Shown: one piece after another, positions 1-63,174 of the stretch
Layout of the letters: each line of letters opens with the position of its first letter
Position numbering within the stretch: the first letter of the stretch is position 1
Source: a virus
Length of the DNA: 63,174 nucleotides
IMG/VR virus record: IMGVR_UViG_3300045988_076310
Strand: one strand, 5' to 3'
Notes under the pieces: model-generated
The model's database searches: none
The model's input: the letters and a program-made list of their open reading frames with translations, nothing else
Told to the model about the DNA's origin: nothing
Made by a program: the position numbers and the translations under genes

Positions 1-55
1 ACCAACTTAAGGATGCTGTGAAAGGTAAAATACCTAAGCACTTTAAGAGGAATAC
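1..55. repeat. Terminal direct repeat, left copy
   Basis: Bases 1-55 (accaacttaaggatgctgtgaaagg...agaggaatac) are identical to 63120..63174, so the window closes on itself with 63,119 unique bp. Confidence 0.95.
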
Positions 56-1538
56 CATTAGGGAGAGACATGGTTTTGAGAAAGAGCTAGAGTATTATAA
101 ATTAGGTTTTACTACAGCACTTTCTGAGTTCAACATAGAATTGTGGTGGTCCCAAGCTGTTCAGTTTGGGGCTTTCCTTAGTGGTGACTATAAAACAGGA
201 TACTGTGTAGCTACACCTCGTTATGGTAAGTCTTTCCTTTGTGGAGTAATGTCTAATCACTTTGCTTATGAAGGTGAGAACTGCTATGCTGTAGGTTCTA
301 CCCAGGAGTATTCAGGGATTATTATTCAGCATGCAAGAGAAATACTTGTGAAAGCTCACCCTGATGTTAAAGCTATGCTGTCCTTTGATGAGAAGGATGT
401 CACTTCTGTGGATAAGAGACTTAAGCGTGGTCTATCATCATTCTCTAGTGAAGGTTTCTCCTTCAGGAATGGTGGTAAGCTAGAAGGACTATCAGCAGGT
501 TCAAACTTTACTGACCCTTCTAAAATTCACGTCATTGGTCGTGGTGGTAACATGTTTGGAGATGAAGCTTCAGATATTTCACCTATAGCCCTTGGTCACA
601 TGGGTCGTAGAGAATTTGAGTCTGATGATGGACGAAAGCTCATCATGTACTTAATCTCAAACCCACGGTCACTTAACAGCTTCTATGACTTTATGATTAA
701 CGAAGACCTAGCTGATGATGAGTTTGTTATGTGGCTAGATGTTGTCACAGCTATGGAAGAAGGAAGTATCAAGTACACCAAGGAAGAGCTGATGAGGTCA
801 CAGTTTACAATAACTGAAGACTCAATCAGGGAAAACCTTTTGTGTGAGTTTCCTACAGAAAGGTCCTCATTCTTTGATGCTCCTCCTGATATTCTTGAGT
901 CATTCGATATGAAGCAAGAAGGATTAGACTTCTTCCTAGGAGTTGATAGTGCCTATAAGGGTGCTGACAGTATTCAGGTTACTATATCTTCTGTGGATAA
1001 GCATAATCACTTCACCACTATTGACACTAAGGACATTAAGCCTGCTGAGTGGATAGATGGTATCACAGCTATTGAGATTGTGGATAAGATAGTGACTATA
1101 GCGAACACACTTAAGGTAAAAGCTATTGGGATTGACTCAGGTGGTGGAGCTCACATAGTACAACCATTGAAAATGAGAAGATTATCAGGACAGCTTAAGT
1201 GCCCTGTGTATGATATTAACTTTGGTGGTAAGCCTACTGAGATTAAGGTTATTGCCAAGGACCCTAGTGCTGAATATGCTTTTAACCGAAGAGCTGAGAT
1301 GCACTTGATGTTAAGAGGTATGATGGAGGCTAAGAGAGTTTCCTTTGTACGTAAAGTTTGGGATGCTATATCAAGACAGATGTCCTTTGTGTCTGAAATT
1401 CAGAAACCTGAGGATAGAAAAGTCAAGATTAGACCTAAGGCTGAAATTAAGAAATTGCTAAGACAATCTCCTGACGAACTGGATAGTGTATTGCTCTCTC
1501 TCCATGTTGCTGAGTTGTTTTACTTAGGAGGTACCTAA
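18..1538 (+). CDS. terL: Terminase large subunit (ATPase + nuclease)
   Basis: Walker A-like TPRYGKSF, Walker B-like MFGDEAS, and C-terminal RNaseH-like acidic motifs LGVDSAYKGAD and IGIDSGGG. It directly precedes the portal-sized ORF. The true start may be 63017 across the junction, or GTG 18 with AAGGA upstream. Confidence 0.85.
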   Translation: MKGKIPKHFKRNTIRERHGFEKELEYYKLGFTTALSEFNIELWWSQAVQFGAFLSGDYKTGYCVATPRYGKSFLCGVMSNHFAYEGENCYAVGSTQEYSGIIIQHAREILVKAHPDVKAMLSFDEKDVTSVDKRLKRGLSSFSSEGFSFRNGGKLEGLSAGSNFTDPSKIHVIGRGGNMFGDEASDISPIALGHMGRREFESDDGRKLIMYLISNPRSLNSFYDFMINEDLADDEFVMWLDVVTAMEEGSIKYTKEELMRSQFTITEDSIRENLLCEFPTERSSFFDAPPDILESFDMKQEGLDFFLGVDSAYKGADSIQVTISSVDKHNHFTTIDTKDIKPAEWIDGITAIEIVDKIVTIANTLKVKAIGIDSGGGAHIVQPLKMRRLSGQLKCPVYDINFGGKPTEIKVIAKDPSAEYAFNRRAEMHLMLRGMMEAKRVSFVRKVWDAISRQMSFVSEIQKPEDRKVKIRPKAEIKKLLRQSPDELDSVLLSLHVAELFYLGGT

Positions 1539-2881
1539 TGGTATGTGGAAAATGTCGGAAGGATGAGTGCGGTGGAGACTGTGCAATGGACCGATACTTC
1601 AAAGGTGAATACAAAGACAGGTTAATCTATTCAAGCTCAGGCTTTAGAGGGACTTCTGTCAATGAAACCCTTGAAGATATTGAGAGACTTTCATTGGACT
1701 TACCTGATGTTGATTACATCCTAGATAATATTGTGAACTATATGTTTACCAATTCTCTGACTACAGATGACTTCACCAAGGATGAAACACTGAAAAACTT
1801 CCTCTATGACCATAACTTTAATGGTCAGCGAAATTATGATGTACTCAAGCAAGTTGCTAAAGGGTATAGAAAATATGGATATTATGGTTTGCTAAGAACC
1901 AAAGATGGTCTTGTTGGGGTACACCCAAAGGATATTCTAGCCTGTGTGATTGACTACCCTAAGAAGCCTGTTCTAAGACAAACTTTAGCCTATCTCATAA
2001 AGAATACTGATGTCTACCAAACACCTTATGACCGTAAGACTGGTAATCCTCGTATTGCCTCTGATTACTCTGAGGAAGACATCAAGAAAATTCTTGAAGA
2101 CCCTAAAAAGTATGAAAAAGAGGTTATGGTTGTCACCAGTGATGAGTTCGCTTGTGTAAGACTAGATACTTCACAGACTTTCTGTATGAGTCCATTACTA
2201 CGTGATAGAAAACGTGTTGAGCTTATCCTTAACATTCTTAACCGTATGAACTATGATATCTCTCGTAATGGTATTGGTACTATTGCACTTCAAGCTAAGG
2301 ATACACTTGAAGAACAAGTCCAGGAGAGTGTAGAGCAAGGTTCTTCTTTCGATAGTGGAGAATTGCTTGACTTAGGTCGTACAGCTAAAGAAGAGCGTAA
2401 TCAGAAGATTATTGAGGATATTGAGAAGTTTGCTGAGAAGCTTTCTGAGACTGAGTTCAATGATGCTATTGTGTACACAGGTAACTTCCAAAACCTTGAA
2501 CAGCTTGAACGTGATACCAAGGCTACAGACTTCCTAGAGTATCTATCTCAGTATGTTCCTGCTATCATCTGTCGTATGTTTGGTGTTCCTGCTAGATTAT
2601 TTGACTCAGACAAGACAGTATCTAACATTGGTACTCACAGTATCATTGATAATGCTATGAAGAACACAATCATACCTATGCGAGACCACTTCTTAGGTCA
2701 GGTTGTACATCTTCTTCAGAAGTCTACTGGACTTAAAGAGTATATTAAGTTTGATAGTTATGAGTTTGCTAATAGCTATAACTATAACAATGACATTTAC
2801 ATCCTTGATGTATATGACAGATTAAAAGATATCGACATGGATATGGCTGAAGCCTATCTAGCTAAAAACCTAATTGTTTAA
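1538..2881 (+). CDS. Portal protein (putative)
   Basis: 447-aa ORF immediately after terL, with start overlapping the terL stop and a GGAGG RBS. The call rests on size and position. N-terminus has a Cys cluster, CGKCRKDECGGDC. Confidence 0.6.
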   Translation: MVCGKCRKDECGGDCAMDRYFKGEYKDRLIYSSSGFRGTSVNETLEDIERLSLDLPDVDYILDNIVNYMFTNSLTTDDFTKDETLKNFLYDHNFNGQRNYDVLKQVAKGYRKYGYYGLLRTKDGLVGVHPKDILACVIDYPKKPVLRQTLAYLIKNTDVYQTPYDRKTGNPRIASDYSEEDIKKILEDPKKYEKEVMVVTSDEFACVRLDTSQTFCMSPLLRDRKRVELILNILNRMNYDISRNGIGTIALQAKDTLEEQVQESVEQGSSFDSGELLDLGRTAKEERNQKIIEDIEKFAEKLSETEFNDAIVYTGNFQNLEQLERDTKATDFLEYLSQYVPAIICRMFGVPARLFDSDKTVSNIGTHSIIDNAMKNTIIPMRDHFLGQVVHLLQKSTGLKEYIKFDSYEFANSYNYNNDIYILDVYDRLKDIDMDMAEAYLAKNLIV

Positions 2882-2890
2882 GGAGAAATC

Positions 2891-3439
2891 ATGTCAGAGA
2901 AGATTTTAAGCATTGAAGAACTTGCAAAGATGCAGGACAGCTTCATTGGAGCTACACAAACTGATACACCTGTAGCTATCCAAACACCAACTAGTTCAGT
3001 TGTGAATGGAGAGCCTACTAAAATTGGTGCTACAGAACCTAAAGATTATACTTTAGTATTTTACCTTCCAGTTCCTAAAGAAGGTGCTCCTCAGGGTGCT
3101 GAACTTGTGATGGATGGTAAAGCATATAAGCAAGTAGTCCATGCTGAGGAAAAATTTGTTTCTCCTCGTATTGCACGTAAGGTTAGACATTATGCTTCAA
3201 CACTTGCCCTAGCTTTTACTGACTTGAAAGAAGATGGTTCATCTGAAATCTACACAGTAGAAGACTTAATCAAGGTATATGAAGTATTTGATGATAATGT
3301 AATCGAAGCTTGTGAAAAACTATTAGGAGCAGTATTAGGAGTAAGTGACTCTCTCCTACAGTACATTACAGATGAGTCATTGATTGAGAACTGTTCTAAA
3401 GTATTGGATAACAATCCTTCGTTTTTTCAAGCTGATTAG
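2891..3439 (+). CDS. Hypothetical head-module protein
   Basis: AAGGAG RBS; same-strand packed array. Confidence 0.65.
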   Translation: MSEKILSIEELAKMQDSFIGATQTDTPVAIQTPTSSVVNGEPTKIGATEPKDYTLVFYLPVPKEGAPQGAELVMDGKAYKQVVHAEEKFVSPRIARKVRHYASTLALAFTDLKEDGSSEIYTVEDLIKVYEVFDDNVIEACEKLLGAVLGVSDSLLQYITDESLIENCSKVLDNNPSFFQAD

Positions 3440-3860
3440 TTATTTGGTGAGGTACCAGTGGGCTTATCTTCAAGGTTTAGTAAAACCTAAAGATGAGTTC
3501 ACAGGACTTGCCTATGAAGAGATGGTCCCTGTGTCTCTAGATGAGATAACTGAGCAGGTACTCTCTGTTTGCAAAGAATACAATATTAGTTATGAACATG
3601 CTATGAATAAGATGTATTATCCTGATATAACTGTTATGTATGCTAAGATGGCTAATGAACACGCTTTCAAGACATATAATGACTGGTTAAATCTAGATGA
3701 AACTTCCCAAGGCAAGTTTGTTACTGATTATGGACCTCCTAAGCCTTATGTGTATGAGATACTTACACCTGACAAACAAAAAGAAGGGCTTGAGAAACAG
3801 GAGAAATCTAGAAATACATTGAAAGATATGTACCGTCATGGAGGACGAATTAATGACTGA
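3384..3860 (+). CDS. Hypothetical protein (start uncertain)
   Basis: The open frame overlaps the previous gene by 56 nt. Listed start is TTG without a clear RBS; the first in-frame ATG is at 3522. Confidence 0.5.
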   Translation: MRTVLKYWITILRFFKLISYLVRYQWAYLQGLVKPKDEFTGLAYEEMVPVSLDEITEQVLSVCKEYNISYEHAMNKMYYPDITVMYAKMANEHAFKTYNDWLNLDETSQGKFVTDYGPPKPYVYEILTPDKQKEGLEKQEKSRNTLKDMYRHGGRIND

Positions 3861-4422
3861 AGTTATCAGTGATGTTTTAGGGTTTTTAGACACAAAACGA
3901 AAAGAAATTTTGCCTGAGTATACACGTAATGGAAAACCTGTGTATACATTGAGAAAATATGCAGACTTGACTGACCTAGATGCAGAAGTGCTAATCAATG
4001 GTGGTCATGAAAACGTAGCTCAAAAAATTCCTACTATTGGAGTTACAGGTAACATGCTTCGTACACCACGTACATCATACGCTGTGAATGTGGAAGTTGC
4101 TTTTGATAATCGTGTAAAAGTATCTGACCAAAAAGTAGGTCAGAAGACTGAGAAGGTCTACACCTTTGTGGTTGACCAACGTGCATTGATGGAGCAGTCC
4201 ACAGGACATCTATATGCTAACTACATTGTAGGCTTTGTGGTTGGTAAAGGTAAAGATGACAAGCCTGAAGTACGAGGAACTGTGCATATCAAGGAAGATG
4301 ACTTCCTTAACAACTTTGATACAACTTTTGACCCTTTCAGAATGGAAGAGATTATGGAGTTAATCAATAGATACCGTCTAGAGCATGGTACAGCCAAGGT
4401 TCTTGATGAAATCGAGTTCTAA
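3853..4422 (+). CDS. Hypothetical head-module protein
   Basis: ATG 3853 follows GGAGGA with about 7 nt spacing and overlaps the upstream stop (ATGACTGA). The ORF track starts it at 3838. Confidence 0.65.
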   Translation: MTEVISDVLGFLDTKRKEILPEYTRNGKPVYTLRKYADLTDLDAEVLINGGHENVAQKIPTIGVTGNMLRTPRTSYAVNVEVAFDNRVKVSDQKVGQKTEKVYTFVVDQRALMEQSTGHLYANYIVGFVVGKGKDDKPEVRGTVHIKEDDFLNNFDTTFDPFRMEEIMELINRYRLEHGTAKVLDEIEF

Positions 4423-4429
4423 TTGACAT

Positions 4430-4456
4430 GGAGGTAATTTGACATTACCTCCTTTT
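4430..4456 (+). terminator. Rho-independent terminator-like hairpin
   Basis: GGAGGTAAT (4430-4438), loop ttgac, ATTACCTCC (4444-4452), then TTTT. Confidence 0.55.
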
Positions 4457-4466
4457 ATGTTATATT
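4439..4466 (+). promoter_or_regulatory. Sigma-70-like promoter overlapping the terminator hairpin
   Basis: TTGACA 4439-4444, 16-nt spacer ending TGt, TATATT 4461-4466. Confidence 0.4.
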
Positions 4467-4498
4467 ATGTTTATAATTATGCAGGAAGGAGCACTTTG

Positions 4499-4786
4499 AT
4501 GGCTAACACAATTAAAGTTCCAAAGATGAAGCTTAAAATTGTAGTTGCAGGTGAAACTAAAGAGTTTAAATCACCTTTGGCTGAAACAATTTTAGCTCAA
4601 GTTCGTAAGGTTGTAGTTGGACAAGAACAAATTCAATACTTTGATGTTGAAGAGAAGAAGTTCAAATCATTCACTTATTGCTGTGGTGATAAGTATGAGT
4701 TCAACTATGAATTGGAAGAAGTTAAGCTCAAGGAAACTGAGTTTGATTGTTATGGCTTCCCTATCACATACGCAGGAGATAAGTAA
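4499..4786 (+). CDS. Hypothetical protein
   Basis: ATG 4499 is preceded by GGAAGGAG. The ORF track extends to 4439, but that stretch lies inside the hairpin/promoter. Confidence 0.6.
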   Translation: MANTIKVPKMKLKIVVAGETKEFKSPLAETILAQVRKVVVGQEQIQYFDVEEKKFKSFTYCCGDKYEFNYELEEVKLKETEFDCYGFPITYAGDK

Positions 4787-4953
4787 TGACAGAAACAAAA
4801 ATTGTAGGTCAAACTTACAAAGAGTTTCTGCGTGAAGTTCGTGCGAGACAGTTTGGTTATGAGCTTGATGAGGTATCTAGTATTACTGAAGGTACCACAG
4901 TTAAAGCAAGTAATGAAAAAGGAAAAGAGAAAGAAGTGAATAAGAGTGAGTAA
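4786..4953 (+). CDS. Small hypothetical protein (55 aa, below the ORF-track cutoff)
   Basis: ATG overlaps the upstream stop (TAATG), with GGAG 7 nt upstream. Translates MTETKIVGQTYKEFLREVRARQFGYELDEV...KEVNKSE and fills an otherwise empty gap. Confidence 0.5.
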   Translation: MTETKIVGQTYKEFLREVRARQFGYELDEVSSITEGTTVKASNEKGKEKEVNKSE

Positions 4954-5281
4954 GTTTAGAGTGTCTAGGTTTTTGAAGCGTGACCTAGTTATCAGAGTCA
5001 GCTTTTTAAATGATAAGGGCATCATCCAAAACTCACGTAAGCTTTTTGAATTTTATCCTAACAGTTCTCAGGAGAATGAAGGTTGGTATGAAACTGATGA
5101 TGAAGTTCTCTTGAAGAGTCTTGAAGAAATAACTGAACAGCTACCTTTCTCTACTGAAACAGAAGCAGGATTAAAACAGGATGGTGTACCTTATGAGTAT
5201 ACCTACTGTGCATCCTGTGGAGGTAGAAAAGTGCGTAAGTTGAAATACAACATGTTTGAGGTGATTAGGGATGCCAATTAA
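4946..5281 (+). CDS. Hypothetical protein with a C-terminal CxxC pair
   Basis: GTG start overlaps the previous stop. Contains YTYCASCGGRKV. Confidence 0.5.
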   Translation: MSKFRVSRFLKRDLVIRVSFLNDKGIIQNSRKLFEFYPNSSQENEGWYETDDEVLLKSLEEITEQLPFSTETEAGLKQDGVPYEYTYCASCGGRKVRKLKYNMFEVIRDAN

Positions 5282-6404
5282 GTCACAGATTGCTAAGAGA
5301 ATTATTGATGAGATTAATGTGTATCTTGAACAGAAGGACTCATTAGACTCTATCATGAACCTCTCTAAGACTGGAAAAGAGTCTGAAAAGTTATCTGTTG
5401 ATAGGATTGATAATCCTAATGGTTATATGACATTACTCTCTGAAGGTTCTGTCCTTTACTCTGATGGTACAATTAGGCTGTACATCTGTAAAGGGACCCT
5501 TAAGAATTGGTATGATAACTTACCTGATGATTTTGAAGGTTTTGTTAGTACAGGTCACAGGGACTTAGATGCTTACCCTGTGAGAGAGGGTTACTTCAGA
5601 AAGTCTGACCTTAAGCTTGTGGTTGATGAGCGTGGTAGGTATGACCTACTTGTAAAACCTCATGTAAATTTGGAATTAAGTAATATAAAGGACTTATTAA
5701 TTCAAGATGAGCCTTTTGCTATTTCTTCTGAGTTCATGTGGTACCACAAGGAGATTAGGGAAGTTGACCTAGAAGAGTTTACTAAACTTGCTGAGTATAA
5801 CCTTGAACATGGTGGGACCATTGATGTACCTATCACAGATAGAGTAGAAATATTAGGCTTCTCCTTTGTGGGAAACCCTGGTAACGCAAAGAGTGGAGGA
5901 TATGAACCTTCACTACTAGTAAGAAATGAGGAAGAACACTTGAAGAATAAAGAAATTCTTGATAAAGTTCTCGCTCACCTTAGTGCACAAGTTGAAGAAG
6001 AAGTTAAGGAAGCTACTGAGCTTGAAGTTGCTGAAGTAGTTGAAACTCCTGAAACAACTGAAACAACTGAAGCACCTGAAGTAGAAGAAGTGAAAGAAGA
6101 AGCTGAAGCTACTGAAGAAAAAGTTGAAGCAGAAGAACCAAAAACTGAAGAAGGTGAAGCTCTTGCTAAAGCTATTGAGGCTATTGAGACCCTTAAGGCT
6201 GAAGTAGAAACACTTAAATCAGAAAAAGCACAATTACAAGCTGAGCTTGAAACTAAGAAAGAAAATGAAGATGCTGTGGAAGGTCAGTTGAGCAAACTTG
6301 CTAAACTATTGGAAACTGTAAATCCCACTGTGGAGAAAGCATCTAAAGAAGAGCCAAAAGAAGCTACTAACCGCTTTGGACGTGCTCGTTTTGGAGGACA
6401 ATAA
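5271..6404 (+). CDS. Putative prohead protease/scaffolding protein
   Basis: Lies immediately upstream of the capsid-sized ORF. The C-terminal roughly 140 aa is an E/K/A-rich coiled coil (EEVKEATELEVAEV...LKAEVETLKSEKAQLQAELE), typical of scaffolds. Confidence 0.5.
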   Translation: MPIKSQIAKRIIDEINVYLEQKDSLDSIMNLSKTGKESEKLSVDRIDNPNGYMTLLSEGSVLYSDGTIRLYICKGTLKNWYDNLPDDFEGFVSTGHRDLDAYPVREGYFRKSDLKLVVDERGRYDLLVKPHVNLELSNIKDLLIQDEPFAISSEFMWYHKEIREVDLEEFTKLAEYNLEHGGTIDVPITDRVEILGFSFVGNPGNAKSGGYEPSLLVRNEEEHLKNKEILDKVLAHLSAQVEEEVKEATELEVAEVVETPETTETTEAPEVEEVKEEAEATEEKVEAEEPKTEEGEALAKAIEAIETLKAEVETLKSEKAQLQAELETKKENEDAVEGQLSKLAKLLETVNPTVEKASKEEPKEATNRFGRARFGGQ

Positions 6405-7591
6405 TGACTAAAACTAACTTTGATATTTTGTTAGGTGAAGCTATTGACAACTTGTATGAGCGTACAAAAGCTAAACTAGGTAATGTTGAAAACTTCTCTA
6501 ATGAAGACGGTAAAATTCCTTTTGGTATCTCACGTGACTGGTCAAAAGCACAACCTTCACTTCGTGAAGTTGGTATGGATGATGAGTTGGTAAACGATAT
6601 CCTTAAGCGTTTTGAACAATCATCTTTCGGTGCACTTCGTCAAGCTAAAAATGGCGACTGGATTATGGAAGGTATCACTTGGGGAACTAAAGCTCCTGAC
6701 TTTGCCAACGATACTTCAGATGCCTGCTGTTTCACTGAGAAGTTCACTATGCAAGCTACAGGTGATGCTACACCAGTTCGTTACCTCTGTTTCAAAGACT
6801 GTGAAACTCGTCTTGACCGCTTGATGAAAGACAAGATGCACTTCAAACAGGGAGACCTTCTTAACATCTTCCAACGTTTGGGTATGTCTTATGAAGAAGC
6901 TGAACAATTCATGGCATGGTATACTTTCGCCTTTATCGTTCAACGTCATATCGTTCAAGGTATGTTGAACTTCCAAGGTCAAGGTCTACGCCCATTCGCA
7001 GGTGTGGCTGAAATGATGTCTCACCCAGGGGTTACTCCTATTGATGCTTCAGGTTCAGTTATCGGTGCTTTCCGTCAGGTTGCTTGCTACCTTGATGTAT
7101 TGAACAACCAATCAGCACGGTATAAAATCTATGTTCACCCATTAACTCTTCGTGGAATTAAAGCTGAAATCGTTCCAGGTAAAGATGGTAAGCTTCCTCA
7201 AGGATGGTCAGTAAATGGTGAAACAATTAGATTTAGAGGTATTCCTTTTGGAACTTCTTACCACTTGCCTTATGACCTTGAAGAAACTATGACTGGTGAA
7301 GCTTACGTTATTGACTTGGCTAGAGTAGAAGCATTGACTCAGTATGACTTGTTCGTACCTCAATCATCTATCTACACTCAACGTACTGAAGATACATCTA
7401 AACCAGGATGTGAAGTCATCTGTGACAAGTATGAAAACTTCGGTTTGGTACATACTAACTCACACATCTCTCACCTCCTTGTGGCTAACATTCCACTTGA
7501 GCAAACTTGCCCTGCTGTGGTATTTGAACGTATCCAAGGACTTCTCACAGGACTTAATCCATTCCCTATGGCGACTATTCCTGCTAAATAA
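6404..7591 (+). CDS. Major capsid protein (putative)
   Basis: 395-aa ORF directly after the scaffold-like gene (ATG overlaps the stop; GGAGG RBS). The call is positional. Confidence 0.6.
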   Translation: MTKTNFDILLGEAIDNLYERTKAKLGNVENFSNEDGKIPFGISRDWSKAQPSLREVGMDDELVNDILKRFEQSSFGALRQAKNGDWIMEGITWGTKAPDFANDTSDACCFTEKFTMQATGDATPVRYLCFKDCETRLDRLMKDKMHFKQGDLLNIFQRLGMSYEEAEQFMAWYTFAFIVQRHIVQGMLNFQGQGLRPFAGVAEMMSHPGVTPIDASGSVIGAFRQVACYLDVLNNQSARYKIYVHPLTLRGIKAEIVPGKDGKLPQGWSVNGETIRFRGIPFGTSYHLPYDLEETMTGEAYVIDLARVEALTQYDLFVPQSSIYTQRTEDTSKPGCEVICDKYENFGLVHTNSHISHLLVANIPLEQTCPAVVFERIQGLLTGLNPFPMATIPAK

Positions 7592-7602
7592 GGAGACAGT
7601 AA

Positions 7603-8391
7603 ATGCAACCTGAATTGGAATTAATTAAAATCACCAATAAGCTTCAAGAGAAGTGTGGTTGCTTTGACTGTGATGATGGAGCAACAATGCAGGGGTACAT
7701 GGAGAGCTTTCTTCGTGTACTCGCTCGCTTGTTCTGTTGGACTGATGGTGAGTGTGCTACTATTCTGAAGAGTAGAAGACATGAAGTTATACCTATCACT
7801 GAGTTTGAACTTTGCGGTTGTGATGCAATGGTTGAGATTAAGCCTTATTACTATAAGGGGTTTGACCCTAATTCACTCAAGGTCTACTTACATAAACGTA
7901 AGGGCTTGGAGAGAGAAGAGTACGAACTTGATACTACAAAGTATAACTGGTCCTTTGTGGATGGAACTTTACTGATTAATGTCACAGATGAACTCAGCCC
8001 TTGCTGTAGGTGTTGTGACCCTTGCTCTTGTGAGGCTCAGTATAAAATCATCTTGGATTATGAAGCAGGATACACCTCTGAAAATCTACCTGATTGTATC
8101 TATGAGGCTATGTGTCACTTCATGAATATCTTCATCTCTTATCAGAATAACTGTGGTTCACTTGATGAGTGTGCTAACATGGATAGATTGGCTGTAGGAG
8201 CTGTGCTTAAGCAGAAATCAGTAGACTATATCGTAAGAGAATGGACTATTGATAATGGAAGCATTGACAGGTTCTACGTTAAGTTAATCAATAAATGGTC
8301 ACTAGCTACACTCAGCTCACTATCACTGTGTAAAAAAGTTTACACAGAAGGGATGCACTTAGCTATTGGGAGAAGAAAAGAATGCAAGTAA
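7603..8391 (+). CDS. Cys-rich head-tail connector candidate
   Basis: AAGGAG RBS. Cys clusters KCGCFDCDDG, ELCGCD and SPCCRCCDPCSCE. Function is inferred from position only. Confidence 0.55.
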   Translation: MQPELELIKITNKLQEKCGCFDCDDGATMQGYMESFLRVLARLFCWTDGECATILKSRRHEVIPITEFELCGCDAMVEIKPYYYKGFDPNSLKVYLHKRKGLEREEYELDTTKYNWSFVDGTLLINVTDELSPCCRCCDPCSCEAQYKIILDYEAGYTSENLPDCIYEAMCHFMNIFISYQNNCGSLDECANMDRLAVGAVLKQKSVDYIVREWTIDNGSIDRFYVKLINKWSLATLSSLSLCKKVYTEGMHLAIGRRKECK

Positions 8392-8768
8392 AATACAATG
8401 GAGAATACGCAAGAGAGTCACGCTCTTACGGATGCTCTAAGTGTGGTACTGGACGCTCCATTAGTGGTGTAGAAACTTACCGTACTGTGTATAGAACTTA
8501 CTATGGAGGAAGGTTATATATCTTTGAACAAGGTAAAACCTATCCTGTAGATGAAATTCTAGGTAAGTATCTTACAAACTTGAAATACACAGATAAGCAA
8601 GGTAACATTCGTAACACTTTTGAAGAAGTTCCTGATACTACAGAAGCTACTTTTGTTAGGGATATTGAGAATACTGAGTTTAAGATTGCAGAAGAAGAGG
8701 CTCCAAAGCCTGAAGCTCCTGTTGAAAAACCAGTGGGAAACAATAATCCTAAACCTGAAGAACTGTAA
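8382..8768 (+). CDS. Hypothetical structural-module protein
   Basis: Overlaps the upstream stop. Contains CSKCG and a P/E-rich tail. Confidence 0.6.
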   Translation: MQVKYNGEYARESRSYGCSKCGTGRSISGVETYRTVYRTYYGGRLYIFEQGKTYPVDEILGKYLTNLKYTDKQGNIRNTFEEVPDTTEATFVRDIENTEFKIAEEEAPKPEAPVEKPVGNNNPKPEEL

Positions 8769-8782
8769 TATTAGGGGGTATC

Positions 8783-9283
8783 ATGGGTCTACCACAGAAT
8801 AATAAAGAGATTATTTTATTGAGACAAGGTACAGCTACTCCCACTTATGATGAGAATAGTAGACAAGTCTTTAAATGCCTGTGGGAAGAAGTTGAGCACA
8901 TCAAGTGTGTTGACCACATGCCTACCTCTAGAGGAGCTGAAAGTGATGCCACTACAATTCATGGACTTGAAGGCTCTAGGCAGTTAGAAACATTCTACTT
9001 TTCACTTCATAATCAATCTCACGCTTGTGATTTTGATTTTAAGCATGGTTACTACATCATGCAAAGGATATCCACTAAATGTAACTATTGGGATTGTCCT
9101 GAGGATGCAGGATATCTATTTTGGAAGGTAGTTGCCTATAGAAGCTACGAGATACTTCCAGGATGTTGGGATATTAAGCTCACTGGTGAGCGATTAATCC
9201 CTAGAGAAAGTGAGCAGATGCTCCTAGAGTGTGCACCTTTTGTTAAGCAATTACAGGGGGTGATTACAGTTGACCACGATTGA
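8783..9283 (+). CDS. Hypothetical neck/connector protein
   Basis: GGGGG RBS; packed array between the capsid and tail genes. Confidence 0.6.
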   Translation: MGLPQNNKEIILLRQGTATPTYDENSRQVFKCLWEEVEHIKCVDHMPTSRGAESDATTIHGLEGSRQLETFYFSLHNQSHACDFDFKHGYYIMQRISTKCNYWDCPEDAGYLFWKVVAYRSYEILPGCWDIKLTGERLIPRESEQMLLECAPFVKQLQGVITVDHD

Positions 9284-9740
9284 TATTCATAATTTTAAAG
9301 GTACTGAACTAGTTGATGAGTTTACTGATTTTGTTATGACTGGTACATTAGAAGCCAAGGCTATTGCTTCTAGACAAACTGGTAGGATGATAAACTCAGT
9401 CAAGATTAGGAAAGTACCAGGTGGGTTTGAAGTATACAGTGACAGGTCAGACTTCCCTCCAACTTCTAGAGGAAAAGTTAGATATTATACTAAAGTATAT
9501 GTTGAAAAAGGTTATCCTAATTGGGAACCATTCGACTTTATCTATCAAGGTTTCATGAACATTGGAGAGGGAGAGCTTGTCAAAGGTGGAGTAGGTATGT
9601 ACTCTGCTAAACATCCTTCAGGTAGAAGAGGTTCAGGTTCATCAAGTCTATCAGGGAGTGATAGAGCTTCTGTGACAGCTTATTTACAGAAATCAGGTAC
9701 TAAATTTTCACTTAAAGTACCTAAGAGGTTAGTGAAATGA
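9270..9740 (+). CDS. Hypothetical neck/tail-completion protein
   Basis: TTG start with GGGGGTGA upstream. Overlaps both neighbours. Confidence 0.55.
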   Translation: MTTIDIHNFKGTELVDEFTDFVMTGTLEAKAIASRQTGRMINSVKIRKVPGGFEVYSDRSDFPPTSRGKVRYYTKVYVEKGYPNWEPFDFIYQGFMNIGEGELVKGGVGMYSAKHPSGRRGSGSSSLSGSDRASVTAYLQKSGTKFSLKVPKRLVK

Positions 9741-10306
9741 TGAGTGCCCTGTATATAAACATCAAGAAGTGGCTTCAGATGTATGGAGCAGATGTACTAG
9801 ACTATTTTATTCAGCCTGACCATCCTGAAGAGAGAGACCCACGTAAAAGATATAATAACTTTGATGAACAGTTTAATAAACATGTAGGAACTTCTGAGCA
9901 CTTCCAACTTAACCAAGGGGCTGAGTTCCCTTTCCTAGCTATTGATATAGCCTGTGATAATAGTTCTAAGTGTTTCCCAAGGTTCTACATAAATTTCTCC
10001 GTATACTATTCTTCTGTCAGTCCTCCTACTGGAAGGGTCTGTATAGAGAACACCCCTGAGGGAAAACTAGAGTACAGAGAAGAAGTTCATTGTCAAATTA
10101 AAAACATGCTAACTCATCAAGTTAGTACACCTCAGGGGATACAGAGAAAGACTTTCGCTCAAGATGTAGCCTCATTGGAAAATTGGTACTTGCCTATCAA
10201 GGTCAAGATACAGGAAGTTGGATGTCCTGAAGACTTCTCTAATGAGCTTGTGGATGAGGTTGAAATGTTTTCCTTCCCTGTAACCTTATCAATTTATACA
10301 TGTTAG
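9737..10306 (+). CDS. Hypothetical neck/tail protein
   Basis: ATGA overlap with the upstream gene. Confidence 0.6.
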   Translation: MMSALYINIKKWLQMYGADVLDYFIQPDHPEERDPRKRYNNFDEQFNKHVGTSEHFQLNQGAEFPFLAIDIACDNSSKCFPRFYINFSVYYSSVSPPTGRVCIENTPEGKLEYREEVHCQIKNMLTHQVSTPQGIQRKTFAQDVASLENWYLPIKVKIQEVGCPEDFSNELVDEVEMFSFPVTLSIYTC

Positions 10307-10318
10307 AAGGAGAAAAAC

Positions 10319-10513
10319 ATGACTGTGGAAAAACCACTTAACATTGATGCGTTCTTCATGTCTCGTAATGAGATTGCTAACCGTCATGGAAGCAAACTTG
10401 AGCTTCAAGCAATGGCTAGAGTTCGTGAGCACATGGTAGAAGAAGCTAACAAACCAAAACCTTCAGTGCAAGCTGAAAAAGCCCAAGCTGACAATAAGAA
10501 AAAGGAGAAATAA
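10319..10513 (+). CDS. Small hypothetical protein (64 aa)
   Basis: AAGGAG RBS; stop abuts the next ATG. Confidence 0.55.
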   Translation: MTVEKPLNIDAFFMSRNEIANRHGSKLELQAMARVREHMVEEANKPKPSVQAEKAQADNKKKEK

Positions 10514-11869
10514 ATGTCTAACTGTTTTGTAGATATGAGTCATCCTATGTATGGCTACAACACTCAAGATAAAGACAATAAAATCATTGTCGCTATCAAT
10601 GAGGAAATTCGTCCTTGTGTTCGGTGGAAAGCTAACAAGCAAGTACAAATTCCTACAGGTACCTTAGTACAGTATGTTCGTAAGGATGTTCCTGAAGACC
10701 AACTTAACTGTACACCACTTAAATGCTTTAACACAGGAACACTCTATGTTAAATCTGCTGAAAAAGCTATCAAAGTTAAGTATCAAGTTCGTTCTGATGC
10801 TGATGACTTTGCTCTAGGGTTTAACATGGTATACGTTAATGTACCAAAAGCAGGTAAGTATCAGTTGAAGGTTACTGTTGCTGACTTCCCTGACCTACCA
10901 CAAGCTAACGCTTATGTGTACACTTACGACTTTGAAACTCATGCACCAGGATACGTTCTACGTACTATTGACTTAGCTGATACTAAAGCTATGACTCAAG
11001 TTGGTGAAGGATGGAAACCATCTGACCATGGTGTAGTTATCTCTTATGAAGTAACTTACAAAGGTGAAGATGAGTTTGATGGACAAATTGGACTTTCATC
11101 TCCAATGATTGTCAATGACCGTTCTGAGTTGCGTAAGTTCTCAAACGTATTGCTCTCATGTTTGACATCATTCACTCACAACATCTCAGTACCTACTACA
11201 GATGCTAGATGCTTTGGTCGTCAGTATGATAAGTCACAAATTGAAATCACAAAAGAAATCACAGCTACTACTACTTCATGTAATGACTACTGGTTGAACC
11301 CTCTTCAATCTATGTCTAAGAAAATGACAAGTGGTATCCCTGTGACAGACAGCTTCGTGGTTGAAAGAGTTGAAGTTGACGGTAAAGAGTACGGTTCATT
11401 GGTTATCCCTGACTTGTACTATGAAGACTGTAACACAATCATCATCTCTTCTGATAGATGTGATTGCACATACTTGTCTTCTATGCCAATTTCAGCAGGT
11501 GTCAACCTTGAAGATGATGAGTTCATTGCTTTGACTCAAACTCACCATGGATTAGATAGAGGTACAGTTCTTGTGAACCCTATGTATATCGGTGAGAAAT
11601 TGCTTGTTACTTACAATGGAGAGCGTGATGTTGAGCTTATCGTGGCAAACGATAAACGACTTCGTAACACTCACTTCCGTGTAACTCAAGTGGTTGAGAA
11701 CACTAGAGGTATCAAGGAATACTACGTATTCAACAATGTACTTATCACTGAAAACTCACGTGAGTTTGGTACAGATGGAGAAATCACTCTATCACTTACA
11801 TTCACTGTGAGCCGAGATGAAAATGGTAACTTCTACGAAATTCGTAGAAATGTGGAAGATGTAGCATAG
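10514..11869 (+). CDS. Putative major tail (tube) protein, unusually large
   Basis: 451-aa ORF with a GGAG RBS directly upstream of the tape measure. No chaperone pair lies in between. Confidence 0.4.
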   Translation: MSNCFVDMSHPMYGYNTQDKDNKIIVAINEEIRPCVRWKANKQVQIPTGTLVQYVRKDVPEDQLNCTPLKCFNTGTLYVKSAEKAIKVKYQVRSDADDFALGFNMVYVNVPKAGKYQLKVTVADFPDLPQANAYVYTYDFETHAPGYVLRTIDLADTKAMTQVGEGWKPSDHGVVISYEVTYKGEDEFDGQIGLSSPMIVNDRSELRKFSNVLLSCLTSFTHNISVPTTDARCFGRQYDKSQIEITKEITATTTSCNDYWLNPLQSMSKKMTSGIPVTDSFVVERVEVDGKEYGSLVIPDLYYEDCNTIIISSDRCDCTYLSSMPISAGVNLEDDEFIALTQTHHGLDRGTVLVNPMYIGEKLLVTYNGERDVELIVANDKRLRNTHFRVTQVVENTRGIKEYYVFNNVLITENSREFGTDGEITLSLTFTVSRDENGNFYEIRRNVEDVA

Positions 11870-11881
11870 GAGAACTTCTAG

Positions 11882-14800
11882 ATGTCAGTACGTACAATCG
11901 GTGTTAAGATTGATGGTCTCAATGATATTGAGTCAGCATCTAAACTATTACTTAACATGAAGAAGACTGTGCTTGACATTGAAAAGCTTATAAACAAAAT
12001 GGGCAAGTCTAATAGCTTGCCCTTTGTTAATATTAAGCTTCGGTTAAACACAGACGAAATTGAGAAACAAATTAAGTCAATCAATGGACTTGCAGATAAA
12101 GCTAGGGGTACTGGTAAGTCTCCTTTAGATGATAAAGCTCTTAAGCGTACATCTATTGAGGTCCATAACGTAGCTGAGTCATATAAGAACCTTTATAATG
12201 TCATTAATTCTGTGGATGGTGCTGTATCTAAGCTCACATCAAACATGATTAGATTAGGGGCTGTGAACCCTGCTAAAGCTATGTTAGGAAGCTTTAAGTC
12301 TATTTCTTCTGAAGTACTAGGCATCCAGCGTTCTCTAGCTTCTATGGTAGGTGGAGGACTCAAGGGAAGTCTCTCAGGCATTGTGTCAGGTGTCAGAACT
12401 GCTTTTCGTTCAGGTTTAGGAGAGCTTAACAAAGAAGCTAATAACCTTGGGGATGCTATGCAGATTTACCGTATCAACATGCAAGCATTAGGTAAGACTG
12501 AGAAAGAAATCAACTTATCTATGAAGCGGTTGGGTGATTATGGTAAGGCATCTGTGTTTGATGCTACTGACCTCTTGGAACAGGCTTCTACATTCACTGC
12601 CTATAATAGAGCTGATGCTGAAGAAATCACAAAAGCCTTTGCAGGACTTACAGCTCAGACTAAAAACCCTGTTGAGGGTATGAAAACCATTACCACACAG
12701 ATGTCTCAGATGTTGGCGGCAGGTGTACTTAATCAAGGGGACTTCCGTTTTATCCGTGAGAAATTCTCAGCTCTAGGTGCATCAGAGTTAAATAGAAGAC
12801 TTACTGAACTAGCTAAGTCTAAAGGTGAGGATACTATTGTAGATGCTACTAGAAAGAGACTTATCTCTACTGATGAGTTCCTTGATGTAGTCAAGCAGGT
12901 AGGTGGAGACCCAAGGTTCCAAGAACTTGTAACATCTATTGTTACACCTAGACAGGCTATTGCCAACTTAAAAGAAACCCTATCTAACCTCCTTGTGTTT
13001 GATAAGGTTGATGATGAGGGTAATATCACTCCTGGAGCACTTAACAAGGTTTATGTAGCTACTAGAGAGTTTATCAAAGGTATCACTGAAATTGTAGGTA
13101 GTGCCAAATTTGAGGAGTATGTCCGTAAGTTTGGTGATGCTGTTGGTGACTTGATTACTAAATTCTCTCAAGTAGGTAGAGTTATTGGTATGACCCAAGG
13201 TTCAGCCTTACTACGTTCCATGGAAACTTTTGGTAAAGAGTTATCAAAAGGGTTTGATGGTAAAGGCTTTGTCAACAATATCAGAGAACTATCTAAGTCT
13301 GTGGAGGACTTCTTCAGCACCACAGGTATATCTATTGGTAAGTTCCTTGGTGAAGCAGGTAATGAATATGTTAAATTCCTTCGTTCAATAGTTGATATTG
13401 GCAAGGAAGGCGTTACCAGTGGTTTCTTAGATGGTATCACTGAAATAGTTAAGATGTACAGAAACCTTGCTGACCTTGCTGTGTCATCAGGTGCGGTTAG
13501 ATTAGTTTCAGCAAGCTTTTCATGGTTCTTTAAAGTAGTTAATGATGTAATTACTAGAGGGGCTAATGTAAGTGCTCTTAAGCAAACTGTAAATTCACTA
13601 GGAAGCTTTGTGGAACAACTCTTTGACTCTATCCAGTTCATTGGAACTAAGACTAATCTTATTCCTACCGCTTTAGGTGTTGTTAAGAGCATCCTTAACT
13701 TCTTCACTGAGGTTATGGCTAAGACTCAGAAAGGATTAAACCCTTCAGGAGTTAATGCAGGTCTTAAGAAGATTGGTCAAGTTATTGATAACCTCTTGAA
13801 AGGACTAGCTCCTATTGTGGCTGAGCTTGGTTCAGGGTTAATCAATGCACTCACATCCTCTTCAGGAGTTGCTTTCTTCAGAGCTATTGGTAACTTTATC
13901 AAAGCTGTGGTAGAAGGCATCAAAAACCTTTTTGCTCAGTTAGGTAGTGGTAATGTTGAAATTGGGATGAGAAAAGTCCTTAACACAGTAACTACCATTA
14001 TCAATGTGCTAACTTCTATTGCTAATGTAATTGGTGCCAATGCTAAGATTTTCCTTATTGGTACTATCCTTGCTAAGGTTGGTGGTATTGTAGGTAAGTT
14101 AGTTACTTTCCTAGGTACTACTATAAATAGCCTTAACTCTATCAGAGGTATATCACCAGGTTCTATATTCAATAGAAGCTCACAAGGTGGTTCACAGGGT
14201 GGTTTTGGAGGCTTCCTACCTTTTAGTAAAGGTTCTAGTGCACCTAAGTATCAGCTAGGTAACAGGTGGGACCTTTCTAAGCAACTTATGAGCAATTCTT
14301 ATGCAAGCTATCAACTTGCATACGCCCAAACAGGTAGTAGATGGCAAGGTCTTAAGGCAGGTGTACAATCTACCAAAGGTTATGCTAAGATGTTCTCTCA
14401 ACAAGCCTCAGGAGCTATGAAGTCCTTTGGTAAGGGAGCTCTAATGCTAGGTGGGATGTTCAGTGGAATGATTTTTGATGGAGTTAATGGATTAGTCCAA
14501 AACTCTAATATGTCACCTATCTTGAAGAAGGGTTCCACTGTGCTTACATCAACTGCTTCAAGTGCTCTCATGGGAGCAAGCATGGGGACATTCTTCGGAC
14601 CTGTAGGAACTGCTATTGGAGCAGGTATAGGCGGTTTGCTTGGAGTAGCTTCAGGATTATTCACTACAGCTCAGGAAGAGCAACTTGCTGAACAAGAGCG
14701 TGAACTCAAGAGACAGGTTAAGAAGGAAGAAGAGCAAGCTAAGGAAGAGCAATTAAAAGCTAAAGTTGAAGCCTTGAAAGAAGAAGGAAGGTCCTATACA

Positions 14801-16630
14801 GAACTCCTTAGAGGTTTCTACAGATCTATTGGAAGCAATGGAGAGTCTAACTTAGCTAACTCAATATCTGCTGTGTCAGGAATTTCTAACCAAACAGGTA
14901 TGAATGCTAAGAACTCTAAGTCATCTATTGGTTTAGCTAATATAAACCCTGACTTTGAGAAACTATCAACATATAATGTTGATATCAATGGTGAGACTAA
15001 GACATGGCAACAATGGAAAGAACAGTTTGGGGTTACTGATGAAGAACTTCTTGCTTCACTTCAGTTGTTCTATGGTTCTATGGGACAAAAGATGTTTGAG
15101 GTTAAGAGTTCCATTGATGGAACAACACAAGAAATTCAGACATTCTCACCAGGTGAACAGAGTAGACAGGGACTAAACACTGAGAGGTTCAAAAATGCTG
15201 TTATGTCTATTTGGGGAGGTTTAGACCAAACCAAGGAATACTTGTATAAGGACCTAAGTGTTTACTCAGAAAGCCTTAAGTCAGCCCTTGATGGTAGTAA
15301 GTTTTCATCTAAGGAAGACCAAGAAACTGCCTTAATTGAAGCTCTTAAGCAAGTAGGTATCTCTGAGGAGTTTCTTAAGGAACAGTCTAGAGGAAATCTT
15401 ATTGACTATGCAACTAAGCTTCAGAAATCAGCAGAAAGCCTAAGTAAGAGCTCACAAGAAGCTAATGCTGATAGGATAGAAAGTATCAACAAACATCTAT
15501 CAAAGGTTCCTACAGAAATTAGGAATATTTTAACAGAATATGTTAAAAATTCTTCACTTGATATAGCAGAAGAGATAGACCAAGTTGCTTATCAGTATAA
15601 AACTATCAAGAAAACTAATGATAGTGCTCATAGAGCAGGTCTAGCTGATAAGTTGGGTGAGCTTGAGAATAAAGTCAATGAAGTAGCCTCAGGTAAGATG
15701 AACGATTTTCTTGAAGGTATCAGAAATAGCTCTAAGAGTGATGATACCAAGAAAGAAAAGTTATCAGGATTTATCTCTAAGATGAAAGGCTTTGATGAAG
15801 AGATTGGTGATATCATTGCTGACCGTATGGTAGAAAAAGGAGAAACCTTTGCTGAAGCTGTGAAGAACTTCCAAAAAGAGAACACTATATCTCCTGAAAA
15901 GCTTGAGAAAACAAAAGCAACTATTACAAACTATACAAATGCTATAGGTAAAATGTTTGCTAATGGTGATATCAAGATTGAAGAAGCTAGTGCCTTACTA
16001 TATGGTATAGACATCTCTAACATAGATACCACAAAACTTGATGCTAAAGGTAAAGCCCTCCTTGAAGAAGTCAAGAAAAAGGTGGATACTACTGATGGAG
16101 CTATCGGTAAGATTAAGTCAGCGGTAGAGAAGAACAACCCAGGAGATGTTGATACCACTAGTATTGAAAATGCTAGTGCTGAAATCAACCAAGCTTTAGC
16201 TTCACTAACAGCTAAAGCTACAGGAGCTATGCAAAGTATTATAGCTAAGATACAATCAGGCTCAGGAAGTATTGCTAACAGAATTGGAAGTAAGAAGTCC
16301 AAACACAAGTTTGCAGGAGGAGCTGTTAAGTACTACTCAGGAGGAAGCTTTGGAGGTGTAGATTTTGTTTCACGTGGAACAGACACAGTGCCAACTATGC
16401 TGACTCCAGGTGAGTATGTACTTCGTAAGAAAGCTGTTGATAGTCTAGGAACTAACTTCTTAGACAAGCTCAACAAGTATGGCTTCAGTGCTTTACAAAA
16501 GGGCACAGGTCAGACTATAATTAATAATGTATATAACAATAACAATGCTCAGATTAGTCAAAATATTGACAATAAGTCTCAGTATTTGAATGGTATGTAT
16601 GGAATTGACAAGTTAATGAGGTATGTTTAA
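11882..16630 (+). CDS. Tail tape measure protein
   Basis: 1582 aa. Has Gly/Ala/Ser-rich hydrophobic segments, E/K coiled coils (EQERELKRQVKKEEEQAKEEQLKAKVEALKEE), and sits upstream of Dit/Tal. Confidence 0.9.
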   Translation: MSVRTIGVKIDGLNDIESASKLLLNMKKTVLDIEKLINKMGKSNSLPFVNIKLRLNTDEIEKQIKSINGLADKARGTGKSPLDDKALKRTSIEVHNVAESYKNLYNVINSVDGAVSKLTSNMIRLGAVNPAKAMLGSFKSISSEVLGIQRSLASMVGGGLKGSLSGIVSGVRTAFRSGLGELNKEANNLGDAMQIYRINMQALGKTEKEINLSMKRLGDYGKASVFDATDLLEQASTFTAYNRADAEEITKAFAGLTAQTKNPVEGMKTITTQMSQMLAAGVLNQGDFRFIREKFSALGASELNRRLTELAKSKGEDTIVDATRKRLISTDEFLDVVKQVGGDPRFQELVTSIVTPRQAIANLKETLSNLLVFDKVDDEGNITPGALNKVYVATREFIKGITEIVGSAKFEEYVRKFGDAVGDLITKFSQVGRVIGMTQGSALLRSMETFGKELSKGFDGKGFVNNIRELSKSVEDFFSTTGISIGKFLGEAGNEYVKFLRSIVDIGKEGVTSGFLDGITEIVKMYRNLADLAVSSGAVRLVSASFSWFFKVVNDVITRGANVSALKQTVNSLGSFVEQLFDSIQFIGTKTNLIPTALGVVKSILNFFTEVMAKTQKGLNPSGVNAGLKKIGQVIDNLLKGLAPIVAELGSGLINALTSSSGVAFFRAIGNFIKAVVEGIKNLFAQLGSGNVEIGMRKVLNTVTTIINVLTSIANVIGANAKIFLIGTILAKVGGIVGKLVTFLGTTINSLNSIRGISPGSIFNRSSQGGSQGGFGGFLPFSKGSSAPKYQLGNRWDLSKQLMSNSYASYQLAYAQTGSRWQGLKAGVQSTKGYAKMFSQQASGAMKSFGKGALMLGGMFSGMIFDGVNGLVQNSNMSPILKKGSTVLTSTASSALMGASMGTFFGPVGTAIGAGIGGLLGVASGLFTTAQEEQLAEQERELKRQVKKEEEQAKEEQLKAKVEALKEEGRSYTELLRGFYRSIGSNGESNLANSISAVSGISNQTGMNAKNSKSSIGLANINPDFEKLSTYNVDINGETKTWQQWKEQFGVTDEELLASLQLFYGSMGQKMFEVKSSIDGTTQEIQTFSPGEQSRQGLNTERFKNAVMSIWGGLDQTKEYLYKDLSVYSESLKSALDGSKFSSKEDQETALIEALKQVGISEEFLKEQSRGNLIDYATKLQKSAESLSKSSQEANADRIESINKHLSKVPTEIRNILTEYVKNSSLDIAEEIDQVAYQYKTIKKTNDSAHRAGLADKLGELENKVNEVASGKMNDFLEGIRNSSKSDDTKKEKLSGFISKMKGFDEEIGDIIADRMVEKGETFAEAVKNFQKENTISPEKLEKTKATITNYTNAIGKMFANGDIKIEEASALLYGIDISNIDTTKLDAKGKALLEEVKKKVDTTDGAIGKIKSAVEKNNPGDVDTTSIENASAEINQALASLTAKATGAMQSIIAKIQSGSGSIANRIGSKKSKHKFAGGAVKYYSGGSFGGVDFVSRGTDTVPTMLTPGEYVLRKKAVDSLGTNFLDKLNKYGFSALQKGTGQTIINNVYNNNNAQISQNIDNKSQYLNGMYGIDKLMRYV

Positions 16631-17739
16631 TGTTTAGATGTGATGAAAACTTTTCAAAACCTAAACGATATATCCAATATAATGACCTTGTGTTCCTTGG
16701 TAGAAAGTCTATTGATGAACAGTCAGAAAGTATTAGTCTGAGAGAGAGTAAAACCTCTCGGACTTTTACTCATGGCTCTTATGTTGGTAATCAGAGTGAT
16801 AAGTCACTGATAGAAAGTAACTCTATCTCACTGAAGGTTGCCCTTAGAACCCAAGACTGGTCTGAGGAGCATGTTCAGGCTCACTATGACTTTATCATTG
16901 AACAACTAACTACACCAGGTAAGCTGTGGGCTATTCAAACAGGTCTACAGCTTGTGTGGTGTAATGCTTATGTTACTAGTATTCAATCAGCTAAGGAGTG
17001 GGTAATCACAGATGATGACTACCTAGTATTCAAAGTTGAACTAGATAACCCTGATGGTGTTTGGTATAAGGCAGATGAGGCTAAGACCTATCTAGAGCCC
17101 TATGATAACTGTGACTTTATTGAGATGAAGGCTAGTTGCTTAGGTAAGTCTAGAGCTTGCTGTAACACTCTACCTAACTGTGATAATCACTGTGAATGTT
17201 GTGAGACAGATTGTGGTGAGATGGATGGTATGGTAGACCTATGTACTGCTCAGACTAATGTCCAGTTTATGAATGACTTCTATGAAGAGTGTAACTCTAA
17301 ATGGAGAGTAGTATATAACTGTTCTAGATGCAAACAGGATGGAAAACAGCTTAAGGACCTCTACAAACATGCTATCTGTGATACATGTGTAAATGAGGTT
17401 ATGACAGGTGACTTCCTATCAACTACTGTTCTAGATAGTCACAGATGGAGTTTTGCTCTTGAAGGTGACTTTAAGGACCCTATTGTAAGGCTAAATGATA
17501 GAGATTTTAAGATTTTAGGTACCTACAGTGGAGTACTCACAGCAGATTATAAGGGTAACGTTAAATATGCTAAGTCTTGGGAGTGTTTAGAGTTCAGTTA
17601 TAATGAGGTGTCTCTTGATGCCTTAAGATTGTGTGCTGAGATGCCTTATGTTAAGAAAGGTCTAAATACTATTTCTGTGAGTGGTGTTGTGAGTGAGAGT
17701 GCTTGTATCTACTTGGATTATGAGAGTGTAACTATATGA
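16630..17739 (+). CDS. Distal tail protein (Dit) candidate with a Cys-rich insertion
   Basis: First gene after the TMP (ATG overlaps the stop). A 93-aa segment (17110..17388) contains 15 Cys. Confidence 0.55.
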   Translation: MFRCDENFSKPKRYIQYNDLVFLGRKSIDEQSESISLRESKTSRTFTHGSYVGNQSDKSLIESNSISLKVALRTQDWSEEHVQAHYDFIIEQLTTPGKLWAIQTGLQLVWCNAYVTSIQSAKEWVITDDDYLVFKVELDNPDGVWYKADEAKTYLEPYDNCDFIEMKASCLGKSRACCNTLPNCDNHCECCETDCGEMDGMVDLCTAQTNVQFMNDFYEECNSKWRVVYNCSRCKQDGKQLKDLYKHAICDTCVNEVMTGDFLSTTVLDSHRWSFALEGDFKDPIVRLNDRDFKILGTYSGVLTADYKGNVKYAKSWECLEFSYNEVSLDALRLCAEMPYVKKGLNTISVSGVVSESACIYLDYESVTI

Positions 17740-19010
17740 TTGGATATATTTTAAATAGCAATGGTTCAGGCAGAAGGTCTACCATTATTCCTAAGGAAGA
17801 CTTTCTAGGTGAAATTTCAGTTGAGTTCTCCATGATGGAGGTTCCTGCAATTCAATTAACCCTTCCTATTAGATATTCTAAATTAATTAGTGGAAACACA
17901 CATATTATACTTCAAACAGATGACTGGAAGTATGAGGGTTATGCAGGAGATAAGTCAAATGACTTCAAGGATATGACTGTGACTGTGAAGACCTCTCATG
18001 TGATAGGTAGGTTGGGTAAACGAACCCTTCCTACCAATGTCACTGTTAAGGCTCGTTCTGTAGTATCTGCTGTGGAACAAGCTCTAGGATACTGGTCTAA
18101 TGAAGCTCACAAGGATGACCTTCTAAATGACTTTAAGATTAAGTATGTTGATGACTATGCTGAGAAAAACCTGATTGAGTATGAGTTCTCTAATGAGACT
18201 TTCCTTGAATTTCTTACTAAAGTATGTGAGAAGACCACATCTTTATATTGGAGAGTCAATCGCTATGACCCTTACCTGATTGAGTTTGGTATCTTTGGGA
18301 TTAAGAAGGATGTTCTAATAAATGAGTATAATCATTTAGTATCTCTAGATAACGTAGAGGAGAACTATGAGGATACTATCAATATTGCTGTAGCAATGTC
18401 TGATAAGTCAGACTCAGGAGCTAGTTCACTGACACTGAGAGACATCTTCTATAACCCTAAATTTATGCTAGAAGGTTTCCCTGTGATTAAGACAGGTAAC
18501 AAGGTAAACTCACAGCGTTCTTATGACTATCCACAGCTTCCTGTGTTTGCTCCTGAGATTATCGGTGATGAGTTTGCTGTAATGGATACAGAAGGTATTG
18601 CCCTTGAAGCAGGAGAGCTCTATTGGGGTACTGTAACTGATAATGATACACAGTCTATTGCTGAGGATAACAGAGAAATCACAGATGCAGATAGGCTAAA
18701 GGCAACTGAACAGCTCTATCGTACAGCTATTAGACGGTTGAAGAACTCTAGAAGAAAGGTCATCTACTCTATGACTATAGAACCTATCACTGAGAAAAGA
18801 GTTCAACCAGGAGATAGGGTGATGTTTGTGCTTAATGCAGGTGTTTGGGAACTAACAGCTTGCACTAAGTACTATGAGAAAATTCTCAAGACAAGCTCAT
18901 GGTTCTTTTTAACTAAGATTACTGACACCTATAATGATGGAGTACACTTACAGAAGCTAGAGCTATCTAAATACCTCTATAGTGATAGAGATATTGTAGT
19001 AAATCAGTAG
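17736..19010 (+). CDS. Tail-associated/baseplate hub protein (Tal) candidate
   Basis: Second gene after the TMP, 424 aa, with an ATGA overlap. Confidence 0.55.
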   Translation: MIGYILNSNGSGRRSTIIPKEDFLGEISVEFSMMEVPAIQLTLPIRYSKLISGNTHIILQTDDWKYEGYAGDKSNDFKDMTVTVKTSHVIGRLGKRTLPTNVTVKARSVVSAVEQALGYWSNEAHKDDLLNDFKIKYVDDYAEKNLIEYEFSNETFLEFLTKVCEKTTSLYWRVNRYDPYLIEFGIFGIKKDVLINEYNHLVSLDNVEENYEDTINIAVAMSDKSDSGASSLTLRDIFYNPKFMLEGFPVIKTGNKVNSQRSYDYPQLPVFAPEIIGDEFAVMDTEGIALEAGELYWGTVTDNDTQSIAEDNREITDADRLKATEQLYRTAIRRLKNSRRKVIYSMTIEPITEKRVQPGDRVMFVLNAGVWELTACTKYYEKILKTSSWFFLTKITDTYNDGVHLQKLELSKYLYSDRDIVVNQ

Positions 19011-19018
19011 GGGGTAAC

Positions 19019-20263
19019 ATGGCTAACCAGTTAAACAAACTAATTAATACTGTTGGTAGAACTAAAGCTAGAGTTATCCAACAATCAAAACAGCGTAGAG
19101 GTGGAGTTACTGACCTTTACGCTCTTGATTATGTGGGCTCATTATCTACCTCTACATCTTGTCCTCCTGTGAAGGATGATAGCTTGGCAGGAAGTGAAAG
19201 TGATGACCTTGAGACTAGAATTAAAACACTAGTAAGGGCTATTAAGAAAGAAATTCCTGATGCAACTCCTGAGGGTGTTGCAGGTATAGTAGGATATTTT
19301 GGTAGAGAGTCTAATGTCACTGCTAGAAGGTATGAAGCTGACTATGTTACTAATTTTCAGTTTGATAAGATGCTTCAGGAACCAACAGCAGAAAATCTAC
19401 TAGGCTCTTGGGGAGCTTTTGCAGGACTTTATGACCAACCATTATATGAGCCAGGTTATAATGTAGGAGGAAAACACTACATTGGTCTAGGTCTTGGTCA
19501 ATGGACTGGTCCTAGAGCTAAAACCTTATATGATTTTGCTAAGACTAGAAATAGTAACTTCTTTACCTTTAACACTCAGGTTGCCTTTATGATGAGTGAG
19601 GAAGGACTTAAGAATGTTGTAAAAGAAGTTGCCACTAGTAAGCTAGATGTAGCACAGAATACTGCTAGGTTCCTAGCGGATTGGGGTGGAGTTGCAGGTA
19701 ACGCTCTTCAAGAGAGAATTGACTTTGCCAATAAATATTTAGACCTCATCAAGAATACTTTGAGTAGTAAGAATACTGATGAGGACACTGAAAAGACTAA
19801 ATCTGAAGGTGATACTGTGGTCATTGATAGGACACAAGGTTCAGCAAGTTTCAGAGTACTTGTACCTAGTGACCTTGATAGGTTCCAAAGATGGTTCCTG
19901 AAGTTCGTCATAGAGATGGATAAGAGCCCCTGTGAGGGAGGTAACGTTATACCCCTTACAGATGTCCACTTAGTTGTTTCTGCTTCAAATCAAGCCACAG
20001 GAGAGACCTCAGAGATTGAATTAACAGAAATCTTCAGAAGGCAATGGGGATGTAACTGGATTGGAGATGATGCTAGTGGAGAAGGTATCTTCCCTAACAA
20101 CAACCCAATGGAAGGTTATGACCTTATGTACTCAGCTTGGTACCTAAATGATGCTCAAAGAAGTGCCTTATTTAGTCCAGGAGAGAAGATTTTCACTATT
20201 TATGCACTAGGAGAGGCTAAGATTACACTTAGAAACTTCCTTAAGTTTAGTCATATAAATTAG
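19019..20263 (+). CDS. Virion-associated peptidoglycan hydrolase (phage tail lysozyme-like N-terminal domain)
   Basis: Motifs GVAGIVGYFGRESN, YIGLGLGQWTGPRAKTLYDFAK and QVAFMMSE resemble the tail-tip lysozyme family. Located in the tail module. Confidence 0.55.
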   Translation: MANQLNKLINTVGRTKARVIQQSKQRRGGVTDLYALDYVGSLSTSTSCPPVKDDSLAGSESDDLETRIKTLVRAIKKEIPDATPEGVAGIVGYFGRESNVTARRYEADYVTNFQFDKMLQEPTAENLLGSWGAFAGLYDQPLYEPGYNVGGKHYIGLGLGQWTGPRAKTLYDFAKTRNSNFFTFNTQVAFMMSEEGLKNVVKEVATSKLDVAQNTARFLADWGGVAGNALQERIDFANKYLDLIKNTLSSKNTDEDTEKTKSEGDTVVIDRTQGSASFRVLVPSDLDRFQRWFLKFVIEMDKSPCEGGNVIPLTDVHLVVSASNQATGETSEIELTEIFRRQWGCNWIGDDASGEGIFPNNNPMEGYDLMYSAWYLNDAQRSALFSPGEKIFTIYALGEAKITLRNFLKFSHIN

Positions 20264-20270
20264 GAGAGTT

Positions 20271-20492
20271 ATGAACAGTCATATTAAAAACCTATATACT
20301 AAACGAAAGCATAAGCTCATTCAACTACATTCTAAGGAGAAAAAACAGTTTATCTTAGAACAGCATGTAGAGAAGCATCCTACTGATTACACTTCTGTGA
20401 TTAGTAATGAGTTGCTTAAGAGTGATATTAAGCGTATAGAGTATAGTATAAAAGAAATTGATAAACAGATGGAGTTATATACACATGATTAA
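20271..20492 (+). CDS. Hypothetical protein
   Basis: AGGAG RBS; packed array. Confidence 0.55.
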   Translation: MNSHIKNLYTKRKHKLIQLHSKEKKQFILEQHVEKHPTDYTSVISNELLKSDIKRIEYSIKEIDKQMELYTHD

Positions 20493-20760
20493 GAAGAAAT
20501 TAGTACAAAGAATGTATGACAGAATTTTAGTTGAGTCTATGGTTGAGTCATTCTTCAGACAAATTTATAAAAATCATGATAGAGGTGGAGCTAAGGAGTG
20601 GTTGGACAATAGAATTTTAGAGCTTACTCTAGAGTCTAATGTCATCACTTGTGACCATGAGGATAACACTATCACTTACAATGGTGAGGTTTTCAACTAT
20701 GACTTCCAATACATAACTAACCTGTGCATAAGTTTACTGAAGGATAAGATTGAGGTATAA
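20485..20760 (+). CDS. Hypothetical protein
   Basis: ATG 20485 overlaps the upstream stop (ATGATTAA). The ORF track starts at TTG 20458. Confidence 0.55.
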   Translation: MIKKKLVQRMYDRILVESMVESFFRQIYKNHDRGGAKEWLDNRILELTLESNVITCDHEDNTITYNGEVFNYDFQYITNLCISLLKDKIEV

Positions 20761-20765
20761 TTGAT

Positions 20766-21812
20766 ATGACAAATGCTTATCAACTAGCTCAAAGTGTTAT
20801 CGGTCAGACTGTTGGTAGTGGTGAGTGTGTAGCCTTAGTTGACTGGATTGCTATGCAATATGGTCATAGGCTTTGGGGTAACGGTAATCAGATTGGTACT
20901 GATGCAGGAGTTAGTGCTTTTGCAGATGTATTCCCCTATACACCAGGGATGGAGCTAAGAGTTGGTGATATCCTATCTACCTATGAAACTACTACACCTT
21001 ATGGACACACAGGTGTCTATGGTGGAGGACCTATCAATAATGCCCTATACATTGAGCAGAACTATGCAGGACAGCGGTTTGTCATTGAGCACAGAAGAAA
21101 CATCCTAGCTGATGGAGCCTCCATCTTAAGGGTTGTACGGATAAGGGCTCAAGACAACTACTCACCAGGTAATAATGCAGGAGGCTCTAGTAATGGAGGC
21201 TCAGGAGATAGCCCATCTAAAAGAAGTGGTATCCAAAGGACCTTTTATGAAATAACCTGTGATAAGGTTGAAGGTATAAAAGGTATTGGAGACCCTACTG
21301 TGTTAGATACCTTCTACAAGTGTAATAAGGTCACTGGTAAAATAAATGGTGAGTGGCTGATATATGATAAGTATGATGGCTCAGTAGGATACATCCCTAG
21401 AAGTTGTGTCACTGAGAAGAAAGAATACTCTAAGCAGGACAAGAAGGATGATAAAAAGGAAGTAGAGAAGGCTAATGGATATGATAAGTTCCCTGATAAG
21501 ACTGATGATGGTCTTGACCAATCAGGAACTCAACCTATCTACACCTTAGCACAGTTCATCTCCCTTGGTCGTATAAACTATAGTGGTTATGAATGGACTT
21601 ACTCCTCAGGAAACAACTTCCCTGCTAGTGTAAATGTGAATAAGAGCTATAATGCTTATGGCTTCTTATCAGACAGTGATGGTAATATTATTCTATCTGT
21701 TCCCTCATCTTGGGGTGATGTGAAAGGTAGAGTGTATAACACACCCTTTGGTTTTAAGGGTAAGGTCTACTTGACCAATGAAAAAACATCAATAGATGTA
21801 TATGTAAGATAG
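20766..21812 (+). CDS. CHAP-domain cell-wall peptidase with SH3-like and 3D-like C-terminal regions
   Basis: CHAP Cys context GSGECVALVDW and His context YGHTGVYGG. Mid region GEWLIYDKYDGSVGYIPRSCV is SH3-like. The C-terminus ...GKVYLTNEKTSIDVYV resembles 3D/DPBB domains. Confidence 0.6.
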   Translation: MTNAYQLAQSVIGQTVGSGECVALVDWIAMQYGHRLWGNGNQIGTDAGVSAFADVFPYTPGMELRVGDILSTYETTTPYGHTGVYGGGPINNALYIEQNYAGQRFVIEHRRNILADGASILRVVRIRAQDNYSPGNNAGGSSNGGSGDSPSKRSGIQRTFYEITCDKVEGIKGIGDPTVLDTFYKCNKVTGKINGEWLIYDKYDGSVGYIPRSCVTEKKEYSKQDKKDDKKEVEKANGYDKFPDKTDDGLDQSGTQPIYTLAQFISLGRINYSGYEWTYSSGNNFPASVNVNKSYNAYGFLSDSDGNIILSVPSSWGDVKGRVYNTPFGFKGKVYLTNEKTSIDVYVR

Positions 21813-21820
21813 GAGTTACT

Positions 21821-23284
21821 ATGGCTTATAAACTAGCTGAAGAAGACAAACTATGTGGGATTGAATATCCTACCTATGAGGGGTATAAACCTATCCCTAA
21901 AGCAACCTGTGAGATGTTAGAGACTCAGTGTGGTGGTATTGAGATTGTGTTCAACTGTGAGAAGAAGAAGGAAGATGAAAAACCTACTCCTAAACCTACT
22001 CCACAGCCTGAACCAACTCCTGAAGAGCCAAAACCACAGCCTGAAGAACCTAAACCTAATCCTGAACCTCAACCAGAGGAACCAAAACCCGAAGAACCTA
22101 AACCTAATCCAGTTGAGCCTACACCTGATGAACCAAAACCTGATAATCCTGTAGAGCCAACTCCTGACGAACCTGTAGAACCAACACCAACTCCTAATCC
22201 TGACCCTGAAGTTCCTACTCCTGATGAGCCAGCTCCTAAACCTGTGCTCACTAATGAAGAGTTGGATGAGATTGTGTCAGGTAAGTTGCGTAATGAAGGT
22301 ACCCTAGGTAAGTATAATGCTAACCAAAACAACAAACTTATCAGTGTTGATGAGCCTACACCTGAAGAGATTGAGGCTTATAAGAAAGAAATCACAGATA
22401 AGGTAGGAGATATTCCTGAGCTTGAAGGATACACTGTGGAAGTATCAGTAGATAAAATTCCTAGTGAAGCTCCTGAAGTAGGTAGTGAAGTTACAGGTGC
22501 ACCTCTCTATACTAAGATTGTGAAGATTACTAAACCTAATGGTGATGTATATCAATCTGAGCCTATGAGCATTGGTACTACTACTGAGAAAACTATTGAC
22601 TTACTAGAAGCACTACCTAGTGTAGAAGATAAGTTCTCTACACTTATTACTAAGGATGGTCAAGTAGTTTATGTTCCTGAGGTATCTGAAGAGGATAAGA
22701 GAGCCTTTGAAGATAAGATTATCAATGAATTGAAGGCTAAATTACCTGAAGGAACTACTGTAGAGGCTGTACTTGAAGGACCTGCTTATGAAAAAGGCTC
22801 AGAGGTTATAGGAGGAAAGACTAACTATAACCTTAAAGTAAGAACTACTCTAAATGGTAAAGTTTCAGAACATACCTACAAAGTACCTCACACAGAAGAG
22901 CCTGCTAAGGAATTTCCTGAAGGAGTCATTGATAAAACTTTATCAGGCATGGCGTTAGGTAATATCACAATTAGTGGTGATGAAATCTTATCTATTACTA
23001 GACGAGAAGAAGGTGCTATCATAGGGAAACCTATTACAGATGAAGACCTTCCTTCTATTAGCAAGGAATATGCTGATATCCTAGATGAAGGTCTTAATAG
23101 AGGTATTGAGGGTAATAATAGATATAAAGTTAATAGCTTCAATATTACCTTGGATAAACATGTAGGAGACCATGTAGTAATAGGTAAGCCTATCTTTAGC
23201 TATACTGCTACTATTACTAAACCTTATGGTGAAGTAGTAACTAAAGAAGGTAAATTGGACTCAGGATGGATAGACTCACTATAG
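21821..23284 (+). CDS. Pro/Glu-rich repeat protein with three repeated C-terminal units
   Basis: Roughly 95-aa PEP/KP repeat tract (EPTPEEPKPQPEEPKPNPEPQPEEPKPEEPKPNPVEPTPDEPKP...). Three related units follow (...LYTKIVKITKPNGDVYQSE, ...NYNLKVRTTLNGKVSEHTY, ...FSYTATITKPYGEVVTKE). Confidence 0.65.
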   Translation: MAYKLAEEDKLCGIEYPTYEGYKPIPKATCEMLETQCGGIEIVFNCEKKKEDEKPTPKPTPQPEPTPEEPKPQPEEPKPNPEPQPEEPKPEEPKPNPVEPTPDEPKPDNPVEPTPDEPVEPTPTPNPDPEVPTPDEPAPKPVLTNEELDEIVSGKLRNEGTLGKYNANQNNKLISVDEPTPEEIEAYKKEITDKVGDIPELEGYTVEVSVDKIPSEAPEVGSEVTGAPLYTKIVKITKPNGDVYQSEPMSIGTTTEKTIDLLEALPSVEDKFSTLITKDGQVVYVPEVSEEDKRAFEDKIINELKAKLPEGTTVEAVLEGPAYEKGSEVIGGKTNYNLKVRTTLNGKVSEHTYKVPHTEEPAKEFPEGVIDKTLSGMALGNITISGDEILSITRREEGAIIGKPITDEDLPSISKEYADILDEGLNRGIEGNNRYKVNSFNITLDKHVGDHVVIGKPIFSYTATITKPYGEVVTKEGKLDSGWIDSL

Positions 23285-23293
23285 GAGAGCTAA

Positions 23294-23635
23294 ATGGATA
23301 GACTAATCTTAAGAATTGTGGAAAACCAAGCTGTCATCTCAGGAATAACACTCTTTGTAACCTCAGCTTGTGGTGTAGGGGTAGCTTGGCTTAACCACAA
23401 GAGAAATCAGCTTGTAGAGCTCTCAAAGGGTGCTAAACGCTCTAGCTTACGCTCTGAGTATCTTAACATCTACAACTCAACTGAGTTTACTTGGCAAGAG
23501 AAGTGGGATATGACTGAGCCTCTTGTGAAGGAATACTTTAATGAACTTAATGGAAACCATTATATACATGGTTTAAACGAGAAGATGAGAAGACATGTAG
23601 AGGAGGAGATTGCCAATGGTAAAGGTAACAGTTGA
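23294..23635 (+). CDS. Membrane protein (one N-terminal TM segment)
   Basis: Hydrophobic stretch AVISGITLFVTSACGVGVAWL; AGGAG RBS. Confidence 0.55.
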   Translation: MDRLILRIVENQAVISGITLFVTSACGVGVAWLNHKRNQLVELSKGAKRSSLRSEYLNIYNSTEFTWQEKWDMTEPLVKEYFNELNGNHYIHGLNEKMRRHVEEEIANGKGNS

Positions 23636-24938
23636 TGCAAGCTGTTTAAAGGGTCTAGGTGGTGGAGGAGCTACCTATGATGACACAGAAGTAATTAACC
23701 GTATCAAAGCCCTTGAAGGAAGAACAGATAACTTTGTAAAAGAAGTCACTGTGTCTAGAGAAGGGAATAAGGTAAAATTGACTTACACTAGAGTTGATGG
23801 TACATCTAGTGAAGTAGAATTTGATGATAAAGATACTATTTCTATTGCTTATGATGACACTGCTCTTAAAGAAAGAGTAACTGCATTAGAGGCAAAAGAA
23901 GATAAAGACACTGTGTATGATGACACAGAAGTAAAAAATCGACTAACTACTCTTGAAGAGAAGGTTGATAATGACACTATTTATGATGATAGTGCATTAA
24001 AAGCTAGAGTCGAAGCATTGGAAGCTAAACCTGATAAGGATGAACAAACATTATCATTAACTGGTAATGAGCTATCAATTTCTAATGGAAACTCTGTGAC
24101 ACTTCCTGAAGCAACACCTTATAATGATAAGCCTCTAGTAGATAGAATTGCTGTCTTAGAAGCTAGGGAAGACAAAGATACCATCTATGATGATAGTGAC
24201 TTAAAAGAGCAAGTAAATGACTTAGGAAGCTCTATGGCTAGTGCTTTACATGACATTAGTGAGATTAGGGTTAATAATGAGTCAAGACTTAGTGCTCTAG
24301 AAAAGAAAGAAGACAATGATAAGCAAACATTGTCTTTAGAAGGTAATACCTTAAGCATCTCTAATGGTAATTCAGTAGAGCTTCCAGTAAGTGCAGGAAA
24401 AGAATTTGTTGTTACTAGTGATACTGAAGGTGTTACAGTAACTAAAGCTGAAGCAGAAGGCTCCACTACTTACAATGTAAACATGGATAATGCTTTAGAT
24501 AAGTTCTACAAGAAAGCTGAGACTTACACTAAGAATGAAGTAGATAATCTACTAACCAAACAGGAAGATAAAGCTACTGACATTACAGTGTATAGAGGTA
24601 CTTTCACTGATAGAGAGAAGGTTCAAGAAGGTACTTATGACACAGATGTATCTCCTAGAATAACACTTACTTACTCTAGTAGCACAGGTGTAGGTATTCT
24701 GAAAGTAGACTTTAAAATCCTTAAGGCTGTTGGTCAAGGAAATGTTATTGCTAAATTACCTAAAGGTGCACCTAGACCTGCTGAGCTTATTGAGGCTCAA
24801 GTATGGGTAGGAGATGTTTCTACATCTATTTGGGTAGATAAGGGAGCTGATGTAGTTAGAATGTATGCTACAAGTGATGCCAATATCTTTAACAAACGTA
24901 TCATCCTAAACATCCCAGGTATCTTTAAGAAATCTTAA
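23616..24938 (+). CDS. Tail fibre with coiled-coil repeats
   Basis: ATG 23616 sits 7 nt after GAGGAGGAG. At least six repeats of about 22 aa, YDD(T/S)xLKxRVxxLEAKxDKDT. Two copies of DKQTLSLxGNxLSISNGNSVxLP. Confidence 0.7.
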   Translation: MVKVTVDASCLKGLGGGGATYDDTEVINRIKALEGRTDNFVKEVTVSREGNKVKLTYTRVDGTSSEVEFDDKDTISIAYDDTALKERVTALEAKEDKDTVYDDTEVKNRLTTLEEKVDNDTIYDDSALKARVEALEAKPDKDEQTLSLTGNELSISNGNSVTLPEATPYNDKPLVDRIAVLEAREDKDTIYDDSDLKEQVNDLGSSMASALHDISEIRVNNESRLSALEKKEDNDKQTLSLEGNTLSISNGNSVELPVSAGKEFVVTSDTEGVTVTKAEAEGSTTYNVNMDNALDKFYKKAETYTKNEVDNLLTKQEDKATDITVYRGTFTDREKVQEGTYDTDVSPRITLTYSSSTGVGILKVDFKILKAVGQGNVIAKLPKGAPRPAELIEAQVWVGDVSTSIWVDKGADVVRMYATSDANIFNKRIILNIPGIFKKS

Positions 24939-24955
24939 TAAATAAGGAGGACTAA

Positions 24956-25174
24956 ATGTCAGAAGAAAAATGGATGCTTTCAGATAAGCAATATAATATT
25001 CTTAAGAAGGTACTCATCAATGTTGTACCTCCTACGATTGCTCTTATTGCAGGGCTAGGTTCATTGTATAACTTTGATGCTAACCTAATTAATGGAACTA
25101 TTGGACTGTTTGCTACATTCTTTGCAGGAGTTCTAGGAGTTTCTAGTCATAACTACAATGCAGGTAAAGAATGA
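24956..25174 (+). CDS. Holin (putative)
   Basis: 72 aa, two hydrophobic segments (VVPPTIALIAGLGSL and GTIGLFATFFAGVLGV), AAGGAGG RBS. The stop overlaps the endolysin start. Confidence 0.7.
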   Translation: MSEEKWMLSDKQYNILKKVLINVVPPTIALIAGLGSLYNFDANLINGTIGLFATFFAGVLGVSSHNYNAGKE

Positions 25175-27423
25175 ACTATCAAGAATTTAAGAAGAAATGG
25201 TATAATAAGGGTGTAGATGTAGACGGTTACTATTCCTTCCAATGTTGGGACTCCTTTGCACAGTGGTGTAAGGAAAATGGTGTCCCTGTAATCAATACAA
25301 CACCTGTGTCACAAGGTGGCTCAGGTTATGCCAAAGACTTGTGGGAGAAGAAAGCCTCTAATGGTATCCTCAAGTACTTTGATGAAGTACCTATCAATCA
25401 GCTCAAAGAAGGTGATGTAGGTGTCTTCAAAGAGGTGCAAGGATGGACTCCTGTATCTCATGTGGCAATGTTTGATAGAGATATTGATGGTAAGTATGGC
25501 TACTTCTTAAGCCAAAACCAAGGTGGAATTAATGGAGTACACAATCTATGTAGGTTCCCTTATTCTGCACTATACCCTACAGCCTTTAGATTAAAGAAGG
25601 CTAACAATAACCAAGGAGGAAGTAAGACTGTGGCATTACCAGTTAAGAATATTGGTGGAGAAATCTTCTCAGGAGTTATTACAGGATATGATGCTAATAT
25701 CATGAACTGTGATAGCAATAGAAATAAGATTGACAGAATTGTTATTCACCATAACGCTACAACTAATGATGCTGTGGCTAGAAGTACATGGTATGTATCT
25801 TCAGGTCATGGTACTTCAGCTCACTATCAAGTAACACCTGATAAAATTTGGGGTTGTGTTGGTGAGAACTATGTTGCTTATCATGCAGGAAACTATCCAG
25901 TAAATCAACGCTCTATTGGTATTGAGCACTTAAACAACACAGGAGCTCCTACATGGACTATTGCTGAGGAAACTTATAGAAACTCAGCTAGACTAATTAG
26001 AGATATTTGTGAACGCTATAATATTCCTATTGACAGACAGCACATCATCAAGCATGGTGAAGTATCATCTACAGCGTGTTTACCTGTTGATAATACTGAA
26101 CTCCTCACTAAACAAGGTTGGGTAAGCTTAAAAGATATCCAAGTAGGTGATGAGATTGCTACATACAGATTAGATGATGGAAGCATTATCTTTGACACTG
26201 TGTATAATAAAGTAGAGCCTCACATTAAAGATACTTGGTTCTTTAGAGATGTTGAGGTAACTGCTGACCATAGAATGTTGTGGAAGTCTCAAGCAAGTAA
26301 AACCTATAAGATTAGTGAAGCTAAGGATATGTTCTCTAACAAAGGTACTCTAGTATTCCCAAATGCAGGAAACTATGAAGCAGAAGGACTCCCTGTGTCA
26401 GATACTTTCCTACAGTATCTTGTAGCTGTACAAGCTGATGGTCATTATATGAAGGATAATAGAACCATTAACAAAAACCCTTTTGGTATTGAGTTCCACA
26501 TTAAAAAGGATAGAAAAGTAGAATTACTTACTGATATCCTTGATGAGTTGGGGAAAGAATATACATTTAGAGAGAAAAAAGATGGTACTTATTCATTCCG
26601 TATTTATGGAGCTGAAGAGGTTGAAGAAGTAGAGCAATATCTAGACAATAAAAAATTCTCATGGAAGTTCCTTGAGATGTCAGAAAGACAAGCTGAACTC
26701 TTCCTTGACTATATCTTAGACTTTGATGGTTGTAGAGCAGGTAATGATTACTCTTCAACACTCTCTCAAAATATAGATGTGGTACAAGCTATTGCTTCTC
26801 TCCATAATAAAGGTAGTAGAACATCTACAGAAGGTAATCGACTATACTTTACAAACCCTACTAGAAGTGTAACATCTACTGGTACTTTAGCTAAGTCTGC
26901 ACAAAGAAGACAACAAAGGCTGGTTTCATGTGTATCTGTTACATCAGGTTTAATCTTAATCCGTCAACATGGAAGAACTACTGTTGTAGGTAACTGTCCT
27001 GGTGGTATTGACATTGATAGACTTGTAGCTATGGCTAAAGGTGCTGATTATGTTACTCCTGCTAAGGCTACTCCTAGACCATCTGCACCAGGTAAGATGC
27101 AACATGCTTATCGAGTAGATGACTTGAAATTTGTGAATGGTTTGTGGCAGGTTTACTGTCAAGAACTTGCTCCTGCTGAGTTTAACTGGACTGATAATGG
27201 TATTGCTGTAGAGGATATCATTATTACTAATAAAGATGGTGCTAGACTTCCTGACCAAATGACTCATGTAGGTGACTACTTTGTGTTTGACCAAACTGCT
27301 ACAGCCGATACAGGCTATGGAGCTATGGGTTCAGGCGGATGGTATTGGAGAAAATTCAGACTGAGAACTTCAGGTGAAATTTGGTTATCAGCTTGGAACT
27401 TAAACCACTTATTGTTTGGTTAA
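25171..27423 (+). CDS. Endolysin: CHAP + amidase_2 (interrupted by an intein) + SH3b-like wall-binding domain
   Basis: CHAP: YYSFQCWDSF and VSHVAMF. Amidase_2: IVIHHNATTN, SAHYQV, AYHAGN, IGIEH, and H-x7-C restored across the intein as KHGEVSSTA|CPGG. The C-terminal VNGLWQV...DNGIAVEDI...WYWRKF region is SH3b-like. Confidence 0.9.
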   Translation: MNYQEFKKKWYNKGVDVDGYYSFQCWDSFAQWCKENGVPVINTTPVSQGGSGYAKDLWEKKASNGILKYFDEVPINQLKEGDVGVFKEVQGWTPVSHVAMFDRDIDGKYGYFLSQNQGGINGVHNLCRFPYSALYPTAFRLKKANNNQGGSKTVALPVKNIGGEIFSGVITGYDANIMNCDSNRNKIDRIVIHHNATTNDAVARSTWYVSSGHGTSAHYQVTPDKIWGCVGENYVAYHAGNYPVNQRSIGIEHLNNTGAPTWTIAEETYRNSARLIRDICERYNIPIDRQHIIKHGEVSSTACLPVDNTELLTKQGWVSLKDIQVGDEIATYRLDDGSIIFDTVYNKVEPHIKDTWFFRDVEVTADHRMLWKSQASKTYKISEAKDMFSNKGTLVFPNAGNYEAEGLPVSDTFLQYLVAVQADGHYMKDNRTINKNPFGIEFHIKKDRKVELLTDILDELGKEYTFREKKDGTYSFRIYGAEEVEEVEQYLDNKKFSWKFLEMSERQAELFLDYILDFDGCRAGNDYSSTLSQNIDVVQAIASLHNKGSRTSTEGNRLYFTNPTRSVTSTGTLAKSAQRRQQRLVSCVSVTSGLILIRQHGRTTVVGNCPGGIDIDRLVAMAKGADYVTPAKATPRPSAPGKMQHAYRVDDLKFVNGLWQVYCQELAPAEFNWTDNGIAVEDIIITNKDGARLPDQMTHVGDYFVFDQTATADTGYGAMGSGGWYWRKFRLRTSGEIWLSAWNLNHLLFG
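26077..26994 (+). mobile_element. Intein with LAGLIDADG homing-endonuclease domain (306 aa) inside the endolysin
   Basis: Begins with Cys1 (CLPVDNTELLTKQGWVSLKDIQVGDEI). Block B is TADH. Two LAGLIDADG-type motifs, YLVAVQADGHY and LDYILDFDGC. Ends ...TTVVGN followed by the +1 Cys of CPGG. Confidence 0.85.
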
Positions 27424-27424
27424 G

Positions 27425-27457
27425 GGGATGGGGTTAATCCCCTCCCTATTTTTATTT
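27425..27457 (+). terminator. Rho-independent terminator after the endolysin
   Basis: GC-rich hairpin GGGATGGGG-ttaat-CCCCTCCC followed by TATTTTTATTT. Confidence 0.6.
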
Positions 27458-27466
27458 GGAGGAACT

Positions 27467-28342
27467 ATGGAAGATATCTGTAAACACAAGGATTGCTCCT
27501 GTGAGAACGTAGGCTTGGGGGATTGTGTTAAACTACAAGAACTAAATGACCTACAAATTAGACCAAAGATGAGGGCTATTCTTAAGGCTGAGTGGTGTAA
27601 CTTACCTGAAGCTATTAGAAGAGCTTTCTATGGTGTTTGGTGTGTATTAAAGAATATTATTAACCAATTATGTTATATTCTATCTAAGCTTGAGTGCTTA
27701 GAGGCTAAAGTATCCAATCTGTGTGAAGTTGCTAAGTGTCAGGATGAAAGAATTTCAGGGCTTATTGACCACATCAAAGGTAAAATGCTTGAGAATGTAT
27801 CCTTTAGTATGAAGTCTAGTGGTTCTAATGTAGACTATAATGGTCAACAGACTTACACTAAGATTAGTACACAAAATGATGGTTCATTTACATTGACTTG
27901 GAACATGGTTGATGAGAATGAAGTAGGTAAGGGTACTATTACTGGTAAAGTTGCTCACATGTACACCATGAAAGATGATGGTACTATTGATGCACATATT
28001 AGTAGAGTAACTTTCAATGCTATTAACTATACTGCATCACCAGGAGCTAGAAGCTATGGAACTACTGCAAGATACTCTATCATTGATAACAATGGTAAAG
28101 AGATTTTCGGAAGAGACTATGACCCAGGTTTCAGCTTCTCAGACAAGTCACCTGACCTATCAGTAGGAAAATCAGTTACACTACAGCCTCAAGGAGGTAA
28201 CACAGGAGATGTTCTTCTGTTTAGAACTGTGGACTATTGGGTTAATGCTTCCACTACTGGTGAAGTAAGAGCAGACTATGTAAATAATAACTCTCCTCTT
28301 CCTAAGGCACAAGGATGTGTCATTGACTGTGACAACTGTTAG
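27467..28342 (+). CDS. Cys-rich N-terminal module protein 1 (fibre/RBP-like)
   Basis: ATG 27467 follows GGAGG; the ORF track starts it at 27416, inside the terminator. N-terminus reads CKHKDCSCENVGLGDC...WCNL...VWCVLKNIINQLCYIL...C...C...C. C-terminus ends CVIDCDNC. Confidence 0.65.
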   Translation: MEDICKHKDCSCENVGLGDCVKLQELNDLQIRPKMRAILKAEWCNLPEAIRRAFYGVWCVLKNIINQLCYILSKLECLEAKVSNLCEVAKCQDERISGLIDHIKGKMLENVSFSMKSSGSNVDYNGQQTYTKISTQNDGSFTLTWNMVDENEVGKGTITGKVAHMYTMKDDGTIDAHISRVTFNAINYTASPGARSYGTTARYSIIDNNGKEIFGRDYDPGFSFSDKSPDLSVGKSVTLQPQGGNTGDVLLFRTVDYWVNASTTGEVRADYVNNNSPLPKAQGCVIDCDNC

Positions 28343-28350
28343 GAGGTAAC

Positions 28351-29595
28351 ATGCTAGATTACTGCCCTAATTGCAGATGTAAAATAAAGTTCTACAAAGC
28401 TCATGAATGTGATAAGATGAAGCATGAGCTTGCTGATAGTATTAAACTAGCAGGTGATGTTATTGCATCCAGTGATGAGTGTAAACTCAAGGAGAATACC
28501 ACACATGGTATCTTTCGTATATGGTGTGTGATTAAGAACATTATTGAGATTATCTGTGATATAATTAAACGTATGAAGTGCTTACAGCGTAAGGCTCAGA
28601 GAGTATGTGAAGCTCAGCACTGTATTGATAGAAGGGTTGCAGAAGTCAATAGGATTATTGGTGTTTACAACTCTGACCAAGAGAGTCTTCCTTCAACTGA
28701 GCAAGCTGATTGGGAAGCTCTTAAGCTAAGAACTGACCGTGAGTATGCTAATGCTCTATCATTGTATAAGGCTAGAAAGAAAGTCTATGATGATAAGGTA
28801 AAAGAATATGATGTGAAGCTTATCCAGTATAACACTATGAAGGCTGAGTATGAAAGACTCAAGCGTGAATATGATGCAGGGCAAGGAGCTCAACAAGGTA
28901 GTCAAGGTCAGTGGCAAGAGGCTTGGGGAAGTTTTGCTAAGACAGGAGTACCTTATGATATTGTCATGGGTGGTTCTCCTAACCCCTCAATTCATGGATT
29001 AGACCTTACTGAAGCTCATAGACATAACTTTGGTAGAGGTGTGTTCTTTAGGAGTCTTAATGATGCAGGAACTTCTGTGGAGATGAAATTAAACCTTATT
29101 GGTTATACCTATGAGGGTAATGGAAGAGCTGTTCCAGGAGGCTATTATGTCCAGTATGGAGGTACCTATGACTGGTATCTAGACTACTACATCTCAACAG
29201 ATGGAGGTAACACCTATCATCCTGTGGAGTCTAATATCCTCTTAGCTAGACATGCTGATACACAGAACCTAGCCTATGGTCCTAACTGGCATCTATCAAG
29301 AATTGATTGGGTCAAACAGATTACACTACCTGCTAACTTCACTCACCTTAAGACTGAGGTACGTGGAGATAATCCAGGTGAACGACATCAAAATGTCTAC
29401 ACAAGAGAGCAGATTGTGAGAAAACCTTTCCCTCCATTCACAGAAAAAGAGCCTAAAAGACCTGAACCCTTCACAGAAAAGGAACCTAAGAAGTCACCAT
29501 TACCTCCTAAGCCTGAGAAGAAGGTTGAAAACATTCCTCTCATTGGTAGTGGATGTGACCTTATGGACTGTAAGTTTGACTGCTTTATAGATTAG
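28351..29595 (+). CDS. Cys-rich N-terminal module protein 2 (fibre/RBP-like)
   Basis: CPNCRCKIKFYKAHEC...IWCVIKNIIEIICDII...C...C...C, then coiled coil, a duplicated FTEKEPK(R/K) motif, and a CDLMDCKFDC end. Confidence 0.65.
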   Translation: MLDYCPNCRCKIKFYKAHECDKMKHELADSIKLAGDVIASSDECKLKENTTHGIFRIWCVIKNIIEIICDIIKRMKCLQRKAQRVCEAQHCIDRRVAEVNRIIGVYNSDQESLPSTEQADWEALKLRTDREYANALSLYKARKKVYDDKVKEYDVKLIQYNTMKAEYERLKREYDAGQGAQQGSQGQWQEAWGSFAKTGVPYDIVMGGSPNPSIHGLDLTEAHRHNFGRGVFFRSLNDAGTSVEMKLNLIGYTYEGNGRAVPGGYYVQYGGTYDWYLDYYISTDGGNTYHPVESNILLARHADTQNLAYGPNWHLSRIDWVKQITLPANFTHLKTEVRGDNPGERHQNVYTREQIVRKPFPPFTEKEPKRPEPFTEKEPKKSPLPPKPEKKVENIPLIGSGCDLMDCKFDCFID

Positions 29596-29603
29596 GAGAA
29601 ACT

Positions 29604-30158
29604 ATGACAGATTGTATTAATTGTCAGTGTGAGGAGATTGTAGTAGGCAAGTCAGCCTGTGCATCTCTTAAAAAACAGAATGATGATAGAATTAAGCTAC
29701 ATTCCCTCGTACTGAGGGATACTACACTGTGTGACCTGCCTGAGGAAGCTTCAAAGGCTATTTATTCACAGTGGTGCTTTAACAAGAACATCACCAATCA
29801 ACTGTGTTGGTTGATGAACAATAGCTCAGGTGGTAAAGAATACAAGGCAGGTAAGGATATTAGTATCTCTAGTGATGGTACTATCTCATTCACAGGTGCT
29901 ATTCCTAAGCCTACTGAACCTTATAATGATGCTAACCTAAGAGCTGAGAATGAAAAGCTTAAGAAGGCACTTAACAAGATTATCAATAACCTAACTGCTA
30001 GTGGTGCTTGGACTGGTGGTTTAGATGGTGACTTTGTACCTAACAGAAATATCGCTACAGGTAACATTAACCTCTTTGGAGGTACACCTGACGGAGATGC
30101 CTTCATCCGTACTAATAACGGTAGAACTGAAAACGACTTAGCAGGAGGAGTGAACTAA
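29604..30158 (+). CDS. Cys-rich N-terminal module protein 3, with shared C-terminal module
   Basis: CINCQCEEIVVGKSAC...QWCFNKNITNQLCWL. The C-terminal SGAW...NIATGNINLFGGTPDGDAFIRTNNGRTENDLAGGVN matches the C-terminus of 31419..32495. Confidence 0.65.
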   Translation: MTDCINCQCEEIVVGKSACASLKKQNDDRIKLHSLVLRDTTLCDLPEEASKAIYSQWCFNKNITNQLCWLMNNSSGGKEYKAGKDISISSDGTISFTGAIPKPTEPYNDANLRAENEKLKKALNKIINNLTASGAWTGGLDGDFVPNRNIATGNINLFGGTPDGDAFIRTNNGRTENDLAGGVN

Positions 30159-31426
30159 TGGGATGCTATACTTGTGGGGGAAACCCTAATACTTGGTGCA
30201 CTAAGTGTATGCCTGCTGAGGACACTTGGGTAGCACCTGTGGATAGTTTACCTGATGTATTCATGGGAGATAGGGACCACATGTACCTTCTCCCTAATGG
30301 TGACTTATTCATCCTTTCTCCTGATAGAACTAGATGGATTAAAGTAAATGGTACGGGTAACGCTACAGCCTATGATGATGCTGAGCTTAAAAAGAGATTA
30401 ACAGCATTAGAGGCTAAGCCTGATAAAGATACTATTACCACAATTAGACAAGGTGAAAGAGTAACTGTTACTAAGGATGGTAACGATTACACTATCTCAG
30501 GAAACCCTATCAGAACTGTGAATACTACAGCAGATGATAAGGAACCTCTTGTGACCCTAACTCCTAATGCTTCAGGAGATACACTTACCCTTAACTCTTC
30601 TAGACTAGCTCAGGAGATTGCTAAGGTTCAAGGTAAAACTGATAATTTTGTATCAGGAGTTGGTGTATCAAGAGAAGGTAACAAAGTCAAGCTGACATAC
30701 ACCTTTGTGGATGGTACAAGTAAAGAGGTTGAGTTTGAAGACAAGGACACAGTTGCTTTAGCCTATGATGATACAGCACTGAAGGCTAGAGTAAGTGAAC
30801 TTGAAAAGGTTAAGTATAGAGATAAAGACACTACTGTGTACCCTTATACTATAGGAGAAATAGTAACTTTAGGTAAAGGTAATAGGGTTAGACAAAATGA
30901 GTATAAAACCTATACATACAAGATTACAAGCTCTAATAAACCTTTAACTGAACCCTTTATAGAGAATATCTTACAGTTTGACTTTCAGTTATATGAAAAG
31001 AATAGTATAACTGGTGAAACTTATGGTAGACCTGGTACTAACTTTAGTATTACTAAGGTTGCTAGACAATTTGAGGAATTATACACTGAGCAAACCTATG
31101 CTCTAACAAATAATACATCTCTTCTAGTGAAGCTAAATACTATATGGAAGGATACAGATAATAAATTCACTGTTGAGCTTGGACTAGCCCTTATTTATAA
31201 GGAGCAAGAAGGTGACTTTGTAAGAGAGTACAGACATGACTTCACTGCTGATGAGATTGACTCAGGAGAACAAGCTCATATTTCTGTGCAAGTAGATGGT
31301 GTAGAGAAAGGTTACTCTAAGCTTACCCTGAGAAATGTGGCTGTAGGCATGTCTAACTTTGGTTATAGGGTCTATAAACAAGTAGGTGATGGTGCTTATA
31401 CTAAATTGGAGACTATAAATGAGTAA
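30158..31426 (+). CDS. Fibre-like protein sharing a module with 23616..24938
   Basis: N-terminus CYTCGGNPNTWCTKC. The segment TDNFVSGVGVSREGNKVKLTYTFVDGTSKEVEFEDKDTVALAYDDTALKARV parallels TDNFVKEVTVSREGNKVKLTYTRVDGTSSEVEFDDKDTISIAYDDTALKERV in the fibre. Confidence 0.65.
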   Translation: MGCYTCGGNPNTWCTKCMPAEDTWVAPVDSLPDVFMGDRDHMYLLPNGDLFILSPDRTRWIKVNGTGNATAYDDAELKKRLTALEAKPDKDTITTIRQGERVTVTKDGNDYTISGNPIRTVNTTADDKEPLVTLTPNASGDTLTLNSSRLAQEIAKVQGKTDNFVSGVGVSREGNKVKLTYTFVDGTSKEVEFEDKDTVALAYDDTALKARVSELEKVKYRDKDTTVYPYTIGEIVTLGKGNRVRQNEYKTYTYKITSSNKPLTEPFIENILQFDFQLYEKNSITGETYGRPGTNFSITKVARQFEELYTEQTYALTNNTSLLVKLNTIWKDTDNKFTVELGLALIYKEQEGDFVREYRHDFTADEIDSGEQAHISVQVDGVEKGYSKLTLRNVAVGMSNFGYRVYKQVGDGAYTKLETINE

Positions 31427-32495
31427 AACAATATATAACAAGACTACACAGACAACTACACCTTCGGTTACAGCTTATGATGATGCTCCTATTAAGGCTA
31501 GGCTTACAACTTTAGAGAATAAGCCTGACAATGATAAGCAAACTCTAACTTTTACTGAAGGTAATAGAAACCTATCTATCAGTAATGGTAACACAGTGAC
31601 ACTCCCTGATTATCTTAAGAAGGATGAGGCTTACTCATTGTTCCCTACTTACCCTAAGCTTCAGGATGAGATGACTAAGACTATCAAGGACAAGCATGTT
31701 GACTTAGGTCTTGATAAGCTTATTGAGGATAAGCTTCAGAATGGTAGAAACCCTTATGTTACTAAGGCAGATGTTCCTGCATTATCAGGAGCTAACTTCT
31801 TTGTGACTAAGGGAGATATTCCAGGAACTAAAGCTACCACAATAAATAAGGATACAGTATATAATGCTGATACTATAAAAGTTGGTGATACTGTGAGGGA
31901 TAGGTTCCTTGAACGTACTACAGGTATCTTAGAATATGGGTACTGGAAGGTAACTGCTGTAACTGACAGTACTGTATCCGTAGAGCCTCTAGGTACAGAA
32001 AGAGATATCACTATTGGACCTACTAATCAGACACTAACTTTATCAGGTAGAACCTTATCTATTTCTGGTGGTAACTCAGTTACACTTCCTAACAATGCTA
32101 CACCTTATGATGATACAGCTTTAAGAAATAGAGTCACAGCTCTAGAGAATAAAGAAGATAGAGACAAACAGACACTAAGCCTTAGTGGTAACACTCTATC
32201 AATCTCTAATGGTAATAGTGTCAATCTTCCTCAGTATGTGTCACTCCAAGACTTCAACAATCTTAAGAATGAGTACAACCAACTCAAGGGTGCTTTCACA
32301 GCTCTTCTCCAAAACCTTAAGAACTCAGGAGCTTGGAACCAAACAGGAGGAACTATCTTTGAAGGTTCTCTAAGACCTGATAGAAACATTGCTACTGGTA
32401 ATATCAACTTGTTTGGTGGAACTGTGGATGGTAATGCGTTTATCAGAACTAATAATGGTAAGACTGAGAATGACCTTGCAGGAGGTATTAGTTAA
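31419..32495 (+). CDS. Fibre-like protein (coiled-coil repeats + shared C-terminal module)
   Basis: YDDxxxKxRxTxLENKxDxDKQTL repeats and three (R/N)xLSISxGNxVxLP motifs. The C-terminus SGAW...NIATGNINLFGGTVDGNAFIRTNNGKTENDLAGGIS is shared with 29604..30158. Confidence 0.65.
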   Translation: MSKTIYNKTTQTTTPSVTAYDDAPIKARLTTLENKPDNDKQTLTFTEGNRNLSISNGNTVTLPDYLKKDEAYSLFPTYPKLQDEMTKTIKDKHVDLGLDKLIEDKLQNGRNPYVTKADVPALSGANFFVTKGDIPGTKATTINKDTVYNADTIKVGDTVRDRFLERTTGILEYGYWKVTAVTDSTVSVEPLGTERDITIGPTNQTLTLSGRTLSISGGNSVTLPNNATPYDDTALRNRVTALENKEDRDKQTLSLSGNTLSISNGNSVNLPQYVSLQDFNNLKNEYNQLKGAFTALLQNLKNSGAWNQTGGTIFEGSLRPDRNIATGNINLFGGTVDGNAFIRTNNGKTENDLAGGIS

Positions 32496-33679
32496 TGGCT
32501 GACCAAACAACACTTAACTATGAGCAAATTGCCAAGGTTAGAAGTGTCTTAAGTCTAAACATCTACTCACAAGATAGTGGTACTCGTACATACATCAATG
32601 GTAATAGTTTTAGGGTAGAAACCCCTATGACTATTCCTATTGATGGAGTAGAGACTGCTATCGGTCATGTGAACATTGAAGGTAATATCTTCTATGACCT
32701 GACTGTTGAAGGAACTAGAGTTAAGGCTAAGAATACCAAGGCTAGAATTAATCAAATCTACTATAGAAGGGTTCCTGATACGTATGCTTTCAGTGACTCA
32801 GGAGCTAACTATAGAGTACACACTGCTGTGGGGGATATCTTTAATAAAGACTATGACCCCGCAGGTGGTGATTGGACTGAGACAGTCAACAGAACCTTCA
32901 ACATTGAGGATGTTGAAATTTCTTCTAAAGTAAACGAGCAGGTTAAATATGTAATGTCTACCTTTGATAGGTGGCAATACAACCCTACAGAAAGTAGAGT
33001 TACCTTCTCTCTGACTGTTCCTGACCAAAGTATACTTAACGTACCTCAGGCTCCTAAGGAAGCCAATGTGACAATCAAGTATATTGATAAGTCCACAGGA
33101 AGACCTCTCAGAAATAATGATGTATTAACTAAACAGACTATTGGTTCATACATCACTAGAAATGCTCCTAATATTAACGGTTATGTTCCTGAAAGAAGTT
33201 CACTAAGTCTAGTAGTTAGAGAAGGCACTAATGAGATGACCTTCTACTATGACCCTGCAAAGGCTAATGTTGTTATTGAATATAAGAACAGGGCTAATGG
33301 AGCTACACTAAGACCTTCTGAAACTAGAACTAACCAAAGAGTAGGAAGCACTGTGACAGTAAATGCTCCTGCTATTAAGAACTTTGCTCCTGAGAAAGCT
33401 GTGTATACTCACACAGTTGTCAATGGAGAGAATAAGATTATTGTGTACTACACTGAGGATGCTAAGATTAGACCGTGGGCTATCAGAAAGTCTAACTCAT
33501 GGAAGTCTCTTAACACTACTAGACAGTGGATGAAGATTAGAAGAACAGCTAATCAGAACTATTGGGATACTAAGTCTAATGCTGAAATTTATGCCTCAGA
33601 TGTCAATAAGGAAAACTTCTCTGCCTCACGTATTCGTAAAGGTGGTAAGTGGAAAGCACAAGGAAAGATAGGTAACTAA
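32495..33679 (+). CDS. Adhesin-like protein with two MucBP-type repeats
   Basis: ANVTIKYIDKSTGRPL...IGSYITRNAPNINGYVP...GTNEMTFYYDP and ANVVIEYKNRANGATL...VGSTVTVNAPAIKNFAP...GENKIIVYYTE fit the MucBP pattern (VxVxYxDxxGxxL...G..Y...IxGY...VxFxY). Confidence 0.6.
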   Translation: MADQTTLNYEQIAKVRSVLSLNIYSQDSGTRTYINGNSFRVETPMTIPIDGVETAIGHVNIEGNIFYDLTVEGTRVKAKNTKARINQIYYRRVPDTYAFSDSGANYRVHTAVGDIFNKDYDPAGGDWTETVNRTFNIEDVEISSKVNEQVKYVMSTFDRWQYNPTESRVTFSLTVPDQSILNVPQAPKEANVTIKYIDKSTGRPLRNNDVLTKQTIGSYITRNAPNINGYVPERSSLSLVVREGTNEMTFYYDPAKANVVIEYKNRANGATLRPSETRTNQRVGSTVTVNAPAIKNFAPEKAVYTHTVVNGENKIIVYYTEDAKIRPWAIRKSNSWKSLNTTRQWMKIRRTANQNYWDTKSNAEIYASDVNKENFSASRIRKGGKWKAQGKIGN

Positions 33680-34527
33680 TGGCTATTGATGATAAAACAA
33701 CTAAACTGAATGAAGCATCATTCACAAGTTATACTGAGAACCCTCATGACCGCTGTTGGTATGATGAGTGTGATTGTGATGATATCCCTATTGCTGACTG
33801 TCAGCGGTTGATTGATGAGAATAATAAGGGTGTTGGAAGGTTCGCATGTATGGCTGAAGGTCAGAAGTGCTACAATCCTAAATTCTTCAGTTCATTCATT
33901 AAGAAGCTTGCCTGTCAGCTCAATCACTACATCCAAAACATCTGTGCCTTGTGGGATATGGTTCAATGTATGGGTGAGTATCTAGCTAAACTTGGAGATG
34001 TAGGTACAGTTCATACAAACTATGCTCGTAACTCTGCTGTGTCATCTGATACATTCTATCACCCTATCACAGATGGTTATGACCTAGACCTCTACATGGA
34101 CTCTACTACAGGGGTTGTAGCAGGTGAGTCAGATGATAAGCGTAGAAAGCAAACTGACAGAAAGTATCGTGTATATATCAGATGGTGTGCTGATGGTACT
34201 TCTCTAAACCCTGCTCAGGATAACACTATGGAGTTTGTAGTTTACCACTCAGGTGAACAGTACACTGAAGACCTTAAGAAAAATAGAGGTGTTCACTGGC
34301 AGATGACAGGTGTATCAGATGGAGCTATGGAAATGTCTGACACAATCATTGTACCTGCTGGACAGCACATTAAACTACGTGTAGAGCCTGCTAACTCATC
34401 TCAAGGTACTTTTCGTGTACACCAGTTTAAAGTTGAGTATACTCCTATCATGGACAGTCAAGAGCTTCCTGAATGTCTTAAATTCACTGAGCTTCCTAAG
34501 GATGACTGTAACTGTGATGATAAATAA
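33679..34527 (+). CDS. Cys-rich N-terminal module protein 4 (fibre/RBP-like)
   Basis: RCWYDECDCDDIPIADC...C...KLACQLNHYIQNICALWDMVQC; ends DDCNCDDK. Last gene of the rightward arm. Confidence 0.6.
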   Translation: MAIDDKTTKLNEASFTSYTENPHDRCWYDECDCDDIPIADCQRLIDENNKGVGRFACMAEGQKCYNPKFFSSFIKKLACQLNHYIQNICALWDMVQCMGEYLAKLGDVGTVHTNYARNSAVSSDTFYHPITDGYDLDLYMDSTTGVVAGESDDKRRKQTDRKYRVYIRWCADGTSLNPAQDNTMEFVVYHSGEQYTEDLKKNRGVHWQMTGVSDGAMEMSDTIIVPAGQHIKLRVEPANSSQGTFRVHQFKVEYTPIMDSQELPECLKFTELPKDDCNCDDK

Positions 34528-34553
34528 AAAAGGGACCCTAGTGGTCCTTTTTG
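34526..34553. terminator. Bidirectional rho-independent terminator at the convergence of the two arms
   Basis: AAAAAA-GGGACC-ctagt-GGTCCT-TTTT lies between the + gene ending at 34527 and the - gene ending at 34554. Confidence 0.75.
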
Positions 34554-34841
34554 TTATCTAAATCTACGGTGTCTCCAACGTTTATATAGATTATGGTAGT
34601 TAGTCAACCCCAAACACTCTTCTGTGTATCTAGCGAGTCCTGGTTCAGAGTTCAACACAACATATAACATGTTCTGCTTATCTCTAATCTCCTTACGCTG
34701 TTTACGCATCTTTGTTTGGAATGTTCTTGTGCTTACTTTGATACGTTCACCTAAGTCATTATAGACTTTTTCTAGTCTGATATACTCATCAGAAGCCTCC
34801 TTAGGTGTCATACTCTTAACACTCTCCATCAATGTACTCAT
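34554..34841 (-). CDS. Hypothetical protein
   Basis: Last ORF of the leftward arm; overlaps its upstream neighbour. Confidence 0.55.
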   Translation of the reverse strand: MSTLMESVKSMTPKEASDEYIRLEKVYNDLGERIKVSTRTFQTKMRKQRKEIRDKQNMLYVVLNSEPGLARYTEECLGLTNYHNLYKRWRHRRFR

Positions 34842-35043
34842 AGTACCATAGCTCCTCTCCTGAACTCTTTATTAGAACATTCATATCGCCTTGAGTCAGT
34901 TTAACAAACCTGTCGGAGCCTATCCATCTAGCTATTTTTTCTTGCCTATTCCTAAAACCTGTTACCACTTCATCAAAGTAGCAAGTACCTAATTCGTCAA
35001 TCAGCTTTATGTGATAACGCTTTATTCTCTTTCCAGTAGTCAT
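34816..35043 (-). CDS. Hypothetical protein
   Basis: AAGGAG RBS upstream of ATG 35043. Confidence 0.55.
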   Translation of the reverse strand: MTTGKRIKRYHIKLIDELGTCYFDEVVTGFRNRQEKIARWIGSDRFVKLTQGDMNVLIKSSGEELWYYEYIDGEC

Positions 35044-35896
35044 ACATACTCCTTGTGATTACTATTGAACTTAGTTGCTTCTTAAGCGTAGTAGCTTTTC
35101 GTGAAGGACATGTAGAAGTATCACTAAGAGTCCATCCTATCAGCATATTGGCTACATCATTAGGAGTGATGATACGCTCTTTAGGAGTAATGAAAGGCTG
35201 TTCAATATACCATTCCATTATCTCATCCACAAACTTAGCATAGTCATCTATACTAAATCTCTTATTCCCTGTGACCCTAAGATAATGCTTCCTAACAGGT
35301 ACAGGTACTTTCTTGATGAGGTCAATCTTTATGTTGAGCTCATTAATATAAGAGAAGTCAGTAGCTATATGGAAGTTAGTAAACTTACTTGTGCCAAACA
35401 CTTTCACTTCAGAATAGTAGTTACATATCTCATTACATGACCATCCATAGAATAAGTCCTGTGGAAGCTTATCTATAAAGTCACAGCAGACAGCTAGAAA
35501 GTATTCATGTCTAGGCATACCTGTAGTAAAGGCTGACTTCACAGGTGATACATAATTACACCTAATCTTTGTGCCCTTCTTTCTGAGCTTGTCAGCAACT
35601 ACTTTAACCTCTTTCACAGTGATGATACCATCAGGATTAGTACACTGTCTCACAAGCCTCTCATCACCTACAATACGGTATACAAAGGCTGTAAGTAGTT
35701 TATCCCTAACAGGATATTTAGCTGTGTTTAGAGTACGTATCATGGTCTGAGACATATCATCTAAATACTTTAGATTGTTAGGTAATGACTTTCTTGCTAG
35801 GTCATTGACCTCTTTTTTCTTACTGTGCCTATACTCAAAAGCATCTCTACGCTTAAGCAAGTAAATTTTAAATTCTGAAATTAAGTTATCACTCAT
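34997..35896 (-). CDS. Hypothetical protein (299 aa)
   Basis: Long ORF with an AAGGGAG RBS. No domain could be assigned confidently. Confidence 0.65.
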   Translation of the reverse strand: MSDNLISEFKIYLLKRRDAFEYRHSKKKEVNDLARKSLPNNLKYLDDMSQTMIRTLNTAKYPVRDKLLTAFVYRIVGDERLVRQCTNPDGIITVKEVKVVADKLRKKGTKIRCNYVSPVKSAFTTGMPRHEYFLAVCCDFIDKLPQDLFYGWSCNEICNYYSEVKVFGTSKFTNFHIATDFSYINELNIKIDLIKKVPVPVRKHYLRVTGNKRFSIDDYAKFVDEIMEWYIEQPFITPKERIITPNDVANMLIGWTLSDTSTCPSRKATTLKKQLSSIVITRSMYDYWKENKALSHKAD

Positions 35897-36160
35897 AAGT
35901 AAACTCCCTTATAGCAGGCATGGATAGATGAAAATAAAAACTAAATATAGGAGACATTAGAAACGTTATCACTGGATGTATCCATGCCTGTTATAAAGGA
36001 GGCAAGCTCCTTTATAGTAAAGAATTAGAGGAAACCCCTCTAAGAGCACAGTGTATGTATAGGAATATTATGAAAAAGGTTATACTCATTGAAATTTAGG
36101 ATATAAGTAAGGAATATACACTGTGCTTTCAGAAGGGGCAACTAAGTTGCACCCTATGGG

Positions 36161-36601
36161 TTAATCCCACTCATCATCATCTACGCTTACATCATCAGAT
36201 ACAGATGAACCATCTTCGTCTTCATCATCATCTTCAGAAATAGAGAAGATTTTAGTAACTCGCCACTGGCGTTTGTCATTGTAAGGGTCAGTCTCTTCAA
36301 GAGTGATACCAATGAACTTACCTTTGAAGTCATCAGTATCAAGTTCTCCATTAGGGTCTAGCCCACTTGCTACAGCAAGGCTGTATAAGTCACGATAACC
36401 CCACTGGTTATCACGTACAAAGTGTGTGAAAGTAGCAGGAGCTCCTTCACCAAAGTTACCTCGAAGCTTAAAAGCATAGTGAGCTAGTCCTGAACCTTTA
36501 CTGGTACCATGCTCAATATCCATAATTTCCACTTCATAGCTACCATCATTATAGATGTAATCATCACTGGCTTTTTCAGTCTTAAATAAAATTTTTGACA
36601 T
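36161..36601 (-). CDS. Putative ssDNA-binding protein
   Basis: Highly acidic C-terminal tail ending DDDEWD (SSB-type tail with an aromatic residue). Start overlaps the stop of the Sak4-like ATPase gene (TAATG). Confidence 0.45.
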   Translation of the reverse strand: MSKILFKTEKASDDYIYNDGSYEVEIMDIEHGTSKGSGLAHYAFKLRGNFGEGAPATFTHFVRDNQWGYRDLYSLAVASGLDPNGELDTDDFKGKFIGITLEETDPYNDKRQWRVTKIFSISEDDDEDEDGSSVSDDVSVDDDEWD

Positions 36602-37350
36602 TATTCGTCTCCTTCAGCTTTCTTAGCTTTAGCTTGTGTAGTACCATCTGTAAGTCCTACAAGCTCATCCCACGTAGGGTTAATGATTGTATCAGGAATT
36701 GTTAGTCCTGGTCTACGTGTAACCTTAAGGTTGTACACAGGGTTTCCTGCTAAGCGTACTTGGTAGAAGTCTTTAACCTTCTTGTTACCTTTGACAATCT
36801 TAGACTTTGTGATACGCTCAGTGTGACCTAAGATACGAGATGAAGCTGTCAAGTATTTAGACACACTCTCCATCAAGTTAGGGATAATCTGAGCAGGTAC
36901 ATTCTCATCAGTAACCTCTTCTACGTTTACTGATTTCTGCTGACAAATTACATATACATTTTTGCCTGCATAAGATAGGCGAACAAGAGTATCAACGAAT
37001 GAACGAAGGATGATAGAAGCATCTCCATAAAGTTGTAGAGACATCTTCTTAGAGTTCTTCTTCTCCATCAAGTCCTTATACAATAGTTCTTGAACATTAG
37101 TGAAGTGGTCAATAGCGATAGAGTCAAAGCTCTCAGCTAAGTTGATAGCTTCCTCTACATCTGACCATGTATAACATTCTGCCACTGAGAAACGCTCATT
37201 AGGAGCCACAGAAGCCAATCCACGGTCTGTGTCAATTACAAGTACTTCTCCTGGAAGAGAGTTAATAAGTGTTGTTTTACCACTACCAGGTTCACCATAT
37301 AGGCAAGTCAAGGTGTGGAGTTTAATCTTGTTTAACTTTTTAAGTTCCAT
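36601..37350 (-). CDS. Sak4-like RecA-family ATPase (AAA_24-type)
   Basis: Walker A LYGEPGSGKTTL, Walker B-like VLVIDTDRG, about 250 aa; partnered with the SSB-like gene. Confidence 0.65.
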   Translation of the reverse strand: MELKKLNKIKLHTLTCLYGEPGSGKTTLINSLPGEVLVIDTDRGLASVAPNERFSVAECYTWSDVEEAINLAESFDSIAIDHFTNVQELLYKDLMEKKNSKKMSLQLYGDASIILRSFVDTLVRLSYAGKNVYVICQQKSVNVEEVTDENVPAQIIPNLMESVSKYLTASSRILGHTERITKSKIVKGNKKVKDFYQVRLAGNPVYNLKVTRRPGLTIPDTIINPTWDELVGLTDGTTQAKAKKAEGDE

Positions 37351-37359
37351 TATTTCTCC

Positions 37360-37800
37360 TTACTTACCTGTACTTCCATAACCACCACGGTCTTCATTAC
37401 CTAAATGACTTACCTCAGTGAATGATAGTTCAGGCTGATTTTCAATAAGACGGAACTGACACAATCTTTGACCTCTTGTGATAGAACCATCTCTTACAGC
37501 ATAGAACTTAGCTCCCCAATAGTCATTATCTCCATTGTAGGAGTTATCAATTACACCTACACCATTAGTTAAGATAAGACCTGTGTGTTGGAAAGTACTT
37601 GAACGTGGAGCCAAGTGAGCTTCATACCCAAGGGGTAACTCCATTGCAACTCCAAAGTTCACAGTGACAATATCACCTTTTTTATACTCCAAACCATAAG
37701 GACAAGCTAAGTCAATCCAGTCACCTTGTGAAAGTGCTTCAATTCTAGGTACACTTTCAGCTCGGTACTTAATTTTAATATCAAGCATATTCTTCCTCAA
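37360..37800 (-). CDS. dut: dUTPase (trimeric type)
   Basis: Motifs APRSST, GVGVIDNSYNGDND and C-terminal RGGYGSTGK. Confidence 0.85.
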   Translation of the reverse strand: MRKNMLDIKIKYRAESVPRIEALSQGDWIDLACPYGLEYKKGDIVTVNFGVAMELPLGYEAHLAPRSSTFQHTGLILTNGVGVIDNSYNGDNDYWGAKFYAVRDGSITRGQRLCQFRLIENQPELSFTEVSHLGNEDRGGYGSTGK

Positions 37801-38221
37801 TTATTTTATGAATTATTGATACCATATTTTTAATACTCTCTTTATAAACTATTTCATTAACAACTGTTAATGAAGCCTGTGTTATGAACAAGAGCTGTAG
37901 AGGTGTCATATCAGGTAGGTCCTTAATGTCGAAAACATAAGGGTCCATCTGAGACACAGGTGCATAAGTTAAGGAGTAAGCCTTCTCAAGAAAGACTAAG
38001 GACTTCTTAAGGTCCTCTAAACCATTCTTGTGCTTATATCTCCATACATACTTAACAGCAGAAGCAATCAAAGGGTCAAGCTCTGCTCTGAGCCAAAAGT
38101 CCCAACATTCAATTCCATTAGATGTGTACCTCTTAGGGTTTGTTAATTCTTCTGAAAGGGTCAAAGTGTTCTCCAATCTCTTTGAATACTGAACCAAAAA
38201 TAAGGAGGAGGAATATGCCAA
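37781..38221 (-). CDS. DUF3310-like phage protein (start uncertain)
   Basis: NGIECWDFW...AVKYVWRYKHKNGLEDLKKSLVFLEK resembles the DUF3310 signature. The 89-nt overlap with the upstream ORF suggests a later start, for example TTG 38164 after GGAG. Confidence 0.5.
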   Translation of the reverse strand: MAYSSSLFLVQYSKRLENTLTLSEELTNPKRYTSNGIECWDFWLRAELDPLIASAVKYVWRYKHKNGLEDLKKSLVFLEKAYSLTYAPVSQMDPYVFDIKDLPDMTPLQLLFITQASLTVVNEIVYKESIKNMVSIIHKIIEEEYA

Positions 38222-38351
38222 GTATCACCTTCCATACTCCTCCAAAGAGCATACCAACTAACAACACAGCGGATAGGATTAAGTAACATAGCAAGATAAA
38301 AGCTAGTAAGAAGGCTAGGCAACATAGTATATAAAATAGTAGTGCTAACAT
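38133..38351 (-). CDS. Small membrane protein (72 aa)
   Basis: Two hydrophobic segments; GGAGG RBS inside the upstream small ORF. Confidence 0.55.
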   Translation of the reverse strand: MLALLFYILCCLAFLLAFILLCYLILSAVLLVGMLFGGVWKVILGIFLLLIFGSVFKEIGEHFDPFRRINKP

Positions 38352-38483
38352 CTAACCTCCAAACAGAAAATATTGTAATATCCCAAGAATTACTAAGCCT
38401 GAAATAATCAGGATGCCTGATAAGAAAATCACCAAGGCTACAGTGAGACAGCCAAAGTTAATTTTGTTAAGGGTTCTCATCAT
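38352..38483 (-). CDS. Small membrane protein (43 aa, below the ORF-track cutoff)
   Basis: MMRTLNKINFGCLTVALVIFLSGILIISGLVILGILQYFLFGG. TAATG overlap upstream; its stop abuts the next ATG. Confidence 0.45.
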   Translation of the reverse strand: MMRTLNKINFGCLTVALVIFLSGILIISGLVILGILQYFLFGG

Positions 38484-38806
38484 TACATGTCCTTCAATTT
38501 CATCTTTAATTCTAGTAGCTCTTTTTCTTTGCTCAAGAGTTCAACATATTTTAGGGCAGATACACTGACAGATTTTACTCCTTCTAACCCTTCAATAAGT
38601 GTCCCTTGTTTATTGTCTAATAGTTTTAAGTATTTATCCTGAGTATCATAATACATATCTTGAACTCTACGTAGTTCTTTTGTCAGATATTCATTATGGT
38701 TATCAATATCCTTCATATACCTGTTGTATTGCAGGTGATGAATTATGTAAGAAATCATACTACAAAGAATACCTATTACTATGTAAACACCAAAATGCTC
38801 TTTCAT
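38483..38806 (-). CDS. Membrane-anchored coiled-coil protein
   Basis: N-terminal TM segment GVYIVIGILCSMISYII followed by a charged helical region. Confidence 0.55.
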   Translation of the reverse strand: MKEHFGVYIVIGILCSMISYIIHHLQYNRYMKDIDNHNEYLTKELRRVQDMYYDTQDKYLKLLDNKQGTLIEGLEGVKSVSVSALKYVELLSKEKELLELKMKLKDM

Positions 38807-38807
38807 C

Positions 38808-39290
38808 TTATACCTTTCTGTAGTGAGTGGCTATAAAACCCTCTCCCTTAAGTGTTACAATTATATTCTCAGGCTTCCTATATTCATTCATATCAGTGAA
38901 GTAAGTATCTCCTGAGTAGTCTCCTTCAATCAGACTGACTATGAACTCTTCACAGTATGGAATGAACTGCTTATACACAGATGCTCCACCAATAATCCAT
39001 AGGTCTTTATCACTGTGCTCATAGAAGTCAAGAATTTCTTCTACATTGTTTGCTATATAGACTTCCTCTCCATCATAGCCTTCAATCTCATCCCTATGTG
39101 TCAGGATAATGTTGACTCTATTCTTTAGAGGCTTACATCCTATAGACTTCCATGTAGTGTGTCCCATGACAACTATACCACCAGTAGTCTGATTTTTGAA
39201 GTAGTTTAGGTCAGCCCCATTGTGCCAAGGGAGACTTCCCTCAGCACCTATGAGACCACCTTTAGCTTCAGCCCAAATTAGTTTAATCAT
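38808..39290 (-). CDS. folA: Dihydrofolate reductase
   Basis: LIWAEAKGGLIGAEGSLPWH, GGIVVMGHTTWKSIG, NIILT and LWIIGGASVY are classic DHFR motifs; 160 aa. Confidence 0.85.
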   Translation of the reverse strand: MIKLIWAEAKGGLIGAEGSLPWHNGADLNYFKNQTTGGIVVMGHTTWKSIGCKPLKNRVNIILTHRDEIEGYDGEEVYIANNVEEILDFYEHSDKDLWIIGGASVYKQFIPYCEEFIVSLIEGDYSGDTYFTDMNEYRKPENIIVTLKGEGFIATHYRKV

Positions 39291-39305
39291 ATAGCTAATT
39301 ACCTA

Positions 39306-39638
39306 TTAGTCAAACCTAATACGTAACTTTACTGATGATTTTTGGTCAGTGAACCAACAACCATCAATAAAATCTTGTTGCTCCTTAGAAGCACCTTTTA
39401 CATAATATAGAGGAACCGCTGTGTGACTTTCTGGCATACTCTTATATAAAATCCATTTATCACCTACAAGCTCAAGATGAGCTATCTTTGCAGGGTAAAT
39501 GAACATATTACTTACAGCGAGATTAAATTCATCTTTTGAGAAACATTTAATACTACCATCATAAAGTAAATCACAACTTGAAATTTCTTTAGCACCGCTA
39601 AAAGGAGCACTAGTACTATAAAACTGTTTAAACTCCAT
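39306..39638 (-). CDS. Hypothetical protein
   Basis: Packed same-strand ORF. Confidence 0.55.
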   Translation of the reverse strand: MEFKQFYSTSAPFSGAKEISSCDLLYDGSIKCFSKDEFNLAVSNMFIYPAKIAHLELVGDKWILYKSMPESHTAVPLYYVKGASKEQQDFIDGCWFTDQKSSVKLRIRFD

Positions 39639-39655
39639 CTCAACCTCTTTAACTA

Positions 39656-39967
39656 TTAAGCTTCAATAAGGAAAGCAGGGTGATTGAATTGTGGGAAGCG
39701 TTCTTCAATTTCAGCAAGTGTGAACTTACCAATACGGTCAGTTCCATGTCCGAATACGTCAGCTTCTTCAGTGAAGCCTGAAATTTGTCCATCAGCATTG
39801 ATAGCAATGTAAGGAGCCTTTACGTTACGCTCTTTCTTACCAATGTAGATGATGTAGCGTTGTTCTGCTACAGTAGATGCAGGAACTACAGCCTCAATAG
39901 TTGTAGTTTCAATACCAAGGGTGCTTGCAAGTGCTTGCACAAGTTGATTGAATTGTTTGTTATCCAT
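39656..39967 (-). CDS. Hypothetical protein with its own strong promoter and RBS
   Basis: AAGGAGG RBS; consensus promoter at 40035..40063. Confidence 0.65.
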   Translation of the reverse strand: MDNKQFNQLVQALASTLGIETTTIEAVVPASTVAEQRYIIYIGKKERNVKAPYIAINADGQISGFTEEADVFGHGTDRIGKFTLAEIEERFPQFNHPAFLIEA

Positions 39968-40034
39968 AGTGATAACCTCCTTTAGGAAAATATTTATTTT
40001 TGTAATAACGTATTTCTAGGTTATTACATATATT

Positions 40035-40063
40035 AGTTTAACAAATTTAGGTTAGCCTGTCAA
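40035..40063 (-). promoter_or_regulatory. Sigma-70-like promoter (extended -10)
   Basis: On the minus strand: TTGACA, 17 nt ending TGt, TAAACT. An 8-bp hairpin GTAATAAC/GTTATTAC (40002..40027) sits at the predicted 5' end. Confidence 0.55.
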
Positions 40064-40866
40064 CCTTTTTTTGAAGATTTTTCAAAATTTTTTTCAATAA
40101 ATTCATCCAAGTCTTCTAACATGTCTCCAATGAAGACATAATACAGATAATCATAAGCGTCAGGCTGTCTATCTACAGGTCTATATAGACGGTAGTTAGG
40201 GTTAGCTTCAATGATATCTACAGTCTCAATAAACTGATTAAAGAACTCCTCAGCACGGTACTTATTAAATATGTAAGTCTTGTGGGAAACAATCTTCCTA
40301 GTACGTACCTTGATAGCAGGGTTCACAAAGGCAAACTTAAAGTCTCTTACTTTGTAACCAAGCTGAGAATAGACATACATATACATGTTAGCCTGAAGAC
40401 CATACTTGTAGTTCTCCTCTTTTGGAGCCTGTGAGACTGTCTTATAATCCACAAGGGTTACAGTACCATCATCATTCTGAATGACTGCATCCACAATCCC
40501 TGTGAACTGATGACCATTAGGTAGGTCAAAGAACACCTGATTTTCAGTCTCAATGATTTTAGAAGCATCAATCATGTATTCATCTTCAAAATAACGGTCT
40601 AGACCTAGTAAACCACAGGTGATAGCTTCTTCTACATAGTCCTTATCCTTAATCTCTTCAAGCACTTCAGACTTAAGTTCTTCAAGCTTCAATTCACCCT
40701 TGTGCTTACCTAAAATCTCCATACCTAGGTGAAAAATAGTTCCACGGTCCATGTACTTAGTACGTTCAGGGTCTCTAATTTCTTTATAGCCTGCAATATA
40801 CTTACACCAGTGTCTCCAAGGACAATCCAGGAAAGTATTCACACGACTAATACTATAAGTTGTCAT
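40060..40866 (-). CDS. PD-(D/E)XK (Cas4/RecB-like) exonuclease
   Basis: GIVDAVIQNDDGTVTLVDYKT core motif, N-terminal CPWRHWC, GGAGG RBS. Confidence 0.65.
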   Translation of the reverse strand: MTTYSISRVNTFLDCPWRHWCKYIAGYKEIRDPERTKYMDRGTIFHLGMEILGKHKGELKLEELKSEVLEEIKDKDYVEEAITCGLLGLDRYFEDEYMIDASKIIETENQVFFDLPNGHQFTGIVDAVIQNDDGTVTLVDYKTVSQAPKEENYKYGLQANMYMYVYSQLGYKVRDFKFAFVNPAIKVRTRKIVSHKTYIFNKYRAEEFFNQFIETVDIIEANPNYRLYRPVDRQPDAYDYLYYVFIGDMLEDLDEFIEKNFEKSSKKG

Positions 40867-40874
40867 AGTTCCTC

Positions 40875-41231
40875 CTACTTATCCAATAAGCTCATAACAA
40901 GATTGATGTTAGGGTAAAAGATTGGTCCAAACAATGTCAATACTAGGGTAATAATACAAGTAATAGTACCAACTGTTAAAAATTTATTAGATTTAAACTC
41001 TTCTTTTTCCATCATATAAAAAGTTGTCATAACCAAGAATAAGATTAAACCTATAACTGAAACCCACCATAAGCTATCTATAACTGATTTAATAGCATAC
41101 TCTCTCACAAGTGTGCTGTACACTTCCTTGTAGTTAGCTCCAATAGTATCTAGTGTACCCTTTAAAGCATCCTTACTTACACCTAGCAACTTAGCTAGTT
41201 CATTTAAAACATTATTTAAACCTTCCATCAT
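40875..41231 (-). CDS. Membrane protein
   Basis: Two or three hydrophobic segments (VIGLILFLVMTTFYM, VGTITCIITLVLTLFGPIF). Confidence 0.55.
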   Translation of the reverse strand: MMEGLNNVLNELAKLLGVSKDALKGTLDTIGANYKEVYSTLVREYAIKSVIDSLWWVSVIGLILFLVMTTFYMMEKEEFKSNKFLTVGTITCIITLVLTLFGPIFYPNINLVMSLLDK

Positions 41232-41533
41232 CCACCTCTTCCAACACCATTATCAATGTAGTAAACTAAGTCCATAAACCGTCTATCTAAAGAGTTCTCC
41301 ATACTCTTAGCTCTGATAGACTCTTCAGTTAATGCCTTGTCCACCTGTGCAAGCTTAAGATTAAGCTTTGCGTTCTCAAGCTTAAGTTCCTTAAGAGCTT
41401 TCTCAGTGTGATTAACATACATCACCAATGAGATGATTACAGCCAGTCCACAAAGTATATAAGACCCTAGTTTAGCGTACTTTCCAAGCTCTTTTGTGGA
41501 TAGCTTTGAAAATATCAAATTCATTCTTTTCAT
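41228..41533 (-). CDS. Membrane-anchored coiled-coil protein
   Basis: TM segment SYILCGLAVIISLVMYV followed by a coiled coil. Confidence 0.5.
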   Translation of the reverse strand: MKRMNLIFSKLSTKELGKYAKLGSYILCGLAVIISLVMYVNHTEKALKELKLENAKLNLKLAQVDKALTEESIRAKSMENSLDRRFMDLVYYIDNGVGRGG

Positions 41534-41831
41534 TAATAAGTTCCTTATCTTCTAACTCCTTCAAAATCTCAGAAGCTTTTTTATACTTGTACTTCTGAAG
41601 AACTTCAGCCACAGTTAGACTAACAGTAGGAGTACTGTCAATTATCAGTGGTCTAAAATCAGCCTTCAGGATATCATCAAGCATCTTCATATTCTTAGAT
41701 GAAGGGAATACTTTTCCATTCTCCCATCTCCAAACATTAGTAACAGATGTATTAAGAATTGAGGCAAGCTCCTCCTGCGTATAACCAAATAGTTGTCGTC
41801 TTTCTTTTAATGCTTCAGCGAACTCTGTCAA
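41472..41831 (-). CDS. XRE-family helix-turn-helix regulator
   Basis: LKERRQLFGYTQEELASILNTSVTNVWRWENGKVFPS. Confidence 0.75.
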   Translation of the reverse strand: MTEFAEALKERRQLFGYTQEELASILNTSVTNVWRWENGKVFPSSKNMKMLDDILKADFRPLIIDSTPTVSLTVAEVLQKYKYKKASEILKELEDKELINEKNEFDIFKAIHKRAWKVR

Positions 41832-42513
41832 TTATCTTAAACCCTCTTTCTTTACTAATATATACAGGCTCCTTAGTCATGCTCTCCATGACAATGTATT
41901 GAGAATACTCAGGATACTCCTTCCTAAGGTCTTCTTTTGAGTTACACTTAACAGAAAATCTGTTGAACTCAATAGACCAACCAAGTGTACCATCATCATA
42001 CTTACATAAGTAGTGTCCACTAGGTAGCTTAACTACATAAGAACTTCCTGTGTAGTCCACTTCCCACTCCTGTGCAAGTACAGCCTTACACATTCGCACA
42101 AAGGATTGACCATATTGTTCACGGTCCATACCTTCTGTGATTTTATAGCGGTCTTCCATAACTGACTCATACTTACTGTAGTAGAGGATGTTAATCAAAC
42201 CTACATTACGTAGTCTGCGGAACTCATCACCAAAAGATAGCTTTTTAAGATACTCATCTTCTTTAGGAGTTACATACACAGTGTTTTCTTTTTTAGTCTC
42301 AATAAACACTGAGTTCTTAATCTTTTCATCCACAAAATCTCGTAAGGTTTTAATCCCACTTGACCTCTCCATGATTTTATCATAGATATCCTTACGGATT
42401 GTTCCACCATCAAGAGCTTTCTGAAGGGTTCTATAGGAGATACCATACTCCTCCATAATCTTCAACTTAGTCTTCGTTTTTAATTCTTCATTTAAAATGT
42501 CTTTTAATTCCAT
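41815..42513 (-). CDS. Hypothetical protein, N-terminal HTH-like
   Basis: EEYGISYRTLQKALDGG near the N-terminus. Confidence 0.55.
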   Translation of the reverse strand: MELKDILNEELKTKTKLKIMEEYGISYRTLQKALDGGTIRKDIYDKIMERSSGIKTLRDFVDEKIKNSVFIETKKENTVYVTPKEDEYLKKLSFGDEFRRLRNVGLINILYYSKYESVMEDRYKITEGMDREQYGQSFVRMCKAVLAQEWEVDYTGSSYVVKLPSGHYLCKYDDGTLGWSIEFNRFSVKCNSKEDLRKEYPEYSQYIVMESMTKEPVYISKERGFKIIDRVR

Positions 42514-42533
42514 ATATTTTCTCCTGAGGATGG

Positions 42534-43031
42534 TTATTTTCCATCCTCTTTCAACTGGTCAGTCAAACATGCACTACAAGGAGTCACTTCATAACCAAGG
42601 AACATAGCTAGTACTTGGTTAGTTACACGTGATTGCTCTATGAAGGCTGTTTTAACTTCTTCATTGCTTAAGTCAACTTGCCAAGCTTCAAATGCTGTAA
42701 TAGTAGCAATAAGCACATGCTTCAGTAAGCACCATAAATCAGGGTTCCCCTCTGCTGTAGCTTGTGCTTTCAACAATTTCATAGCATCCCGTCTTTGCTT
42801 AGTAACTGTGTCCAATAGTAGAATAGTATCAGCAATCTTAGTGTCAGTGTCTACAACTGAGATTTTCTCTTCTTCAGTCTGAACTTCAGGATTGTCTTTA
42901 AAGTACCAAAACTTATTTTGGTCTTCATACTTACGGATTAAAATCTCTAAGTGATATTCACTAGCACCTAAGTGCATGATATTAGTAATGATATCTTCAG
43001 TGATACCTACTGAGCTATTTTTGTTTACCAT
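42534..43031 (-). CDS. Hypothetical protein
   Basis: GAGG RBS; packed ORF. Confidence 0.55.
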   Translation of the reverse strand: MVNKNSSVGITEDIITNIMHLGASEYHLEILIRKYEDQNKFWYFKDNPEVQTEEEKISVVDTDTKIADTILLLDTVTKQRRDAMKLLKAQATAEGNPDLWCLLKHVLIATITAFEAWQVDLSNEEVKTAFIEQSRVTNQVLAMFLGYEVTPCSACLTDQLKEDGK

Positions 43032-43192
43032 ATTAACCTCAAAATGTGTTTCCTGCTACAAGCATGTAGCGAATAAAATAAGTGTTTTTTGTTTTTCTGT
43101 GCATCTCATGCCAAAAATTAAATGCTTTAATATAACTATCAAATGAGTGTGTCTTAACAAGTTCTCCATTGAAATACTCATTTACATTATAG

Positions 43193-43678
43193 TTACTCAC
43201 AATATCCATTATTAATCACCTCCATAATCTCTTCCTGTACCTTCTTTGGTATAGGTTTATCGTTAGGGAAGTATGGATAGAAAACTGTATGTATCTCCTT
43301 CTTATGAGGGTCATCAAAATATATGTGTCTAAAGCAATACTTGTGAGACATATAGTCCACAACTGTGTGGTTAGGTCCACTTAGTCTACGGTACATATAA
43401 TCAATCTCTTCAGGGAGTGAGTGCTTCAGTGTGAATATACTATCAAATGATTGTAATTCAGGAATACACTCTCTATAGTGAGATTTCATATAACGAATAC
43501 CTTCATAGAAACTATTAAGAACATATACATTACCCTTAACACAAATTGTGAACAGGTCCTCCCAATCAGACTGTAGTTTCACATAGTCCAAGGGGTTTAG
43601 CATAAATGCTATTCTGTTGAATTGCCTTAATTCCTTATAATCTTCTAACCTATAAGCAGGTTTATCATAGAGTTTCAT
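43193..43678 (-). CDS. Hypothetical protein
   Basis: Abuts the polymerase gene stop. Confidence 0.55.
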   Translation of the reverse strand: MKLYDKPAYRLEDYKELRQFNRIAFMLNPLDYVKLQSDWEDLFTICVKGNVYVLNSFYEGIRYMKSHYRECIPELQSFDSIFTLKHSLPEEIDYMYRRLSGPNHTVVDYMSHKYCFRHIYFDDPHKKEIHTVFYPYFPNDKPIPKKVQEEIMEVINNGYCE

Positions 43679-45613
43679 CTATCCTCCCCAAGCTTGGTGA
43701 ACTTCCACATCTGCAATAATTGGAATAGGTATATCTATACCCTCAATTATTGAAGGATGCTCCATCATCTCTTTAATTATTGGAACTACTTCCTCTACAT
43801 AACCATCTCTAATCTCAAATAGGATAGCATCATGCACAGAACCTAGTACCTTACAGCGTTCATGGTCAATTATATCACTAAACACAATGTCTGACAAAGC
43901 ACTAATACACATGTCTGATGCAAAGCCTTGAACACCTGAGTTGATAGATTGTCTTTCAGCCTGACCTCTATCTGACCAGTTGCTAGAGTTGATATCAGGA
44001 AGGAACCTCTTACGACCTATAGGGGACCATGTATGTCCATTCTTTCTAGCATAAGCCTTACACTCTTCATGCCAAGGAAGTAGTCTAGGATATGCTTTGA
44101 AGAAGTCATTACGGAAGCCTTCAGACTGTTCTTCTGTGATATTAAGTCCATATCCCTTAGCATAATCCACAAATGTTTTAGCAGACATTCCATATAGAAA
44201 ACCAAAGTTCATGGACTTAGCTTCAGTACGCTTTCTCTTCTGTTCCTGAGGACTAAGACCTGAAGTATCCCCAAAAAGAAGCTCAGTAGTCTTACTGTGC
44301 AAGTCACTACCTGACTGATAAGCATGTTGCATATTAGTATCACCTGAGAACATTGAAGCCACACGAAGTTCAATTTGTGAAAAATCAAGTTCTGCTAGCT
44401 TCCATCCAGGTCTAGCTTCAATAAGATTTCTTACATTTTTATCCTGGGGAATTTGTTGCAAATTTGGGTTACTACATGTAGTTCTTCCAGTACGTGCTGT
44501 AATATTAAAACTAGGGTATATCCTATCATTGACTTGAATTTTTTCCCAAGACTTAATAAAAGTCTCTAGCTTAGTCAACCGTCTATACTCTAATAAATCA
44601 TCCACTACAGGGTTCCCTACATAGTTCATCAGTACATCACTCTTCACTGAAGGAGCACCTTTATCTGTCTTCTCAATGACCTTAAGTCCAACACCATATC
44701 CAATAATCACAGGTTTGAAGTTATGCTTGAGCTTAACATCTATACCATATAGATAGTTATTATCAGCTAGGTATTCTTCTTTGAATTTAGTAGCTTCCTT
44801 ACGTGTATCAAACTCTCCTCTGACAATCTGATCACCTGTGAACATGTACTCAATAACCTCATAAGTATTAGGAAGCTTTTCTCCCTTCTCTTTATAGATA
44901 GGTTTATTCTTCTTTCCAAACAACACTGATGCTACCTGAGCTGTAGAGTTCCAGTTGATATCTGCCACAGTGATGAGTCGTTCATAGTAAGGCATATACT
45001 CTTCTTTTAGCTTCTCACCAATCTCTTTTCGTCTAGGACTGATAGGTACTCCACCTTTTTCTACCTCATAATAGGCTCTATAAGCTCTCATCTCATGCTT
45101 GTACACTTTAACTAAGTCATACAAGTTAAGCTTCTTCTTAAAAATCTTCATGAGCTTAATAGGATAGAGTACATCATCTAATGCGTAAGAGGTAAATGCT
45201 TCTGTGATTTTACTCTTCTTAGCTTCAGTAGCAATGTCATAATCAACATTGAAGTACTTCTTAACAAGTGGCTTCAATCCAAGCTCTTCCTCACCACAAA
45301 CATGAGCAAGTACCAGTGTGTCTACCCAAAGATTGAGCTCAATTCTTGTCTTCTCATAGATGAACAGAAGGTCAAACTTTCCATTGTGAGTAACTAGCTT
45401 AGCCTTTTTTAAATAGGTAAGTAATTTTAGTAAAAATTTTGTGTCAGTCTTTTCCCAATCAAAGAATTTTCTTTCATACTTTCCACTAAACTCATCTGTA
45501 TAGCCTATCTGCAATGAGGTGATGTTATCAAAGTGTCTGTGTAATCCAGTAGTTTCAATATCTAGACACACAGGTTTGTTTAAGTCTATTCTACTTATCA
45601 TACATGTCCTCAT
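43679..45613 (-). CDS. Family A DNA polymerase with 3'-5' exonuclease domain
   Basis: Exo I CLDIETTGL, Exo II HNGKFDL, Exo III YALDDV. Pol motif A LDFSQIELRV, motif B RTEAKSMNFGFLYGMS, motif C GSVHDAILFE. Confidence 0.93.
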   Translation of the reverse strand: MRTCMISRIDLNKPVCLDIETTGLHRHFDNITSLQIGYTDEFSGKYERKFFDWEKTDTKFLLKLLTYLKKAKLVTHNGKFDLLFIYEKTRIELNLWVDTLVLAHVCGEEELGLKPLVKKYFNVDYDIATEAKKSKITEAFTSYALDDVLYPIKLMKIFKKKLNLYDLVKVYKHEMRAYRAYYEVEKGGVPISPRRKEIGEKLKEEYMPYYERLITVADINWNSTAQVASVLFGKKNKPIYKEKGEKLPNTYEVIEYMFTGDQIVRGEFDTRKEATKFKEEYLADNNYLYGIDVKLKHNFKPVIIGYGVGLKVIEKTDKGAPSVKSDVLMNYVGNPVVDDLLEYRRLTKLETFIKSWEKIQVNDRIYPSFNITARTGRTTCSNPNLQQIPQDKNVRNLIEARPGWKLAELDFSQIELRVASMFSGDTNMQHAYQSGSDLHSKTTELLFGDTSGLSPQEQKRKRTEAKSMNFGFLYGMSAKTFVDYAKGYGLNITEEQSEGFRNDFFKAYPRLLPWHEECKAYARKNGHTWSPIGRKRFLPDINSSNWSDRGQAERQSINSGVQGFASDMCISALSDIVFSDIIDHERCKVLGSVHDAILFEIRDGYVEEVVPIIKEMMEHPSIIEGIDIPIPIIADVEVHQAWGG

Positions 45614-46127
45614 TCTCCCAAGCTTTTGCTAAGTACATCAATGTATTAGCCCTACGCTTCATTCTTCTATATTCTTTTGAAACAGCTCTAACACCACTCA
45701 GTGATGATACAAGTCCATGGAAACTTAAAGGAGTATCTACTAACTTATATTTTATAAGCTCATCATCAACAAAATCTTTAATGAACTTACCTGCATATTC
45801 CCCTTCAATTTCATAGTATTCATTATACCAGTAGTGAACTAGCCAGTTTATTTCATCAACTGAGAATATATCAGTCATTTTAGATAGAGATACAATATTA
45901 GGTAGTTTACCTTGCCTCATCCTACGTACACTTGTGGATAAGTCAGCTTTCATACCTATTTTATTTAGGTATCCTGTAAATGTGTACAGATTATCCTCTA
46001 AAAAGGTATAAATTCTTAGCAATACCTTACTCTCTATAGTACCTTCATTCTGCTTACATACATCATATACCCAATCAGGGATAGCTTTTCTAACATTCCT
46101 CGTCATCCCCAATGTACCTCCACTCAC
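45591..46127 (-). CDS. Hypothetical protein (likely start at 46106)
   Basis: ATG 46106 follows GGAGG and overlaps the end of the small upstream ORF. Confidence 0.55.
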   Translation of the reverse strand: MSGGTLGMTRNVRKAIPDWVYDVCKQNEGTIESKVLLRIYTFLEDNLYTFTGYLNKIGMKADLSTSVRRMRQGKLPNIVSLSKMTDIFSVDEINWLVHYWYNEYYEIEGEYAGKFIKDFVDDELIKYKLVDTPLSFHGLVSSLSGVRAVSKEYRRMKRRANTLMYLAKAWENEDMYDK

Positions 46128-46230
46128 TACCTATACGCACAAAACGTTCAGGATAAAGTCTAATAAGCTCATTCCCATCACGCTCCTCAGGAGGTGTAGA
46201 TAACCAATCATCATAGTCCTGTTTAAACAT
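46090..46230 (-). CDS. Small hypothetical protein (46 aa, below the ORF-track cutoff)
   Basis: MFKQDYDDWLSTPPEERDGNELIRLYPERFVRIGSEWRYIGDDEEC. Its ATG lies within the ATGTTTAA overlap with the upstream stop, and it fills a 96-nt gap. Confidence 0.45.
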   Translation of the reverse strand: MFKQDYDDWLSTPPEERDGNELIRLYPERFVRIGSEWRYIGDDEEC

Positions 46231-46456
46231 GTTTGTCCTTCTTCTCTAACTCTTTGAGTAAGTCTTCTTCCCTAATAAGGGACATATTGTATAGCTCTAG
46301 TGTCTGAGCCAGTCTATGCTCCTGTGCTTTGATAAGTGTCTTGTGCCTTTTTAGCTCTCTGTTTGAAATGAAGGCTACAATTAAAGCCCACACAAAGGCT
46401 ATCACTTGAGCTATCATGATGATAATCCACAAGATATTTTCCATTACATCCTCCAT
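46223..46456 (-). CDS. Small membrane protein
   Basis: TM segment ILWIIIMIAQVIAFVWALIVAFI; GGAGG RBS. Confidence 0.55.
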   Translation of the reverse strand: MEDVMENILWIIIMIAQVIAFVWALIVAFISNRELKRHKTLIKAQEHRLAQTLELYNMSLIREEDLLKELEKKDKHV

Positions 46457-46482
46457 TAAAAGCTAGGGGGCTTTGCCCCCTA
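46455..46482 (-). terminator. Rho-independent terminator downstream of the LPXTG gene
   Basis: On the minus strand: TAGGGGGC-aaa-GCCCCCTA followed by GCTTTTAA. Confidence 0.6.
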
Positions 46483-46486
46483 ACAG

Positions 46487-55525: not shown

Positions 55526-55876
55526 TTACTCCTTAATTTTATAATACAGAAAAGAGTTTATAGGCTTTAGAAATCTTTCCATAAATTTTAGGTCAGATGT
55601 ACTTATCCACCAATTAGAAAATCTTGATATAGAAGAGTATGTGGTCAAAGCGTTTATATTTCTTGTTAATCCATTAGGGTCAAGGGTTATTATTATGCTA
55701 TGCATTCCCCACTTATCCTCTAAATAGTTCCTTGCTAATAAATAATAGTTAGGTGCAAAACGCCAACCATTAATCTCTAGTGAGGTACTAAGTAACACAA
55801 GTTTAGCGTTTTTATATCTTGGCTCTAGCTTCTTCAAAATCCTTTCCCTTTCTTTAGCTTCTAGATAGTTCATCAT
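55526..55876 (-). CDS. Tandem paralog family member E
   Basis: AKLVLL, INGWRFAPNYYL, IITLDPNG, FSNWWISTSDL, SFLYYK. Confidence 0.65.
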   Translation of the reverse strand: MMNYLEAKERERILKKLEPRYKNAKLVLLSTSLEINGWRFAPNYYLLARNYLEDKWGMHSIIITLDPNGLTRNINALTTYSSISRFSNWWISTSDLKFMERFLKPINSFLYYKIKE

Positions 55877-56222
55877 TCCCCTCCTTAGTATAAAGAATAG
55901 GTACTAGGGGCTTAAGTGATTGCCTCATCTTCTGTAAATCTTCTGTGTCAATCCACCAATTAGTGAAACCTAATCTATCTAACTTAAGGGATAAAGCATT
56001 AGTATTTTTTGTAGGTTCTGTAGGGTCAAGAGTGATTATTAGGTGAAAAACCTCCCCTTCATAGTCAACCTCAGCACATTCAATCACTAGATAATAATTA
56101 GGTTTAAAGGTCCACCTATTTATAAATGCTTCTTGACCAAGCAAGACAAGTTCTGCTGTTTGCCATCTACCCGACTCATCAAACACCTTTTTCCTTTTCA
56201 GGGCTTCTTTTAAGGTCAGCAT
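55854..56222 (-). CDS. Tandem paralog family member F
   Basis: AELVLL, INRWTFKPNYYL, IITLDPTE, FTNWWIDTEDL, PILYTK. Clear paralog of member E. Confidence 0.65.
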   Translation of the reverse strand: MLTLKEALKRKKVFDESGRWQTAELVLLGQEAFINRWTFKPNYYLVIECAEVDYEGEVFHLIITLDPTEPTKNTNALSLKLDRLGFTNWWIDTEDLQKMRQSLKPLVPILYTKEGNDELSRS

Positions 56223-56223
56223 T

Positions 56224-56553
56224 TTACCATACCTCCCCTACTTTCATCAACTCCCATTCATCAAAGTCAACTGTATAGAGTCTCAAAGTTTTAAACTGTG
56301 AGTCCCAAACCTCAATCATACAGTCATCATCAACCATATATTTTTTGGTAATTTCACCATCTTGCAATGGTTGTTTAGGAGTTGGAAAGTCTTTGTCATT
56401 TTCCATAACGACCTCTAAACGACTCTCAAGGCTCTTAATTCGCTCTTGGTTGTCTTTTACGACCATCACAAGGGAAATACCAACAAACAATAACAACGCT
56501 GTTAAAACGGCTCCTACAGCCTTCAAAATACCTTCATTTTTCATCTTCATCAT
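56224..56553 (-). CDS. Membrane-anchored hypothetical protein
   Basis: N-terminal TM segment AVGAVLTALLLFVGISLVMVV. Confidence 0.55.
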   Translation of the reverse strand: MMKMKNEGILKAVGAVLTALLLFVGISLVMVVKDNQERIKSLESRLEVVMENDKDFPTPKQPLQDGEITKKYMVDDDCMIEVWDSQFKTLRLYTVDFDEWELMKVGEVW

Positions 56554-56753
56554 TTACCTTTCTTGTATACAGTTACTATAGGGTTTTTCATTGCTTCATC
56601 TTGTGAGGCTTTACGGATTGACTTGATATACTTTCGGTCAATTTCTGAAAAGTCTTCCACAAGTGAGATAACCCTCTTTGTCATTTTTCTATAGTTAGTT
56701 TTGAGTGAGAAGGGTTCAAACCCTTCAAACTCAATAATGTAATACTTAATCAT
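56550..56753 (-). CDS. Small hypothetical protein
   Basis: Packed ORF with overlapping stop/start on both sides. Confidence 0.5.
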   Translation of the reverse strand: MIKYYIIEFEGFEPFSLKTNYRKMTKRVISLVEDFSEIDRKYIKSIRKASQDEAMKNPIVTVYKKGK

Positions 56754-57169
56754 TAGATAATAAACTCTTGTAACTCTTTCTTTCCAACAAATTGTACTTT
56801 AGTATAAAATTCATCCCGTGATGGGCGATAGCTTACTTTAAAATCGTTACGCCCACAATACATAAATAATTGCACAAGTGCGTCACGGTCAGACTTACTT
56901 TGACCATAGATATGGGACACAAGGGGGAAAGTACTGAATTGCTCAAGCGTTACAATATTAGTTCCCCAATGGTCTAATTCAAAGATATCTGTTTCTTTGT
57001 TATAACGTGCTTGCCATTGACTTTTCAGGTCTCCGTAGCCATATCCTAACCATACGCGACCATTTTTATTTGCATATCCTTTAGATACTGCTTTTTCGAT
57101 AATTTGTTGTAATTGTTTACTCATTTTTCTAGTTCTCCTTAATGCTTGTTCAATTTTAAATACATTCAA
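56753..57169 (-). CDS. Hypothetical protein
   Basis: Packed ORF. Confidence 0.55.
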   Translation of the reverse strand: MNVFKIEQALRRTRKMSKQLQQIIEKAVSKGYANKNGRVWLGYGYGDLKSQWQARYNKETDIFELDHWGTNIVTLEQFSTFPLVSHIYGQSKSDRDALVQLFMYCGRNDFKVSYRPSRDEFYTKVQFVGKKELQEFII

Positions 57170-57479
57170 TCCAAGTTTGGAAATTTTCTTTTAATGATTT
57201 TTCATCATCCCAAAGGTCAAAGTCTTCGATATAAGTTGAATTAGTTACCATTTTAACCATTTTATCTTTGTAACCTTCTTTAGTGATAAGCTTAATATTT
57301 ACATGGTATACATTCCCCTCAAAACAGTTGAAACTTACAACCTCAGCACTAGTCACATAATAACTTTCAATCATACCACTTTCAGTACCATTTTGGATTG
57401 TTTCAATAATACCACCCATTGACAACATTTTCATTTTTTGTTTTCTCCTATGATTTTGTGATTTTATAAATGATAACAT
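57156..57479 (-). CDS. Hypothetical protein (likely start at 57434)
   Basis: AGGAG lies about 10 nt upstream of ATG 57434 (MKMLSMGG...). Confidence 0.55.
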   Translation of the reverse strand: MLSFIKSQNHRRKQKMKMLSMGGIIETIQNGTESGMIESYYVTSAEVVSFNCFEGNVYHVNIKLITKEGYKDKMVKMVTNSTYIEDFDLWDDEKSLKENFQTWIECI

Positions 57480-57520
57480 TTTGTAACCGTTGTTTCCAAG
57501 TTACCAAAGCGATTATATTA

Positions 57521-57733
57521 TTAGTCTACTGTAATTAGGTCTAGTACATAACTATCTTTGTAAGGTTTTACAAGGTATTTCTTTTCTGATAGTTGGATAA
57601 CACCATCACTATTTCTTTTTAGGTCATTGATATGCCATTCAAACTCTTCACTTGTCATCTTTTCAGTAGTATGTAATGTTGTATATACAACACCATCTTT
57701 TACTTGATAGTCATAAGTTTTTACACGTAGCAT
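57521..57733 (-). CDS. Small hypothetical protein
   Basis: Leader TCAAAATCAAAGGAGG precedes the ATG; the same leader occurs before the 57911..58198 gene. Confidence 0.6.
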   Translation of the reverse strand: MLRVKTYDYQVKDGVVYTTLHTTEKMTSEEFEWHINDLKRNSDGVIQLSEKKYLVKPYKDSYVLDLITVD

Positions 57734-57910
57734 AAGCTACCTCCTTTGATTTTGATAGTGTTTAGATGTTTTTGGCTTGTCTCACTAGCTCTATGCTCCT
57801 TATCATAAGAAGGTAGTCACTAGATTGTTGATAGCTCCTAGGTTGCTATTCCTCAACCTTATGCCCCCTAACCCCTTGCAAGGTTAGAGAATAGCTTAAC
57901 TATTAAGGGC

Positions 57911-58198
57911 TTATTTTGTGTTTTCACGTTTCCAATCTAAATAGCTGTAGTAGTCTTCTGAACTCATTCTATGATAGCCTCTAGCTTCCATATTTGAAAG
58001 GATACGCTTCACGTCTCTTTGTAACATTGTGTCACTGTTAATATAGCCTGCACTGTAGATATTTACAACCGTGCTATGAGACTGACCATAGATGAAAGTT
58101 TCATTCTCATGGTCAATCATGATAAATAAGCGATATCCGTTAGTTGTCATCTTTGAAGCGAATAATTCAGCTCCGTTTGTGTTGAATTTGTAAGTCAT
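57911..58198 (-). CDS. Small hypothetical protein
   Basis: Leader TCAAAATCAAAGGAGA and its own promoter at 58261..58289. Confidence 0.6.
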   Translation of the reverse strand: MTYKFNTNGAELFASKMTTNGYRLFIMIDHENETFIYGQSHSTVVNIYSAGYINSDTMLQRDVKRILSNMEARGYHRMSSEDYYSYLDWKRENTK

Positions 58199-58260
58199 AT
58201 CTTGACTCTCCTTTGATTTTGAATTTCTTGTAAGTGATAACCTATCCTTACTACACTACT

Positions 58261-58289
58261 ATGATATCAAATTTAGTAGTGTTTGTCAA
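58261..58289 (-). promoter_or_regulatory. Sigma-70-like promoter (extended -10)
   Basis: On the minus strand: TTGACA (58289-58284), 17 nt ending TGa, TATCAT (58266-58261). Confidence 0.6.
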
Positions 58290-58489
58290 CAGTTTTGTAA
58301 AGTTTTTTTAATTTATTTTGTAAATTTTTGTATAGTTTATAGCCTCCTTTAATTGCTTTTCTATAGTATCTATTATAGCATATTGTAAAGAAAATGCAAG
58401 TATTAAATGTAAATAAAATATAAATAGTCTGACTATATTTGACCTTTGTTTGACTAATTCAGTCTATACTATATGAATAGTAAATCACA

Positions 58490-58870
58490 AGATGGATAAT
58501 CAGATATTAAGGTATAGAATAAGGGTAAAGACTAGAGGTATAAAGGATAAGGAAGACTAGCACAGGGATAGCTAGCATATTGTACTATTTTATAATGGGT
58601 ATAGAATAAGGGGTAAAGTAGTGTAGTATAGTGTATAGGTATGTTGTATAGGTAAAGTGTAATGATATGTAAGTATATAATAAAGGTAATCTATCTATGT
58701 AATACAGCTATGCTATAGTATTTTATGGTGGTATGATATAGTGGTAGAGATGCAATGGTAAAGAGGTATAGTGTAGTGGTATAGTGTAGTGGTAATGTAT
58801 GATAGGATAGGATAGTATTATAGGGTAGAGAGAGGGAGGGATAGGGTTATAAGAGTATAGTAAATGATTG
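58490..58870. repeat. C-depleted (G/A/T-only on the + strand) repeat block
   Basis: Lines 58621-58680 and 58801-58860 contain no C at all, and there is about 114 nt without C from 58753 onward. Iterons: GGTATAGAATAAGGGTAAAG at 58511 and 58598, GGTATAGTGTAGT x2 at 58765-58790, and (GATAG)x3 at 58801. Confidence 0.85.
58823..58846 (+). other. G-quadruplex-type motif
   Basis: GGG-tagagaga-GGG-a-GGG-ata-GGG. Confidence 0.5.
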
Positions 58871-58946
58871 TTCACTCGCTTCCATTATCACCCCTTGCCC
58901 TTCTGCGTTAATGCTATTTTATTGAGGTAAAAGATGGAAAAATGTT

Positions 58947-59035
58947 AGGTCGATTAAAAATGCTAAAATAAAGAGGTAGTCGAGGATTTCCCTATTCACC
59001 ACTAACCTAATTAAGGTAAAAATAGGTCAACACCT
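58947..59035. repeat. Roughly 88-bp degenerate direct repeat, unit A
   Basis: AGGTCGATTAAAAA...TTTCCCTATTCACCA...TTAAGGTAAAAATAGGT aligns with the unit at 59134..59222 at roughly 70% identity by eye. Confidence 0.7.
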
Positions 59036-59133
59036 TATGGCTCTAAGGATTACACCCTCTACACTATTCACCAGTGAAGTCATAAGGGTAAAAGTGGGTT
59101 AAGCCTTAGAGTCTCAAGGGATTAGCTCGTTTA

Positions 59134-59222
59134 AGGTCGATTAAAAAGCAAACTAAAAAAGACCTCCTCTGATTTTCCTTATTCAGTAGTGAAGGTCTTA
59201 TGGTTAAAATAGGTTATGGATA
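59134..59222. repeat. Roughly 88-bp degenerate direct repeat, unit C
   Basis: AGGTCGATTAAAAA...TTTCCTTATTCAGTA...TTATGGTTAAAATAGGT. Partial units carrying the ATTCACCA...TAAGGGTAAAAGTGGGT core occur at about 59066-59098 and 58921-58940. Confidence 0.7.
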
Positions 59223-59310
59223 AATGTTATTATGGACTTTTGCTGATGAGGTTTAGAAGACTTAGAAACCATAGTAGAATAGTATCAGTTTAGCTGTAAA
59301 GACCTGAGTG

Positions 59311-60282
59311 TTAGAATGAGTGACTTTCAGGAAGTGATTTAGCATAACGGTGATAGCGGATGAACTCTCTAAGCCTATTAGACTGCTCTCTAGTAGACTT
59401 AGGATTGTTGTAGAGACTATCTAGCTTGCTGAGGATTGTGTTGAAGAAGAAGTCTATAGGATGCGTATGAGAGCGTTCTAGGATGAGCTCTATACGTTCT
59501 GTGAGAATTGGCTTGCTGTTTTTGAATGAGATGTAATAGGCTTGTTCTGAGGGGAAGTTATCCCTGATGAAGTTCTTAAGGTATTTGTACCTTGTGTATT
59601 TAAGGATACGTGCTGTGATGACCATCTGATAATCAGGATATTCTCTGACTACTGTGGTATTGTGTTCATAGTGTTCTAATAACCAACGCTTAAGGTATTT
59701 CTTATATGCTTCTCTCTTTTCCTCCATTGCTGTGGACTGTGTGAGAAGATAAGCTGAATACATCTCAGGAGTGATGAACTCATAACCTATTGCTAACTTG
59801 ATGACCTTAGGGGTTAATAGACTACTTCCTGACTTGAAGGAGAAGAAGTCTACTGGTAACTTTGTGATTATTTGAAAGTCTGTTACGGTTAAGTCGTTAT
59901 AGCTGTTATATACTGTGGAATACACAAAGCTGATTACCTCCTGTGGAGAATAGTCCTCTGCTAAGCTTTTTATGAAGTCCATTACCTTACCCCTACCTAA
60001 GCTGTTATAAAGTCTCATGTAGCTGAAGGCATGAAGCTTCATAACGAATACATCCCTATTCACAAGAATATATAATGGTTTACGGTTGTAGACGATATCA
60101 TCATATTCCACTTCTGTGTCTAAATGATAGCACAAGAACTGCCTGATATTTTCCTTAAGGGTATAATCTGCTATTTTACCCTCCATTTTCTTTGCTAGTC
60201 TATAAAAATGTCCAGGAACTACGGAAAATCTGTCAATTCCTTGGTTATTAAAAGCTAGATTACAAATTTTACTAATCTCCAT
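59311..60282 (-). CDS. Hypothetical early protein (323 aa), first gene of the leftward arm
   Basis: AAAGGAG RBS and promoter at 60307..60335. No recognisable domain. Confidence 0.7.
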   Translation of the reverse strand: MEISKICNLAFNNQGIDRFSVVPGHFYRLAKKMEGKIADYTLKENIRQFLCYHLDTEVEYDDIVYNRKPLYILVNRDVFVMKLHAFSYMRLYNSLGRGKVMDFIKSLAEDYSPQEVISFVYSTVYNSYNDLTVTDFQIITKLPVDFFSFKSGSSLLTPKVIKLAIGYEFITPEMYSAYLLTQSTAMEEKREAYKKYLKRWLLEHYEHNTTVVREYPDYQMVITARILKYTRYKYLKNFIRDNFPSEQAYYISFKNSKPILTERIELILERSHTHPIDFFFNTILSKLDSLYNNPKSTREQSNRLREFIRYHRYAKSLPESHSF

Positions 60283-60306
60283 GACTACTCCTTTGTGTTT
60301 TTATCT

Positions 60307-60335
60307 AGACTAACATAATCTTACTATTTAGTCAA
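60307..60335 (-). promoter_or_regulatory. Sigma-70-like promoter (extended -10), leftward arm
   Basis: On the minus strand: TTGACT, 17 nt ending TGt, TAGTCT. Same architecture as 50636..50664. Confidence 0.45.
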
Positions 60336-60365
60336 TACACAGATGACTTATTCTTACCGATTTTC

Positions 60366-60465
60366 TATTGGGGGTAGATACAATCTAATATAAGATACTT
60401 ACTTAATACTATAATCTATAAGACTATAAGTAATTATCTTATATTAGATACTAATAACCCCTAAT
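60366..60465. repeat. GGGG...CCCC-bounded AT-rich palindromic element, copy 2
   Basis: attGGGGG-N14-TATAAGATACTTACTTA-...-TAAGTAATTATCTTATA-N14-CCCCtaat. The inner arms are 16/17 complementary. Confidence 0.8.
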
Positions 60466-60508
60466 GCTTATTTCACAGGTTTATAGTTCATAATCACTGA
60501 GTCCATTG

Positions 60509-60610
60509 ATTAGGGGCAGTTTCTATTCTATATAAGATACTTACATAACTATATAGATAATACTATAGTATTAAGTAATTATCTTATATTAGATATTATC
60601 AACCCCTAAT
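60509..60610. repeat. GGGG...CCCC-bounded AT-rich palindromic element, copy 3
   Basis: ATTAGGGG ... TATAAGATACTTAC ... TAAGTAATTATCTTATA ... CCCCTAAT with perfect 8-bp terminal inverted repeats. About 143 bp downstream of copy 2; both are followed by TTTCACAGGT. Confidence 0.8.
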
Positions 60611-60616
60611 CAAAAT

Positions 60617-60645
60617 TTGACACAGTTTCACAGGTATGATAAACT
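60617..60645 (+). promoter_or_regulatory. Consensus sigma-70-like promoter (extended -10), rightward arm
   Basis: TTGACA 60617-60622, 17-nt spacer ending TGa, TAAACT 60640-60645. Confidence 0.65.
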
Positions 60646-60651
60646 TTAGTC

Positions 60652-61116
60652 ATGAAGATACTAAGTTTAGACCTATCGTCTACCAGTTCAGGCTATGCTG
60701 TGTTAGAAGATGGTAAAATAATTGATTATGGGACTATCAAGAGCAATGACCCTGATTATGTCATCAGAGGTCACTACATGGCTGAATTTGTGAGAGTGTT
60801 ATTTTCCAAGTATGGTAGTTTTGACATTGTGGTAATCGAAGAACTAAAGGTACTTAAAAATCAGAAAGTACTTGCAATGTTAGGAATTATCCAGGGAATG
60901 GTTATTCGTGAGTGTTTTAGTTCACAGGTGGAGTTTATTCCTCCTACTATGTGGAGAAAGCCTTATGGATTGAATGGTAAGCGAGAAGAGGCTAAAAAGA
61001 AGGCTATCCAGTTCTGTAAGGACAAAGGTGTAGAGGTTAGTTCAGATGATGAAGCTGAAGCTATACTACTAGGAAAATATTTCTCAAAAAGAGTTGACAG
61101 TAACCTATCTGTGTGA
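60652..61116 (+). CDS. RuvC-like Holliday junction resolvase
   Basis: MKILSLDLSSTSSGYAV (catalytic Asp context), VVIEEL and DDEAEAILLG fit the RuvC-fold acidic residue pattern. Confidence 0.7.
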   Translation: MKILSLDLSSTSSGYAVLEDGKIIDYGTIKSNDPDYVIRGHYMAEFVRVLFSKYGSFDIVVIEELKVLKNQKVLAMLGIIQGMVIRECFSSQVEFIPPTMWRKPYGLNGKREEAKKKAIQFCKDKGVEVSSDDEAEAILLGKYFSKRVDSNLSV

Positions 61117-61164
61117 TATACTGTTTATATCTCTGAAACGAAGGACAGTTGAGCTGTCCTCTAT

Positions 61165-61235
61165 GCCCCTGTAGCCAAGTGATAAGGCAACTGGTTGCAA
61201 CCCAGTGAGCGTAGGTTTAAATCCTATCAGGGGCT
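61165..61235 (+). tRNA. tRNA-Cys (anticodon GCA)
   Basis: Hand-folded cloverleaf. Acceptor GCCCCTG/CAGGGGC; anticodon stem ACTGG/CCAGT with loop TTGCAAC; T arm GTAGG-TTTAAAT-CCTAT; 4-nt variable loop; discriminator T. Confidence 0.8.
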
Positions 61236-61365
61236 TTGGTAATTACCCATTACCTTTCCTTTCTTAATGCCCTAAAATTGTGAGAGGTCTTAGGGCTATT
61301 GCGGTTGTTTACCGTTGGTTGATATCTCCTTATGAGGAAAGAGGGTTTCAGCAACCCTCCTTTTG

Positions 61366-61448
61366 CACAGCGTAACCGCACAGGTCTTCTAAACCTGTCT
61401 CATTAAACTGCGGGAAGGACGAGTCGAGGTTCAATTCCTCCGCTGTGT
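61366..61448 (+). ncRNA. tRNA-like element (degenerate or atypical tRNA-Arg UCU?)
   Basis: 7-bp acceptor-like stem CACAGCG/CGCTGTG. Perfect anticodon-type hairpin CAGGT-CTTCTAA-ACCTG (UCU). T-loop GAGG-TTCAATT-CCTC. There is no normal D arm (only about 6 nt) and a roughly 26-nt extra segment precedes the T arm. Confidence 0.35.
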
Positions 61449-61463
61449 ATACGAGGTTTATTT

Positions 61464-61988
61464 ATGGAATTTAAACTTGATAAGGGTGTAGGTTATATGT
61501 ATTGTTATAATCCATCACACCCACTTGCTAATAAAGCAGGTAAAGTGTATGAACACAGGTATGTTATGTCTTTACATCTAGGCAGATGGCTAACTCGTGA
61601 TGAAGTTGTCCATCACAAGGATGAAGACAAGACTAACAATAGCTTAGATAATTTAGAGCTTACCAATGCTTCAGAGCATGCAAGGATACATGCAAAGGAG
61701 AGAGGTTGCGTACACTATGAGCGTTTGTGTGACTTTTGTGAAAAACCATTCTGTACCACAAAGTCTGAAGCAAAAAGATTTTGCTCACATCATTGTGCTA
61801 CAAAGAGCACAAGAAAGTTTGAAGTTTCTAAAGATACCCTAGGCAAGCTCCTATGGGAATATCCAACAACACATATATCAAAAATGTTTGGTGTTAGTGA
61901 TAAGGCTATCGAAAAGAGAGCCAAGAAACTTGGATTAAGTAAACCTCCTAGAGGTTATTGGGCTAAATTAAGCTCAGGTAATGTCTAG
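61464..61988 (+). CDS. HNH (HNH_3-type) homing endonuclease-like protein
   Basis: VYEHRYVM...VVHHKDEDKTNNSLDNLELTNASEHARIH, plus a C-terminal HTH-like FGVSDKAIEKRAKKLGL. Confidence 0.8.
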   Translation: MEFKLDKGVGYMYCYNPSHPLANKAGKVYEHRYVMSLHLGRWLTRDEVVHHKDEDKTNNSLDNLELTNASEHARIHAKERGCVHYERLCDFCEKPFCTTKSEAKRFCSHHCATKSTRKFEVSKDTLGKLLWEYPTTHISKMFGVSDKAIEKRAKKLGLSKPPRGYWAKLSSGNV

Positions 61989-62023
61989 GTAACTATGTTA
62001 AAAATTTTTGGAGGTACTTTGTT

Positions 62024-62383
62024 GTGACTAAACATAGCAAATTATACTCTGAGACTATGCGAGAGCTTAGCTTGCTTGATGAAGACTCTCTCAAACTATA
62101 TCAAATGCGGTGGGGACTGATTGATGTAGATGAGGTGATTGTCAGCAAGGTAGGCTTTGCTGTGTATAATAACATTCCTCCTGCTACACCTGTGGCTAAG
62201 AATGCTATGCTTCAAATCATGGCTTCTTACGAGAATAGCTTTGACCGTAAAGAGTGGGCTGACCGTATTGAAGGTAAGGCTACACAAACTACTGTCAATG
62301 TCAATCATGACACTAAAGATGGTGTTGAGGAGCTAAAAAATTATACTAAAGCTAAATTGGATGAACTTTTTGGAGATATGTAA
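62024..62383 (+). CDS. Possible terminase small subunit
   Basis: 119-aa ORF (GTG start after GGAGG) between the HNH and packaging genes. The call is positional only. Confidence 0.3.
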   Translation: MTKHSKLYSETMRELSLLDEDSLKLYQMRWGLIDVDEVIVSKVGFAVYNNIPPATPVAKNAMLQIMASYENSFDRKEWADRIEGKATQTTVNVNHDTKDGVEELKNYTKAKLDELFGDM

Positions 62384-63063
62384 TGGCTTCACATAATCCA
62401 CAAGAGCACCTGTTTAATAAGCATATCACTTCTGTGACAGATTTAATTAAGGACTATGTATCTTCTGTTGTGTATGGTGGGGATTATATTACAGCAGAGA
62501 CAGAAATCATTAATTATCTCACAGATATGTACTCAGAGTCATTTCTAGGGGAGATTGACTATATTCTAGATGTATTAGGGTATAATGTTACTCCTCAAGA
62601 CCTTATTGAAGTCAGAAACAAGGTAGACACCACAGCTTTTGTGCGAAGTAATCGTCACAGACTTAAGGATATTTTTCGAGAACACACGAAGAAAATTCAG
62701 AAGCTTGTTGAGGATAACAAAGACACAATGAGTAAGGAGGCTATTCTTGAGACCTATTGGAGCAATATTGATAGATTAGCTATCAGTGAAGTTCAGATGG
62801 GTATTGAGAAAGCTTCAGTGCAAGGCTCTAAGCTATTTGAAGAGGTTACAGGGGTTAAGCTCCTTAAAACATGGAACTCAGTAGGTGATGAGAAGACTTG
62901 TCCAATCTGTAGAGCTATGGATGGATTGACTATTCCTGTGACTGATAGCTTTCAGGCTGTTGCTCCTTCAGCATATATTTCTGAAGAACTAAGCTACACA
63001 GGAGGAGATATCGTATATGCACACCCAAGATGCAGATGTTGGGTCACTTATTCAGAAGCGTAA
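62383..63063 (+). CDS. Head morphogenesis protein, Mu F / SPP1 gp7 family
   Basis: C-terminal signature GDEKTCPICRAMDGLTIP...YAHPRCRCWV. Confidence 0.7.
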   Translation: MASHNPQEHLFNKHITSVTDLIKDYVSSVVYGGDYITAETEIINYLTDMYSESFLGEIDYILDVLGYNVTPQDLIEVRNKVDTTAFVRSNRHRLKDIFREHTKKIQKLVEDNKDTMSKEAILETYWSNIDRLAISEVQMGIEKASVQGSKLFEEVTGVKLLKTWNSVGDEKTCPICRAMDGLTIPVTDSFQAVAPSAYISEELSYTGGDIVYAHPRCRCWVTYSEA

Positions 63064-63174
63064 GGTTCTATCGAACAAAGAGAAGCTAAGTCTTCTTCTA
63101 GACCAAGTAACTCCTCAGAACCAACTTAAGGATGCTGTGAAAGGTAAAATACCTAAGCACTTTAAGAGGAATAC
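63017..63174 (+). CDS. terL: Terminase large subunit, probable N-terminal part (runs off the window end and continues in frame into 18..1538)
   Basis: ATG at 63017 follows AGGAGGA (63000-63006). There are 52 stop-free codons to the window end, in the same frame as the 18..1538 ORF once the 55-bp duplication is collapsed. Confidence 0.5.
   Translation, partial: MHTQDADVGSLIQKRKVLSNKEKLSLLLDQVTPQNQLKDAVKGKIPKHFKRN
63120..63174. repeat. Terminal direct repeat, right copy
   Basis: Exact 55-bp copy of bases 1-55. Confidence 0.95.

Follow-up and report, generated by a model that had tools for sequence, protein, structure and literature searches.

Within the window, the 63,174-nucleotide stretch of viral DNA analysed here, the endolysin gene of this uncultured phage is interrupted by an intein that sits immediately before the cysteine of the amidase H-x7-C-P motif. 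The reading that we favour, to which we assign a probability of roughly 85%, is that of a functional class-1 intein with a double-LAGLIDADG endonuclease residing in the Amidase_2 domain, which behaves chiefly as a selfish element, and whose splicing is needed by the amidase and probably not by lysis. In our verdict the mechanism is ordinary, and what is new is the host protein together with the insertion site.

The lysin and its insertion site

The endolysin precursor is encoded at positions 25171-27423 (750 aa, computed mass 84.6 kDa; this and all other features given below lie on the plus strand). Its product is identical to NCBI nr DAV50445.1, a record that is labelled only as an amidase endolysin and in which the intein is unannotated. 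Directly upstream is a holin gene (24956-25174, 72 aa; PHROG phrog_881 holin, E 2.5e-18), with its stop codon and the start codon of the lysin overlapping in the sequence ATGA. The two genes make up a holin-endolysin lysis cassette. The holin homologues of sister contigs match the PF16938 (Phage_holin_Dp1) family.

The domain order of the lysin is CHAP, Amidase_2 and a zoocin-A-type target-recognition domain. The CHAP domain (25171-25605, approximately aa 1-145) is uninterrupted in the window and possesses the Q24-C25 catalytic motif together with H97, all three residues being nearly invariant among homologues. Although the Pfam CHAP model (PF05257) gave no match to the lysin at E≤1, the presence of this domain, as proposed in a first-pass annotation made from the sequence alone, was borne out by searches of the PDB with homologue profiles (PlyPy 5udm, E 4e-26; the LysK and LysGH15 CHAP domains, E ~1e-13, LysK being at 1.5e-13) and by Foldseek matches to 4csh and 4olk. 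Such profiles were needed, as phmmer searches of the PDB with the CHAP region and with the single amidase sequence returned either nothing or AmpDh2 only. In the N-terminal part of the Amidase_2 domain (25648-26076, approximately aa 160-302) lie H193 and H295, predicted to bind zinc, the catalytic E252, and T301, all four of which are invariant in homologues and were aligned to LysGH15 and XlyA. The Pfam Amidase_2 model (PF01510; cut-off 26 bits) scores 86 bits on the precursor and 92 bits on the spliced form, and Foldseek matched the fold to LysCS, XlyA, PlyL, PlyG and LysGH15. The C-extein (26995-27420, aa 609-750) comprises the last amidase helix (CPGGIDIDRLVAMAK) and, beyond a linker, the cell-wall-targeting ZoocinA_TRD domain (27106-27417; Pfam PF16775, E 1e-33; PDB 2ls0 and 8tw1), an assignment that replaces the SH3b-like domain suggested earlier.

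The spliced lysin thus has its CHAP QC motif, its Amidase_2 H...H-x7-C zinc site and its fold in common with LysGH15 and LysK and with the XlyA and PlyL amidases. In contrast to the window lysin, these enzymes lack an intein, and the C-terminal domain of the window lysin is of the zoocin-A type rather than SH3b. A megablast search of the lysin gene against 50,697 GenBank phage records gave no match, and by tblastn none of the GenBank phage records covered 80% or more of the lysin; this architecture is therefore absent from the cultured phages of that set. The closest cultured relatives of the lysin are those of Streptococcus phages (Javan253), and these, together with the zoocin-A-type binding domain, lead us to guess that the host is possibly a Streptococcus.

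The intein itself spans 26077-26994 (aa 303-608; 918 nt, 306 codons, 35.0 kDa), precisely the coordinates and residues of lysin and insert that had been claimed for it. It is preceded by IIKHGEVSSTA and followed by CPGG, with the N-extein ending at Ala302 and the C-extein beginning at Cys609. All 918 nt are missing exactly in the sister contigs L005, L006 and L008, where the joined site matches at 65 of 72 nt, and sister phages possess natural 444-aa alleles (88-92% identical) that lack exactly the insert. The amidase of Javan253 is likewise intein-less and reads SATA/CPGG across the site. At the DNA level the flanks of the window, once joined, read TCT ACA GCG TGT CCT GGT GGT; the empty site has the form ACA GCG/GGA TGT CCT/CCA GGT/GGA GGT in L006 and L008, and a divergent form, ACT CAA TGT CCT GCG GGA, in L005. 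The insertion is therefore as clean as had been anticipated, intein-less homologues joining the flanks exactly, and homologues carrying the segment without its splice-junction residues were not encountered. Lysins with the same 750-752-aa architecture were assembled independently from many samples, and fall into clusters that number 4-209 sequences. Predicted masses are 84.6 kDa for the precursor, 49.7 kDa for the spliced lysin and 35.0 kDa for the intein, the latter two agreeing with earlier estimates of roughly 49 and 35 kDa, and the spliced lysin is predicted to contain the junction peptide GEVSSTACPGGIDIDR.

The +1 residue, Cys609 (26995-26997; C303 of the mature protein), is the putative splice nucleophile and is predicted to serve also as the third zinc ligand. 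In the alignment its counterparts are the Cys of VPTACPH in LysGH15 (4ols) and that of GKECP in XlyA, and both residues of the junction CP are invariant. Given that the zinc ligands of LysGH15 are H214, H324 and C332, i.e. H-x7-C (PMC4022735), the earlier placement of the insert at a zinc-ligand cysteine agrees with this alignment, Cys609 corresponding to C332, and the triad H193/H295/C609 becomes contiguous only once the protein is spliced. That the joined flanks rebuild an Amidase_2 domain is indicated by a confident model of the spliced sequence (junction region pLDDT ~87-93), and by the existence of the natural 444-aa alleles with exactly this joined sequence.

Identity and relatives of the intein

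Its homology, its fold and its conserved blocks confirm the insert as a bona fide class-1 LAGLIDADG intein, and each of the motifs first noticed in it (Cys1, TADH, two LAGLIDADG motifs, a terminal Asn and a +1 Cys) is present. Splicing block A (26077-26115; CLPVDNTELLTKQ) begins CLPVDNTELL, Cys303 being Cys1 of the intein. This cysteine was found in 46 of 46 full-length family members, and E8, L10 and T11 are invariant. Block B contains the TxxH motif as T-A-D-H (26260-26271, aa 364-367), with T62 and H65 retained in 47/47 members. The homing endonuclease domain (26362-26862, approximately intein aa 96-262) carries LAGLIDADG motif 1 at 26416-26445 (YLVAVQADGH, aa 416-425, Asp121) and motif 2 at 26704-26733 (LDYILDFDGC, aa 512-521, Asp217), and 46 of the 47 members retain each of D121, G122, D217 and G218. 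Blocks F and G (26923-26994; VSCVSVTSGLILIRQH...VVGN) include Cys587 (C285 of the intein), Gly607 and Asn608. V283, C285, V288, R296, Q297, G305 and N306 do not vary among the 47 members, and each of the 46 members with a residue at +1 has Cys there.

End-to-end alignments (blastp) connect the insert with the NAMPT intein of Staphylococcus phage Stab23 (E 5e-32), with PolA of Escherichia phage nieznany (E 6e-17), and with PolA of Lactococcus phage KSY1 (E 3e-15), which is annotated as 'intein-containing'. An AlphaFold2 model of the intein (pLDDT 97, pTM 0.93) supports a HINT fold, its best PDB matches by Foldseek being the endonuclease-containing inteins TliVMA, PhoVMA, PI-PfuI and PI-SceI at E 1e-12 to 1e-8, and the endonuclease core matches I-DmoI (TM ~0.6 normalised to target, E 2e-5). 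It was this combination of phage-intein homology, intein fold and conserved blocks that upheld the original proposal of a LAGLIDADG intein, whereas the profile scan suggested as a check succeeded only in part: Amidase_2 was recovered at 86 bits, but on the insert Hint_2 reached 13.6 bits against a cut-off of 28.4, Intein_splicing, LAGLIDADG_1 and LAGLIDADG_3 were sub-threshold, and NCBIfam returned nothing. A phmmer search of the insert against PDB sequences gave one weak match only, I-MsoI at E 0.05. The relatives of the intein likewise fall below curated Pfam thresholds, and the curated intein models are insensitive to this intein family. As automatic annotation misses such inteins, lysin catalogues assembled for enzybiotics contain precursors that will misbehave on expression.

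The penultimate residue is Gly607 instead of the typical, although non-obligatory, His. This had been remarked on from the start, and Gly is a trait of the whole family. Penultimate His is often missing from phage class-1 inteins, and the class-1 intein of Bethlehem gp51 has a penultimate Gly and splices efficiently, a Gly to His change having slowed its splicing (PMC5050341). A penultimate Gly does not, for that reason, exclude class 1. We likened the window intein to that of Bethlehem gp51 (RDF; Kelley et al. 2016, PMC5050341) by these traits, both being phage class-1 inteins with penultimate Gly in different host proteins. The invariant block-F Cys led us to consider class 3, which is defined by the absence of a position-1 nucleophile and by a Trp(B:12)-Cys(F:4)-Thr(G:5) triplet (PMC5050341), and this was rejected, as the intein has Cys1 and carries Met369 at B:12 and Val606 at G:5. 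Since the Asp that is usual in block F is here replaced by an invariant Cys, the chemistry of splicing may depart in some particulars from that of textbook class-1 inteins.

The KSY1 PolA, Twortvirinae NAMPT and RNR, and nieznany PolA inteins belong to the same family and length class (27-31% identity end to end), and also share Cys1, TxxH, two LAGLIDADG motifs, a V-x-C-V block F and a G-N terminus followed by Cys or Thr. PI-SceI (VMA1), PI-PfuI, TliVMA and PhoVMA similarly combine HINT with an inserted double-LAGLIDADG endonuclease (TM 0.58-0.67 normalised to query), but are only 9-13% identical in sequence, and the lysin intein is smaller (306 versus 361-454 aa) and has no penultimate His. 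Homologues of the intein sit in unrelated phage proteins (NAMPT, PolA, RNR and primase/helicase). However, whereas the hosts of those phage inteins compared above are enzymes of replication and nucleotide metabolism, the host here is a peptidoglycan amidase entered at a metal-ligand Cys. In general, known inteins cluster in replication, repair, nucleotide-metabolism and phage packaging proteins (PMC4760082, PMC5050341), and in a survey of 224 mycobacteriophage endolysins none was interrupted by an intron or intein (PMC3314691). The open-access literature that we searched yielded no endolysin described as carrying a natural intein, which is not proof of absence. The earlier supposition that lysin inteins are uncommon thus stands for the literature searched, but not for sequence data, where they are not rare: metagenomes contain numerous examples, and this intein occupies the amidase site in at least 76 protein clusters (50% identity). 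If splicing is confirmed, a peptidoglycan hydrolase would join the list of extein hosts.

Selection, mobility and a second intein

The intein evolves under purifying selection, with a dN/dS of 0.07-0.11 over its whole length and of 0.06-0.07 over the endonuclease part, values similar to the 0.09-0.12 of the amidase extein. Its divergence is discordant with that of its host. Against P0011 the dS of the intein is 0.39 and that of the amidase 1.41, and across the family the inteins are 41-64% identical where their host amidases are only 24-40% identical. An intein less diverged than the amidase around it points to horizontal movement. Once released, the intein would be expected to cut intein-less lysin alleles at the SSTA/CPGG DNA during co-infection, and then be copied in by repair. 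In many family members the amidase is the sole catalytic domain of the lysin. Our scan of GTDB genomes found amidase-resident members only in metagenome-assembled genomes (Clostridia, Muribaculaceae, Atopobiaceae and Saccharibacteria), and none in isolate genomes. Enterocloster phage CB457P2 was considered as a lysin host of the family and set aside, its match lying in an 1100-aa hypothetical protein.

A second LAGLIDADG intein, of 297 aa, was found at the catalytic Cys of the CHAP domain (FQ/CLTGEY...HLHHN/CWDSF) in the sister phages P0007, P0010, P0018 and P0134, and has no significant similarity to the amidase-site intein. Its target site is empty in the window, at the Cys25 codon (25243-25245), the DNA alignment against L006 breaking at 25231/25243. 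No second member of either intein family was detected among all ORFs of the window. Near-identical phages exist in all four allele states (no intein, either one, or both), with P0134 possessing inteins at both catalytic cysteines. These four states, the low dN/dS of the endonuclease part and the lower dS of the intein relative to its host lend indirect support to homing. Should splicing be confirmed, the active-site motifs of lysins (the CHAP Cys and the Amidase_2 zinc ligands) would be recurrent homing targets, and a natural phage population with four allele states would be available for the study of homing dynamics.

Splicing, lysis and alternative readings

Following the standard class-1 pathway, an N-S acyl shift would take place at Cys303 in the 84.6-kDa precursor, and attack by Cys609 would bring about trans-thioesterification. 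Cyclisation of Asn608 would then free the 35-kDa intein, and an S-N shift would leave a native Ala302-Cys peptide bond. In the resulting lysin of 49.7 kDa the zinc site (H193, H295 and Cys) would be restored. As the +1 Cys is aligned with the third Amidase_2 zinc ligand, amidase activity should need splicing. The same need not extend to lysis. In LysGH15, which also combines CHAP with amidase_2, zinc-ligand mutants retained full lytic activity (PMC4022735), and since the CHAP and binding domains are intact in the precursor, lysis is probably not strictly dependent on splicing; by this analogy the window phage may well lyse its host without it. The suggestion that the intein places a post-translational step on the lysis enzyme accordingly applies, by inference, to the amidase domain and not necessarily to lysis as a whole. 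An intein that splices at a zinc-ligand Cys could provide a natural scaffold for conditionally activated lysins.

Somewhat more broadly, and with no great expectation that it will prove correct, one can imagine Amidase_2/CHAP endolysins as a large unrecognised niche in which inteins occupy every motif involved in catalysis or metal binding. For lysins left with no intact catalytic domain, such as P0134 and those that have the amidase only, splicing would be obligatory before lysis and possibly rate-setting, and, with a zinc ligand as the +1 nucleophile, it might respond to zinc or redox state. The endonuclease would at once be a weapon, cleaving the lysis gene of intein-less phages that infect the same cell.

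A narrower and slightly less likely proposal is that the intein of the window has been co-opted as a conditional switch (through redox, zinc or slow kinetics) that delays active lysin and so tunes lysis. It draws on a +1 nucleophile that doubles as a zinc ligand with two more ligands just upstream, on the conservation of three splicing-centre cysteines (C1, the +1 Cys and that of block F), and on relatives in which any activity at all would require splicing (the double-intein P0134 and the amidase-only members). Kelley et al. have also argued that variation of the penultimate residue tunes the rate of splicing in phages (PMC5050341). However, the CHAP domain of this phage is uninterrupted, and in near-identical phages alleles with no, one or two inteins are found side by side, a pattern that marks a dispensable selfish element and not a fixed regulator. 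Furthermore, the timing of lysis is normally set by holins rather than by lysin availability, and an endonuclease under purifying selection is what would be expected of an actively homing parasite. We therefore regard a regulatory role of the intein in lysis as unsupported, and prefer the selfish intein described at the outset.

It is still harder to envisage that the insert is a decayed, non-splicing former intein, with the 750-aa protein working as made, CHAP lysing alone and the amidase dead. This would fit the missing penultimate His, the sub-threshold scores of the curated intein HMMs, and the lytic activity that LysGH15 retains with its amidase zinc site destroyed (PMC4022735). Yet every splicing residue is invariant in 47 members with hosts down to 24% identical, dN/dS is ~0.1 in all parts of the intein, and the same intein occurs in lysins having the amidase as their only catalytic domain. 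G-N termini are moreover common to inteins of essential genes (PolA and RNR), and efficient splicing is documented for the RDF intein of mycobacteriophage Bethlehem, whose penultimate residue is Gly (PMC5050341).

Mobile elements of another kind have been encountered in lysin genes. For Gram-positive phages these include group I introns, for example in lysK of Staphylococcus phage K and in Streptococcus thermophilus phages. They too are mobile, endonuclease-associated and self-splicing, but are removed from RNA, whereas an intein is translated and would be removed from protein. Despite this precedent, and despite a database record of the window that bears no intein annotation, there is next to no chance that the insert is an ordinary domain insertion, an in-frame read-through group I intron or free-standing endonuclease gene, or an assembly chimera, given a single uninterrupted frame with HINT halves on either side of the endonuclease, a PI-SceI-type intein fold matched along its whole length, the recurrence of the same 750-752-aa architecture across independently assembled samples, and boundaries that are exact at the amino-acid level.

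The insertion and its identity as an intein

The endolysin precursor (25171-27423, + strand; 750 aa) begins with a CHAP domain (N-terminal 145 aa), which we recognized both through a profile of its homologues that matches PlyPy (5udm, E 4e-26) as well as the CHAP structures of LysK and LysGH15, and through the lysin model, whose fold also matches such structures. Amidase_2 (aa 184-303; Pfam, 86 bits against a cut-off of 26) and ZoocinA_TRD (aa 646-749; Pfam, E 1e-33) domains follow. The insert occupies lysin residues 303-608 (nt 26077-26994), between ..IIKHGEVSSTA and CPGG.., and contains all of the motifs that the first-pass annotation had listed for an intein. Its proposal of a clean 306-aa insertion relative to intein-less lysins also held, for proteins as well as for sister-contig DNA. 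A search of 5.8 billion proteins retrieved lysins of 444-445 aa (P0008, P0009, P0012 and P0013; P-numbers denote homologous proteins) that share 88-92% identity with the window protein and are missing exactly the 306 residues of the insert, and the amidase of Streptococcus phage Javan253 reads ..HKEASATACPGGIDVDKL.. across the insertion site. In three sister contigs of ~60 kb (L005, L006 and L008) the DNA alignment to the window stops at 26060-26079 and restarts at 26995, and the window, once its flanks are joined, agrees with the empty sites of L006 and L008 in 65 of 72 nt. Empty alleles of the L005 type (..HSECSQTQ/CPAGIDIDKL.., the slash marking the insertion point) show 63-73% identity around the site versus ~90% elsewhere (L005 3841-3960 compared with window 26011-26076 plus 26995-27048), a trough that is suggestive only, either of a co-conversion tract or of a target-site (endonuclease-resistant) variant.

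The insert aligns end to end with that of the NAMPT of Staphylococcus phage Stab23 (E 5e-32), in whose record a Hint domain is noted, and also with PolA of Escherichia phage nieznany (E 6e-17) and of Lactococcus phage KSY1 (E 3e-15), the latter annotated as 'intein-containing'. In GenBank phages this intein family comprises 261 records, with NAMPT, RNR, PolA, primase-helicase, nucleotidyltransferase and phosphoesterase genes as hosts and no lysin host among the 60 rows sampled. An AlphaFold model of the intein, built on 47 family members (pLDDT 97, pTM 0.93), has as its top PDB matches the endonuclease-bearing TliVMA, PhoVMA, PI-PfuI, PI-SceI and PI-TkoII (E 1e-12 to 7e-6), and its endonuclease core matches I-DmoI. 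Counting from lysin Cys303, Cys1 is kept in all 46 full-length members of the 47-member alignment, T62, H65, C285, G305 and N306 are invariant, the LAGLIDADG acidic residues D121-G122 and D217-G218 each occur in 46 of the 47, and the +1 Cys (lysin Cys609) and next Pro are found in all 46 members having residues in those columns. The element is a class-1 LAGLIDADG intein of the standard kind, belonging to a known phage family, and its presence inside the endolysin amidase domain is confirmed by the clean insertion, homology, predicted fold and conserved residues.

Given the invariance of G305, the penultimate Gly can be read from the alignment as a family trait and not a defect. A penultimate His is often absent from phage class-1 inteins, and the intein of Bethlehem gp51, which shares a penultimate Gly with that of the window, has been shown to splice efficiently (Kelley et al., PMC5050341). 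At the block-F position, usually Asp, the window intein has a Cys (lysin Cys587, intein Cys285; window 26929-26931). This Cys, invariably paired with a Gly-Asn terminus, is shared by all 47 members that reside in amidases and by the related inteins of PolA and NAMPT; the class-3 Trp-Cys-Thr pattern was considered for this residue and rejected because Cys1 is kept. One amidase-resident member, in a Paludibacteraceae MAG (L012, 1501-2421), apparently lacks Cys1 (..HYDVTGKLP/LPIDKTELL..), for which decay of the intein, a variant mechanism or an error in the sequence could each account.

The zinc-ligand cysteine, amidase activity and lysis

With the amidase-domain profile, H295-x7-C609-P lines up with 'LHMEFVPTACPH' in the amidase-2 domain of LysGH15 (4ols) and with 'HKYWSGKECP' in XlyA (3hmb), which bears out the suggestion that the insertion falls at the zinc-ligand Cys. 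In LysGH15 the zinc ligands are H214, H324 and C332, with E282 being catalytic, and mutation of the ligands to alanine abolishes the activity of the amidase domain (PMC4022735); the corresponding residues of the window lysin (H193, E252, H295, T301 and C609) do not vary across 39 homologues. Spliced in silico, the lysin scores 92 bits for Pfam Amidase_2, slightly above the precursor's 86, and its model (pLDDT ~87-93 around the junction) matches the amidases LysCS, XlyA, PlyL, PlyG and LysGH15, so that the joined flanks are predicted to rebuild the amidase_2 fold.

Because the insertion point is, by homology, the zinc-ligand Cys, splicing should be required for amidase activity. Lysis in the window phage is probably not strictly dependent on splicing, since the precursor has an unbroken CHAP domain and keeps its binding domain attached; zinc-ligand mutants of LysGH15, likewise a CHAP and amidase_2 lysin, retain full lytic activity (PMC4022735). 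The timing of lysis is normally set by the holin, here encoded by a gene that overlaps the lysin start codon (24956-25174, 72 aa; phrog_881, E 2.5e-18), which makes regulation of lysis by the intein a minority hypothesis. The earlier interpretation is supported as to an intein at the amidase site; the lysis-regulating role attached to it is unsupported for this phage.

A second intein, selection and spread

Sister phages possess a second LAGLIDADG intein, 297 aa long and unrelated to the first, that interrupts the lysin precisely at the catalytic Cys of CHAP; it ends in the canonical His-Asn, and its junctions read ..FQ/CLTGEY...HLHHN/CWDSF.. (slashes marking splice sites). Its carriers are P0007, P0010, P0018, P0030, P0053, P0134 and L006 (3073-3963), the last of which shows beside this site an identity dip comparable to that of the L005-type alleles; in the window the site is empty (Cys25 codon, nt 25243-25245). 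P0134 (1048 aa) holds both inteins in one allele, and therefore all four allele states (444, 741, 750 and 1048 aa) exist within this group of phages.

The amidase-site intein is under selection and has probably moved between host genes. Nei-Gojobori comparisons of the window with three relatives gave dN/dS values of 0.07-0.11 for the whole intein, 0.06-0.07 for its endonuclease part and 0.09-0.12 for the amidase extein. Against P0011, a lysin whose CHAP domain and C-terminus are unrelated to those of the window, dS is 0.39 in the intein and 1.41 in the adjoining amidase. Inteins of the family share 41-64% identity with that of the window, whereas for the amidase domains that host them the figure is only 24-40%, and the history of the intein is therefore decoupled from that of the host gene, a pattern that homing would be expected to leave.

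The metagenomic family behind the window intein is unexpectedly large. Among 120 lysin homologues, 63 have the same intein family at the same H-x7/C-P site, in very different architectures that include CW_7, GBS_Bsp-like, SH3_3, SH3_5, PG_binding_1 and phage tail lysozyme domains. When 1.84 billion representatives were scanned exhaustively, 2663 clusters were found at E<=1e-3 (107 at E<=1e-30); H-x7/C-P flanks were found in 76 among the best 150 of these, and 73 of the 76 match the amidase profile after in-silico splicing. Within GTDB genomes, all of the amidase-resident members come from MAGs of gut or rumen origin. Inteins of this family also lie at other Amidase_2 positions: after the first zinc-ligand His (..SIH/..) in P0090 and P0094 (both aa about 31-346) and P0234, after the second His of ..IHH/.. 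in contig L014 (1501-2418), at AWH/CGN in P0038 and P0242, and just before AWHAGN in P0282. In some proteins, P0038 among them (aa 73-387 and 454-765), two inteins share a single amidase domain. Eight family members from the representative library (P0216, P0218, P0225, P0228, P0236, P0240, P0244 and P0245) are flanked by ..GG.AWGGH../C...GN/CPG..; their host domain gave no match to the amidase profile and may represent a further family of cell-wall enzymes with an intein placed ahead of a C-P motif.

Annotation and genomic surroundings

In NCBI nr the window protein is DAV50445.1 ('MAG TPA: N acetylmuramoyl L alanine amidase endolysin'), without intein annotation. When the window lysin and three relatives were scanned, Pfam intein models stayed below threshold, and the precomputed Pfam domains of the lysin matches are exclusively cell-wall-enzyme and binding families except for one Hint (PF01079, in P0038); routine annotation and lysin mining will therefore in effect overlook such precursors. 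We found no description of a natural intein in an endolysin in the open-access full-text literature searched, lysins and amidases go unmentioned in the large intein surveys consulted, and Payne and Hatfull (PMC3314691) state that all 224 mycobacteriophage endolysins are free of interrupting introns and inteins. The mechanism is ordinary; what is new is the host protein and the insertion sites, which appear to be unreported so far.

At ~63 kb the window appears to be a complete phage genome, with terminase, portal, tail protein, DNA polymerase and primase-helicase genes all present. Its large terminase shares only 25% identity with that of Lactococcus P087-like phages, and megablast gave no match for the lysin gene among GenBank phages. 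Just upstream of the holin, ORF 23610-24938 contains the repeat units ..DKDT(I/V)YDD..LK.RV.ALEAK.. and ..QTLSL.GN.LSISNGNSV.LP.., and probably encodes a fibre or receptor-binding protein. Unusually, a long block of same-strand genes runs on past the lysis cassette; directly downstream of the lysin, the adjacent genes at 27416-28342 and 28351-29595 encode similar Cys-rich N-terminal segments (..W/IWCV.KNII..C.I..K..CL..K....CE..) and C-termini that are Cys-rich too, and homologues of the 27416-28342 product match Pfam BspA_v. The sole tRNA gene in the window is a tRNA-Cys (GCA) at 61165-61235.

Follow-up and report, generated by a model that had tools for sequence, protein, structure and literature searches.

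The window analysed here, a virus-derived stretch of 63,174 nucleotides (IMG/VR record IMGVR_UViG_3300045988_076310), carries seven genes downstream of holin and endolysin (27467..34527; Table 1). These are separated by intergenic gaps of 8, 8, -1, -8, -1 and -1 nt in gene order, and GGAGG-like ribosome-binding sites precede most of their starts. Open reading frames, spacing and ribosome-binding sites therefore agree with the preliminary description of the region as seven tightly coupled genes following the lysis cassette. That description also placed a terminator hairpin after the endolysin. A terminator-like hairpin with a T run is indeed present in the 43-nt gap between endolysin and g27467, but a scan of the region returned eight such sites against 6.2 ± 2.3 expected by chance, and the hairpin alone therefore proves little. 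As no convincing promoter was found between this hairpin and g27467, the seven genes are probably transcribed by read-through from the late operon.

Table 1. Features of the window discussed in the text (positions in nucleotides; limits of modules and domains in residues)
Feature	Position	Strand	Length (aa)	Parts and remarks
Head-tail adaptor	7603..8391	+		19 Cys; phrog_16343, head-tail adaptor, 6e-34
Dit-like hub protein	16630..17739	+		20 Cys, mostly in insertion 161-253
g23616 (fibre)	~23610/23616..24938	+		Upstream of holin; repeat modules shared with g30158 and g31419
Terminator-like hairpin	27423..27443, T run to 27453	+		7-pair stem; between endolysin stop and g27467
g27467 (slot 1)	27467..28342	+	291	Cys7 module 1-76; helix extension with C77, C86, C91; BspA-type V domain 110-275; C-terminal cluster C284, C288, C291
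g28351 (slot 2)	28351..29595	+	414	Cys7 module 1-76; C77, C86, C91; long helix with Tyr heptads 132-174; beta-sandwich head 184-352 (AF2); Pro-rich return 353-400; cluster C402, C407, C411
g29604 (slot 3)	29604..30158	+	184	Cys7 module 1-73, no putative clasp Cys; C-terminal Cp-1/Cp-7 ORF16 appendage-type module ~109-184
g30158	30158..31426	+	422	N-terminal CxxC-x7-CxxC and P087 gp81-like domain; YDD..LK.R...LE coiled-coil repeats (as in g23616); unique C-terminal domain
g31419	31419..32495	+	358	Repeat and LSISNGNSV modules as in g23616; C-terminal module 276-358
g32495	32495..33679	+	394	N-terminal domain; two MucBP stretches from 191; PWAIRK...RIRKGGKW..QGKIG module 319-394
g33679 (last slot)	33679..34527	+	282	Divergent Cys module 23-97; conserved domain of unknown fold 111-262; C266, C277, C279
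Terminator-like hairpin	34533..34547	-		Cluster end, between convergent late (+) and early (-) blocks

Four of the seven proteins (g27467, g28351, g29604 and g33679) share an N-terminal module of about 76 residues with seven conserved cysteines, which we call Cys7. The relationship is recovered by BLASTP between pairs of these proteins (27467 with 29604, 6e-12; 27467 with 28351, 2e-9; 28351 with 29604, 7e-8; 27467 with 33679, 1.7e-5) and holds in a four-way alignment, where the seven cysteines and one aspartate are invariant; the g33679 copy, which begins at about residue 23, is the most divergent of the four. Cysteines fall at nearly the same positions in g27467 (5, 10, 12, 20, 44, 59, 69, 77, 86 and 91) and g28351 (5, 8, 10, 20, 44, 59, 69, 77, 86 and 91) despite only ~30% identity, and at a cysteine background of 1.36% the probability of at least seven in 70 residues is ~5e-5. 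Searches of Pfam, NCBIfam and PDB sequences gave no match to the module, and a set of 1.84 billion proteins contained only 63 representatives of it. Sequence comparison thus confirms Cys7 as a genuine shared domain, previously uncatalogued. In some relatives it lies internally or at the C terminus (P0009, P0056, P0060 and P0080). We infer that it may act as an oligomerisation or docking element that gives every subunit a fixed place of its own in the virion.

The heads carried on this module differ between genes. That of g27467 matches Pfam BspA_v above threshold (1e-11) and the V domain of BspA in the PDB (5DZ8, 2e-14), and is modelled by AlphaFold (AF2) with pLDDT 85–97. Across the family, BspA_v heads occur in 8 of 44 proteins and GbpC heads in 6 of 44, and residues 136–427 of one relative, P0037, match the V region of SspB with its A and P flanks included (2WD6, 1e-30). 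On these profile matches, streptococcal surface adhesins have lent a binding domain to at least one cluster protein. For the g28351 head no relationship to V domains of the antigen I/II family was detected (hhalign aligned the module only), and Foldseek against the PDB gave nothing better than E 1e-3; the same head is also found in proteins of 236–386 residues that end in a PWAIRK module. For g33679 there were no matches among phages or in the PDB, and its slot is the most widespread of all (73 proteins across 86 sources). Neither an LPxTG motif nor a hydrophobic N terminus or signal peptide was found in the cluster proteins, which argues that they are not secreted adhesins. The heads (BspA-V here, SspB/GbpC-type V in relatives, MucBP in g32495) would bind glycans or glycoproteins of the host cell or its niche.

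The C-terminal cysteine clusters that had been described for three of the four module proteins are present (CVIDCDNC, CDLMDCKFDC and C..CNC), and their number is linked to that of cysteines elsewhere in the chain. The module continues into a helix, and across the family the cysteines in the 32 residues after C7 equal in count those in the last 22 residues: 0:0 in 28 proteins, 2:2 in 6 and 3:3 in 26, the exceptions being the P0059 lineage (2:3) and the g33679 type (1:3). Both the BspA_v-head and the GbpC-head lineages include 2:2 and 3:3 forms, and headless proteins of 114–189 residues keep the module and both cysteine sets. The terminal clusters are therefore not independent features, and their covariation in sequence with the post-module helix points to a putative clasp, either intramolecular or between subunits.

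A second covariation concerns the stalk of g28351. In its AF2 model a Pro-rich segment without secondary structure (pLDDT 75–93) lies beside a helix of pLDDT above 90, in which tyrosines occupy exact heptads. In a set of 44 distinct proteins of slot 2, the lengths of helix and Pro-rich segment combine as (112, 46), (119, 49–50) and (125–126, 53), a slope of 0.52 against the 0.48 expected for rises of 1.5 and 3.1 Å per residue; there are three length classes only, and so at least two indel events. This is consistent with an alpha-helix/polyproline hairpin stalk such as that of streptococcal antigen I/II, here closed by the putative cysteine clasp. The estimated distances that separate the head from C91 and from the first tail cysteine are similar, at ~27 and ~34 Å in g27467 and ~145 and ~152 Å in g28351. 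Because AF2 confidence is low for both the module and the C-terminal cluster (pLDDT 31–63, the module of g27467 included), the proposed hairpin and clasp geometry draws on covariation and distances and not on the models. In such an arrangement the Cys7 module of the four scaffold proteins would run into a long alpha-helix, with the variable head of slots 1, 2 and the last at its far end; the chain would then return along the helix, in g28351 as a polyproline-II segment on the tyrosine heptads in the manner of the antigen I/II A/P stalks, and the C-terminal cysteines would meet those of the post-module helix in a disulfide ladder or a shared metal site.

The likeness to the antigen I/II family (SpaP/P1, SspB, BspA and GbpC) thus extends from the V domains, with A and P flanks in relatives, to the Tyr-heptad helix, the covarying stalk lengths and the proposed tip head of g28351. 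The phage proteins differ in being much shorter, in lacking signal peptide, C1–C3 isopeptide domains and LPxTG, and in having the stalk base closed by Cys7 and the putative clasp, whereas P1 uses an N-terminal/C-terminal "lock"; their genes also belong to lytic phages, and none of them turned up in the bacterial genomes searched.

The remaining genes link the cluster to fibres and appendages. As had been proposed, modules are shared with the fibre gene that precedes the holin, to which g30158 is 55% identical over 101 residues (4e-25) and g31419 69% identical over 48 (1e-15); relatives keep the C-terminal domain of that fibre in their final gene before the holin. The N terminus of g30158 differs from Cys7 in having its own CxxC...CxxC start, is kept in all relatives and matches P087 gp81 (7.6e-10). 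The C terminus of g31419 is ~60% identical to the C termini of "Appendage" or tail-fibre proteins of Cp-1, Cp-7 and SOCP, and as the last 106 residues of g31419 and g29604 are 51% identical (2e-26), the appendage link of g29604 was obtained through this paralogue and not from g29604 itself. Pfam MucBP is found in g32495 (1.9e-8), whose C terminus matches Cp-7 ORF17 "Appendage" (7e-8) and EF62phi_0043. The cluster therefore resembles the Streptococcus podophages Cp-1, Cp-7 and SOCP and Enterococcus phage EF62phi (ORF16/ORF17; 0042/0043) in its ORF16-type module SGAW..NIATGNINLFGG..TENDLAGG (g29604 and g31419), in its ORF17-type module PWAIRK..RIRKxGxW..QGKIG (g32495) and in the order of the two gene types, ORF16-type before ORF17-type. 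The present phage, however, is a ~60-kb siphophage and not phi29-like, and the N-terminal attachment regions differ, that of g29604 being replaced by Cys7. The proteins outside the Cys7 scaffold would combine a fibre C terminus of the ORF16 type and a tip protein of the PWAIRK type, much like the appendage-annotated genes of Cp-7.

Module genes are present in each of the 81 related loci examined from IMG/VR and metagenomes (phages of ~50–65 kb), with three or four per locus wherever a contig end does not cut the cluster. In 81 of 81, slot order is fixed and the genes are translationally coupled, while heads are swapped, deleted or lost, the module being more conserved than the heads. Modules of the same slot are 43–90% identical across phages and paralogous modules 18–36%; this slot-specific identity, together with the fixed order, points at sequence level to four distinct subunits or positions and not to interchangeable copies. 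Of the earlier picture of a swappable receptor-binding set on a common adaptor, the exchange and deletion of heads at module boundaries is borne out, but the adaptor is slot-specific. Tandem receptor-binding proteins with a short conserved N-terminal domain and exchangeable distal domains are found in CBA120, G7C and PhiK64-1, phages of Gram-negative bacteria whose tailspikes rely on adaptor folds that are T4 gp10-like or of other types and lack Cys clusters. The present cluster likewise has tandem genes and divergent distal domains, but its modules are tied to slots and the distal domain is proposed to sit on a closed hairpin and not at a free C terminus.

The nearest cultured relatives are the Lactococcus P087 group (Teubervirus), with TerL, Dit-like and Tal-like proteins ~25–27% identical, and the source is an uncultured, lytic and probably Streptococcus-infecting siphophage lineage distantly related to P087. 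In this group (P087 and AM6) three genes after the endolysin, gp86–gp88 in P087, are annotated as virion structural proteins; in sequence, gp86–gp88 do not resemble the cluster of the window. A degenerate module is carried by P087 gp79, annotated only as hypothetical, whose gene lies within the tail block and ahead of the lysis genes (HMM 17.7 bits; hhalign 1.3e-4; phmmer 3.4e-14 to family member P0079, with which it shares a C-terminal domain); C4 and C7 have been lost from it and a clasp is missing, and P087 has no antigen I/II, MucBP or Cp-1-type modules. Some close relatives of the present phage have no endolysin between fibre gene and cluster. The post-lysis position, initially considered unusual for a siphovirus-type genome, is on this evidence a trait of the lineage.

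Judged from sequence, the cluster most likely encodes a virion fibre/adhesin assembly; its fibre/adhesin-like character, noted in the preliminary description, is supported by the BspA-V and MucBP domains and by the modules shared with podophage appendages and the upstream fibre. To the whole explanation, virion-borne components on a Cys7 scaffold with hairpin, clasp and adhesin heads, we assign a probability of roughly 0.58. The hairpin between endolysin and cluster counts against it. That hairpin and the position behind the endolysin would suit moron-like soluble adhesins, made late, released on lysis and acting on neighbours, surfaces or the infected cell, for which PblA and PblB of phage SM1 are the reported precedent; the host-type adhesin domains would fit as well, as would locus L001, where small non-structural-looking genes, including DUF1642, precede the module genes. 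Such unassembled cargo is nevertheless improbable, since a search of 185,579 bacterial genomes gave no homologue and the genes are hence not prophage-borne, the products lack secretion and anchoring signals, their modules recur in annotated appendages or fibres, slot order and coupling are invariant, P087-group post-endolysin genes are annotated structural, and some relatives have the fibre gene and a small holin-like gene immediately before the cluster.

The heads might also be virion-borne and yet bind the habitat (putatively salivary pellicle glycoproteins such as gp340, mucin or plaque glucan) instead of a bacterial receptor, concentrating phage in the places inhabited by streptococci, much as in the BAM model. 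Adhesins of the BspA-V, SspB/GbpC and MucBP types bind host glycoproteins, glucan or mucus. All head families are named for Gram-positive surface adhesins, heads can vanish while the scaffold stays, as expected of accessory binders, and a separate conventional fibre exists upstream of the holin. Gram-positive phages, however, routinely recruit lectin-like domains for binding cell-wall polysaccharide, and we regard habitat binding as possible but doubtful. According to a published review, CBMs on neck-passage structures may help in adsorption (PMC9863714).

A different role for Cys7 itself, as a Zn or Fe-S cluster site or a redox switch (for example for fibre deployment on leaving the reducing cytoplasm) with attachment through other regions, would agree with its seven invariant cysteines, the 13 cysteines per protein in three slots, the failure of AlphaFold to fold the module without cofactors or partners, and the cysteine content of other junction proteins (adaptor, 19; Dit-like, 20). 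Tail assembly junctions can contain Cys-rich or metal-binding elements, such as the [4Fe-4S] cluster of lambda gpL, a precedent for such a site, and metal ions in T4 fibres, but these have no sequence similarity to Cys7. The internal and C-terminal placement in some relatives suits a general interaction or oligomerisation module, and headless proteins made up of module and putative clasp alone are retained, which makes this alternative unlikely. For the docking role that we prefer, a possible acceptor is the Dit-like hub protein, a homologue of AM6 "distal tail protein" and P087 gp74 that is conserved in relatives with 19–20 cysteines; the head-tail adaptor, a second Cys-rich virion junction protein, is a possible alternative.

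The seven open reading frames 3′ of the endolysin gene, named here by their start coordinates, proved as tightly coupled as the preliminary description had stated (gaps of 8, 8, −1, −8, −1 and −1 nt), and a terminator-like hairpin is present inside the 43-nt spacer that precedes them. Four of their products (g27467, g28351, g29604 and g33679) had been described as opening with related Cys-rich N-termini, and these are indeed homologous (BLASTP E 6e-12 to 1.7e-5) with seven invariant cysteines, the Cys positions of g27467 and g28351 being almost superimposable at about 30% identity. Seven cysteines in 70 residues have a probability of about 5e-5 against the proteome Cys frequency of 1.36%. The module, for which there is no database entry, was defined in this analysis as the Cys7 module, about 76 aa in length and predicted to form a helical hairpin, with the core pattern C-x2-4-C-x-C-x7-9-C ... 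N-D-x2-I-K ... C-(D)-L-P ... W-C-x2-K-N-I-I-x3-C. The family HMM matches all four proteins (4e-15 to 3e-27) and no further ORF of the window. The C-terminal Cys clusters noted before are found in three of the four module proteins, and the repeats held in common with g23616, the fibre gene upstream of the holin gene, were likewise confirmed.

No match of the module to a known family was found in Pfam, PHROGs, NCBIfam or the PDB sequences, and the module profile gave nothing significant against the latter. Among 1.84 billion representative proteins an exhaustive HMM search returned only 63 members (P0062 in that search was a low-complexity repeat artefact), a profile search of a word-indexed database returned only 10 short proteins, and 185,579 genomes of bacteria and archaea scanned for relatives yielded none. 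IMG/VR holds at least 80 module loci, all on viral contigs of ~50–65 kb. As judged from these searches, the Cys7 module is a new and rare protein domain. In AlphaFold2 models of two full-length proteins it is a helical hairpin of low confidence (pLDDT 31–63), which would be consistent with a requirement for partners or cofactors, the shallow alignments (21–26 sequences) being another possible cause.

Module genes are present in 81 of 81 related IMG/VR and metagenome loci examined, three to four of them where the cluster is complete, always in the same order (see the table). The idea of a swappable set of receptor-binding proteins on a common adaptor stands in part: heads, the variable domains at the putative stalk tips, are swapped or absent in these loci and modules are kept, but the modules are specific to their slots and probably do not share one socket. 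Across phages, conservation is 65% for the module versus 41% for the head in slot 1, and 43% versus about 25% in slot 2; paralogous modules inside one genome are only 18–36% identical. The fixed order, the conserved modules and the low identity of the paralogs argue for four distinct, conserved positions or partners, and against interchangeable fibres. In one relative, P0009, the head comes first and the Cys module stands at the C-terminal end. Searches with g27467, g30158 and g33679 against phages (tblastn), with g33679, g32495 and g30158 against PDB sequences, and with P0037 and P0056 as single-protein queries for related loci in IMG/VR gave no significant match.

Features of the window and of related loci (L-numbers), with positions in the respective sequence
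Feature	Sequence	Position	Composition or remark
Late genes	window	18 to 34527	+ strand
Early genes	window	from 34554	− strand, convergent with the late genes
Head-tail adaptor (phrog_16343)	window	7603-8391	19 Cys in 262 aa; motifs CGCFDCDD and CCRCCDPCSCE
Dit-like protein	window	16630-17739	20 Cys, mostly in insertion aa 161-253
g21821	window	21821-23284	~100-aa Pro/Glu/Thr-rich low-complexity linker (PTPKPTPQPEPTPEEPKP...), then apparent repeated domains
Endolysin insertion	window	26074-26991	intein-like; 306 aa (aa 302-607 of 750); starts at CLPVDN, ends at VVGN|C
Terminator-like hairpin	window	27423-27443	
Seven-gene cluster	window	27467-34527	
g30158 N-terminus	window	30158-30442	separate CxxC-x7-CxxC, then P087 gp81-like domain; kept in all relatives
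Slot 1 (g27467)	all loci		module + BspA_v; or headless form; or 747-aa double adhesin
Slot 2 (g28351)	all loci		module + variable head types; or headless form
Slot 3 (g29604)	all loci		module + ORF16-type C-terminus
After slot 3	all loci		g30158-type gene, then ORF16-type gene, then PWAIRK-type (ORF17-type) gene
Last slot (g33679)	all loci		module + g33679 C-terminal domain
Headless variants	L059	10001-10363	module + helix Cys + C-terminal Cys cluster only; also P0026, P0034, P0072, P0098-P0101
Region before slot 1	L045, L051, L059	~9790-10001	no endolysin among fibre gene, 67-aa holin-like gene and slot 1
Three unusual genes of a more distant ~63-64 kb subgroup	L070, L072, L075	8750-13201	P0080 (747 aa, two adhesin units either side of an internal Cys module); 165-aa module-only protein, 13 Cys; 573-aa protein, 19 Cys, module not detected
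Different phage type	L005	13133-21158	g28351-head/PWAIRK protein 5′ of holin; after endolysin large genes, one with Trypsin, Caud_tail_N and phi29_gp9_C matches
More distant relative	L001	1-1300	small genes incl. DUF1642, not lysis genes, before module genes

The heads relate the cluster to streptococcal adhesins. That of g27467 is a BspA-type V domain (Pfam BspA_v, 45.3 bits against a cut-off of 25; PDB 5DZ8, 2e-14), and P0037, P0038, P0046, P0055 and P0085 present a genuine SspB/GbpC-type V domain in the scaffold set out below for g28351 (Pfam GbpC up to 3.5e-37), with a match to PDB 2WD6 (1e-30) that includes flanking A and P residues. This lectin-like variable domain of antigen I/II (AgI/II) is found in g27467 and relatives but not in the head of g28351, a β-sandwich in the AlphaFold2 model, for which a V-domain assignment is unsupported because hhalign of g28351-type against GbpC-head-type proteins aligned the module only. 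Foldseek of this model gave only generic β-sandwich matches in the PDB (E > 1e-3); Foldseek against BFVD gave only uncultured homologues auto-named ‘Glucan-binding protein C’ or ‘Adhesin protein’; the g28351-family profile found nothing significant among PDB sequences. The same head recurs at 45–53% identity as the N-terminal domain of proteins of 236–386 aa with an ORF17-type end, one of them, in L005, directly upstream of the holin gene. The N-terminal domain of EF62phi_0043 is weakly similar to it (0.015), a match that was not relied on. In g32495 two MucBP stretches are recognized (Pfam 35.4 bits against a cut-off of 23).

In g28351 the head is preceded by a helix modelled with pLDDT >90, with Tyr at exact heptads (132, 139 ... 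174), and the protein also has a 48-residue segment with 12 Pro that lacks regular secondary structure (pLDDT 75–93). Among 44 distinct slot-2 proteins the helix and Pro-rich lengths are (112,46), (119,49–50) and (125–126,53), a covariation with a slope of 0.52 against 0.48 expected for an α-helix (1.5 Å/residue) paired with a polyproline II (PPII) helix (3.1 Å/residue). The putative α/PPII hairpin stalk of g28351 resembles the A/P stalk of AgI/II, which reportedly combines an α-helix with a PPII helix (Larson et al. 2010). No Pfam A- or P-repeat was matched in the window proteins, and P0009 has a weak Pfam Adhesin_P1_N match. The Sec signal peptide and LPxTG of AgI/II are missing (at most 12 hydrophobic residues per 19-aa window, polar N-termini), and its C-terminal C1–C3 domains have no Pfam match in any of the seven proteins.

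The stalk may be closed by cysteines. Counted over the 32 residues that follow C7, the seventh conserved Cys of the module, where the long helix starts, the Cys number tracks that of the last 22 residues, the pairing being 0:0 in 28 proteins, 2:2 in six and 3:3 in 26. Deviations come mostly from fragments, from the P0059 lineage (2:3) and from the g33679 type (1:3). Proteins with BspA_v heads and proteins with GbpC heads each include both the 2:2 and the 3:3 form, so changes in this putative Cys clasp arose more than once. Headless proteins of 114–189 aa that occur naturally retain the module together with the helix and tail cysteines; one of them, P0026, additionally keeps a shortened helix and Pro-rich segments. 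In g27467, 18 residues of helix (about 27 Å) separate C91 from the head, and 11 residues (about 34 Å extended) separate the head from the first tail Cys; in g28351 the helical stretch measures 97 residues (about 145 Å) and the Pro-rich one 49 residues (about 152 Å as PPII). In both proteins this geometry fits a putative antiparallel Cys ladder.

Several lines of evidence link the cluster to virion proteins. With about 60% identity (50–64%), the last ~80 aa of g31419 match the C-terminus of the ORF16 ‘Appendage’ protein of Cp-1, Cp-7 and SOCP and that of ‘tail fiber protein’ of other streptococcal podophages, and the same module ends g29604 (51% identity over 106 aa). The C-terminal ~70 aa of g32495 match the Cp-7 ORF17 ‘Appendage’ protein (7e-8) and EF62phi_0043, and the order of the ORF16-type gene before the ORF17-type gene is common to the window and to Cp-1, Cp-7, SOCP and EF62phi. 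The position after the lysis genes had been called unusual; the cluster does follow the endolysin gene, but in P087 and AM6 three post-endolysin genes are annotated as virion structural, one as a putative neck-passage structure. P087 gp79, which carries the module in degenerate form (HMM 17.7 bits; hhalign E 1.3e-4; phmmer 3.4e-14 to P0079), is encoded upstream of the holins, with ‘tail protein’ gp78 on one side and structural protein gp80 on the other, and P087 gp81 matches the N-terminus of g30158. In L045, L051 and L059 a 67-aa holin-like gene stands alone between the fibre gene and slot 1. On this evidence the cluster is best read as part of a tail/fibre morphogenesis block into which lysis genes were inserted at variable points.

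The N-termini of P087 gp78 and gp80 looked module-like by eye, a similarity that was not significant (hhalign 0.012 and 0.89) and was not relied on. The CxxC-x7-CxxC region of g30158 may represent an N-terminal anchor of another kind. The endolysin missing before slot 1 in the three loci must be encoded elsewhere, or another CHAP/lysozyme protein serves in its place.

Cys-richness marks several virion junction proteins, since no other protein of the phage is as rich in Cys as the head-tail adaptor; the Dit-like protein has 19–20 Cys in full-length copies of related phages and only nine in its P087 homologue, gp74. Both are speculative candidate acceptors of the Cys7 modules. In the mechanism that we propose, the module would oligomerise or dock each subunit, the helix, return strand and Cys clasp would form a rigid closed stalk, and the exchangeable heads would bind glycans of the host or of the host niche. 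In its full form, to which we give a probability of roughly one in five, this reading holds that lytic streptococcal phages took the AgI/II and MucBP adhesive tips of their hosts and display them on the virion via the Cys-clasped α/PPII hairpin, with particles homing, like the bacteria, to surfaces of salivary pellicle, mucin or glucan, and with the Cys7 modules of the four subunits joined to the Dit-like protein or the head-tail adaptor by shared metal clusters or post-lysis disulfides. A metal- or redox-dependent docking, if true, would be a principle undescribed for phage fibres.

Other explanations were considered alongside this reading. The cluster might encode a niche-homing decoration, or its adhesins might be released and act outside the virion, the latter to be weighed against the appendage-type C-termini and the structural annotations in P087 and AM6. 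The module could also be a redox or metal switch; among metal-binding domains of the PDB and Pfam none is similar to it. A prophage or lysogenic-conversion origin was rejected because the GTDB genome scan gave 0 relatives.

Tandem fibre genes sharing an N-terminal anchor are an already known design. What is new is the Cys7 domain, the putative Cys-clasped hairpin presentation, and AgI/II-type and MucBP adhesin domains in lytic phages. The cluster defines an undescribed domain and a putative closed-hairpin presentation of heads on proteins that are most likely phage fibres. Adhesin domains have clearly been exchanged between surface proteins of streptococci and lytic phages. Within the literature searchable, no account of phage AgI/II-, GbpC- or BspA-like proteins was found, and in UniProt the uncultured homologues have automatic names only. 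Should the heads prove to bind components of saliva or plaque, they would offer a concrete case of phage adherence to the host niche in the mouth, and should assembly run through the clasp and module, these would provide a compact scaffold on which heads can be swapped in modular fashion; headless and head-swapped variants exist naturally and would be useful for engineering host range or display.

The window, ~63 kb long, represents the genome of an uncultured siphovirus-like phage in essentially complete form. Neither it nor its cluster (megablast) has a nucleotide match among GenBank phages, and its TerL, Dit-like and Tal-like proteins share 25–27% identity with their counterparts in the Lactococcus P087 group (Teubervirus). 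The holin of Dp-1 type, the endolysin with Amidase_2 and a ZoocinA target-recognition domain, the best lysin matches in Streptococcus prophages (45–51%) and the modules common to window proteins and phages of S. pneumoniae, S. mitis and Enterococcus point to Streptococcus as the candidate host. The phage group, which has no cultured member, appears in a large number of metagenomes associated with humans, to judge by IMG/VR identifiers of Human Microbiome Project type. The length of g21821 varies widely among relatives, from 109 to 490 aa. The insertion in the endolysin is missing from the 446–447-aa orthologues in L003 and L004, and it resembles Staphylococcus phage genome segments and intein-bearing PHROG families.
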